This document shows positions 1 through 28,717 of a stretch of 28,717 nucleotides of DNA, one piece after another. The stretch is from NCBI GenBank assembly GCA_023132995.1, contig JAGLXI010000243.1, forward strand, positions 1 through 28,717, given 5' to 3'. The notes beneath the pieces were generated by a model. That model was not told the origin of the DNA. It searched no databases and saw only the letters and a list, made by a program, of their open reading frames with translations. How positions within the stretch are numbered: position 1 is the stretch's first letter; each line of letters opens with the position of its first letter. This DNA comes from Candidatus Zixiibacteriota bacterium (GTDB taxonomy: Bacteria; Zixibacteria; MSB-5A5; GN15; FEB-12). The position numbers and the translations under genes are program-made.

Positions 1-1413
1 GACCGCCGGGCCGGGCGGAAGGTCGCTCCACTTGATGCCGAACTCGAGAACATTGGTGTCTGGCGGCAGGCTCAGATAGGCAAAGCCTTCGATGTCAAAG
101 ACCGGCTGCCAGACGCTGCCCTGCCAGACCGCCAGGGCGGTGTCGACACCATGAAGCCCGATAATCACCCGGTATTCGGCGCCTATGTCGTTGAGTTGAG
201 TGCCGGCAAAATCCGTGCGCCCGGAAAGCGAACTCTGATCACTGTCAAAGTAGATGCCCAGGTCGAGCGTGGTATCGTCAAGAATGGTGTCATAAGGATT
301 GTACCAGGATTCCGAGAACTCATAGCGCATCTCAAGCAGCGTGCTTGTGCTGCGTGCCAGCACCCTGGCGATGTCCGTTCTCCAGGGATCGTTGCCGTCC
401 GCAATCAGAGCCTCCCACCGATAGAACACGGTCACTGTATCGGATATCCCCACGCGCCCTGCCGAGTCGTACGCTCTTGCCAGCAGCGTGTGCACATCGG
501 CAATGGCCAGAGTTGAGGCATCCCAGAAATACTCATAAGGAGCCAGAGAATCGTCGGCGGCGCCAAGTTGTAACCCGTCTTTGTAGAATTCCACGTGGCT
601 GATTCCAACCAGGTGAGTGGCCTCTACCGTCACCGTGACGCTGTCACCGATTATGGCGCTGTCCGGCGGCCAGATCAGCGCGGCCACGGGGATCATCGGA
701 TCCGGGCCGGTGGTGAACTCCCAACTGTAGTCGCTTTCAAGATGAATGCCCGACGTATCGGCAACGGCAGTCGTTATCGTGGCCGTATAGAGGGAGTTAT
801 ACTCCAATGTGTCATCGGGAATGAAGGTAGCTGTCCTGGCGGAGTAAGTCACAATGCCGCCGGCGCTCGGGCTGAGGCCGAACGAGGACGGCGTCAGCGT
901 GGCGGCGTCCATCGCCTTGGAAAACGTGGCCGATATCGGAGCGTACGCGCCCGTAGCGCCGTCTGCGGGATCTGTGGAGACAACCGTCGGCGGCAGGGTT
1001 TCCGGATCGTCAACGGTGGTGAACGACCAACTGTACGGTTCGGCCAGCCCGTTGCCGGAGGTGTCGGTTATCCCCGTCGTGACGGTCGCAGTGTAGACGG
1101 TAGAATAAGTAAGCAAACTGTCCGGGGTGAGCGTGACCGTGTTGCCGCCGAAAGCAAAGGCGCCATCGGCCTCATCAAGGATGAACGTCGAGGAATCGAC
1201 AGATGCCGTGTCGATCGGCTCGGAAAATGTGACGCTGACACCCATATCGACTGCGACGCCCGTCACTCCGTCCGGGGGGCTGGTGACTTTCACCGTGGGC
1301 CGAATCCTGTCGCCGGTCGGGCCGGCAGGGTCATCCCCGTCGCAGACGATCAGGAGCGTGGCCGATAGAGCCAGAACGAATACAGCCAACTTCGGCATTC
1401 GCTTAAGATTCAT
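1..1413 (-). CDS. Secreted or lipid-anchored multi-Ig-domain protein (2x SbsA/Big_5-like + Big_7-like + unassigned C-terminal domain); 3' end lies outside the window
   Basis: Absent from the ORF track because it runs off the edge. Manual translation from ATG 1413 (AAGGA upstream) gives 471 codons with no stop: MNLKRMPKLAVFVLALSATLLIVCDGDD... There are two repeats of the type 'PTV..T.P.DG.TG....I..TFS..MD.......T.TP...L.Y...YT.T.T....D.SG..L...YSW.FTT'. These are followed by 'VEFYKDG...APYEYFWD...HTLLARAYDSAG'. Confidence 0.85.
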   Translation of the reverse strand, partial: MNLKRMPKLAVFVLALSATLLIVCDGDDPAGPTGDRIRPTVKVTSPPDGVTGVAVDMGVSVTFSEPIDTASVDSSTFILDEADGAFAFGGNTVTLTPDSLLTYSTVYTATVTTGITDTSGNGLAEPYSWSFTTVDDPETLPPTVVSTDPADGATGAYAPISATFSKAMDAATLTPSSFGLSPSAGGIVTYSARTATFIPDDTLEYNSLYTATITTAVADTSGIHLESDYSWEFTTGPDPMIPVAALIWPPDSAIIGDSVTVTVEATHLVGISHVEFYKDGLQLGAADDSLAPYEYFWDASTLAIADVHTLLARAYDSAGRVGISDTVTVFYRWEALIADGNDPWRTDIARVLARSTSTLLEMRYEFSESWYNPYDTILDDTTLDLGIYFDSDQSSLSGRTDFAGTQLNDIGAEYRVIIGLHGVDTALAVWQGSVWQPVFDIEGFAYLSLPPDTNVLEFGIKWSDLPPGPAV

Positions 1414-1456
1414 GGGCGGATAGTCCTTGTCGATAACGTTTCGGTCAGTTGACAAC

Positions 1457-1485
1457 TATATACGTAAGTCGACAAAACAGCGCAA
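1457..1485 (-). promoter_or_regulatory. Putative sigma70-type promoter for the Ig-domain gene
   Basis: Minus strand TTGCGC-N17-TATATA, 44 nt upstream of ATG 1413. Confidence 0.4.
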
Positions 1486-1648
1486 CATTCGAGGTGAAAT
1501 CAATATGGCGGATGGGGGAACTGCCGGTAGCGGGAAATACAACACAGGCCGACGAGGCGAGCATTCATTGGCGCAAGCAAGCCCCGAAACGAGAAAACGT
1601 CAGAAGGCACAAGTGACAACCCAAACCATGCCCGACCGGTCAGGACTG

Positions 1649-2224
1649 TCAGAACCAGCCCAGTTCGTCCAGTTCCGGTATCTCGCGCCGCATTTCATAG
1701 GCCAGTTCGTCGAGCTCGTCAACCATCTGCTCGATCTTCTCAGCCTTTTTTTCCAGCTTCTCGGCCCTGGCTTCCAGTTTCCCGGCGTCCCTCTCCATGT
1801 CCTCCTCAAGGTCGTCGCCGTCATAAGACGTGAGGAACATCTTGAAGACCCGCCCGACGGCTTTCAGCCCGAGCTTCGCCCCGCTGACTCCGATCCTTGC
1901 CCCCTCCCAACCGATATTGTGGGCGTTGTCTCGAATCTCCAGTGCCCGCAGGTAGAACTCCTCGACCAGCTTCTGCTGATCATCGTCAAGGGTGACATGT
2001 CGGTCGTCTACATAGAGCTCGAAATCCTCGGTGATTTCAATGCGCTCGTCACGCCGGTCATGGCTGGCTATGACAAGGGTGGCGTCATCCAGATCAATCG
2101 AGATACCGTCATCGCAGCTGTAGTGCCGGTGAGATTCCCGCTCGTTCTTGTCGTCAGTGTCACCGGCGCCGGCTACCGAGAAAGCTGACAGTGACAGTAT
2201 CAGCAGGCCTGCCAGGTACTTCAT
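1649..2224 (-). CDS. DUF2884/YggN-like secreted protein
   Basis: Signal peptide, then 'ELYVDDRHVTLDDDQQKLVEEFY...EGARIG..GAKLGLKAV' and a C-terminal acidic coiled coil. This resembles the DUF2884 pattern. RBS GGAG upstream. Confidence 0.7.
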   Translation of the reverse strand: MKYLAGLLILSLSAFSVAGAGDTDDKNERESHRHYSCDDGISIDLDDATLVIASHDRRDERIEITEDFELYVDDRHVTLDDDQQKLVEEFYLRALEIRDNAHNIGWEGARIGVSGAKLGLKAVGRVFKMFLTSYDGDDLEEDMERDAGKLEARAEKLEKKAEKIEQMVDELDELAYEMRREIPELDELGWF

Positions 2225-2259
2225 AGCTATCTCCAGTTATTGATGCGTTTGTCATTGAA

Positions 2260-2285
2260 TACGCAACAGCCCCGGCAATGTTTCA
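2260..2285 (-). promoter_or_regulatory. ECF sigma-factor promoter (SigW-like consensus)
   Basis: Minus strand TGAAAC-N16-CGTA, an exact match to the B. subtilis SigW consensus, 35 nt upstream of the DUF2884 start. Confidence 0.6.
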
Positions 2286-2415
2286 CCATGGACTGATGAC
2301 CGGACGAACTACACACACGAAACCCGCGAAGGCTCACCAGCCCATCCCTCTCAGATTTGGACATGAAAACGGAAGATGAGTAGTCCCCCTGCGTTTCGTC
2401 CGGCTCTGCCGCGGG

Positions 2416-5139
2416 CTACTTCATCAAGATCATTTTCCTGGTTTGTGCGAAGCTACCGGCCTGCAGGCGGTAGAAATAGACGCCACTGCTGCGCCCGTGT
2501 CCATTCCAATCGAAGCTGTGATAGCCGTCCTGAAGGTAACCCTCGACGAGCGTTGTCACGCACTGCCCCATTATGTTGTATATGTCCAGCCTTACCGGCG
2601 ACGCTTCCGGCAGGAAGAACGTAATGACGGTGACCGGATTGAACGGATTAGGGTAGTTCTGAGCAAGCTGGCACCCCTCCGGAAGACCTGCGGCTTTGGC
2701 CATGTCGTAGGTTTCGACATTGAGGGAGGGATCATAGACGGAGCCGGCGCAGACCACGTGATCAACGTAGAAATACCAGTATCCCTCCGGTTCAGCCACA
2801 GCGGCAGTAACGAAGACACTGGTGCCATCGTCGACGGTCGCGTCCGACACAAGCTGGCTGCTCGGCCCGGTAAAGTGCCCGTAGACGGTGGCGCCCGACA
2901 CCGCGAAACCACGTTGATCCTGAATGGTGACTACGGCCCGCGCACGGTATTCATCATCGGACAGCATCTCCTGGGTAACCTCGATGCCGGAAACGAGCAG
3001 CGTGTCCGCTGGCGGCGGTTCGCCTCCCGACTCGATGTACATGAAGTCTATGCAAATGGAGTCAAACGACTGCCTGCCGCTGGTAGTATCGGTGTCCACC
3101 ACCCTAATGTAGACGGTACCGGCGATACCGCCCGGAAGGGATGCGGAGTAGATCTCCTCCGCGGCGCTGTTGATCGTTACCAGGTGAAAGAAGGACGCGC
3201 CGTCCAATGAATACTCAAAGGCGAAATTGTCATGGTCGTCATTGTCGGGACGATAGGCCTCGACATAGAACGTGACGGCGCCGCCGCTGACGACGTCAAA
3301 ACTCCAACCGTGTTCCAGGGTACTGTAGCTGTTTGAAGGATCGATCTGTGAGGCGACTTCGGTTATCACCTGATAGATGTTGTCGCTGGTGGCGGTCATA
3401 GTATAATCACCGAGCACCGTTCCCCTGACAGGCAGGTCCATCTGGGCGAACGAGAGCGAATAGCCTTGATGTCCTGTCACGGAAATGTAGTCGGTTCGAA
3501 TGACTGTGTCGGAACCACAGGGACCGGTCGCAGATAGCGACACCGTGTAGTTTCCCGGATTCCGGTAGATATGATATGGATACTTCTGCTGCGACATGGC
3601 GCCGTCACCGAAGTCCCACTCCCACGCGGTAACATCGGTCGTGAAAAGTGGGGAGAAATTGACGGCCAATGGTTCCGACCCCGACGTCACGAAGGCGGAG
3701 AAATCGGCCACCGGGGAGCCGCCGACAACAATATAGTCCGTCATTATCATCGTATCCAAGCCACCGCAGACGGCGGTCACGATCAGCGACACGTCATAAG
3801 TTCCGGCATCCATGTAGGTGTGGACCGGGTTCTGATCCCCGGAACTCTCACCGTCACCGAAGCTCCACTCCCAAACCGTATTCTCCCCTGTCGATTGGTC
3901 AGTGAAACCGACTGTCAGTGTCGCGCAACCCGATAGTGGCAGAGCCGAGAAAGAGGCTGCCGGCGAATCGGCGACGACTACCTGATCGGGCAGGGTGACG
4001 GTGTCACGCCCGCACGGCCCGGTCACCATCAGTGATACCGTGAACCCCCCCGAAGTTTCATATACGTGGGTCGGATTTTGTTCGTCGGATGTGCCACCGT
4101 CGCCGAAATCCCACGCCCATGAGGTTATATCGCCGGTCGACTCGTTGGTGAAAGTCACCTGCAAAGGCCGACAACCGGAAACGGGCAAGCCGGAGAACGC
4201 CGCGAGCGGTTGCGCGCTCACCCTGACATAGCCCGACCGGACGAGGCGATCGGAACCCTCGGGATTGGATACCGTCAGGGAGACCGTGTAGACTCCCGGC
4301 CTGTCATAAGTGTGAGCCGGGTTTTGTTCTCCAGACTGACGGCCGTCACCGAAATCCCATGACCAGGAGTCGATCTCACCATCCGATCCGTCAGCGAACG
4401 AAACCACCAATGGCGCGCACCCGGTTGTGGGTGCACCGGAGAAGGCCGCTGTCGGACCACCGGTGACAACATCGGAAACAATAATGTAGTCAGCCTTTGT
4501 CTCCGTTGCCGATCCGGACGGGCCGCTCACGGTCAGCGACACGGTGTAGCTGCCGCTGTCAGCAAAGGTATGCGACGGGTTAGTTTCGACAGATGTTTGA
4601 CCGTCTCCGAAGTCCCACTCCCAACCCGTAACATCCCCCACCGACTGATCCGTGAAACTGACCGTCAGTGGCGGCAGGCCGGAAGTTGGCGAACCGGAGA
4701 AGGCCGCCGAGAGAGCAACGTCCGTTCGGACGGTGAGGACATTCGAGAGCATTGACCAGTTAGGCACTTCGTCGGCCGCCATGATGGCAATGTAGTATTG
4801 CGTGCCAGGTGTCAGGTTCATGACTGTGTACGTTTCCAGGCTGCCGGCAGGTCTGGGAATCGGTTCCCCGATACACTGGACGGCATCGGCCCAGTTGCTT
4901 TGGGTGATCGGCCAGACAGCATACCGGATATCGTATTGACTCGCTGTCCCGACCGACCCGTCATCGCCTGGAGCCGACCAGGTCAAGCTGACCGTCATGG
5001 CCGTGATATCGGCCGCTACAGCACTACCGGGGACGATCAGGGCAACCATAGCCACCCATCCGATCAGCGAAAGAACGATAACACTGCGAACAACGCGCGC
5101 GCGCAATCCATGTTCTGCCCGGCGCTCGGTGATTTTCAT
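2416..5139 (-). CDS. Surface protein: signal peptide + FN3-like domain + 5 PKD domains + uncharacterised beta module + Ig-like module + C-terminal T9SS-type (FlgD-Ig-like) sorting domain
   Basis: 'LTWSAPGDDG...YDIRY...YYIAIMAADEVPNWS' (FN3-like). Five 'W.W.FGDG..S...P.H.Y...G.YTVSL' repeats at about 3481-4710. Tail 'QNYPNPFNP...LDIYNIMGQ.V.TL...SGVYFYRLQAG...KMILMK'. Confidence 0.9.
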   Translation of the reverse strand: MKITERRAEHGLRARVVRSVIVLSLIGWVAMVALIVPGSAVAADITAMTVSLTWSAPGDDGSVGTASQYDIRYAVWPITQSNWADAVQCIGEPIPRPAGSLETYTVMNLTPGTQYYIAIMAADEVPNWSMLSNVLTVRTDVALSAAFSGSPTSGLPPLTVSFTDQSVGDVTGWEWDFGDGQTSVETNPSHTFADSGSYTVSLTVSGPSGSATETKADYIIVSDVVTGGPTAAFSGAPTTGCAPLVVSFADGSDGEIDSWSWDFGDGRQSGEQNPAHTYDRPGVYTVSLTVSNPEGSDRLVRSGYVRVSAQPLAAFSGLPVSGCRPLQVTFTNESTGDITSWAWDFGDGGTSDEQNPTHVYETSGGFTVSLMVTGPCGRDTVTLPDQVVVADSPAASFSALPLSGCATLTVGFTDQSTGENTVWEWSFGDGESSGDQNPVHTYMDAGTYDVSLIVTAVCGGLDTMIMTDYIVVGGSPVADFSAFVTSGSEPLAVNFSPLFTTDVTAWEWDFGDGAMSQQKYPYHIYRNPGNYTVSLSATGPCGSDTVIRTDYISVTGHQGYSLSFAQMDLPVRGTVLGDYTMTATSDNIYQVITEVASQIDPSNSYSTLEHGWSFDVVSGGAVTFYVEAYRPDNDDHDNFAFEYSLDGASFFHLVTINSAAEEIYSASLPGGIAGTVYIRVVDTDTTSGRQSFDSICIDFMYIESGGEPPPADTLLVSGIEVTQEMLSDDEYRARAVVTIQDQRGFAVSGATVYGHFTGPSSQLVSDATVDDGTSVFVTAAVAEPEGYWYFYVDHVVCAGSVYDPSLNVETYDMAKAAGLPEGCQLAQNYPNPFNPVTVITFFLPEASPVRLDIYNIMGQCVTTLVEGYLQDGYHSFDWNGHGRSSGVYFYRLQAGSFAQTRKMILMK

Positions 5140-5251
5140 TGCAGGCGCAACAACCTTGACGGTTTCCGTTCACTTCCCAAGCCGGTCCTCAGGAAGTCAC
5201 ACCCGCGACACCCCTGAAGCCGGCGTCACTCCGGGAAAATCGGTATCTGGA

Positions 5252-5300
5252 AACCGGTTGGCTACAAAAACATCTGTGTCTTTCGTAGTTTGTGCCGGTT
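5252..5300 (-). other. Extended stem-loop in the long leader of the PKD gene
   Basis: Minus strand AACCGG..CTACGAAAGACA-caga-TGTTTTTGTAG..CCGGTT. The inner stem depends on a G-U pair on the minus strand; the equivalent position is an A-C mismatch on the plus strand. Confidence 0.45.
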
Positions 5301-5352
5301 CGGCTCAGAGACCAGGGAGTCCCGGCGGGCGGCGCTCGGTGTGTCAGGAAAC

Positions 5353-5381
5353 ATTGTACGCGTGATAGCATGAACATGCTC
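5353..5381 (-). promoter_or_regulatory. Putative promoter (-10 TACAAT) with a palindromic operator over the -35 position
   Basis: TACAAT at 5353-5358 (minus). AGCATG-aa-CATGCT at 5367-5380 overlaps the position of a -35 element at 17-nt spacing. No canonical -35 is present. Confidence 0.4.
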
Positions 5382-5410
5382 TCGGGAAGAACTCGATGGC
5401 AGCGGGTTCG

Positions 5411-5437
5411 CCGGGGCGGTCTGACAACCCGTCCCGG
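5411..5437 (-). terminator. GC-rich hairpin directly after the COG3014 stop (terminator or REP-like)
   Basis: CCGGGACGG-GTTGTCAGA-CCGCCCCGG, one mismatch, no U-tract. Confidence 0.4.
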
Positions 5438-6838
5438 CTAATCGACAGAGTGCACTTCGATCAGGTTAAACGCCCGGGCGGAAACCGTGAAACCCGGATG
5501 ACGGCTCTGCCCGCTCAAACGTCCGTCGGTATCGTAAAACTCTACCAAAATATCGTGAACTCCAGACTCCAACTCGAAGTCGCCGACATGGATACTGCCG
5601 GGCAGGTACTGGCTCGAACGCAGGTCGGCGTTCTCAATCAGGTCCGTGCCGATATCAATGGCCGCTTTCTTAAGCCAACCACCCAGCCCGCCCGTGTCGG
5701 CTTCTTTCTTGAGCTTGTGGGCAGCCAGACCCTTGGAGATGGCTCTCGCCAGCGTGCGCAGGTAGATCAGCGACTTCCTGGCCGCGAACGTCTCCTCAGC
5801 CACACAGCCCACGTCCTCTAATAGCTGCAATTGGCCGACCGGTTGACCACCGACCAGAACCCGGATCGAGCCGACCATAGACGGCTGCGGGACGAGTTTC
5901 GGTATCGAGAACTTGAAATAGTAATCGGCCGACACTTTCATCGGCAGATGACTATACTCAGCCTGCTCATGCTCCGGGTCGTCATACAGCACCTGGACCA
6001 GGTCGAGATCCTTGTCGGTCCTGAGCCTCAGGTTCAGAGCCTCCTTCACCGGCGGTAGTCCAACCAGGGCAACGACACTGAGAATAGCCCCACCGCGGGA
6101 ATCGTACTTGACCTCGGGGAGGGGGAAATCGTAGATGTGCGGCTGGGAGCGGAAAGCCTCGACCAGGAAATCGTAGTCGATCCGGGCGTCGTCCATTTTG
6201 CCGTTCGCCGCGTACATGTGCATGCTCAGGTAGCGGGCGAAAGCGTCGTTATGGAACCTGACCTTGTCTGCGTCATAGTCTATCTTGACCCGCCCGGTGT
6301 CATCGGGAGAACCGCGCTGCAATTGGGTCGCGGCGTCGGCGTATTTCTGTTCCAGCAGTTCGAGCTTGAGATTGGCGCGTCGTATTTCAACAAAGCCGGC
6401 CTCGAAATCGCTCAACGCTATGTAGTTGAGGGCCTTGATCAGATTGGTGTAGAGTATCTCGTAATCCTCTCCGGCGTACTCCAGCACGTTGTCATTGAGG
6501 ACGAACGAGGCCGCCGCCCGCGATACCGACTTGGTGAACAATTCCTCGGCGGCCTCTTCGGCAAGGTGCAGCTTGGCGTTGCTGAAGGTGTGGTCACCGG
6601 CATAGTGACTTAGCAGACCGGCATCAATGAAATAGAGGAGCCGGTCTTTCTCGGCGTACTTGTTGTCCTCCCGGGCGAGTTCGAGTTTCTGCAGGGCGGC
6701 TTCGGGACAACCGGAGCGCAACTCGGCCGTGATCGGTTCATAGAAACCTTTTCTGGTAGCTACGGAACTGCAGCCGACCAGCCCGGAAAGAACCGCCGCA
6801 AAGCAGAGCAGTCTAAGCATGTGGGAACGAGGTGTCAC
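5438..6838 (-). CDS. COG3014-like lipoprotein (TPR-like helical N-terminus)
   Basis: Lipobox LVGC. Motifs 'DRLLYFIDAGLLSH', 'SVSRAAASFVLNDNVLEYAGEDYE...N...ALNY' and 'ADLRSSQYLPG' are typical of this family. Lies directly downstream of an LpoB-like gene. Confidence 0.8.
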   Translation of the reverse strand: MTPRSHMLRLLCFAAVLSGLVGCSSVATRKGFYEPITAELRSGCPEAALQKLELAREDNKYAEKDRLLYFIDAGLLSHYAGDHTFSNAKLHLAEEAAEELFTKSVSRAAASFVLNDNVLEYAGEDYEILYTNLIKALNYIALSDFEAGFVEIRRANLKLELLEQKYADAATQLQRGSPDDTGRVKIDYDADKVRFHNDAFARYLSMHMYAANGKMDDARIDYDFLVEAFRSQPHIYDFPLPEVKYDSRGGAILSVVALVGLPPVKEALNLRLRTDKDLDLVQVLYDDPEHEQAEYSHLPMKVSADYYFKFSIPKLVPQPSMVGSIRVLVGGQPVGQLQLLEDVGCVAEETFAARKSLIYLRTLARAISKGLAAHKLKKEADTGGLGGWLKKAAIDIGTDLIENADLRSSQYLPGSIHVGDFELESGVHDILVEFYDTDGRLSGQSRHPGFTVSARAFNLIEVHSVD

Positions 6839-6844
6839 CGGGAC

Positions 6845-7441
6845 TTACCATTTGCGACTGCCCTGGGATATCCCCTTCTTGATCTTCTTGGTCTGGATCC
6901 AGACTTTCTCCATGCTTTCGATGTTGATCAGTTCAAGATCGGTCTGGTAGAAGACCACCCGGTTACTGCCTTCCTGGTCGGTGATCGTTTTGATGGCTCC
7001 CTGGAGGATAAAATCAGCCCCCGTCTCTTCGCGAAGGCGCTTGGCCGTTTCCTTGGAGGCGAATTCCTGCTGTTCGAAACGTTCCTCGCGGATCTCCGAG
7101 CGTTGTTCCTTGCTGGCGACAAACCTGATCTGGGCGGAGTTAATCAATTCACGTTCAAAGTCGGAGATGAATGTCTCCATGGCGATATGTTCGGAGGTAA
7201 GGTTCCTGATCGTGCCGACCGTCACCACCGGCTTGGCTCCCTCGGCGACGGCAAAATCCGTCAGCCAGGGCCGTGAGAGGCAATCAGCGATCATCTCCCG
7301 GGCCACCAGTCGCGAGTCAGTGTCGTTCCAGCGACCGCTCAGGTCGGTCACGGTCTCAGTATCGAGACGAGTTACGGTCTTTCCACCACCACAGCCCAAC
7401 GGCAGGCAGGCTACCAGCAGCAACAGCAACAATTTTCTCAT
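6845..7441 (-). CDS. lpoB: Penicillin-binding protein activator LpoB-like lipoprotein
   Basis: Lipobox PLGC. 'VTRLD....TDLSGRWNDTDSRLVA..MI...L..PW' and 'GADFILQG.I'. Start moved to ATG 7441 to fit the AGGAG spacing. Confidence 0.8.
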   Translation of the reverse strand: MRKLLLLLLVACLPLGCGGGKTVTRLDTETVTDLSGRWNDTDSRLVAREMIADCLSRPWLTDFAVAEGAKPVVTVGTIRNLTSEHIAMETFISDFERELINSAQIRFVASKEQRSEIREERFEQQEFASKETAKRLREETGADFILQGAIKTITDQEGSNRVVFYQTDLELINIESMEKVWIQTKKIKKGISQGSRKW

Positions 7442-7606
7442 CACAACTCCTATTCCTTGGCTTCAAGTTACAGGTATTATCCTTTTCCGGCCGTAAAGCT
7501 ACCGGAGCGGTTTTGGCATGGCAAGTTTTATTGCAAGCCGATTGCCCGGGCGGCACCTGTCAAGCACTGCCCTTATCGATTCCGTTGCTTCGCAGCAAGG
7601 CGGCCT

Positions 7607-8458
7607 CTATTCGGGCCTGCCGCCGACCATCCGGACAGTAACATTAGGGTAGGGTATCTCGATTCCCTTCTCCTCGAACTTCTTTTTCAACCTCTGGTTG
7701 AACTCGCGCCCAATCCCCCACTGCTTGATAGGTTTGGTCTTGAGGCGCGCCTTGATCATCACGGCCGAGTCGCCGAACTGATCAAGCCCAAATATCTCCA
7801 GTGGCTCAAGGATATCCTCCGCAAAGGCAGGATCCTTCCTCAGTTCCCGCCCCACCTCGTGAAGGACTTCGGTCACTTGATCGACATCTTCGCCGTAGCC
7901 GACGCCAATGTCAAGCACCCAGTAGGAATAGTCTTTGGTCATGTTGGTGACCAGATCGATCTTCCCGTTGCGGACATAATGCACACTGCCGGACAGGTCA
8001 CGGAGAACAGTCTGGCGTAGGTTGACCTTTTCGACCAACCCGCTCTTGCCGGCGATCTGTACGACGTCGCCCACCCTGATCTGATCCTCGAGGAGAATGA
8101 AGAAGCCGCTGATCACGTCCTGAACCAGTTGCTGCGCCCCAAAGGCAACCGCGACGCCGACGATACCGGCCGCCGCCAGAACCGGGCCGATCCTGATGCC
8201 CAGTTCGTCGAGCGCCATAACCACCGCCACCACCAGCACCGCCACGTTAACCGCGGACAGCACCACCGACCGGAGCGTGTCGAGACGTTTCCGGGTTTCC
8301 TCAGTGGCCTCGTCACTCAGCATGCGAGCGAACAAACGCCGCAGAAGATTCCGGCCGATCCACAGGACGAGTGTGGTCAGGACAAGTATTACCAGCAGCC
8401 TCAACCCCGTGGTCAGCAGCCAGTCAATAACCGGTCTGAGATAGCTTTCAATATCCAT
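7607..8458 (-). CDS. mscS: Small-conductance mechanosensitive channel (MscS family)
   Basis: Three hydrophobic helices, 'AAAGIVGVAVAFGAQQLVQDVISGFFILLEDQIRVGDVV', 'G.VE..NLRQT.LRDLSG.VHY..NG' and 'GIEIPYP'. Start set at ATG 8458 after AAGGAG. Confidence 0.95.
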   Translation of the reverse strand: MDIESYLRPVIDWLLTTGLRLLVILVLTTLVLWIGRNLLRRLFARMLSDEATEETRKRLDTLRSVVLSAVNVAVLVVAVVMALDELGIRIGPVLAAAGIVGVAVAFGAQQLVQDVISGFFILLEDQIRVGDVVQIAGKSGLVEKVNLRQTVLRDLSGSVHYVRNGKIDLVTNMTKDYSYWVLDIGVGYGEDVDQVTEVLHEVGRELRKDPAFAEDILEPLEIFGLDQFGDSAVMIKARLKTKPIKQWGIGREFNQRLKKKFEEKGIEIPYPNVTVRMVGGRPE

Positions 8459-8615
8459 CGTCACTCCTTGCTCCGTGTGTCGCCTAAAGGCTTGCTCTCA
8501 TTGTTCTCGTGCGCGGTCGGTGTAAGGCTGGGCCGTCGCGCTCTTGATGGCCTCCTCCCCCCATCCCGACAGTCAAAAGGAACTACGGCCCTTGCCGTTT
8601 GTCAAGCGGCGCCGT

Positions 8616-8639
8616 CGATTCCCTGTCGACAGGGAATCG
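8616..8639. repeat. Perfect 24-bp palindrome in a divergent intergenic region
   Basis: CGATTCCCTGTCGACAGGGAATCG is its own reverse complement. Confidence 0.9.
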
Positions 8640-8991
8640 GCCTGATTTCTACTGTGAACGCCCGGCCTGTGACTGCGAACGTGGACCCTGCGAAAGTCAT
8701 AGTAACTGAGGTTTGACATTGACGAGAGTATCCTGAAGGCGCATATTCCTCCGAGCACAGGAACGGCGACGTTGTACAGCGTGGAGGCGCTACCGGCGGC
8801 CTGTCGCAGGCGCTGCATCGGGCCATAGTCAAAGCTGACGAAAACCTGGACCGGGCATCGCCGCGAAACATAGCTATCGCGGATTCGTAAACTTATAGTG
8901 AAGCAGGACCAATCAACGACGCACATACAACTGAGGTTGACCACCCCTGTACCGGGGGTACATCATGTCCCCGGAGATTGGAGGTAGTGCC

Positions 8992-9972
8992 ATGAACGTC
9001 AAGAACCTCTCCCGGATCGTGACGCTGTCGGCGGTTCTGGCCGTGTCTTCCCTGTCGGCCGGAAACTCCGACGAAACTAGGGAACACGAAACGCGCCCCC
9101 CTGACACCAGCATCGCCCGTGTGCTGGAATGCAGCGCGCCGATTGGAATCAATCGCTCCGACGACCCCGCTGTCCATACTGGAACGCGCCTGACACAGCA
9201 GGACACGCTCTACGTCCCCGCCGAAGCGCAGGTGACATTGCTTTTTCACGATGGCCGGGTGGTGCAGTTCGAGGGGCCAACGACGATAGGCCTGCAGTCC
9301 GGGTCAACCGGCAACAGCAAGGGACTTCTGACCAAGCTGGCCGGATCGTTGAGAGAATTGCTCTTTTCCAGTGCTAATGCCGGCCAGGATGTTCAATTGG
9401 GAGTGCGCGACGTCGGCCTGACCTCCCAGGAGAGCCTCACGGTGCCCCGCCTGATCCTGCCTATACCCAATACCAGTCTGAAAGAGGCACCAGGGCAATT
9501 GAGGTGGCAGCCGGTGGAGGGAGTTTTCCTGTACTCCGTGTCCCTTTTTGACAGCAACCAGCTCCTGTGGCAGGGGACAACCAGGAATAACTTCGTCGAT
9601 ATTGCAACGACCGACCTGAACCTGGCGCCGGGCGCTGAGTACACCTGGACCGTGGAGGCTGTTGTCGGCAATTCTTCGCTGCGTTCGCAGCCGGCGACGT
9701 TCTCTATTCTCAGTCAGAGACTCGTAGCGCAACTGAACAATGTCCTGGCTGATATTGACAACATGTCTCTGGATGGAAAATTGGCCGCCCGGTTGAAGCT
9801 GATCGCGCTGAGTGATTTCAACCTGAAGGATGCCTGCTTTGCGCAGGTGCAGGAGATCAGCAGGAGCGATCCCGGCGACTATGCGGCGCGCATGATGAAG
9901 GCGAAATTGCTTGAAGACATGGGCCTGTATGACCGGGCCGCTGAGATATACAAGGCCCTGCTGTTCAAATGA
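8992..9972 (+). CDS. Secreted FecR-like / FN3-like / TPR-like protein, probable partner of the CHASE2 protein
   Basis: Start at ATG 8992 (GGAGGT RBS), signal peptide. N-terminal 'G.RLTQQDTL.VPAEAQVTLLFHDG' is FecR-like. 'LRWQPVEG...Y.V.L...LAPGAEYTWTVEA' is FN3/DUF928-like. C-terminal TPR-like helices. ATGA overlap with the next gene. Confidence 0.7.
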   Translation: MNVKNLSRIVTLSAVLAVSSLSAGNSDETREHETRPPDTSIARVLECSAPIGINRSDDPAVHTGTRLTQQDTLYVPAEAQVTLLFHDGRVVQFEGPTTIGLQSGSTGNSKGLLTKLAGSLRELLFSSANAGQDVQLGVRDVGLTSQESLTVPRLILPIPNTSLKEAPGQLRWQPVEGVFLYSVSLFDSNQLLWQGTTRNNFVDIATTDLNLAPGAEYTWTVEAVVGNSSLRSQPATFSILSQRLVAQLNNVLADIDNMSLDGKLAARLKLIALSDFNLKDACFAQVQEISRSDPGDYAARMMKAKLLEDMGLYDRAAEIYKALLFK

Positions 9973-11903
9973 GTCGGCCAGGTAGTCGGTCACGGTTCTT
10001 GCTCCGTTTCCTGTCGGGTGCCCTCGCCGGGCGGCTGACCGTGGCCCTGCTGTCGTTGTTCGTTTTCGCCCTGGCTCTGAAATACCAGTGGCTTTCCAAC
10101 GTCGATCTGAAGGTCTACGACCTCGGAACGAGGATGAAATCGACAGCGGCCTACTCCGATGTAGCGCTGATTGCGATCGACCACCATTCACTTCAGACCT
10201 GTTTCCCCCGCCCGGCCCTACCGGTCACGAGGCATCTGGCTCAGCACTCGCGACTAATTCAGCGGCTCGATTCCGCCGGTGTAGCCCTGATCGTCCTGGA
10301 CCTGTTATTCGACCAGGCAGACACGGTCGACACCGACAACCTGCGCAGTTTTGCGGACGCTCTCGCGCGCAGCGGGAAAGTCGTCCTGGCCTGCGCTCTT
10401 GAGAGTCACGCTTTAAGCGACACACGGGGCGGCCGGGTCGCCACGCAAACACGGCTGGCTCATCCTCCTGAGGAACTCCGCGAGGCCGCCGTCATCGGAC
10501 TGGTGAACGTGCCGCTCGATCAGGATGGCGTGATCCGACGCTGTTATTTCGGCAGGGTCTTTCAGCGGGACTACCTGCCGTCTCTGTCATCCGTCGTCGC
10601 GGCCTTGTACACGGGCGGCAAGCCGCCGGTGCGAGCGGACCGCTCGGATTTCTACATCGACTACTCGCTGGCCGGCGCGGCAGAGAGAATCCCTTACGAA
10701 CAGATACTCGACGGCGACAACTGGCAGGAGTCCGTCAAGGGGAAAATCGCCATCGTGGGTATGACCGGCAATGGACCCACCGACACCCACCTGACGCCCC
10801 TGTCCCAAGGCGGGGAGGCGGGGTTCTTCAAAATCAGCGGTGTCGAGATCCAGACGCTGGCGGCGCAAACGCTGTTGATGGGAACCAGCCCGAGGCCGAT
10901 GGGCCGGGCTGTGGCTTTCCTGTTGGGAGCTGCCATAATGGTTGTCCTGGGACTGGGTGTGCGAGGACTGAACGCTGTCCTCGGGATGGTCGTGACGGCG
11001 GCCGCCCTCATTCTGCTGGTCGTTGCGGGCTTGCTTGCGGTGGCCGGGTCATCGATGATAATACCCGTGGGGGCCTATGCCGTGGGTATCGTGGGGACGG
11101 GGCTTTTGGCCCTCTCGTCGCGTACCGCCTTTCTGAGGAATCTGGCCGGACGCACTCAGCAGCTCCTATCGGACATCACGAAGGACATGACCGAGGCCGG
11201 CACCATACAGCGGAAATTACAGCCGAAAGAACTGCCGCAGAGCGACAGATTTGATCTCGGGGCAGTGCAGATCACCTGCCGGGAAGTGGGTGGGGACTAC
11301 TACGACGTAGTCGACCTGGGCAATCACAAGTTAGGCTTGCTCGTGGCCGACGTTGCCGGGAAGGGCGTACCCGGCTCACTGATCATGGCCAACATACAGG
11401 GCACGTTCCGGCACCTGGTGGGCAAGTCCGCGTCCCCCGCCGAAATCCTCGCCGAACTCAACAAGACCTCGGTAGGCTCCACCAGCCCGGAGCACAAGTT
11501 TGTCACGCTGTTCTACGGTGTTTTGGATTACGATTCGCGCCAGCTGCAGTACTGCAACGCCGGTCACTGCTATCCAATAGTCTGCTCGGCAGCGGGGAAG
11601 ACGGAGATGCTCAAGGAGAGTGGAGTGCCGCTGGGGCTGTTTGACGGCATGTCATGGCCGACCGGTCATGTTCCACTGCACGAGGGGGATGTGATCTGCA
11701 TTTACAGCGACGGAATCTCCGAGGCGGGAGGCGATGACCCGGAGAAGCAGTTCGGCGAAGATCGAATCGCAGCCTGTGTCAGCAAAAACTGCAACCGTCC
11801 CGCCGCCGAGATAAAGGACTGTTTGCTTGAGACGTGTCAGGAATTCGTAGAGGGAGCTTCTTTTAACGACGACTGGACGCTGGTTGTCGTCAAGCTCGCC
11901 TGA
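9969..11903 (+). CDS. CHASE2-domain sensor fused to a PP2C/SpoIIE (RsbU-like) phosphatase
   Basis: N-terminal TM helix. CHASE2 motifs 'VALIAID', 'LIVLDLLF', 'DQDGVIRR', 'GKIAIVG', 'SGVEIQ'. Three TM helices follow. PPM motifs GGDYYD, VADVAGKG, YSDGISE and DDWT are intact. Confidence 0.9.
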   Translation: MSRPGSRSRFLLRFLSGALAGRLTVALLSLFVFALALKYQWLSNVDLKVYDLGTRMKSTAAYSDVALIAIDHHSLQTCFPRPALPVTRHLAQHSRLIQRLDSAGVALIVLDLLFDQADTVDTDNLRSFADALARSGKVVLACALESHALSDTRGGRVATQTRLAHPPEELREAAVIGLVNVPLDQDGVIRRCYFGRVFQRDYLPSLSSVVAALYTGGKPPVRADRSDFYIDYSLAGAAERIPYEQILDGDNWQESVKGKIAIVGMTGNGPTDTHLTPLSQGGEAGFFKISGVEIQTLAAQTLLMGTSPRPMGRAVAFLLGAAIMVVLGLGVRGLNAVLGMVVTAAALILLVVAGLLAVAGSSMIIPVGAYAVGIVGTGLLALSSRTAFLRNLAGRTQQLLSDITKDMTEAGTIQRKLQPKELPQSDRFDLGAVQITCREVGGDYYDVVDLGNHKLGLLVADVAGKGVPGSLIMANIQGTFRHLVGKSASPAEILAELNKTSVGSTSPEHKFVTLFYGVLDYDSRQLQYCNAGHCYPIVCSAAGKTEMLKESGVPLGLFDGMSWPTGHVPLHEGDVICIYSDGISEAGGDDPEKQFGEDRIAACVSKNCNRPAAEIKDCLLETCQEFVEGASFNDDWTLVVVKLA

Positions 11904-11925
11904 GTTGCACAAACCCCGACGTTTT

Positions 11926-12119
11926 GGCCCACAAGACTGTCCGTGGGGCCGTCTCAAACTTGTTTGGCACGGACTACAGTCGCCGTATCCAGGTGAGTTG
12001 CCCATAGGAACCCACCTGCCGCTTCGCTCTCGGTGGGGTACCGGCGTGGCCCGGACATCTGTCCGGGTCTCAATGCAACAGTACATCAAGTGAGAAACCC
12101 GGACGAACGTCCGGGCCAC
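11926..12119. repeat. Mosaic cluster of REP-like palindromes between convergent genes
   Basis: CCCACAAGACTGTCCGTGGG; GTGGGGCCGTCTCAAACTTGTTTGGCACGG (11943-11972); CAGGTG...CACCTG hairpin (11990-12018); inverted doublet GTGG-CCCGGAC-N4-GTCCGGG (12046-12067 plus, 12098-12119 minus). Confidence 0.75.
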
Positions 12120-12215
12120 CCAGCCATAATATACAAATCCATGCGTTATCTTGAATCGGAATTGTCACTTTGTCAAAGGGAAAACCCGTTACGCTCAAGG
12201 GAAAAGGACGTTGTG

Positions 12216-12449
12216 TCAGCCTGAGATTTCGTAATCGTAGGCACTCCCCTGAATTCTGCATTTTCCTCTCCATCTGCCGTTGTTGAACGTGGCAGAGCAA
12301 GATACCTTAACACTGGATTTCCCATATGTCTTTCGCAATGCTTTGCGAGTAGCCTGCGTGATACGCTTTTCACTCAGGTACTTGAATGGCTTGTTTCTTC
12401 CGAGTCCCGGCAAAACCGTAGAAAAACCGTTTGTAACGCAAAGTTTCAT
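12216..12449 (-). CDS. Small basic hypothetical protein (77 aa)
   Basis: MKLCVTNGF...YDYEISG. ATG 12449 is preceded by GGAAGAGGG, 43 nt after the upstream gene. K/R-rich. No family recognised. Confidence 0.55.
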   Translation of the reverse strand: MKLCVTNGFSTVLPGLGRNKPFKYLSEKRITQATRKALRKTYGKSSVKVSCSATFNNGRWRGKCRIQGSAYDYEISG

Positions 12450-12492
12450 TTTGCGGACCCTCTTCCTATCGTTGACAAAACACACTCTTCTT

Positions 12493-13218
12493 TCAGAATC
12501 GATGGAAAGCCCCTGTTTGGAGTTCTGGATTTACCTTGGCAATTCTCTCCAGGAGTTGTTCGACACGCCCTATGTGCTGGTTGTACTTCTCTTTCATCAT
12601 TCGTCGCTGGTCATCATAGGCTCTAACTGAGCCATCTTCAGGCATCTTCATGATTGCCAGTTCACGGACGACATCCGCAGTATCACGATATAACCTTACG
12701 ATGTGTCTGACTATGTCCGTAAATGGCGCATTACTAATCAGGCCCGGATTTGCAAAGGTCAGCAAAGACCAATGCCAATCCTCAAGGAGATGGAGACGTT
12801 CTGCTAACCGTTTGAGTTGCGGGTGTACGGATTGATCTTGAACAACAGAGTTACAGATTGAGTCGACGTAGGCTCGGAGGGAGTTGGACGCATTCGGCTC
12901 AAACAGCATACGGGCTTCTTGGAGGAGTCCGGCGAGTTCGAGAAGAGTCCGACGTTGCTGTCGTCTTCTACCAATGGACGCAATCCATCCCCTAAAGAGG
13001 TGCGATGCAGGGATTATACTGAGCACGAGAGTTACCATGAATGCTATCCCGATGAAGCCGAGAATCGGATAACGTGCCCACAGCGGTATGGATTCCCAGT
13101 CGGTGAATAGCGAAATCGAAAATCCCACGACCCCGCCGATCAACATAAGAATTAGCTGACTGCGCGCCACTGGGGAAAGTCGCGGCCGTTCTTCGTTTAG
13201 TTGTTTCTCCCATTCCAT
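12493..13218 (-). CDS. Hypothetical membrane protein, two N-terminal TM helices + helical soluble domain
   Basis: 241-aa ORF with two hydrophobic segments (about residues 21-39 and 46-72) followed by RRRQQRR. Lower GC than flanks. No family recognised. Confidence 0.8.
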   Translation of the reverse strand: MEWEKQLNEERPRLSPVARSQLILMLIGGVVGFSISLFTDWESIPLWARYPILGFIGIAFMVTLVLSIIPASHLFRGWIASIGRRRQQRRTLLELAGLLQEARMLFEPNASNSLRAYVDSICNSVVQDQSVHPQLKRLAERLHLLEDWHWSLLTFANPGLISNAPFTDIVRHIVRLYRDTADVVRELAIMKMPEDGSVRAYDDQRRMMKEKYNQHIGRVEQLLERIAKVNPELQTGAFHRF

Positions 13219-13401
13219 CGATACTTCTCGAGCCTCATTAATGAGTTCTTGCCAACTTACACTAGATCATGGCTTGCGGTTCTACGCCTCGGGCCATGTG
13301 CCAGCATCGCTATACCAATCACAGTTTAGACAACACCCTAACCAGTCGCAATCACTTTTCGGCCATACTACATTGGCAGTGGTTTATCCGGGATTTACCT
13401 G

Positions 13402-16400
13402 CTAACTCGTCAGCTTGGCAAGCCGTGCGCGAGTGTCGGTGATAATGTCAATCTCGATCTCGGGCTCGCCCCAGTATTTGAGGACTTCCCGGTATTTGGC
13501 GGTTGCCTGCGGGATATTGCCTAGGCCTTCTTCAGCCATGCCTATATAATAGACAGCGCGCAGATAGTAGCGGGCCGAGCTTGTCTGGCGCGGTCCAGAG
13601 GTCAACTCCTGAAGGAATTCCCTGCCCCTTGCGTATTGGCCGGTCAGCACCAGAAGCTCACCCAGGTCCAGAACGCTGCTTGTGTTCCGTTGATTGGGCA
13701 TCGCAATCATTCTCTCACTGGCTGCGATCATGGCGCTGGTATCAGCCCGGCAAAGCGCGTCGAACACCTCCTCGATGACGTCGCCGATTTCCCAGAATTC
13801 AGAGGGCACTCTCGACTTGAATTCGGCCAGCGCCTCGCCAAACAACTCGCGGGCTCTGGGTGCATTGTCGGGATTCAATTTCACGAGGAGAAACGGGTAG
13901 GAGAGCGTCTGGAACCTCGAAGCCCACCGCGATGACTCGTCCGCGAAGATGGCTGCGCTGTCCAGCATGTCCAGGTCGATAAGAGAGTTCGCCAGTCTTT
14001 GGCACTGGCTCGATACCTGGGCGCTGTCGCCAGTTAGTCGTGCCTGCTCAAGACCCTCTATCTGGTAACCCAAAGCTGCATTGAACTTGCCCTGCCAGTT
14101 GGCAAGATTGGTTATCGTGGAAAAATAGGTCCTCATGAGGAACGGATCGTCCGCGTGATTCTCCTTGATCCTCTCGGCGGAGCCTTCGGCCTCCTCGAAG
14201 TTGCGCTGTAGTATGTGAACCCTCGTCAGCAGGACCAGCGCGGAGCTATTCCCGGGATCAATCCTGAGGAGTTCCTCACATTCATCGGCCGCCTCAGCGT
14301 ACTTTCCCAACCGCTGGTAGAGTGAGGCCAGGGTCTCGTACGAGGTTGGTGACGCGGGGTGGTACCTCTTGATCAGTGCGGCATGCTCGATAGCCTTTTC
14401 GTACTCTTCCTCTTCCCGGAAATGATTTGCCAGCAAGTCGTGCGCCATCAGGGATTTCGGATCGAGCATCAGCACCGTATCAAGCTGAGCCAGGGAGCCG
14501 GGCTTATCGTCTACAATCTGGCTGAGAAACAGGGAATAGAACGTCCTGGCTTCTTTGTCGTCGGGATAGTTGCCCACAAACGTTCGCAGCTTGACAAAGG
14601 CATCGTCGAGTTTCGTATTGAGCCAGGTGTCAGCGTAGATGTCCAGCATGTTCTTCTCTCGCAGCGGCAGCCTGTCCTCAAAACGTTTTGCTGCCGCGAA
14701 GTATGATGCCCCCAACTGCTGATGTCCCTGAAAGATGTGGGCCATACCGATTCTCATGTAGGGGAGAGCGAAGGTTGAGTCGATAGCAATGGCCTTCTCG
14801 AATTGGTCTATGGCATCACCCCAATGACGACCGTCGAACTTTTCGAGTCCCACAACGTAGTGCCGGTAGGCCTCCGGTGACGATGAAGTGATATCGGCCA
14901 CCTGCCGATTCTCCGCCAACAGCTCTTTGACGTTCAGTGATTGAGCGATCTTCTGCGTGAGACTGTCCACCAGTATGAACGGATCGGCCCCGACCACTTT
15001 CTCAGCAAGAATGATCTGGCCGGACGCGACGTCTTCGAGCCGGGCGTCGATCCTGATCCTGTCTCCCAGCTTATAGTAAGCGCCGGCCAATACGGTCGTT
15101 GCGCCCAGCTTCCTGGCGGCAGCTACCCACTCCCCGTGAGTGAGAGTCCCAGCGGCGCTGTCGACCACTTCGTTGAGGCAGTCAAGCATGCGGCTGCGGC
15201 TTATCAGGTTCACCGCGCCGCTCTGGGCCAGATCGGTCAGAAGAATCTCGGGGAGTCCGGCGCTGAGCCAGTCAAGGGCGGCGTCCCCGGTTTTGTTCTG
15301 AAAGCCCAGGATGGCCAGTCCATTCACCGCCCTGGAAAAGCCGGGAATCTCGAAGTACTTATCCCCGACATCTATGCCCTGCTCGGCCAGAGTCCGGGTG
15401 ATCCGTTCGCCAAGGTTCTCGACGAATGCCAGCGGGTCATCCTCCGCCGTTTTTTCCCTGGTTCCACTGAAAAAGGCTACCGTCGCAATTAAGATCAGGA
15501 GCACGGCAACGGCGCCGATGAGCCTGGGCGCAGTTATAGTGAACCGGCGGCGTCTTTTCCCAGCCAGGAGAATCTCACTGCTGACCGAGCTTGTCTCCGA
15601 TATCCCGCTATCATACTGGCGACGCAGACTGCGCAGATCGACGACCAGGTCGCGCGTGTCCTGGTAACGGTCATTGGGGTCTTTGTGCAGGCACTTGTCG
15701 ACGATTCTCTCCAACTCCGCCGGCGCCGTTTCATTCCTCTGCCTGAGAGGAACATGCCGGCCCTCGAGTATCTTGGCCAAGGTAGAGACCCGGTCGGGTC
15801 CGTCAAACGCTGGTTGTCCGGCAAACATTCTGTACAGAAGGATACCGAACGAGAAGCAGTCGGACCTGGCATCAACCGCCTCACCGCGCGCCTGTTCCGG
15901 TGACATGTAGGACACAGTGCCCAGAATCTTGCCCTCCTGGGTCAATTCCCCGGACATGGTGTTAGTGCCGCCATCTCCCCCAAACAGTCCGGCGTCCACC
16001 GGCTTTGCCAGACCAAAATCGAGAATTCTGGGTTCGCCCTGCTCGTCAATCATGATGTTGTCGCTCTTGATATCGCGATGCACGATGCCCAGCTTGTGCG
16101 CGGCGGCGAGTCCGGCAGCTATCTTCTCCGCAATGCGCAGCAGCTCGGTCATGTCCGGACTACGGGTCGCCAGATGGTCGGTCAGTGACTGGCCACTGAT
16201 GTGTTCCATGACAATGTAGGTTAAATCCCGACCGGATTCCTTATGATGCGCCGAATCCATGTCATAGATGGCCATGACATTGGGATGAGATATTTTCGCG
16301 GCCGTTTTGGCTTCCCGGCTGAAGCGGCTCATGCGGTCGGCGTCGTCGACAAACTCCTCCTGGAGGATTTTCAGAGCGACATTCCGGTTGAGCTTTCGAT

Positions 16401-16491
16401 CTTCCGCGAGGTAGACTTCGCCCATGCCGCCCTCGCCGAGCTTGCGCACGATCCTGAAGTGTGCTATGTCCTGACCTGCCTGAAACATCAT
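13402..16491 (-). CDS. Membrane Hanks-type Ser/Thr protein kinase with extracytoplasmic TolB-N/FlgO-like domain and TPR array
   Basis: LGEGGMGEVY, VALKIL, HRDIKSDN, DFGLAK and GTVSYMSPEQ. One TM helix after KRRRR. 'LAILGFQNKTGD..LDWLSAGLPE.L.TDL' domain followed by multiple TPR-like repeats. Confidence 0.95.
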   Translation of the reverse strand: MMFQAGQDIAHFRIVRKLGEGGMGEVYLAEDRKLNRNVALKILQEEFVDDADRMSRFSREAKTAAKISHPNVMAIYDMDSAHHKESGRDLTYIVMEHISGQSLTDHLATRSPDMTELLRIAEKIAAGLAAAHKLGIVHRDIKSDNIMIDEQGEPRILDFGLAKPVDAGLFGGDGGTNTMSGELTQEGKILGTVSYMSPEQARGEAVDARSDCFSFGILLYRMFAGQPAFDGPDRVSTLAKILEGRHVPLRQRNETAPAELERIVDKCLHKDPNDRYQDTRDLVVDLRSLRRQYDSGISETSSVSSEILLAGKRRRRFTITAPRLIGAVAVLLILIATVAFFSGTREKTAEDDPLAFVENLGERITRTLAEQGIDVGDKYFEIPGFSRAVNGLAILGFQNKTGDAALDWLSAGLPEILLTDLAQSGAVNLISRSRMLDCLNEVVDSAAGTLTHGEWVAAARKLGATTVLAGAYYKLGDRIRIDARLEDVASGQIILAEKVVGADPFILVDSLTQKIAQSLNVKELLAENRQVADITSSSPEAYRHYVVGLEKFDGRHWGDAIDQFEKAIAIDSTFALPYMRIGMAHIFQGHQQLGASYFAAAKRFEDRLPLREKNMLDIYADTWLNTKLDDAFVKLRTFVGNYPDDKEARTFYSLFLSQIVDDKPGSLAQLDTVLMLDPKSLMAHDLLANHFREEEEYEKAIEHAALIKRYHPASPTSYETLASLYQRLGKYAEAADECEELLRIDPGNSSALVLLTRVHILQRNFEEAEGSAERIKENHADDPFLMRTYFSTITNLANWQGKFNAALGYQIEGLEQARLTGDSAQVSSQCQRLANSLIDLDMLDSAAIFADESSRWASRFQTLSYPFLLVKLNPDNAPRARELFGEALAEFKSRVPSEFWEIGDVIEEVFDALCRADTSAMIAASERMIAMPNQRNTSSVLDLGELLVLTGQYARGREFLQELTSGPRQTSSARYYLRAVYYIGMAEEGLGNIPQATAKYREVLKYWGEPEIEIDIITDTRARLAKLTS

Positions 16492-18182
16492 GTGGCAATC
16501 CTCTTGAGCATCAACATTGTGATATCATCCGAGCGGGGAGCGTCTCCCATGAAGCCGTTAATGTCGTCCATGAGGTGGCCGACTATTCCCTCCGGCGACT
16601 CCCCCCTCGTGGCCAACAGTAGTTTTTCCAGTCTCTGCTCGCCATACAGATCCTCGCCGCGTTGGGCTTCGGTTACTCCGTCGGAGAAAACCGTCAGCAC
16701 GTCTCCCTCGTGCATTTCAACCGATCCCTCCTGCCAGGTGGCGAAATCAAAAGCCCCGATCATGAGTCCCGAGGCCTCTAGTTGCGTTACGGAGCCGTCG
16801 GCCGTGACCAGCAAGGGGGGATTGTGCCCGGCGTTGATATAGCGGATGGTGTTTCTATTCTGTTCCGCCAGACCGATAAAGAGAGTGGCGAAGTCACCGG
16901 ACACACTATTGCTGAACAACTGAAGCGAAACGCGCTCGACCGCTCTCGTGAGGTCGAACCGCTTGGATTCATACAGAATCCGGAACGATGCCAGTATGTT
17001 GGACATCAGCAAAGCCGCGCCCATGCCTTTGCCCGAAACATCTGCGACCATAAAGAGCAACCGGCCGTCGGGGAGCAGCCTGGTGTCGTAGAGGTCCCCC
17101 CCTACCAACCGCGACTGCTCCTGGAACGGGCACATTTGGTATCCTGGAAGTTCCGGGGGGGAGTCCGGCAGCAGGCTTTTCTGGATCTGCGAAGCCCGAC
17201 TCAACTCGGCGGCGATGATCTGTTTTTCCTGCCGCTCCGACACCAGGGCGTAGCTGAGCAGTTTGGAGGCTATGATATTGCCGAACGTAGCCAGCACTCG
17301 CAGGTGGTGGTCATCATAGGTGTGTGCCGGGTTGGTCGTATCGGCATAGAGGATTCCAAGGACCTTCCCTTCGTCGAACAAAGGAACCGCGATGGCCGAT
17401 TTCAGTTCCGACATGATAATGGACTGCTGCTGGGCAAAGCGGGGATCGTCCTCGGGATCGCAGATCAAAATGGCGTTTTTGTTGCTAATGATCTCGTTGA
17501 CGATGGTACGCGACAAGGTGAAAGCGCCCGGCTCCCGGCCGCCGGGAAGCAATGTAGCGGCAGTGTAGACTTCTTCCTGATTCTCAGATACGAACAGCAC
17601 CGCCAACCGCTGCGCCGAAATGACCTTGGAGATCATACCCAGCGACCGCTCCAACATCACGTGCTTCGGCTCCGGGAGAACCAGCATCTTGGCCATCTCA
17701 AACAGGGTTGCAAGAAGGTCGGGCCGGTCGGTGACCTTGGCCGGAAGTGGTTTGAGCGCCTCGTTGATGGACAGAAAAACCGAGTTCTGGGGCTCGCTTT
17801 CGGCAAGTTTGGTCTGAGTCGTGCTGAGCGGCACACTCTCGGTTTCATCGATAGCCGCCAGCCGAAATTCGGTATGGCCGAACACGATGAGGTCGTCCTG
17901 CTTCACCGTCGTCCGGCCGGATAGTCGCTCGCCGTTAACCAGCGTACCGTTGTGGCTGCCGAGGTCTGTCAGAAAGATCTGCTCAACAGACGACCCCACT
18001 TCCAACTCAGCATGCCTTCTGGATATCGTGCCGTGAGGAATACAGAAATCACATTCCTGCTTACGGCCAATGAGGTACTTCCCTTGCCTGAGTACCCAGG
18101 AATAGAACCGTTTCCCGTCGGTGCCAACCAGCTTCAACATAGAATAAACAGGCCTGCTCTCGTCAAGTTCCAACCTCTGCAT
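16488..18182 (-). CDS. FHA-GAF-PP2C/SpoIIE phosphatase
   Basis: FHA 'IGRKQECD...ISRRHAEL...DLGSHNGTLVNG'. GAF 'SRTIVNE...SAIAVPL..EGKVLGILYAD'. PPM motifs GGDLYD, VADVSGKG, FSDGVTE and DDIT. ATGA overlap with the kinase gene. Confidence 0.92.
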   Translation of the reverse strand: MQRLELDESRPVYSMLKLVGTDGKRFYSWVLRQGKYLIGRKQECDFCIPHGTISRRHAELEVGSSVEQIFLTDLGSHNGTLVNGERLSGRTTVKQDDLIVFGHTEFRLAAIDETESVPLSTTQTKLAESEPQNSVFLSINEALKPLPAKVTDRPDLLATLFEMAKMLVLPEPKHVMLERSLGMISKVISAQRLAVLFVSENQEEVYTAATLLPGGREPGAFTLSRTIVNEIISNKNAILICDPEDDPRFAQQQSIIMSELKSAIAVPLFDEGKVLGILYADTTNPAHTYDDHHLRVLATFGNIIASKLLSYALVSERQEKQIIAAELSRASQIQKSLLPDSPPELPGYQMCPFQEQSRLVGGDLYDTRLLPDGRLLFMVADVSGKGMGAALLMSNILASFRILYESKRFDLTRAVERVSLQLFSNSVSGDFATLFIGLAEQNRNTIRYINAGHNPPLLVTADGSVTQLEASGLMIGAFDFATWQEGSVEMHEGDVLTVFSDGVTEAQRGEDLYGEQRLEKLLLATRGESPEGIVGHLMDDINGFMGDAPRSDDITMLMLKRIAT

Positions 18183-18211
18183 GTGCGGATGTTTGGTGCA
18201 CGATCAGGCGC

Positions 18212-18344
18212 AAGTTAAACCGGACGCAGAACAGGGGCAAGCGGTTTCTCGGGACAGGTCGCGCTGGGTCTCATGGCGAGCGGCCGCGATGCGACCAGAA
18301 GGCTCACCAAAACCGCTTGCACTGAGAACTTGACGGCCTATTTT
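18212..18344. promoter_or_regulatory. Divergent promoter pair with an 11-bp inverted repeat at both -35 regions
   Basis: Minus TTGCCC-N17-TAACTT (18240-18212). Plus TTGCAC-N16-TATTTT (18317-18344). GCAAGCGGTTT (18237-18247) is the reverse complement of AAACCGCTTGC (18310-18320). Confidence 0.5.
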
Positions 18345-18453
18345 GCCGTTGGGGAATTATTGCGGGAGTATCCTGTCCGCATCCCCGAGGAAGGCTGGCC
18401 GGGAAACCCGGTCACAAGATTTCAAGCCGCTGGCTCAGACACTGGGAGTACCA

Positions 18454-18792
18454 ATGAAGTTTACTGATTCGCTTGAGGGAGACATCGTCTGTTTTGAGAT
18501 GTCCGGCAAGATTATGGGTGGAGAGAACACGACTCTATTCTACGGCAAGGTTTGCGAATATGTCAACCTCAACAAGAAGAGCATCATACTCGACATGGCC
18601 AAGGTCGACTGGATCAACTCGATCGGCCTGGGCATGCTGATTACAGCCCTGACCACCACGCGAAACGCCGGTGGGCACCTGGTATTGTGCAACATTGACA
18701 AAATCGAGAATCTTCTCACGGTCACGCGCCTGATCACGGTCTTCGATCACTTCGATTCGCGGGAGCAGGCAACAGCTTCTTTTAGCAACTGA
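18454..18792 (+). CDS. STAS-domain anti-sigma factor antagonist (RsbV/SpoIIAA-like)
   Basis: Start at ATG 18454 (GGGAG RBS), 112 aa. 'IILDMAKVDWINSIGLGMLI' keeps the phospho-acceptor Ser. Also 'LLTVTRL..VF'. Confidence 0.9.
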   Translation: MKFTDSLEGDIVCFEMSGKIMGGENTTLFYGKVCEYVNLNKKSIILDMAKVDWINSIGLGMLITALTTTRNAGGHLVLCNIDKIENLLTVTRLITVFDHFDSREQATASFSN

Positions 18793-18876
18793 GTCCCGGA
18801 ACACCAAGGCCAAGCCGATCCCCAAGACGATTTCCCTTCGTCACCTGTCGTCAGGCGTCGTGCAGGGAGAGGCTGT

Positions 18877-19170
18877 CCCAAAAGATTCCGTGGGCGTCTG
18901 CCGCCCCGGTTGTTCTATGTCAAGACATTGTTTACAGGTTGTATCCAGTCTCCGAGCAAAACCTGGATTCCGGGTCAAGCCCGGAATGACAATGGGTAGT
19001 TGCGTCGGGTGGCCGTTTCAAACTTGTTTGGAACGGGAATTCAGCCCGGGAAGAGACACCCCCAAGTTTGAGGATGCCACCCAGCAGGCATTGCCGGTTT
19101 TATCCGTGGGCGGCGACTCCCTCGGTCTGCCAATGACCGACGTCCACCCGGATGTGTTTGAGGGGATGGA
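18877..19170. repeat. Second mosaic cluster of REP-like / dRS3-like palindromes between convergent genes
   Basis: CCCAAAAGATTCCGTGGG (18877-18894); CTGGATTCCGGGTCAAGCCCGGAATGAC (18963-18990); GTGG-CCGTTTCAAAC-TT-GTTTGGAACGG (19009-19036) with a degenerate inverted partner (19057-19080); TCGGTC-N7-GACCGA (19122-19140). Confidence 0.75.
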
Positions 19171-19187
19171 GGGGGTTGGGGTCGGCC

Positions 19188-20270
19188 TCAGTGAGTATCC
19201 GAAGCTGCGGCACCCGTAATGTTCAAACGGGGGGCAAGTTCGGGTATAGAACGTAATTTCTCAAGGATCTTCTCGCAGGCAGGGTCCACGTTATGTGGAT
19301 CAAGCGAAACACCCTGAATACGACTCATAAGACCATAAGGCTTTTCGTAGACTGCTTCCCCGGTCATTAAGGGGCATACTGTCTTGTCTGAACCCATAGC
19401 CCAGCCACATTCTTGGTTCGTCCATAGGGACTTCCAGAATTCCTTTGTCAACAGGAGAACAATCACATCACAGGCGATTAGTTCTTCTATTATCTGAGAC
19501 ATCCAGAACACCGATACATGAAGGTCGTCGTGCGCCATGAAAACCTGAATACGATCGTTTATCAGTCCATCCTTTACTTTACCGGCCAGGTCTTTGTCAT
19601 GAGTCGAGTAGCTCATAAAGATTTTGACCTTGGTTGACACGATATCGTTGCGACTCTTGAGGAGGTCTTCGATTTCTCGTTGCTTGGCCGGATCCGGGTT
19701 GATCTTGTACAATAGCACCTTATCGACAAATCGTGGGAACTCCTTCCACCCCCTTATGCTAACAAACAGACCACCCTCCGTAAGGTCCTTTAGCCAGTCA
19801 GTCAGATCTTTTTTGCTGTCATAGAAGTTGTCCTGCAGGTGCGGAAGCCCCACTCCCTGCTGAGGCCACTTACTATTAATCGCTCCTATGAATTGCAAAA
19901 TCTCCAGCTTAAGCTGCTGTGGCTCCAACACCCTTGACTGCACTTGCTCATCAAGGGCTTTTTGAGTCAGGAGAAACTCCGACTCTTCAGGGTTAAGCGC
20001 CTTGGAAACCAAGCCAAACCGTATCGCTGTGTCATGAGTGCGGGGACTGACAACTTCTTGAGCGTCAATTTCGGCCACGCGGCTTGACACCTTAACCACA
20101 AACTGCATTCCTTCCTCCGCCGTTGGAGAGGAAGAGTCTCTGAATGCATACCAGACTGGTATTTGGTTCAGAGGTTGAGATGTCGTATTCGGCCCAGCCT
20201 GGCCGACGTCCACCCTGAATCGATACGGTCGACCGTCTATTACCGATAGCACATCGCTGAAGTGATCCAC
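19188..20270 (-). CDS. TIR-domain protein (C-terminal TIR) with an unassigned N-terminal region of about 210 aa
   Basis: 'KIFMSYSTHDKDLA...VFMAHDDL...ACDVIVLLLTKEFWKSLWTNQECGWA' keeps the catalytic-position Glu. GTG start directly after the secA stop. Lower GC than secA. Confidence 0.85.
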   Translation of the reverse strand: MDHFSDVLSVIDGRPYRFRVDVGQAGPNTTSQPLNQIPVWYAFRDSSSPTAEEGMQFVVKVSSRVAEIDAQEVVSPRTHDTAIRFGLVSKALNPEESEFLLTQKALDEQVQSRVLEPQQLKLEILQFIGAINSKWPQQGVGLPHLQDNFYDSKKDLTDWLKDLTEGGLFVSIRGWKEFPRFVDKVLLYKINPDPAKQREIEDLLKSRNDIVSTKVKIFMSYSTHDKDLAGKVKDGLINDRIQVFMAHDDLHVSVFWMSQIIEELIACDVIVLLLTKEFWKSLWTNQECGWAMGSDKTVCPLMTGEAVYEKPYGLMSRIQGVSLDPHNVDPACEKILEKLRSIPELAPRLNITGAAASDTH

Positions 20271-23246
20271 CTACTCCCCCTTGCCGTGGCATTTTTTGAA
20301 TTTCTTGCCGGAGCCGCAGGGGCAGGGATCGTTGCGGCCGACCTTGGGCATCTGACGACGAAAAGTGCGGTCCTGCTTGCCGGCCTGGGAAGCCTCGGCC
20401 ATGGGGTTTTTCTCCTGTGGAGCACCGTCCACCGACGGTGGCGGGGCGGACAGGCCCATGCCGGTCGAGTCGGCGTGCGAGGTGACCATCTGTGGTTCGC
20501 GGCGGCGCTCGGAGCGTGACTTCTCAGGCACGTTCACCCGCAGCTTGTAGACGAGATTGACAATCTCCCGGTCGACCGTCTCAACCATGCCCTGGAATAT
20601 CTTGAACGCCTCGCGCTTGTAGATGTCTATCGGTTTGCCCATCCCGCCGTGGTAGGCCCGCAGGCCGATCCCCGCCCGAAGCTCCTCGACTTCGGCAAGG
20701 TGGTCGCGCCAGTGGCGGTCGATTGTCGACAGTACAGCGTAGCGCTCCAACTGGCGCATGACTTCCTCGCCGTAAGTGGCTTCCTTCTGCGTGTAGAAAG
20801 CCATGATCGCCCCCAGGATCTTCTCCTTGAGCGATTCGCGCGTCAGCTTCTCGATATCCTCCGGCTTGAACTGGAGGTTGAGCAAGTAGATATTGCGCAG
20901 TTCCTCGGTGAAGCCCTTCAGGTTCCACTCCTCGGGGTAAGTCTTCTCTGGGCAGTGGACGTCGATAAGACCCACGAGGACATCTTCGATCAGCTCCACT
21001 ACTTCGTCCTTGATCGATTCCCGTTCGAGGGCGGCCAGGCGGCGCTCGTAGATCCATTTGCGCTGGACGTTCATCACGTCGTCATAGTCGAGCGTGTGTT
21101 TGCGGATGGCGAAGTTCTGGGCCTCGACTTTTTTCTGTGCCCGTTCAATGGCCTTGGTCACCATGCCGTGAGCGATGACCTCGCCTTCCTCGACACCCAG
21201 CTTGTCCATGACCGTGCCCAGGCGGTCACCGCCGAACAGGCGCATGAGGTCATCCTCGAGCGAGAGGAAAAACAGCGAAGAGCCGGGGTCGCCCTGGCGG
21301 CCGGCCCGTCCGCGCAACTGGCGGTCGATACGCCGTGATTCGTGACGCCCCGTGCCGACGATGTGCAACCCGCCGCGTTCCACCACGCCCTTACCGAGCT
21401 TGATGTCCGTGCCGCGCCCGGCCATGTTGGTGGCGATCGTCACGGCACCGCTACCTCCGGCGTGGGCAATGACCTCCGCCTCTTTCTGGTGGTGCTTGGC
21501 GTTGAGGACGTTGTGCGGTATTCCGGCTCTCTTGAGCATGCGGGAAAGGGTCTCGGAGACGTCGACCGTGACAGTGCCCACGAGTGCCGGCTGGCCCTTT
21601 TCGTGCTTCTCTCTTATCTCCTCGATGATGGCATTGTATTTCTCATGGCGGGTACGGTAGATCCGGTCGTCCCGGTCATCGCGCACGACCTGTACATTGG
21701 TCGGAATGACCATGACGTCCAGCTTGTAGATGTCGAAAAACTCTTGCGCCTCGGTTTCGGCGGTTCCGGTCATGCCTGCGAGCTTGTCGTACATGCGGAA
21801 GTAGTTCTGAAGAGTCACCGTCGCGAGCGTCTGCGATTCCGCTTCGATGCGAACCCCCTCCTTGGCCTCGATAGCCTGGTGGAGGCCGTCGCTGTAGCGG
21901 CGACCGGCGAGGATACGGCCGGTGAACTCATCGACAATCATCACTTTGCCGTCCTGGACGACATATTCGGCGTCCTTCTCATACAGCGAATAGGCGCGCA
22001 GGAGCTGGCTTATGGCATGCACTTTCTCGGAGCGTTCGCCGTGGACGCGGTAAATCTCGTCCGTCTTCTGCTGACGCTCTTCGGCCGAGAGTGACTCGTC
22101 GCCGTCAAGCTCCGAGAGCATGGTGGAGATGTCCGGTATTTCGAACAGCTTCTGCTCCTCGGGGGACAGTTGCATCGTGCCCGTGTCGGTCAGGGCGATG
22201 GTGTGCTCCCGCTCGTCAATGAAGTAGTGGAGGTGGTCGTCGATCTCGTGCAGTTTCTTGTCGCGCATGAAAGCTGACTCGACGCTCGTCATCAGCTTTT
22301 TCATGCCCGGCTCTTTGAGAATTTTGAGCAGTCGTTTGGCCTTGGGAGCACCCCGGTTAACCGCCAGCAACTGGATGCCGGCCTCGAATTCGTCTTCGGC
22401 TTTCTCGCCGGCAAGCAGCTTTTCCGCGTTAGAGAGCATATCGTTGATAAGCACCGTCTGCTTGCGGACGATCTTCTCGACCGTCGGCTTCATCTGGCGG
22501 TAGCGGTCATGCCCCGACGATTCCACCATGCCGGAGATTATCAGGGGGGTTCGGGCCTCGTCGACAAGGATGGAGTCGACTTCGTCAATAATGGCATAGT
22601 GGAAATTGCGATGGGCGCGGTCTTCGGCCCGCTGGCACATGTTGTCTCGAAGGTAGTCGAACCCGAACTCATTGGCGGTGCCGAAAGTGACGTCGCACGA
22701 GTACATTTCGCGGCGCTCGGCGTTGGTCATCTGGTTCTGGATAACGCCCACGGTGAGGCCGAGATACTCGTAGATCTTGCCCATCCAGTCACAGTCGCGG
22801 CGGGCGAGGTAGTCATTGACCGTGACGATATGAACTCCCTTGCCTTCCAGGGCGTTGAGATAAACCGGCAACGTGGCCACGACCGTCTTGCCCTCGCCGG
22901 TGGCCATCTCAGCGATCTTTCCCTGGTGGAGCGCGATCCCGCCGATAAGCTGAACGTCAAAGTGGACCATGTTCCACTCGGTCTCGATTCCGGCCACGTC
23001 CCACGTTTGACCCAGATGACGGCGGCAGGCCTCTTTGACCACGGCGAACGCCTCCGCCATGATGTCATCGAGCGTCTCACCGTCCTCAAGACGCTTTCTG
23101 AAATCGTCAGTCCTGGCTTTGAATTCGTCTTCGCTCTGCTTCTGCAGTTCGTCGTAGAACTGGTTTATCTCATCCACCAGCGGCTGCATCTTTTTGGCGT
23201 CCCGCTCGTGCTTGGTGCCGAATATCTTTGTGATCAGGTTCTTCAT
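20271..23246 (-). CDS. secA: Preprotein translocase subunit SecA
   Basis: [51 protein letters not shown] and C-terminal Zn motif [14 protein letters not shown]. Confidence 0.99.
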
Positions 23247-23280
23247 ATCCTCGCGCAGTCTTAAGCGTTAAGTCACTCTG

Positions 23281-23309
23281 AGCATACGAAATTCACGCCG
23301 TCAAGGCAA
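23281..23309 (-). promoter_or_regulatory. Putative sigma70 promoter of secA
   Basis: Minus strand TTGCCT-N17-TATGCT. Confidence 0.55.
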
Positions 23310-23528
23310 TCACAGTGTTTTGGGCCAATTGTGGGCGGCACCGGCGTTGCTGGTTTTTACGGATTGGTACCCTACCTAAAACAGGGGCGGCAGGTGGTGT
23401 ACTTCCTTTTACCCACTCGATGCTGTCTGTGTGGGGTACCTCTGTTGTGCTCCACGCCGATCAGACAATGGACGCTGGCCAGTTTGTTCTTGATACCTGA
23501 CAACAGGCGCGGTAGATTCCATCTGTAT

Positions 23529-24434
23529 ATGGAAGAGCAGATACAGGGAATCGTCGTCGCCACCAGGGGGCGGCTGTTCGAGGTGTGCGCGGCTGACGCT
23601 TCGCGGTTGAAATGCGAAATACGCCGGAAGGTGAAGACTGACTCCGACCAGACGACGCCGGTGGCAGTCGGGGATGACGTCCTGGTATCGCCGGGCACAG
23701 GCGACAGTGGCGTGATCGAGAAGGTTCTGCCCCGGCGGACATCGTTCAGCCGACCGGCCACGGGGATGGAAGGCCGGAAGCAGGTCATAGCGGCCAACTT
23801 AGAGCAGTTAGCCGTGGTTGTGTCGATCAAATCTCCCGCGTTGAAACCGGGGCTGATCGACCGTTGCCTGATCGCGGCGCAGGTCGGCTCGCTGGAGCCG
23901 CTGATAATCGTAAACAAGGTCGATCTGGGATGGTCACCTGAGGCCGACGCCGTCGTTACCGTTTACCGTGAAATCGGCTACCCGGTCTTCCTGGTCTCCG
24001 CCCTTGAGGGTACCGGCGCCAACGACCTGAAAAGGCAACTGGTCGGGCGGCGAACTCTCCTGACAGGTCACTCGGGAGTAGGTAAGTCGGCTCTCCTCAA
24101 CCACCTGATTCCGGGTCTTGAGCAAAAGACGCTGCATGTGTCGGCCGCCAGCAACCGTGGCCGACACGCCACCTCCAGTATCGAGTTATTTGAACTTCCC
24201 TTCGGCGGCTTTGTGGTCGACTCGCCCGGCCTGAAAGTGATGGGGCTATGGGAGGTGGACAAGGATGAACTGCCGCATTATTATCCGGAGTTCGAGGTAC
24301 ACGCCGGACAATGCCGGTTCCAGCCTTGCAGCCACACGCACGAACCGGACTGTGCCGTCAAAGCGGCCTGCGAGCAAGGCGAGGTCCACCGCCTTCGGTA
24401 CGACAACTACACGGCTATTCGCGCGTCCCTGTAA
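23529..24434 (+). CDS. rsgA: Ribosome small subunit-dependent GTPase A
   Basis: Circularly permuted GTPase: [19 protein letters not shown] and DSPG, plus Zn finger [16 protein letters not shown]-fold 'VAVGDDV'. Start moved to ATG 23529; TTGATA-N17-TAGATT lies upstream. Confidence 0.95.
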
Positions 24435-24497
24435 ACGCGCAAGCGGGAATGCCAACTTTAACAAATACCTGTAACTTACCGATAAGGTAGATACAAT

Positions 24498-25400
24498 ATG
24501 GCGTCAAAGAACATTGAATTCCAAGTCGGCGTGATTATCCTAATCGGCGCTCTCATACTGGTGGCGTCGCTATACTGGCTTCAGGGTTACCGGCTTTCGA
24601 CCAGCTCGGACACGATCCGGGTGCTGTTTGGCGATGTCGGCACCCTCGCGGTGGGTGACAAGGTGACCGTTTCCGGTGTGCGGAAGGGAAAGGTCAGTGG
24701 CATGCGGCTCACCGAAGGCGGTGTGGAAGTGGAAATCCTGCTGAGCCGGGATGTGACTCTCAGACGCGACGCGCGGTTTGTGATCAAGAACTTAGGCCTC
24801 ATGGGCGAACGTTTCATCGCCATATCTCCCGGCAGGGACTCCGTGGAATTCGATTACTCCATACCTGTTGCGGGTCTTTATGACACCGGCCTCCCCGAAG
24901 TCATGGGGCTGATGGGAGAGATGATCACCGAGCTGCGCAACCTGGTAGTGTCGTTCAAGCGCACGGTGGGATCGGATTCGTCGCTGCAGAGCTTCAATAA
25001 TACCGTAAGCAACTTAGAGAGCGTCTCCGCCTCTCTGGCATCGTACGTCTCAAGAAACGAGGCCAAGCTGGACAAAACGACGGAGAACTTCCTGGGCGCC
25101 TCGCGGGAATTGAACCGGTTGCTCTCGGCCAACGCAGGCCGAGTCGACTCATCGATCAGCCGCTTCGACCGCATTTCGCACAAGATCGAGATGATTGTGG
25201 TACAGCTTGATACACTGTCGATGTCGGCCCGTGAGTTCGCTGACAATATCAACAATCCCGATGGGACTTTACAGCTCCTGCTTGAGGACCGGCGATTGTA
25301 TGATGACCTTCGCAAAACGGCCGACAATATCGATGATTTGATAAGCGATATCCGCGCCAACCCGCGTAAGTACATAAACCTCACCGTGGAGATATTCTGA
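24498..25400 (+). CDS. MlaD/MCE-family protein
   Basis: 'EFQVG' followed by a TM helix, MCE domain 'F.DVGTL.VGDKVTVSGV..GKV', 'I...GLMGERFI.I.PG', helical tail and 'GTL..LL.D..LY'. Confidence 0.9.
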   Translation: MASKNIEFQVGVIILIGALILVASLYWLQGYRLSTSSDTIRVLFGDVGTLAVGDKVTVSGVRKGKVSGMRLTEGGVEVEILLSRDVTLRRDARFVIKNLGLMGERFIAISPGRDSVEFDYSIPVAGLYDTGLPEVMGLMGEMITELRNLVVSFKRTVGSDSSLQSFNNTVSNLESVSASLASYVSRNEAKLDKTTENFLGASRELNRLLSANAGRVDSSISRFDRISHKIEMIVVQLDTLSMSAREFADNINNPDGTLQLLLEDRRLYDDLRKTADNIDDLISDIRANPRKYINLTVEIF

Positions 25401-25404
25401 CGTT

Positions 25405-27582
25405 ATGGCCAGATTCAAGCTCGCCTTTGGACTACACAACCATCAGCCGATTGGTAACTTCGAAGCGGTTTTCGAGGATGCTCACCAGAAGGCATATCTG
25501 CCGTTTCTGAAACTGATCTCGACGTTTGAGGACTTCCGCTTCTCGCTTCACCAGTCAGGTATCCTGTGGCGTTTCCAGGAACGCACTCACAGCGACTATT
25601 TCCGGCTTATCGGCAAGCTGGTCGACCGGGGACAGGCCGAACTGATGACCGGCGGATTCTACGAGCCGATCCTGAGCTCGATTCCCGAACGCGACGCGCG
25701 CGGCCAGATTTCCGCGCTCAATCGCTACATGAAGGACCACTTCAAGGTGGAGCCGGACGGTCTCTGGCTGACCGAGCGAATCTGGGAACCGCACCTGCCG
25801 AAGCTGCTGGCTCAGTCCGGTGTGAACTATCTGCCGATTGACGACACACATTTTCTCTATGCCGGATTGGAACTGAGCCAATTGACCGGGCCGTTCGTAA
25901 CTGAGAGCGAGGGCCACCTCCTGAGGCTTCTGCCGATTCAAAAGAAGCTCCGCTACCTGATTCCGTTTGGCACGGTCGAGGAGGTTATCGAGGAACTCCG
26001 GGAACAGGCCGAGAGGAATCCATCGGGCCTAGCCGTTTACGCAGATGACGGCGAGAAGTTCGGCGTCTGGCCGCAGACCCACAAGCACTGCTTTGAAGAC
26101 GGCTGGCTGCCCGAGTTCTTCGAGGCAATTCAGAAGAACTCGGACTGGCTGGAGGTTGTGTCGTTAGGTGAGGCAGCCCGGCTGGAACCGGTAGGCCGCG
26201 TCTATCTGCCTACGGCGTCCTACGCCGAGATGCTCCACTGGGCGCTGCCACCGCTGGCTTTCCTGGAATACGAGCAGTTTGAGGAATGGCTCGAAGAACA
26301 GGAGCAGTGGGACCGATACGGCCGATTCGTCCGCGGGGGACACTGGCGGGGCTTTCTCGCCAAGTATGACGAGTCCAACCTGATGCACAAGAAAATGCTC
26401 GCGGTCTCGGAGAAACTCAGGACATACGAGCAGAAACACGCGGATAACCCTCGGCGGGCCGACGCTGCGCGAGACCGCCTCTATGCCGGGCAGTGCAATT
26501 GCCCATACTGGCATGGCGTTTTCGGCGGGCTGTATCTCCCCCACATCCGGCAGGCGGTTTACTCCAGCCTCATCGAAGCCGACTGCATCCTGGATCAACT
26601 GATCGGCGAGCACGGTATCAGGTTTCACGTGTCCGACTACGACGCTGACGGTTCCGACGAAATCATCTGCAGCGGCGGCCCTTTGACGGCCGTCTTCAAA
26701 CCGCGGCGCGGCGGGACACTTCTGGACCTGGCCCTCAATAAGCAACACTTCGACGTCACCGACACCCTTACCCGCCGGAAGGAAGGCTACCATCTGAAGC
26801 TCGACCGCGCCGTCACGGAACAGCCTTCCGAAGACGCAACGGCCTCTATCCACGACCTCGTTCTGGCCAAGGAAGAAGGCCTCAAGCAATATCTGGTTGA
26901 GGACTGGTATCTCAAGCGCTGTTTCATCGACCACTTCCTTACCGGCGATGTCGACTTTGACCGGTTCCAATCCACCCGGTTCGGTGAGGAAGGCGACTTC
27001 ATTCTTGAGCCGTATGCCTTCGAGACCGACCGTGACAACCGCCGCCTGACGCTGACTCGCGACGGCCACCTCTGGCGGCCGGGAGTAAAAATACCGGTGC
27101 GGGTGGTCAAGCACTTCGTTTTCGACCCGTCCGACAACGTAATAAAGATCACCTACGAGATTTCAAGCCCGGCCGAGAGTGAGATTGAGGTGAACTTCGC
27201 CTTGGAAAACAACTTCAACTTCCAGGCCGGTCACGCCGAGGATCGGTTCATTCTGATCGACAACCACCGCCATGCGAACTCCTTTCTCGATGCTCCCGGT
27301 GCCTACGACAACCGCCATGCCTTTGCTATGATCGACGAGTATCGCGGTCTGGCGGTGGCAATTCACGCCGACAGGCCGGGGACGCTCTGGCACATGCCCA
27401 TATTCACCGTGTCTCTCTCGGAGGGCGGCTTCGAGAAAGTCTACCAGGGAACGACCTTCGTCAATGTCTACCGCGTGGTTCTCGGAGACCAGCCCTTCCG
27501 GCTGAATATAGAGCTTTATGCCGGAGCCCTGAAAGGCTATCGAAACCGCCGGGCGACAGCTAAGGTTGCCGGTTCACTGTAA
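25405..27582 (+). CDS. GH57 alpha-amylase / 4-alpha-glucanotransferase (DUF1925/DUF1926 type)
   Basis: HNHQP, GGFYEPIL, WLTERIWEP (nucleophile Glu), DDGEKFG (acid/base Asp), YWHGVFGGLYLPH and 'SLSEGGFEKVYQG'. Confidence 0.95.
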   Translation: MARFKLAFGLHNHQPIGNFEAVFEDAHQKAYLPFLKLISTFEDFRFSLHQSGILWRFQERTHSDYFRLIGKLVDRGQAELMTGGFYEPILSSIPERDARGQISALNRYMKDHFKVEPDGLWLTERIWEPHLPKLLAQSGVNYLPIDDTHFLYAGLELSQLTGPFVTESEGHLLRLLPIQKKLRYLIPFGTVEEVIEELREQAERNPSGLAVYADDGEKFGVWPQTHKHCFEDGWLPEFFEAIQKNSDWLEVVSLGEAARLEPVGRVYLPTASYAEMLHWALPPLAFLEYEQFEEWLEEQEQWDRYGRFVRGGHWRGFLAKYDESNLMHKKMLAVSEKLRTYEQKHADNPRRADAARDRLYAGQCNCPYWHGVFGGLYLPHIRQAVYSSLIEADCILDQLIGEHGIRFHVSDYDADGSDEIICSGGPLTAVFKPRRGGTLLDLALNKQHFDVTDTLTRRKEGYHLKLDRAVTEQPSEDATASIHDLVLAKEEGLKQYLVEDWYLKRCFIDHFLTGDVDFDRFQSTRFGEEGDFILEPYAFETDRDNRRLTLTRDGHLWRPGVKIPVRVVKHFVFDPSDNVIKITYEISSPAESEIEVNFALENNFNFQAGHAEDRFILIDNHRHANSFLDAPGAYDNRHAFAMIDEYRGLAVAIHADRPGTLWHMPIFTVSLSEGGFEKVYQGTTFVNVYRVVLGDQPFRLNIELYAGALKGYRNRRATAKVAGSL

Positions 27583-27594
27583 GCCACGGTCGGA

Positions 27595-27613
27595 GTTGCG
27601 CCGGAGGCGCAAC
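27595..27613 (+). terminator. Hairpin after the GH57 gene
   Basis: GTTGCGCC-GGA-GGCGCAAC, perfect 8-bp stem, no U-tract. Confidence 0.35.
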
Positions 27614-27642
27614 AGAGCACGGGGGCTGGGCGAACATTTCTT

Positions 27643-27671
27643 TTGTCAACCGGGAGCGGCAGGGTTATCTT
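27643..27671 (+). promoter_or_regulatory. Putative sigma70 promoter giving a leaderless cobB transcript
   Basis: TTGTCA-N17-TATCTT ends 6 nt before ATG 27678. No Shine-Dalgarno sequence. Confidence 0.55.
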
Positions 27672-27677
27672 GCGGCC

Positions 27678-28430
27678 ATGTTTGAAGAACTGGTTGACAT
27701 CATGGTCAACTGCCGCCGGTGCGCTGTGCTGACCGGGGCGGGCATATCAGCCGAGTCCGGGGTTCCCACCTTCCGCGGCAAAGAGGGACTGTGGGGAAAG
27801 TTCAGGCCGGAAGAGTTGGCCACAATGTCGGCCTTCATGTCCAATCCGAAAATCGTGTGGGAGTGGTACAACTGGCGGCGCGACCTGATGGCGAAAGTGC
27901 AGCCCAATCCGGGGCATTTCGCTCTCGGTGAGATGGAAAAGGCGTTTGAGCAGTTTACCCTGATCACCCAGAATGTCGACGGACTTCACCGCCAGGCCGG
28001 ATCTGAGAACATGCTGGAACTACACGGGAACATCCACCGAAACAAGTGCGCAGAGTGCAACGCTGCGGTGGACGGGCAGATAGAAATAGACCCCGACGAT
28101 ATCCCCTCCTGCGCGCAGTGCGGCGGCAGTATCCGCCCCGACGTGGTCTGGTTCGGCGAGATGCTTGACGCCGATATCATCGACGCCGCCTTTGATGCGG
28201 CTCAGCAGGCGGAGCTGTTCTTCTCGGTCGGCACGTCGGCGTTGGTGCAGCCGGCGGCTTCGCTTCCGGTGGTGGCCAAGAGAGCCGGTTCGACATTAGT
28301 TGAAGTCAACATGGAACGTACGCCCTTGAGTGATTTGGCAGATTTCCACTTCTGCGGCCCTTCCGGCGAGCTTCTTCCCCGGTTGATGGAGCTGTTCCGC
28401 AGGCGGAAGGACGGCGGCGATGGCGGCTGA
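27678..28430 (+). CDS. cobB: NAD-dependent protein deacylase (class III sirtuin)
   Basis: GAGISAESGVPTFRG, VWEWYNWRR, TQNVDGLH, LHG, CxxC...CxxC, RPDVVWFGE and GTS. Confidence 0.95.
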   Translation: MFEELVDIMVNCRRCAVLTGAGISAESGVPTFRGKEGLWGKFRPEELATMSAFMSNPKIVWEWYNWRRDLMAKVQPNPGHFALGEMEKAFEQFTLITQNVDGLHRQAGSENMLELHGNIHRNKCAECNAAVDGQIEIDPDDIPSCAQCGGSIRPDVVWFGEMLDADIIDAAFDAAQQAELFFSVGTSALVQPAASLPVVAKRAGSTLVEVNMERTPLSDLADFHFCGPSGELLPRLMELFRRRKDGGDGG

Positions 28431-28487
28431 AACCAGCCTGCCGGTTGACAGGTATAATGGTGGGTTCGTTGAAAAAGCGTACCGTGC

Positions 28488-28550
28488 CCCGTGGACGTCC
28501 TCGTCTGCCGGGTAGTGGTTGGCAGGTGCACGAGGACGTACACCTGCCAC
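28488..28550. repeat. Inverted doublet of REP-like hairpins sharing the loop GTCCTC
   Basis: Plus GTGGAC-GTCCTC-GTCTGC. Minus GT-GGCAGGTGTAC-GTCCTC-GTGCACCTGCC, an 11-bp stem. Confidence 0.65.
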
Positions 28551-28666
28551 AGAGGATGGGAATGACGGTGGAGCGGGAATAACCCGCCACGAGAGGTAGG
28601 TACTGTTTTGAATTCCGTTGCGAGTCCCTCAACAACACGTTGTGTGAACTACAGCAAGAGGGTCCA

Positions 28667-28717
28667 TTGAAAGTGGTGATTTCGCGCTTGAAACATTGGG
28701 TTCCGCTGATCATCGTC
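28667..28717 (+). CDS. Possible N-terminus of a secreted or membrane protein, cut by the window edge
   Basis: GAGGG RBS, then TTG start giving MKVVISRLKHWVPLIIV (basic then hydrophobic). Only 17 codons are visible. Confidence 0.35.
   Translation, partial: MKVVISRLKHWVPLIIV

Follow-up and report, generated by a model that had tools for sequence, protein, structure and literature searches.

A receptor Hanks kinase and an FHA-GAF-SpoIIE phosphatase as a conserved, predicted co-transcribed gene pair in Zixibacteria and Acidobacteriota

Introduction

Hanks receptor kinases with their FHA readers and RsbU/SpoIIE phosphatases driving STAS switches are usually studied apart. In a cold-seep Zixibacteria MAG, assembled in 347 contigs, genes of both kinds stand close together on one contig, and the locus raises the question of whether they form a single signalling circuit. 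The first-pass annotation had read them as such a circuit: the autophosphorylated kinase would recruit an FHA-bearing phosphatase and set the phosphorylation state of a STAS protein, with a CHASE2-PP2C phosphatase as a second envelope input and no RsbW. The question is addressed here from the window, i.e. the whole stretch of 28,717 nucleotides that was analysed, and from its comparison with other genomes.

Gene layout of the window

Domains were called by Pfam scans of the large ORFs of the window, and independent gene calls were used for start sites. All the genes and domains previously described were recovered by Pfam and hydropathy within a few bases of the positions given for them, the start of the first gene (TPR335) being corrected from 8992 to 8965. 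The features are the following.

8965 to 9972, forward strand: TPR335, a 335-aa protein with a weak TPR match (Pfam)
9969 to 11903, forward strand: CHASE2-SpoIIE phosphatase, 644 aa (Pfam CHASE2 E 7.5e-37, SpoIIE E 2.5e-45)
11926 to 12119, no strand: REP-like dispersed short repeats, at the synteny break that separates the CHASE2 and kinase blocks
12216 to 13218, reverse strand: two orphan ORFs of 241 aa and 89 aa, with two hydrophobic segments in the 241-aa ORF
13402 to 16491, reverse strand: receptor Hanks Ser/Thr kinase, 1029 aa (Pkinase E 3.9e-48, TPR families, weak TolB_N-like match)
16488 to 18182, reverse strand: FHA-GAF-SpoIIE (RsbU-type PP2C) phosphatase (FHA 1.1e-18, GAF 2.3e-12, SpoIIE 3.5e-45)
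18254 to 18290, no strand: synteny-block junction relative to the nearest relative, G001 (one block ends at 18253, the next starts at 18291)
18343 to 18792, forward strand: STAS ORF (Pfam STAS 2.3e-8)
18454 to 18792, forward strand: divergent gene for a single-domain STAS protein of 112 aa, true ATG at 18454, on which independent gene calls agree
18840 to 19245, no strand: dispersed short-repeat cluster with copies on many contigs of the same genome and of G001; next synteny break

TPR335 overlaps the start of CHASE2-PP2C by 4 nt (ATGA) and is part of a unit that this genome shares with the nearest relative only. Hydrophobic segments flank the CHASE2 domain on both sides. The 241-aa and 89-aa orphan ORFs, which matched neither G001 DNA nor any family, are inserted accessory DNA. 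The window had been described as lacking a sigma gene, and Pfam scans of its large ORFs gave neither a sigma-factor domain nor another candidate output. The reported lack of RsbW holds for the window, no HATPase_c_2 match being found on its contig, and fails for the genome: the search for RsbW-like kinases proposed with the circuit recovered two complete PP2C/RsbW/STAS modules, on contigs C168 and C146.

The kinase and the FHA-GAF-SpoIIE phosphatase

The likely start of the phosphatase is Met15 at 18140, as given by gene callers and by the alignment with relatives, and its stop codon and the start codon of the kinase gene lie together in a 4-nt overlap (ATGA), in keeping with the coupling of the two genes noted earlier. 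The phosphothreonine-binding residues Arg40, Ser54, His57 and Asn78 of the FHA domain were invariant among 102 phosphatase sequences, in which the metal-binding motifs of the PP2C domain (GGD, DVSGKG, NAGHNPP, SDG and DD) were likewise intact and conserved. The best solved relatives of the PP2C domain were P. aeruginosa RssB (E 2.7e-18), Rv1364c and SpoIIE, and no PstP/PrpC-type chain occurred among its matches to solved structures; the NCBIfam matches of the phosphatase (RssB, SpoIIE and SiaA) were all below cutoff. Judged by sequence, this PP2C domain belongs to the partner-switching class.

The kinase domain comprises residues 13-276 and is followed by a single membrane segment and by an outer TolB_N-like domain and TPR region. 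Since hydropathy gave one hydrophobic segment, at about residues 316-346, the C-terminal 680 aa are predicted to lie outside the cytoplasm. The P-loop, Lys41, HRD and DFG are intact and conserved in 25 orthologues, and the activation-loop residues Thr184 and Thr192 are invariant in the same set.

Among 30 loci from relatives within the order, 25 have the kinase directly downstream of FHA-GAF-PP2C and on the same strand, and the pairing recurs in the same arrangement in 16/16 further Zixibacteria loci. Of 63 loci that are mostly from Acidobacteriota, 56 show the opposite gene order, with a Hanks kinase upstream; in five of the other seven the upstream sequence is missing. No conserved third gene was found around the pair in the loci compared, and the 6-7 kb around FHA-GAF-PP2C contained neither STAS nor RsbW in 110 loci (30 + 80), so that the synteny suggested for kinase, FHA-PP2C and STAS stood for the first two and not for the STAS gene. 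The kinase and FHA-GAF-PP2C thus appear to be a conserved, co-transcribed pair in two phyla, and their coupling, taken alone, is very likely. A predicted FHA-mediated link between kinase and phosphatase is well grounded, because the pair is conserved and the FHA, PP2C and kinase motifs are intact.

The Acidobacteriota cluster has the order Zn-ribbon-FHA, Zn-ribbon-kinase-FHA, RDD protein, FHA-GAF-PP2C, and the FHA-GAF-PP2C clusters of this phylum were without STAS or RsbW. They look like phosphothreonine clusters whose PP2C simply opposes the kinase.

The STAS gene and the RsbW modules

The divergent STAS gene does carry the intact Ser ascribed to it, Ser56 aligning with Ser58 of SpoIIAA. Orthologues were present in 41/41 genomes, and Ser56 was invariant (33 distinct orthologues) and is therefore probably phosphorylated by something. 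The protein begins 8-10 residues ahead of the STAS fold, and no conserved N-terminal Thr was found, Thr4 varying among the 33 orthologues.

The STAS gene adjoins the kinase/phosphatase pair in this species only, synteny with the pair being absent in 30 relatives' loci and in 80 further loci. In complete relatives the two are 0.3-2.5 Mb apart, and in the nearest relative (88-95% identity) they lie on different contigs. The neighbours of the orthologues elsewhere are DUF5916/CBM9, PhzF, UvrD, HDOD and Lon genes; no signalling gene stood beside a STAS orthologue in any relative examined, no RsbW was found near the orthologues in 20 relatives' loci, and none of the 41 genomes had an RsbW beside this STAS. 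In complete relatives every other single-domain STAS has an RsbW or PP2C neighbour of its own, and two phosphatases are conserved orphans, FHA-GAF-PP2C being one of them. The STAS protein is a conserved orphan and one candidate substrate among several.

Complete relatives carry three to four RsbW modules, and the RsbW genes elsewhere each adjoin another STAS gene. Nearly all relatives have a STAS-RsbW-PP2C operon that contains the closest paralogue of the window STAS. One PstP-like PP2C_2 phosphatase was present in 37/41 genomes searched in this order.

Mosaic structure and assembly

Of 41 genomes, only 2 yielded the CHASE2 sensor region; the CHASE2-PP2C proposed as a second input is therefore accessory and not a conserved partner of the pair. 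Alignment with G001 resolves the window into a mosaic of four blocks.

3 to 11904: matches G001 contig C2
13433 to 18253, kinase/phosphatase: matches G001 contig C30
18291 to 18839, 550-bp block with STAS: matches G001 contig C12
20270 to 28491: matches a distant part of G001 contig C2

The mosaic, the dispersed repeats at two of the three block boundaries and the fragmentation of the assembly would all fit a chimera in which unrelated metagenome pieces were joined at short repeats. Against this, no repeat was found at the 18253-18291 junction, and the STAS gene lies beside the phosphatase in five separately assembled samples. The identical STAS gene was recovered from an NCBI assembly, from ENA scaffolds of three further samples and from an independent Logan contig; the phosphatase was visible beside it in 5 of 6 places, where the flanks were long enough, and the whole layout, from the 241-aa ORF to MlaD, was reproduced on two long contigs (33 and 93 kb). 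A chimera is very improbable.

There is little doubt that the adjacency of STAS and CHASE2 to the pair is of recent, non-conserved origin. That of STAS appears to have arisen after the split from the relative with 88-95% identity, and both STAS and CHASE2-PP2C were brought beside the pair by species-specific rearrangement at repeat-rich sites. As far as the sequences tell, the cluster is made up of three unrelated units, namely the kinase/phosphatase pair, STAS and CHASE2.

Comparison with known systems

Hanks kinases with an adjacent FHA partner include PknH-EmbR and PknF-Rv1747 of M. tuberculosis and PpkA-Fha1-PppA of P. aeruginosa, the PpkA system also including a PP2C phosphatase. The present pair resembles them in that a membrane Hanks kinase stands beside an intact FHA protein and the adjacency is conserved. 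It differs in that the FHA domain is fused to GAF and to an RsbU/SpoIIE-class phosphatase, so that reader and eraser are one protein, and in that the pair has no link to a transcription factor, transporter or secretion system.

As in RsbU/RsbP-RsbV-RsbW and SpoIIE-SpoIIAA-SpoIIAB, the phosphatase belongs to the SpoIIE Pfam family with intact metal-binding motifs, its sensor domain is N-terminal to PP2C, as in RsbP (PAS) and RsbU, the STAS protein has a Ser at the position of SpoIIAA Ser58, and the genome holds canonical modules. Unlike in those systems, the 110 loci show neither RsbW nor a sigma factor next to the pair, the phosphatase-STAS linkage is not conserved, and input would come through an FHA domain that reads out a Hanks kinase, in place of the RsbT-binding or PAS domain used there. 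The P. aeruginosa phosphatases RssB and SiaA are paired with STAS-like partners and serve pathways other than sigma-factor control. Of the solved structures, RssB comes closest to the PP2C domain; it and SiaA also gave the best NCBIfam phosphatase matches, with scores far under the family cut-offs (72 bits where 700 are required). N-terminally, RssB/SiaA have a receiver or HAMP domain in place of the FHA-GAF found here.

No characterised member of the FHA-GAF-PP2C/Hanks kinase pair was found in the literature searched. An FHA-SpoIIE fusion, Sorangium cellulosum sce0876, is listed in a genome survey (PMC2887360), where it is catalogued only, kinase partner, GAF domain and function being absent from that survey. 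PknD-Rv0516c joins both kinds of signalling, a receptor Hanks kinase acting on a single-domain STAS protein; the site, however, is Thr2 of a unique N-terminal extension and not the consensus site (PMC1847690). The STAS protein described here has no such conserved extension or Thr, its link to the kinase is an adjacency in one species, and the PknD/Rv0516c precedent invoked for the circuit is a poor match for its conserved Ser.

Proposed mechanism and alternatives

The functional unit would be a two-gene module of co-transcribed FHA-GAF-SpoIIE (RsbU-type) phosphatase and single-pass receptor Hanks kinase. An envelope signal at the outer TolB_N-like/TPR region would activate the kinase, which would make phosphothreonine on itself (Thr184/Thr192 or the membrane-adjacent segment) or on the phosphatase; the FHA domain would bind this phosphothreonine, and its occupation, jointly with that of the GAF domain by a ligand, would turn PP2C activity on or off. 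With its catalytic domain of the partner-switching class, the phosphatase would most probably act on a STAS protein phosphorylated by an RsbW-type kinase encoded elsewhere, and the module could then serve such a network as an input phosphatase gated by the kinase. The STAS output is argued from the family of the catalytic domain, since STAS is linked to the pair nowhere else, and the whole explanation with this output included is tentative, its chances being somewhat short of even.

The phosphatase may instead be a dedicated antagonist of the kinase, recruited through FHA to dephosphorylate the kinase and its substrates, with GAF tuning the reset and no STAS involved. The Hanks kinase is indeed its only conserved neighbour, STAS and RsbW genes are absent from the 110 neighbourhoods, and in the FHA-rich Acidobacteriota kinase cluster FHA-GAF-PP2C occupies a PstP-like position; in actinobacterial clusters a PstP-type phosphatase holds the comparable position. 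However, the phosphatase has a SpoIIE/RsbU-family catalytic domain, and the substrates characterised for that family have the STAS fold. Among solved structures this domain is nearest to RssB, Rv1364c and SpoIIE and not to PstP or PrpC, and the PstP-like PP2C_2 already present in most genomes of the order could serve the Hanks kinases. We regard such an antagonist as possible but rather doubtful.

In the originally proposed switch without RsbW, the Hanks kinase, not a GHKL kinase, would phosphorylate Ser56 of the orphan STAS, the FHA-docked phosphatase would remove the phosphate, and CHASE2-PP2C would act as second input. The invariance of Ser56, the lack of an RsbW neighbour in 41 genomes, the real junction that sets the STAS and phosphatase genes side by side in this species and the precedent of a STAS protein as substrate of a Hanks kinase (PMC1847690) speak for it, and a dedicated link between STAS and FHA-GAF-PP2C stays alive because both are unpaired in complete relatives. 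On the other side, the adjacency is confined to one species and post-dates the split from its nearest relative, the CHASE2 region is rare, and FHA-GAF-PP2C is missing from a genome with a completeness score of 100% (G030) in which the STAS orthologue is present. The closest STAS paralogue, moreover, sits in a conserved operon with an RsbW that is an evident candidate for cross-phosphorylation, and PknD targets an N-terminal Thr, not the consensus Ser. Only kinase and FHA phosphatase stay together across genomes, and the four-part circuit without RsbW is therefore unsupported, the FHA-linked pair being the portion of the earlier interpretation that survives. A switch on STAS driven by the Hanks kinase is possible but unlikely; if it were true, the recent move of STAS beside the phosphatase would be a functional clustering event.

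Biological significance

The locus includes a caution, as four genes that look convincingly like a "circuit" can be a mosaic of recent date, built at repeat-rich rearrangement sites. What is kept beside the receptor kinase in two phyla is an RsbU/SpoIIE-type phosphatase bearing an FHA reader, and the FHA-GAF-PP2C/kinase pair looks like a hard-wired junction between the two Ser/Thr signalling systems. The pair bears on the possible entry of envelope signals into the partner-switching networks of uncultured phyla.

Gene content and architecture

The window sequence comes from cold-seep metagenome runs and forms contig C161 of an assembly (G000) of 2.45 Mb in 347 contigs, with a completeness score of 91%. 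Pfam matches, together with the gene calls for the STAS gene, gave the following features:

8965-9972, + strand, protein of 335 aa with a weak TPR match (TPR335)
9969-11903, + strand, CHASE2-SpoIIE phosphatase (CHASE2-PP2C)
13402-16491, - strand, Pkinase-TPR protein of 1029 aa (receptor Hanks kinase)
16488-18182, - strand, FHA-GAF-SpoIIE phosphatase (FHA-GAF-PP2C)
ATG start at 18454, + strand, STAS protein of 112 aa

The stop codon of the FHA-GAF-PP2C gene overlaps the start of the kinase gene in the sequence ATGA, and the same overlap joins the genes of TPR335 and CHASE2-PP2C. A single hydrophobic segment spans about residues 316-346 of the kinase and places its C-terminal TolB_N-like/TPR part outside the cytoplasm; in CHASE2-PP2C hydrophobic segments flank the CHASE2 domain on each side. 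Ser56 of the STAS protein was aligned with the phosphorylated Ser58 of SpoIIAA, and the domain scans found neither an RsbW-type domain nor a sigma factor in the window. The Pfam matches, the ATGA overlap and the alignment therefore bore out the components listed in the first-pass annotation, which had proposed a circuit of Hanks kinase, two phosphatases and STAS protein working without RsbW. Promoter and terminator scans of 11850-19300 performed no better than on shuffled sequence. A defence-system reading was dropped, as PADLOC matched the kinase only through generic kinase-domain models and gave no match to the phosphatase or the STAS protein.

A TIR-domain protein is encoded at 19188-20270 on the - strand, immediately behind secA (Pfam TIR_2, E 3.7e-12). 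Its matches to ThsB/ThcB4-like proteins are weak and far below the cut-offs, and the gene was called as a shorter form of 306 aa in other assemblies.

Conservation of the kinase-phosphatase pair

Of 40 relatives within the order, most possess a full-length orthologue of FHA-GAF-PP2C, with 46-88% identity. Among 30 loci of the relatives, taken as 15-kb stretches, 25 have the kinase directly downstream in the same orientation, and one more has a degenerate kinase. A further 80 phosphatase loci were drawn from the species-wide genome collection: the kinase is downstream in all 16 Zixibacteria loci with enough flanking sequence, and in other phyla, mostly Acidobacteriota (chiefly Pyrinomonadaceae), a Hanks kinase is found upstream on the same strand at 56 of 63 loci, five of the seven exceptions having no upstream sequence. 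The synteny expected of kinase and phosphatase is thus real. The pairing persists across two phyla, with either gene first, and this makes a good case for a functional link.

Clustering of all ORFs of the 30 loci revealed no third conserved gene beside the pair that could encode a substrate; the other clusters were antisense shadow ORFs and an unannotated ORF of 395 aa in six loci. The STAS, CHASE2-PP2C, TIR and SecA proteins of the window were seen in none of the 30 stretches.

The phosphothreonine-binding residues of the FHA domain and the PP2C motifs are invariant in 102 sequences, and the kinase motifs with the activation-loop residues Thr184 and Thr192 in 25. The catalytic domain of FHA-GAF-PP2C is closest to those of P. 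aeruginosa RssB, Rv1364c and SpoIIE, and not to PstP-type enzymes; the pair works like known Hanks kinases with an adjacent FHA partner, and like the sensor-fused input phosphatases RsbU and RsbP. In databases such proteins carry the names "SpoIIE family protein phosphatase" or "RsbU". An FHA-SpoIIE fusion has been catalogued in Sorangium; the literature searched contained catalogues of such fusions and the PknD precedent, and no characterised FHA-SpoIIE/kinase pair.

In one Acidobacteriota MAG (L135:2861-7596) four genes encode a Zn-ribbon-FHA protein, a Zn-ribbon-Pkinase-Zn-ribbon-FHA protein, an RDD membrane protein and FHA-GAF-SpoIIE. The cluster, annotated in full in that MAG only, is of the phosphothreonine kind, rich in FHA domains, and includes an RsbU-type phosphatase; the upstream Hanks kinase occurs at similar spacing in the 56 of 63 loci.

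The STAS protein and partner-switching modules

Orthologues of the window STAS protein occur in 41 of 41 genomes, with 95% identity in the nearest relative (G001), 57-69% within the family and about 50% across the order. Ser56 and the surrounding motif V-[DE]-W-x-N-S-[VI]-G-L-G-M-L are invariant in 33 distinct orthologues. The synteny of this gene with the pair did not hold: in relatives with complete or nearly complete genomes 0.3 to 2.5 Mb separate the two, or they fall on different contigs, and an iterated profile built from the three STAS types of G000, of limited sensitivity to very divergent STAS domains, detected no STAS gene at 110 phosphatase loci. None of the signalling genes of the window was seen around STAS orthologues (20 stretches, 14 kb each), where the recurring neighbours are a DUF5916/CBM9 protein, PhzF, UvrD, an HDOD protein and Lon. 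G030, a relative with a completeness score of 100%, encodes the STAS orthologue and no FHA-GAF-PP2C.

The absence of RsbW stands for the window and fails for the genome, since a search for RsbW-like kinases showed that G000 holds two complete PP2C/RsbW/STAS modules on other contigs:

contig C168 (L202:2936-6971), GAF-PP2C, RsbW, STAS, then a HEAT-repeat protein of 635 aa
contig C146 (L200:670-5359), - strand, RsbW-sCache-HAMP-PP2C fusion, STAS, GGDEF diguanylate cyclase

The HEAT-repeat protein may be the output partner of the C168 switch. The C146 fusion is one protein of 684 aa comprising HATPase_c_2 (RsbW-type), sCache, HAMP and SpoIIE phosphatase domains; relatives have proteins of 678-695 aa with both RsbW-type and SpoIIE domains and an adjacent STAS gene. 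The arrangement is reminiscent of the way in which SiaABCD-type systems control c-di-GMP synthesis.

The closest paralogue of the window STAS protein (39-49% identity) heads an operon with an RsbW of 162 aa and a PP2C of about 755 aa in nearly all relatives; in G001 it lies on contig C5 (L205:4082-7220), and the PP2C has a large unannotated N-terminal part. Neither this operon nor its NUDIX and histidine-kinase neighbours were found in the G000 assembly, perhaps through assembly incompleteness. The same assembly gave no PP2C_2/PP2C (PstP-like) match, despite about ten Hanks kinases; one PP2C_2 copy is present in 37 of 41 genomes of the order, and the absence from G000 is most likely an assembly gap at 91% completeness. 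The assembly probably lacks several conserved genes.

Five good genomes that were inventoried contain three or four full modules each, and the conserved orphans are FHA-GAF-PP2C, a PP2C of about 595 aa and the window-type STAS protein. By this accounting the orphan phosphatases may still have the window STAS protein as a substrate. The ordinary candidate for its phosphorylation is the RsbW of a paralogue.

Origin of the gene arrangement

Comparison with G001 resolved the window into blocks:

3-11904, G001 contig C2, 191.6-203.8 kb
13433-18253, G001 contig C30
18291-18839 (550 bp, STAS gene and upstream region), G001 contig C12
20270-28491, G001 contig C2, 32-44 kb

In G001 the STAS copy stands beside RNase R and homoserine dehydrogenase, and the pair beside a methyltransferase, OsmC and a TPR protein. 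The genes in the gaps between blocks (a 241-aa ORF, an 89-aa ORF and the TIR gene) have no DNA match there. Dispersed repeats of 30-140 bp, at 11926-12119 (including 11995-12043), 18840-19245 and 28466-28552, have copies on dozens of contigs of both genomes; they sit exactly at the synteny breaks, adjoining the genes without a match, and look like REP-type elements marking hot spots of rearrangement or insertion.

The mosaic and the repeats at the block ends led us to consider an assembly chimera, which was rejected. The identical STAS gene is present in an NCBI assembly, in ENA scaffolds of three further samples and in an independent Logan contig; the phosphatase is visible beside it in five of six places, and the layout as a whole recurs on two long contigs. 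Since separately assembled samples carry the same junction, the adjacency of STAS and phosphatase genes is real. It arose after the split from the relative with 88-95% identity, and what looked like a circuit of four parts is a juxtaposition specific to this species.

The CHASE2 half of CHASE2-PP2C was found in two of 41 genomes, G000 and G001. The enzyme is an accessory of two close species and not a conserved second input. TPR335 and CHASE2-PP2C (8965-11903) are collinear with G001; the search of 39 other relatives gave no CHASE2 region, and this gene pair may be a recent acquisition.

Proposed function of the pair

It is highly probable that the kinase and FHA-GAF-PP2C are coupled. The Hanks kinase would produce phosphothreonine to which the FHA domain binds, and this binding, together with the GAF domain, would gate the phosphatase. 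The output could be a phosphorylated STAS protein, which membership of this phosphatase family would lead one to expect, or the kinase's own pathway. A STAS-type output is possible, with a likelihood slightly short of even. That the phosphatase is purely an antagonist of the kinase is somewhat less likely: this reading gains weight from the Acidobacteriota cluster, which contains no STAS gene, and loses it because the relatives already own a PstP-like phosphatase.

The switch without RsbW proposed in the first-pass annotation keeps its link between kinase and FHA-phosphatase and loses the STAS and CHASE2 members, the former not being syntenic and the latter found in only two of 41 genomes; as a whole it is unlikely. 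Its precedent does not fit either, as PknD phosphorylates Rv0516c at Thr2 of an N-terminal extension and not at the consensus serine; the window STAS protein lacks a conserved equivalent of Thr2. Membership of the pair in a partner-switching system is not demonstrated, since tests for its linkage to STAS and RsbW were negative. The finding is narrower than the circuit claimed: it is the pairing of a receptor Hanks kinase with an FHA-GAF-RsbU-type phosphatase that is widespread and uncharacterised.

Follow-up and report, generated by a model that had tools for sequence, protein, structure and literature searches.

The two lower-GC inserts in the window (the whole stretch of Zixibacteria DNA analysed, 28,717 nucleotides) probably occupy two slots for accessory genes that are independent of each other, each at the 3' end of a conserved transcription unit, with REP/BIME-like elements lying in non-collinear gaps. 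The REP/BIME-like hairpins would occupy gaps that are non-collinear between species, mostly convergent ones, and cargo and REPs would coincide because both tolerate or prefer the non-regulatory DNA at operon ends and rearrangement joints. The REPs would not have captured the cargo, and the neighboring genes would have arrived by other routes. The first-pass annotation had described the same layout at two sites, and this description holds: at site A orf241 and a small ORF lie behind a Ser/Thr kinase gene, and at site B a TIR gene lies behind secA, both inserts being lower in GC, 3' of a minus-strand host gene, and facing a convergent gene across a repeat mosaic. The segment GC is 0.45–0.53 for both inserts compared with 0.56–0.65 in their neighbors, with a genome-wide gene GC of 0.565 (mean; sd 0.029). 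The window contains no tRNA and no Rfam family, and when the two regions were scanned for promoters and terminators, no signal exceeded that of shuffled controls.

Mosaic A (11926–12125) consists of an hpA hairpin (11942–11972, predicted fold −5.9 kcal/mol), an E hairpin (12004–12043), an hpC inverted doublet (12046–12119, predicted fold −43.4 kcal/mol), and a terminal foot, GCCACCCAGCC, at 12125. Mosaic B (18841–19144) comprises a member of the M2 repeat family (18869–18896), a member of the hpB hairpin family (18955–18990), a REPIN-like hpA doublet (19006–19088, predicted fold −28.3 kcal/mol), and a module common to contig C204; the order M2-hpB-hpA is seen again in contig C16. Single hpA, hpB, hpC, and E hairpins have predicted folds of −5.9 to −10 kcal/mol. 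The genome (G000) is a fragmented metagenome-assembled genome from a cold seep, 91% complete in 347 contigs; contig ends probably fall at repeats, which makes its REP counts lower bounds. The repeats are extragenic and dispersed, with 2 to ~35 copies per family in 75 of 1017 gaps of this fragmented, 91% complete assembly. They are 20–140 nt long with copies not identical to each other, their conserved foot is GGGTGGC/GCCACCC, and the family consensus sequences have no conserved GTAG or CGTC tag. Of the 12 intergenic gaps in the window, the two convergent gaps alone contain dispersed repeats. The first of two motifs said to be shared between the mosaics is indeed present in both (11942–11972 and 19006–19036, 87% identical over 31 nt) and belongs to a dispersed hairpin family of ~24 copies. 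The second is borne out in part: at 18877 it is a member of an 8-copy family, at 11928 the copy has at least 4 mismatches and is missed by BLAST, and the partial copy at 19104 falls inside the module common to C204.

At site A the convergent neighbor is a CHASE2-PP2C (SpoIIE) phosphatase gene (9969–11903, plus strand, Pfam), and homology to the sister genome G001 on this side stops exactly at 11904. Behind the mosaic, a low-GC segment (12126–12492, minus strand) holds the small basic ORF orf89 (12216–12485; 77–89 aa), which has no family match, and this segment is not shared with G009. It is followed by orf241 (12493–13218, minus strand), a two-transmembrane protein with no Pfam, PADLOC, or NCBIfam match and nothing usable from ESM Atlas, and by a 183-nt non-coding leader (13219–13401, minus strand). 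The host operon, formed by the Ser/Thr kinase-TPR gene (13402–16491) and the FHA-GAF-PP2C gene (16488–18182), both on the minus strand and assigned by Pfam, matches G001 as one block (13433–18253, 88% identical). Identity with G009 is 83–93% over 12493–13400, leader included, compared with 45–65% in the flanking kinase gene; in a sliding-identity comparison the leader is ~88% conserved, and identity drops from 88% to 45% inside the kinase gene. The orf241 protein has 80% amino-acid identity to its counterpart at the same site in G009. orf241 is missing from G001 and G007, and its homologues at 24–52% identity are found behind uvrA in G017 and G088 and behind a DUF932 gene in G046. The uvrA-linked relatives have no room for a REP, as they are separated from uvrA by a gap of about 20–21 nt or overlap it by 17 nt. 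On sequence comparison, orf241 and its own leader form a small, self-contained mobile cassette that seems to have passed recently between two species within the genus.

When breakpoints were mapped against the REP feet, as the first-pass annotation had proposed, the distal edge of insert A in G000, as in G009, was found directly after the 11-nt foot GCCACCCAGCC, and this foot-adjacent start is common to the two despite a different REP family and different adjoining cargo. The search for an empty site gave only a weak one, in G007, and no clean one. The hpC of mosaic A is 94% identical to a G007 copy lying 10 nt past the kinase stop codon; orthology of this REP is not demonstrable because the kinase is 54% identical and REP copies are homogenized. 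In the recombination mechanism that we infer, one end of the cassette would have recombined within the final ~100 nt of the kinase gene, a conserved stretch that serves as anchor, and the opposite end would have been joined illegitimately; this route is likely, judging from one identity gradient.

At site B a STAS-domain gene (18343–18792, plus strand, Pfam), located elsewhere in G001, faces a 360-aa TIR-domain gene (19188–20270, minus strand, Pfam TIR_2) whose GTG start abuts the TAG stop of secA (20271–23246, minus strand, Pfam). The secA match to G001 (93% identity) stops exactly at 20270. In G005, G103, G067, G088, G109, and L035, a full-length TIR homologue immediately follows secA in the same orientation; such secA-coupled TIR genes are present in six or more Zixibacteria genomes, which represent five genera. 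The homologues have 25–36% amino-acid identity (83% for L035), the G109 copy has an internal stop, and the conserved N-termini start from a few-nt overlap with the secA stop codon to 9 nt beyond it. Compared with L035, secA and the TIR gene have diverged alike (~82%) in one continuous alignment. The coupling is common to genera with differing downstream hairpins, and outside the taxonomic family TIR homologues sit behind other genes. The TIR gene thereby has the appearance of a long-standing, fast-evolving, and translationally coupled partner of secA. The earlier suggestion that REPs had placed foreign genes behind host genes is not borne out at either site: the TIR gene was not placed by these REPs, since its coupling to secA is conserved across genera, and orf241 brings its own 183-nt leader. 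The TIR gene itself lacks a leader.

The TIR protein is composed of a beta-rich N-terminal region, a helical or possible wHTH middle, for which ESM Atlas gave a weak wHTH-like lead only, and a C-terminal TIR domain. The protein model has a pLDDT of 74.5, its C-terminal domain matches the TIR domains of SARM1, SpbK, and ThsB, and Glu-287 of the 360 residues is invariant. The slot that it occupies lies ancestrally between secA and the convergent nnr gene in Zixibacteria and is elsewhere empty or filled with other cargo, the distance from secA to nnr ranging from 52 nt to 3.2 kb. As cargo, G001 has a DNA methylase, G003 a Pol-beta nucleotidyltransferase, and G065 a second type of TIR, while six genomes have an OmpA lipoprotein; many other cargo proteins have no known function. 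Profiles of the G065 TIR type and of the N-terminal domain of the present TIR family showed no significant similarity. The reported lack of a recombinase and of att-type repeats at the inserts was confirmed, with no recombinase called within ~10 kb on either side in the gene list of L032. The sole flanking direct repeat (17/19 nt, 19134–19152 and 20200–20218, around most of the TIR gene) was taken as chance and rejected as an att site because it is in coding sequence and not conserved: its upstream copy is part of the conserved coding sequence for TIR, and L035 lacks the downstream one.

Genome-wide statistics, based on gene calls from our own ORF caller, support the view that REP-like repeats mark junctions where gene order changed between species. 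REPs are found in 27 of 161 convergent gaps compared with 48 of 856 other gaps (OR 3.4, p = 8e-6). The more cautious suggestion of the first pass, that REPs simply accumulate in convergent gaps, is thus correct as to the enrichment but not as the whole explanation, since 0 of 11 conserved convergent gaps carry a REP. When G000 was compared with its sister G001 (~90% nucleotide identity; 460 kb, about 15% of G001), REPs were present in 14 of 50 non-collinear gaps versus 0 of 105 contiguous gaps (Fisher p = 3e-8), placing every one of the 14 assessable REP-bearing gaps at a collinearity break. This association persists when gaps are matched for net length and when the window's own contig is excluded. 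No REP is present in 72% of the non-collinear gaps, and among the 8 collinear indels of ≥150 nt just one touches a REP. The predicted excess of low-GC genes beside REP mosaics was not reliably found. For a low-GC neighbor of a REP gap the Mantel-Haenszel OR was 1.2–2.3 with p values of 0.004–0.55, for a low-GC gene with its 3' end facing a REP gap the OR was 0.7–1.9 and never significant, and at breaks a low-GC unaligned neighbor was seen for 5 of 13 REP gaps and 10 of 29 non-REP gaps. Because the outcome depends on the threshold, enrichment is claimed in neither direction.

It is possible, although we consider it unlikely, that REP hairpins are themselves recombination-prone, through replication stalling, binding of gyrase, or exchange between REPs, and so lead to rearrangements, illegitimate joints, and cargo entry with no dedicated transposase. 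The position of all 14 assessable REP gaps at breaks, robust to gap length, would be expected from such hairpins, as would the insert A joint exactly at a REP foot in two species, the REP clusters that in G001, too, lie on either side of the kinase operon, the copies of gene 3' ends dispersed among other gaps with repeats (C155, C307), and the presence of E. coli REPs at recombination junctions (PMC1525189). However, the many REP-free breaks and the rarity of REPs at collinear indels argue against it, and the same association is expected if REPs merely colonize new junction DNA. The order of events is not readable from these data, and which of REPs and cargo arrived first is a matter of inference. 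That all assessable REP gaps lie at breaks fits REPs causing breaks or settling in them equally, a point against our preferred explanation.

Rather doubtful is the more specific reading in which the REP feet are the actual joints, new DNA in this genus entering beside the conserved GCCACCCAGCC via a Y1/HUH enzyme or hairpin-provoked illegitimate recombination, with the mosaics as landing pads that build operon-end slots. Such joints would explain both the breaks at all assessable REP gaps and the same-foot start of insert A in two species. Insert A begins with the base next to the same 11-nt foot in G000 and G009, as a foot-directed joint predicts, and this too speaks against the slot explanation that we prefer.

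The capture route put forward in the first-pass annotation, in which REP feet are nicked by a Y1 transposase of RAYT type and take up foreign DNA at the nick so that promoterless cargo comes to lie behind host promoters, is weakly supported and improbable. Y1_Tnp (PF01797) genes of RAYT-like size do occur, with a single truncated copy in G000 and five per genome in G001, G002, and G005, and the foot-adjacent joint in G000 and G009 and the leaderless TIR gene would suit this route. Against it, none of the five Y1 loci examined, a subset of all Y1 loci, carries the repeat motifs of the window, the repeat consensus sequences lack a GTAG tag, and G003 and G006 have no Y1 hit. Moreover, secA-TIR coupling is common to genera with different downstream hairpins, orf241 has its own conserved leader and relatives inserted where REPs are absent, and low-GC genes with 3' ends facing REP gaps are not significantly in excess. 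No case of RAYT-mediated gene capture was found in the literature. A chimeric contig joined through repeats, with a layout present in no cell, is very improbable despite the metagenomic origin of the assembly, the location of the four blocks at four different places in G001, and the end of the G000 nnr contig 131 nt past the nnr stop codon, because the same order across both mosaics is kept in two other assemblies, one a scaffold of 92.8 kb (99.96% identity) and the other an NCBI metagenome-assembled contig (99.8%, 31 mismatches), and the repeats are short (20–140 nt) and their copies not identical.

If REP-like hairpins were landing pads, they would provide a recombinase-free route of gene gain and a new role for very common bacterial repeats. 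The more modest picture that is supported is that Zixibacteria have REP-like repeats marking plastic junctions, in line with Proteobacteria. The analysis had two more useful by-products, namely a secA-nnr slot with turnover throughout an entire phylum-level lineage and a family of TIR genes apparently hard-wired to secA translation; both are open to laboratory testing.

REP, BIME, and REPIN elements are short extragenic palindromes, often arranged as inverted doublets or mosaics (PMC1525189, PMC3733652, PMC3116915), that prefer convergent gaps and ORF 3' ends (PMC1525189, PMC3733652). The repeats described here resemble them in being short imperfect palindromes (20–40 nt) that are hairpin-forming, extragenic, and dispersed, in their inverted doublets and mixed mosaics, and in their preference for convergent gaps. 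They differ in their low copy number in this fragmented, 91% complete assembly, 2 to ~35 per family compared with usually >100 per genome, in lacking a GTAG/CGTC tag, and in that no cognate RAYT flanked by the same repeats was found. The known elements are from Enterobacteria and Pseudomonas, whereas the host here belongs to Zixibacteria, for which no published description of REPs was found. In Pseudomonas, REPs are scarce in recently acquired DNA (PMC3390384), and in E. coli they are present at recombination junctions (PMC1525189). REPs are also targets of the IS1397, ISPpu9/10, and IS110 family transposases, which insert themselves (Tobes and Pareja 2006, PMC1525189); the match of REP-bearing gaps with genome plasticity and the joint at a REP edge are similar here, but the neighboring DNA has no transposase, and the link is with collinearity breaks in general. 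The recombinase gene and att direct repeats of an integrase-borne genomic island were not found at these inserts.

The proposed entry of orf241 resembles homology-facilitated illegitimate recombination, reportedly described by de Vries and Wackernagel in 2002 as having a one-sided anchor, in that the gradient of identity on the kinase side stops within a conserved stretch, the other edge being sharp and non-homologous, and differs in that it is drawn from a single genome pair. We know of no natural transformation in the Zixibacteria lineage. The TIR protein resembles the TIR NADase effectors (ThsB of Thoeris, SpbK, SARM1-type) in its TIR_2 domain, its structural matches, and Glu-287, but its N-terminal module is new, neither ThsA nor another partner gene adjoins it, and within its own family the gene is always secA-coupled. 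Membership in a Thoeris system (ThsA and ThsB) was rejected, as the ThsB matches are weak and the neighbors, secA and the STAS gene, include no ThsA, SIR2/SLOG, or Macro effector. The gene belongs to the secA-coupled TIR family defined here by a start that abuts or overlaps the secA stop. Hot spots of accessory and defense genes between conserved core genes are known from defense islands. The secA-nnr slot is similar in having a fixed anchor, with nnr opposite, and variable low-GC cargo that includes TIR, methylase, and nucleotidyltransferase genes. It differs in holding one to three genes, in carrying non-defense cargo as well (OmpA lipoprotein, PNPOx, sulfatase), and in the apparent translational coupling of the TIR gene to its anchor.

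Our preferred reading, which we consider reasonably probable, is that the two sites are accessory-gene slots located at the ends of operons and unrelated to each other, and that REP-like elements occupy non-collinear, mostly convergent gaps. The source MAG (G000), a member of Candidatus Zixiibacteriota sampled at a cold seep in the South China Sea (PMC9357000), comprises 2.45 Mb in 347 contigs, and the window is one entire contig, C161. The first-pass annotation described a twofold layout of host gene, REP mosaic and low-GC insert, which is borne out by the Pfam gene order, the GC dip and the order in two other assemblies. At site A, a CHASE2-PP2C gene (9969-11903, + strand) faces orf89 and orf241 (12216-13218, - strand; no Pfam family match), which lie behind a Ser/Thr kinase-TPR gene (13402-16491, - strand) and an FHA-GAF-PP2C gene (16488-18182, - strand). 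At site B, a STAS gene (18343-18792, + strand) faces a TIR_2 protein gene (19188-20270, - strand) behind secA (20271-23246, - strand). The two flagged segments are lower in GC (0.45-0.53) than the average gene of the genome (0.565). An assembly artefact as the source of the layout was rejected, because two other assemblies, a scaffold of 92.8 kb (99.96% identity) and an NCBI MAG contig (99.8%), share this gene order. The host genes between both sites (8992-18792) form a signalling cluster of two PP2C phosphatases, a Hanks-type kinase and a STAS protein, the parts of which lie at three separate places in the sister species G001, so this grouping is species-specific. Compared with G001, the STAS gene has moved as a block of one gene (18253-18839), with one breakpoint inside a divergent promoter gap without repeats (18253-18291). 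G001 carries a 3.2-kb insertion of lower GC (0.49; L013:3536-6750) in the gap that separates secA from its divergent upstream neighbour; the corresponding place in the window (23320-23353) has 32 nt and contains no repeats.

Gene callers place the TIR start at Met55; the 54 codons upstream are kept in TIR homologues, so the real gene is a 360-aa ORF with a GTG start immediately adjoining the TAG stop of secA. Homologues of full length follow secA directly in the same genus (G005), in four other genera (G103, G067, G088 and G109) and on the metagenomic contig L035, with start codons ranging from a few-nt overlap with the secA stop codon to 9 nt past it. The window and L035 share about 82% identity over one alignment with equal divergence for secA and the TIR gene, which points to joint descent of the pair. 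In the predicted model (pLDDT 74.5), the C-terminal TIR domain matches SARM1, SpbK and ThsB. Translational coupling of this two-module family to secA extends over at least five genera of Zixibacteria (window, L023, L035, L043, L044, L045 and L047), secA still being 71-85% identical across the pairs and the TIR protein down to 25-36%; we know of no description of this pairing. The N-terminal module has relatives in the order's other families, where they lie behind NlpC/P60, DUF6125 or rpsD genes, always with a GC below that of their neighbours. The same module also occurs there with a C-terminal domain unrecognised as TIR (L055:3752-4867, L057:5015-6124 and L048:5062-6165), one of which weakly matches nucleoside 2-deoxyribosyltransferase. 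This suggests that the effector joined to the shared module may be swappable. A duplicate of the terminal 58 nt of the TIR gene with 54 nt downstream (19134-19245) is present on another G000 contig (C307:2055-2158; L019; 82% overall, 97% over 62 nt) and resembles the remnant of a further TIR cassette.

An arrangement of secA facing convergent nnr (YjeF_N/Carb_kinase) is ancestral in Zixibacteria, and the intervening slot measures 52 nt to 3.2 kb, with highly diverse cargo. In the closest species, G001 (secA protein 95% identical), a low-GC N6/N4 DNA methylase stands in place of the TIR gene, and homology with the window ends exactly at the secA stop codon. The slot holds a Pol-beta nucleotidyltransferase pair in G003 and a protein of unknown function in G006, and is empty in G023. 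Given the conserved secA-TIR linkage, the equal divergence from L035 and the variable cargo, the TIR gene has long occupied a variable slot, evolves fast and is no recent arrival at this REP mosaic. In G065 (L100:2853-4019) the secA stop codon is likewise the starting point of a second type of TIR protein, CAP12/Pycsar-type and 388 aa long, and short relics of both types lie behind secA in G054 (L104). Just past the nucleotidyltransferase cargo, G003 carries a 59-nt copy (88%) of the SEC-C-coding secA 3' end (L025:3840-3898); the secA end thus stands as a direct repeat on either side of the cargo, which resembles an att signature.

At site A, orf241 occupies the same position in G009, of the same genus, and is absent from G001 and G007. 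The window and G009 are 83-93% identical between the orf241 stop codon and the far end of a 183-nt non-coding leader, and identity decays to 45-65% within the kinase gene, the kinase protein being only 54% identical. This pattern is the signature of a putative orf241 cassette recently shared between species, with one putative joint within the final ~100 nt of the kinase gene, a conserved stretch, and the other at the orf241 stop codon, where the edge is sharp. Beyond that edge the species differ, with orf89 in the window and an unrelated 103-aa ORF on the opposite strand in G009. More distant homologues immediately follow uvrA in two genera, in G017 (17-nt overlap) and G088 (21-nt gap), with GC values of 0.41 versus 0.54 for uvrA (L052:4347-5072) and 0.33 versus 0.49 (L053:4703-5443), respectively. 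Further homologues, likewise of low GC, follow DUF932 genes in G046. Only 20 nt separate the G088 homologue from the next gene, so the insertion there has no REP beside it. A 250-nt copy (91%) of the kinase 3' end lies beside dispersed repeats in another G000 intergenic gap (C155:780-1029; L020) and is missing from the orthologous place in G001.

Alignment of relatives placed the edge of insert A at a REP foot, as the first-pass annotation anticipated, but other explanations also predict a foot-adjacent edge. Low-GC DNA begins in the window at 12126, directly after the hpC foot GCCACCCAGCC, and in G009 directly after the same 11 nt, there terminating an hpA doublet, which is what joining of new DNA at the foot would look like. 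The same edge is expected if new DNA landed in the few bases between a stop codon and a REP, as REPs sit close to stop codons (PMC3733652), or if REPs were inserted later beside the cargo. G007, which lacks an insert, also has this foot, 10 nt away from the stop codon of its kinase gene; the REP copies compared here are not demonstrably orthologous between species.

Genome-wide, REP gaps were defined by an all-against-all search of 1017 intergenic gaps among 2026 genes, using our own ORF-based calls on a fragmented MAG. REPs are known to favour convergent gaps and ORF 3' ends (PMC1525189, PMC3733652), and the fallback explanation that they simply gather in convergent gaps holds here (16.8% of convergent, 8.9% of divergent and 4.9% of tandem gaps; convergent versus rest, OR 3.4, p = 8e-6). 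The proposed enrichment of low-GC genes with their 3' end facing a REP gap did not emerge (OR 0.7-1.9, never significant); a low-GC neighbour, stratified by orientation, raised the odds of a REP gap 1.2-2.3-fold, with p from 0.004 to 0.55 by threshold. A comparison with part of one sister genome, about 460 kb from G001, made 155 gaps assessable, and REPs occur in 0 of 105 contiguous and 14 of 50 non-contiguous gaps (Fisher p = 3e-8). The association persists among gaps with a net length of 150 nt or more (0 of 34 versus 13 of 36, p = 7e-5) and without the window's contig (p = 4e-4), and 13 of the 14 REP-bearing gaps are true breaks rather than simple REP insertions. A low-GC unaligned neighbour is found at 5 of 13 REP and 10 of 29 non-REP breaks, and only one of eight collinear indels of at least 150 nt touches a REP. 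These counts therefore indicate that REPs track collinearity breaks, not foreign genes as such. REPs are known recombination sites and targets of certain IS elements (PMC1525189, PMC3733652), and most collinearity breaks here are without a REP; causal involvement of the hairpins in rearrangement is possible and, in our view, unlikely. Capture of the cargo by RAYT nicking is a weak and highly improbable explanation, as the window motifs are absent from all five Y1 loci examined and our literature search found no report of RAYT-mediated gene capture. G000 has one truncated Y1_Tnp gene, at a contig end, G001, G002 and G005 have five each, and a search of G003 and G006 gave no match. DNA recently gained by Pseudomonas genomes is a REP desert (PMC3390384).

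REP-like elements occupying non-collinear gaps remain our preferred reading of the repeats themselves. Dispersed repeats occur in 2 of the 12 window gaps, only the two convergent ones, and the mosaics there (11926-12125 and 18841-19144) draw between them on at least five families of dispersed hairpins: hpB (about 25-35 copies), hpA (about 24), M2 (8), E (7) and hpC (2 in G000, more across the genus). The 31-nt motif shared by both mosaics is real and a member of hpA. An Rfam search of the repeats matched no family. The repeats are without a GTAG tag and, as in REPINs, include inverted doublets.

Follow-up and report, generated by a model that had tools for sequence, protein, structure and literature searches.

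The analysis carried out on the window, the whole stretch of 28,717 nucleotides of DNA under study, has revealed that the gene directly behind secA encodes a member of an uncharacterised sensor-TIR family, built from a beta-sheet subdomain, a winged helix and a TIR_2 domain. Judged from its sequence, the product is predicted to be an NAD-cleaving protein of immune type. A new observation is that all 12 full-length members of this TIR family found in the lineage are located directly behind secA, and the linkage recurs as at least 12 deeply diverged alleles. The secA 3' end looks like a core-gene-flanked defence hotspot, because every full-length copy found in the lineage lies at most 11 bases behind secA and because the slot carries other defence genes in relatives. 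The preferred reading, which is considered rather probable, is that of a single-gene sensor-TIR NADase placed in a secA-flanked defence hotspot and expressed through secA. A literature search combining secA with TIR and defence retrieved nothing relevant.

The secA-TIR junction and the gene start

Table 1. Features of the secA-TIR locus (positions in the window).
Feature	Position	Strand	Description
secA	20271..23246	minus	991 aa, ends ...CHGKGE; TAG at 20271-20273
TIR gene	19188..20270	minus	360 aa, beta/winged-helix/TIR protein; stop TGA at 19188-19190
TIR gene GTG start	20268..20270	minus	base next after the secA TAG
SD-like purine run AAGGGGGAG	20274..20282	minus	last three secA sense codons; 3-11 nt 5' of the TIR start
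Internal GGAGG (20114-20118) and ATG (20106-20108, Met55)	20106..20118	minus	start in database gene calls
N-terminal beta-sheet subdomain	19932..20270	minus	aa 1-113; strands 2-11, 14-24, 39-45, 56-61; helix 76-92
Winged-helix subdomain	19695..19928	minus	aa 115-192, PadR/MarR/ArsR type; structure search
Long linker helix	19638..19691	minus	aa 194-211; structure models
TIR domain	19236..19628	minus	aa 215-345; Pfam TIR_2, family profile and Foldseek
Glu287 GAA codon	19410..19412	minus	motif S-x-W-T-x-Q-E (here S-L-W-T-N-Q-E); predicted catalytic glutamate
Imperfect inverted repeat	19007..19082		20-nt arms, 36-nt loop
STAS-domain gene	18343..18792	plus	convergent; far edge of the slot in the window genome

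The minus-strand junction reads ...GGC AAG GGG GAG TAG GTG GAT CAC..., with a gap of 0 and a single frame shared by secA and the TIR open reading frame, exactly as described in an earlier, sequence-only reading of this DNA. The same junction was present in independent assemblies from other samples, and a misassembly was rejected as very unlikely because these assemblies repeat it. A zero-gap in-frame arrangement is no rarity in this genome: 16 of its 1648 long ORFs have such a stop-start junction, and 10 of these 16 are TAG-ATG or TAG-GTG. The opinion of the earlier reading that genome-wide recoding is unlikely was confirmed; recoding was rejected, as TAG is an ordinary stop that ends 28% of the 1648 long ORFs and no suppressor was found among the 25 tRNAs found in the genome. 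The secA product matched the Pfam models SecA_DEAD, PP_bind, P-loop_SecA, SecA_SW and SEC-C, all of them far over the cut-offs. The inverted repeat downstream is located in the non-coding DNA that separates the TIR stop from the convergent STAS gene, and this STAS flank is not conserved in relatives.

Pairing of AAGGGGGAG with the anti-SD amounted to -10.5 kcal/mol, the anti-SD being taken as canonical because the MAG does not contain the organism's 16S 3' end. Of the 10 secA-TIR junctions scored, 7 have a comparable G-rich run (-8 kcal/mol or lower). An SD-like sequence for the true start is located within the last secA codons, as previously claimed, but it is not the only one, since GGAGG precedes Met55 by 5 nt and pairs nearly as strongly (-9.5 versus -10.5 kcal/mol). 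The TIR gene was also found to be lower in GC than secA, in agreement with the earlier sampling (49.4% and GC3 55% against 59.5% and GC3 80%, with 56.4% for the genome), and its GC content lies within the lowest 2.3% of equal-sized genome windows.

The true gene is the long reading, which begins at the GTG. Full-length homologues of about 350 aa, about 30 in number, align from query residue 3-7, the N-termini of some 30 homologues reach 2-6 residues further, and distant relatives in genomes G032 and G040 match from residue 7. In the relative L009, the TAG is followed immediately by ATG at the homologous position and by an open frame of 348 codons. Codons 2-54 show a dN/dS of 0.29 without any stop or frameshift, and the four strands of the modelled sheet have pLDDT values of 76-97 (about 92 for strand beta-1). 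The suggestion that the true start might be a downstream codon was thus decided in favour of GTG by the conservation of residues 3-54, the dN/dS value and the modelled strands. Translation from Met55 would give a product of 306 aa and would leave the 162 nt after the secA stop as an untranslated, incidentally open spacer; the codon has an SD of its own, kept in L009 (-11.8 kcal/mol), and the database gene calls P0003 and P0004 begin there. However, this reading is unlikely, not only in view of the alignments and selection on the 5' codons but also because initiation at Met55 would cost a confidently modelled sheet three of its four strands, and the Met is missing in most homologues. Database gene calls that begin at Met55 are truncations. 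The gene model has been corrected accordingly: public calls for this TIR family in the lineage lack 54 residues because the true start directly adjoins the secA stop and is followed further on by a decoy SD-ATG. A minor short isoform from Met55 beside the long form is possible but doubtful. The Met55 SD and ATG, strong and kept in L009, could yield an independent shorter product.

Protein architecture and predicted activity

The model of the full-length protein of 360 aa has a mean pLDDT of 88.8, and that of the N-terminal module a pLDDT of 92.2 and a pTM of 0.88. The beta subdomain gave no solved-structure match, since Foldseek and VIA searches with the N-domain model matched the winged helix only. 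Structure matches to the winged helix were obtained with Z of 9-10 and rmsd of 2.2-3.1 A over 77-92 residues; profile and ESM Atlas feature searches returned weak MarR/PadR matches, all the ESM Atlas leads being sub-threshold, and a single-sequence PDB search gave nothing useful. The two-subdomain N-terminal module recurs in AFDB in uncharacterised proteins carrying other effectors, and it was also found on NDT-like effectors.

The C-terminal part belongs to the TIR superfamily (Pfam TIR_2, PF13676, scoring 47.2 bits over aa 217-325 where the cut-off is 28). The family profile matches the solved TIR domains of Cat1, TLR1/2/6, SARM1 and AbTIR, and Foldseek matches for this domain included SARM1, SpbK, SPARTA, MyD88 and AbTir. 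The conserved glutamate noticed in the sequence-only reading was verified: Glu287 is invariant across 32 family members and, in the profile alignment, falls on the W-x-x-x-E glutamate of Cat1 and TLR1. The equivalent position is the catalytic Glu in SARM1 and AbTir. TIR domains can also make signalling nucleotides, and such signalling would need a partner; none was found for a role of this kind. The family has 26 relatives under E = 1e-30 among 1.84 billion representatives.

Linkage to secA and cargo of the slot

The family profile at E<=1e-20 matches 9 of the 107 genomes of the bacterial family, five of these nine matches being a full-length gene or a broken remnant, and the copies of G139 and of the P0005 contig, two in all, are pseudogenised. 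Comparison of the secA 3' ends of relatives revealed that the linkage recurs at 12 junctions and that the slot holds other defence genes. All the full-length members found in the bacterial family (12/12) are separated from secA by gaps of -4 to about +11 nt: 0 in G000 and L009, 3 in the P0005 contig, G118 and P0021, -1 in G005, 8 in G133, 2 or -4 in G097, about 11 or -4 in G139, 6 in P0007, 2 in P0018 and 1 in P0011. The frame is shared with secA at 6 of the 12 junctions, or at 4 of 10 after collapsing close kin, the chance expectation being 1 in 3. Five members found in other taxonomic families are all away from secA, in unrelated contexts.

The TIR alleles are 26-37% identical, compared with 63-82% for the SecA C-terminus, with no correlation between the two, and in hosts of one genus the values are 29% for the TIR alleles and 77% for SecA. 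Deep branches of the family tree lack resolution, and therefore vertical descent and allele exchange are not separable. The earlier proposal of horizontal acquisition stands as far as the foreign-looking composition is concerned, but not as a single recent event, since one ancestral capture in the bacterial family was not rejected (AU p = 0.865).

Defence-type cargo was found directly after secA in 13 of about 60 family genomes with a readable flank (within about 250 nt, mostly at 11 nt or less), and also in G030, which belongs to another taxonomic family. In relatives this cargo comprises Mrr, a type II MTase with its REase, a type IIG enzyme, PDC-M05, nSTAND3, PCTIR (PDC-S35) and NDT/TIR-like effectors. 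The slot thus has the conserved flank and the variable, defence-enriched cargo of a core-gene-flanked hotspot, but not a second conserved flank: downstream genes differ in every genome examined, and no gene is conserved downstream of the TIR gene in any relative examined. The stretches of 2.5-9 kb that were read showed neither an integrase nor any other mobile-element gene next to the slot. Tight packing behind secA is not specific to defence genes, because genes for a sulfatase, OMP-like proteins and PNPOx also sit there in some relatives.

Proposed expression, alternatives and comparison with known systems

The earlier claim that the TIR gene has no recognisable promoter or spacer was supported by the zero gap and by the promoter scan, in which the 18566-22537 interval of the minus strand showed no sigma-70-like site, the consensus applied being of E. 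coli type and perhaps unsuited to this uncultured lineage. The TIR gene would then be transcribed together with secA. Both genes are co-directional and separated by no more than about 10 nt, as is typical of termination-reinitiation, with 0 nt here and -4 to about 11 nt across the 12 junctions; at about 20 nt this mechanism is nearly lost (PMC10666635; PMC6728339), and the secA-TIR distances are inside the range where it works. Ribosomes ending at the secA stop may reinitiate, or may bind the SD-like G-rich run of the last secA codons, to translate the TIR gene, and such coupling would result in a low, constitutive and secA-proportional TIR expression. The protein would work alone, in keeping with the lack of a conserved downstream gene: the beta/winged-helix module would detect infection through a phage protein or nucleic acid, this cue would lead to TIR clustering, and the TIR domain would cleave NAD+. 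A precedent is SpbK, in which a sensor part is combined with a TIR NADase switched on by clustering (PMC12847820). The expected outcome would be an abortive-infection-type defence, functionally similar to SpbK.

The shared frame had led the sequence-only reading to propose that TAG readthrough could join SecA and TIR in a functional fusion protein of about 1350 aa, tying an NADase to the translocon. The genes are indeed in frame without an intervening stop in the window, L009, the P0005 contig, G118, P0021 and P0007, but at the other six junctions the frames differ (gaps of -1, 8, 2 or -4, 2, 1, and -4 or 11), and only 4 of 10 remain in frame when kin are collapsed. Programmed readthrough would be marked by a conserved frame together with a suppressor tRNA or recoding signal, a combination that was not found at these junctions, and the common use of TAG as a stop with no suppressor among the 25 tRNAs also argues against it. 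A readthrough query in which TAG was read as Q retrieved nothing similar to the TIR part among proteins of 743-2366 aa, in a search with sensitivity limited by its word prefilter, and the best 150 of 3211 relatives were all of 518 aa or less. Such a fusion is so improbable as to be almost negligible. A different kind of partnership, in which the TIR protein guards SecA or the Sec pathway by binding or monitoring it, or SecA and the TIR protein assemble co-translationally, would account for the constant attachment of the gene to secA within the lineage: the 12 lineage members are all secA-linked despite about 30% identity and fully rearranged downstream flanks, and very short gaps are enriched among genes for complex subunits (PMC10666635). 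Nevertheless, it is considered very unlikely. Five genomes from other taxonomic families have members that function in unrelated surroundings, the TIR alleles are highly variable next to a conserved SecA, and the slot accepts unrelated cargo (Mrr, restriction-modification, nSTAND3, PCTIR), which suggests a landing site rather than a partnership. A role of the beta/winged-helix/TIR family as guards dedicated to SecA or the Sec pathway is, in the same way, highly improbable. If true, synthesis from the same mRNA right after each SecA chain would place the TIR protein beside SecA, interference of a phage or toxin with SecA would release or cluster the TIR NADase, and the maintenance of a hypervariable gene within about 11 nt of secA, through its own turnover and that of the downstream genes, would be explained.

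The gene might also encode a lineage-specific housekeeping or regulatory TIR/winged-helix protein, vertically inherited with secA and foreign to immunity; a DNA-binding regulator or an enzyme of NAD metabolism would be examples. A winged helix like those of transcription factors and the AU test, which does not reject one origin of the secA linkage (p = 0.865), are consistent with this explanation. It is nonetheless improbable in the light of the patchy occurrence (9/107 family genomes at E<=1e-20), the two pseudogenised copies, the extreme divergence of alleles within one genus (29% against 77% for SecA), the foreign-like composition, the shuffling of the N-terminal module onto other effector domains and the defence-type nature of the other cargo.

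The preferred reading, a sensor-TIR NADase in a slot flanked by secA, has several consequences. The secA end is probably not a site of SecA-TIR fusion, its cargo being instead probably expressed through secA. The 3' end of an essential gene can act as a defence slot free of mobile elements, with promoterless cargo whose dosage is probably set by the transcription and translation of the host gene. The locus offers a testable case of how potentially lethal NADases might be held at a low constitutive level, and of how uncultured sediment bacteria exchange defence alleles at one fixed chromosomal site. The secA-adjacent ORFs of the lineage are a cheap place to search for further defence genes.

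Membership in Thoeris or CBASS, to which the sequence-only reading had pointed, was not sustained, as neither a ThsA nor a cyclase partner is present. The protein shares with Thoeris ThsB (types I-III) the conserved Glu and weak TIR matches (PADLOC E = 1.5e-7; NCBIfam ThcB4 39.3 bits). However, the ThcB4 score is far from the cut-off of 220, so that a family-level match to ThsB is lacking, the PADLOC ThsB matches cover only part of the TIR region, and ThsB proteins are devoid of the beta-sheet/winged-helix N-terminal module. No ThsA effector (SIR2 or Macro/TM with SLOG) is adjacent, the neighbours being secA and the convergent STAS gene. The window has a single SIR2 gene (27678-28430), which was rejected as a ThsA partner, since it is of the CobB deacylase type and lies 7.4 kb away. 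A CBASS or Pycsar effector was also rejected, with no cyclase (CD-NTase or pyrimidine) among the neighbours and an N-terminal module that is neither SAVED nor STING. PDC-S35 (CAP12-PCTIR in PADLOC) fills the slot 8 nt behind secA in G095 and has a similar size and sensor-plus-TIR layout, but its TIR subfamily is PF10137 instead of PF13676 and its N-terminal region differs; the PDC-S35 models gave no match to the window TIR protein.

SpbK from ICEBs1 of Bacillus subtilis is a single-gene TIR abortive-infection protein (PMC12847820, PMC8880864). Both proteins are single polypeptides that join a non-TIR part to a TIR domain without a dedicated partner, the TIR domain modelled here matches the SpbK filament structure 9phb, and by analogy the same logic from phage cue to TIR clustering and NADase activity would be expected. 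They differ in that there is no sequence or fold kinship outside the TIR domain, the present protein having the beta-sheet subdomain and winged helix, and in that SpbK is carried on an ICE while the window gene is chromosomal, behind secA. Like the core hotspots of Pseudomonas aeruginosa (cDHS1/2, PMC10250203) and E. coli (PMC10121019), the slot is variable, defence-enriched and flanked by a core gene. By contrast, only the secA flank is conserved, no mobile-element gene was seen next to the slot in the stretches read, one gene family dominates, and the cargo is usually a single gene that abuts the stop of an essential gene within about 11 nt. Finally, the secA-TIR pairs resemble translationally coupled pairs (PMC6728339, PMC10666635) in their co-directional arrangement, overlaps of -4/-1 or gaps of about 10 nt or less, and SD-like element inside the upstream gene; coupled genes usually encode subunits of one complex, whereas here a hypervariable immune-type gene follows an essential housekeeping gene.

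The secA-TIR junction and the start of the TIR gene

On the minus strand the junction reads ...GGC AAG GGG GAG TAG GTG GAT CAC..., and the two open reading frames have confirmed the sequence-only reading that the TIR gene follows the amber stop of secA in frame and at zero gap. The lower GC content noted for the TIR gene was also borne out, with 49.4% (GC3 55%) against 59.5% in secA (GC3 80%) and 56.4% in the genome, a value within the lowest 2.3% of the genome's equal-sized windows. The junction type itself is ordinary in this genome, in which 16 zero-gap in-frame stop/start junctions were found among 1648 long ORFs, 10 of them being TAG-ATG or TAG-GTG. As a separate observation, TAG occurs in 11 of these 16 junctions (7 TAG-ATG, 3 TAG-GTG and 1 TAG-TTG) but makes up only 28% of stops overall, and TAG-ATG may be a preferred coupling junction in this organism.

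Features of the window, of the TIR protein and of related loci
Feature	Location	Strand	Details
secA	20271-23246	minus	991 aa; all SecA domains matched, C-terminal SEC-C zinc motif included
TIR gene	19188-20270	minus	360 codons; GTG begins at the base after the secA TAG; secA frame kept
Imperfect inverted repeat	19007-19082		20-nt arms, 80% complementary, 36-nt loop; non-coding, past the TIR stop
SIR2-family gene	27678-28430	plus	CobB-type NAD-dependent protein deacylase, 296.6 bits vs cut-off 243
Beta-sheet subdomain and one long helix	residues 1-113		
Winged helix	residues 115-192		PadR/MarR/ArsR type, Z 9-10
Linker helix	residues 194-211		
TIR domain	residues 215-345		TIR_2 match aa 217-325, 47.2 bits vs cut-off 28
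N-terminal module with nucleoside-2-deoxyribosyltransferase-like (TIR-like) C-terminus in place of TIR_2	L004 985-2100 (G032); L005 1477-2586 (G040)		

Database gene calls start the protein at an internal in-frame ATG (Met55), giving a 306-aa product (P0003, and likewise P0004 in a relative). The last secA codons do contain the SD-like run that had been described as the only one of the TIR gene, but a GGAGG of equal quality lies 5 nt ahead of the Met55 codon. When 1.84 billion representatives were searched with HMMER, 26 relatives came out below 1e-30. In some 30 full-length homologues, each about 350 aa long, the alignment begins at query residue 3-7 and at their own residue 5-11, which places the family N-terminus at or slightly before codon 1 of the window gene. 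Contig L009, metagenomic and independent of the window (81% aa identity), carries ...GAG TAG ATG... at the homologous site with a 348-codon open frame, and in a third relative the ATG is shifted one codon on, leaving a 3-nt gap to the secA stop. Codons 2-54 of the window and L009 differ by 17 synonymous and 20 non-synonymous changes (dN/dS 0.29), and neither a stop nor a frameshift interrupts this stretch. AlphaFold models (full length pLDDT 88.8; N-terminal 212 aa pLDDT 92.2, pTM 0.88) join strands 2-11, 14-24, 39-45 and 56-61 in a single sheet, and a Met55 start would remove three of these four strands. Since these lines of evidence agree and Met55 is not kept in most homologues, the start is the GTG at 20268-20270 and the long 360-aa form is favoured; the downstream true start that would have counted against the sequence-only reading has four lines of evidence against it, and a minor short isoform may be made from Met55 beside the long form.

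The dS of codons 2-54 (window 20109-20267, L009 1037-1195) is 0.65, about three times that of the rest of the gene (0.19), and may, on small counts, point to recombination with a breakpoint close to where secA ends.

Architecture of the TIR protein and its relatives

The TIR domain with a conserved Glu proposed earlier was corroborated by the TIR_2 match above its cut-off and by Glu287 of the S-x-W-T-x-Q-E motif, which is invariant in 32 members and lines up with the corresponding Glu in the motifs of Cat1 and TLR1. The family profile matches Cat1, TLR1/2/6, SARM1 and AbTIR, and the fold of the TIR domain matches SARM1, SpbK, SPARTA and AbTir. No solved structural counterpart of residues 1-113 was found with the model of the N-terminal domain, winged helix included, as query. 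This N-terminal module is also joined to nucleoside-deoxyribosyltransferase-like or TIR-like domains in two genomes (G032 and G040), in both cases away from secA, and to other effector domains in uncharacterised AFDB proteins; such pairing of one sensor module with varied effectors is the modular layout seen in conflict systems.

The Thoeris ThsB and ThcB4 models match only the TIR region with scores far under the cut-offs, and no ThsA, cyclase or other partner gene adjoins the TIR gene in the window. The SIR2-family gene, located 7.4 kb away, was considered as a ThsA and rejected because it is of the housekeeping CobB type. The TIR protein belongs to no described system.

The position behind secA in related genomes

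Family members were gathered by a family-profile search of the window's phylum and by tracing metagenomic members to their contigs. All 12 full-length members from this lineage lie directly behind secA, as compared with none of 5 members from other taxonomic families, and relatives with the N-terminal module alone or the TIR domain alone are also away from secA. The comparison of secA 3' ends therefore upholds the adjacency, but not a shared frame: 6 of the 12 are in frame with secA (4/10 once close kin are collapsed). Closeness to secA is conserved and the reading frame is not. A G-rich SD-like run from the last secA codons (K/R-G-E, R-G, A-E-G and similar) was present at 7 of the 10 scored junctions. 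In the SecA C-terminal alignment (A5), the SEC-C motif and roughly 35 preceding residues are almost invariant across genera. The 2-4 residues past CHG, the source of the SD-like codons, are variable, and ahead of a tightly coupled gene they are often G-rich (KGE, RG, REG, AEG).

Genes found behind secA in the window genome and its relatives
Gene	Genome or contig	Junction	Gap (nt)
TIR family	G000 (window)	TAG GTG	0
TIR family	L009	TAG ATG	0
TIR family	P0005 contig		3
TIR family	G005 (same genus)	taGTG	-1
TIR family	G133	TAG ggggggct ATG	8
TIR family	G118	TAA tgg ATG	3
TIR family	G097	ATGA overlap, or later ATG	-4 or 2
TIR family	G139 (broken copy)	start ambiguous	-4 or about 11
TIR family	P0007 contig	TAG ggggta ATG	6
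TIR family	P0018 contig	TGA gt ATG	2
TIR family	P0021 contig	TAG ggg GTG	3
TIR family	P0011 contig (35.9 kb, RsgA-secA-TIR)	TAG g TTG	1
Mrr	G010		9
Type II methylase and REase	G001		about 250
PDC-M05 nucleotidyltransferase pair	G003		about 190
nSTAND3 NTPase	G086		161
PCTIR / PDC-S35 protein	G095		8
NDT/TIR-like proteins, about 370 aa	G121, G114		3
1089-aa type IIG enzyme	G030 (other taxonomic family)		3
Defence-type cargo, relatives' secA 3' flanks	L036, L039, L042, L044, L118, L127, L130, L135		

Inspection of the sequence 3' of secA in about 60 genomes from the taxonomic family revealed that this slot is a defence hotspot, in which cargo other than the TIR family also lies at gaps of just 3-9 nt in several flanks. 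The type IIG gene is inserted between secA and the LMW-phosphatase/M16-peptidase genes that come after secA in five other genomes. Tight secA neighbours also include non-defence genes (sulfatase, OMP-like proteins, PNPOx), and the genes downstream of TIR are different in every genome examined.

The secA-linked TIR proteins share 26-37% pairwise identity, as compared with 63-82% for the last 230 SecA residues, and both identities are uncorrelated (rho = 0.15), with one pair at 81%/82% and one same-genus pair at 29%/77%. This step-like divergence suggests a swapping of old alleles at one constant site more than it does inheritance with a steady clock. A tree constraint uniting all secA-linked members was not rejected (AU p = 0.865), and therefore one ancient capture is possible. 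Among 107 genomes of the taxonomic family, 9 were matched by the family profile at E<=1e-20, and 5 of those have a full-length gene or a broken remnant. The two broken secA-linked copies (P0005 contig and G139, L085), one in two pieces of 193 + 142 aa and the other with an internal TAA, suggest that the gene is decaying in some lineages. Separately, the G118 MAG contains two secA 3' ends with a shared CHGMNG tail, one followed by the TIR family gene at a gap of 3 (C171, L083) and the other by an unrelated 109-aa ORF overlapping 4 nt (C245, L100); these look like two slot alleles in one population, or like contamination (5%).

The SecA-TIR fusion by TAG readthrough that had been put forward is not supported, because the TIR frame shifts against that of secA from one junction to another, TAG is widely used as a stop (28% of the 1648 long ORFs) and no suppressor tRNA occurs among the 25 tRNAs found in the genome; the same data agree with the earlier view that genome-wide TAG recoding is unlikely. 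No fusion protein was found either: none of the best 150 of 3211 relatives exceeds 518 aa, and a search limited to the size range 743-2366 aa gave no protein similar to the TIR part. Constant adjacency could also mean that the separate TIR protein guards SecA as its functional partner, which is possible but unlikely, as family members outside this lineage function away from secA and the same slot also takes unrelated genes.

Putative expression and comparison with known systems

With no spacer behind secA and no sigma-70-like site found on the minus strand at 18566-22537 (weak evidence for an uncultured lineage), transcription of the TIR gene together with secA would be the simplest reading. 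Termination-reinitiation operates at gaps from -4 to about 10 nt and is nearly abolished by ~20 nt (PMC10666635, PMC6728339), and ribosomes ending at the secA stop could translate the TIR gene in this way, with help from the SD-like runs near the end of secA. The encoded protein probably acts alone as sensor and effector: its beta/winged-helix module would detect some sign of infection, leading the TIR domains to cluster and cleave NAD+, by analogy with SpbK, for which both clustering and cleavage were shown (PMC12847820).

The slot behind the core gene secA fits the concept of defence hotspots flanked by core genes (PMC10250203, PMC10121019). Unlike those, no mobile-element genes were seen beside it in the stretches read, it has one conserved flank, and its cargo is a single gene set right against an essential gene's stop codon. 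The sequence-only interpretation is upheld in part. The TIR gene is a predicted sensor-TIR single-gene effector in such a hotspot, both of known kinds. The variant is new: a gene family kept within ~11 nt of the secA stop despite deep allele divergence, and promoter-less defence cargo probably dosed via an essential gene, both appear to be undescribed.
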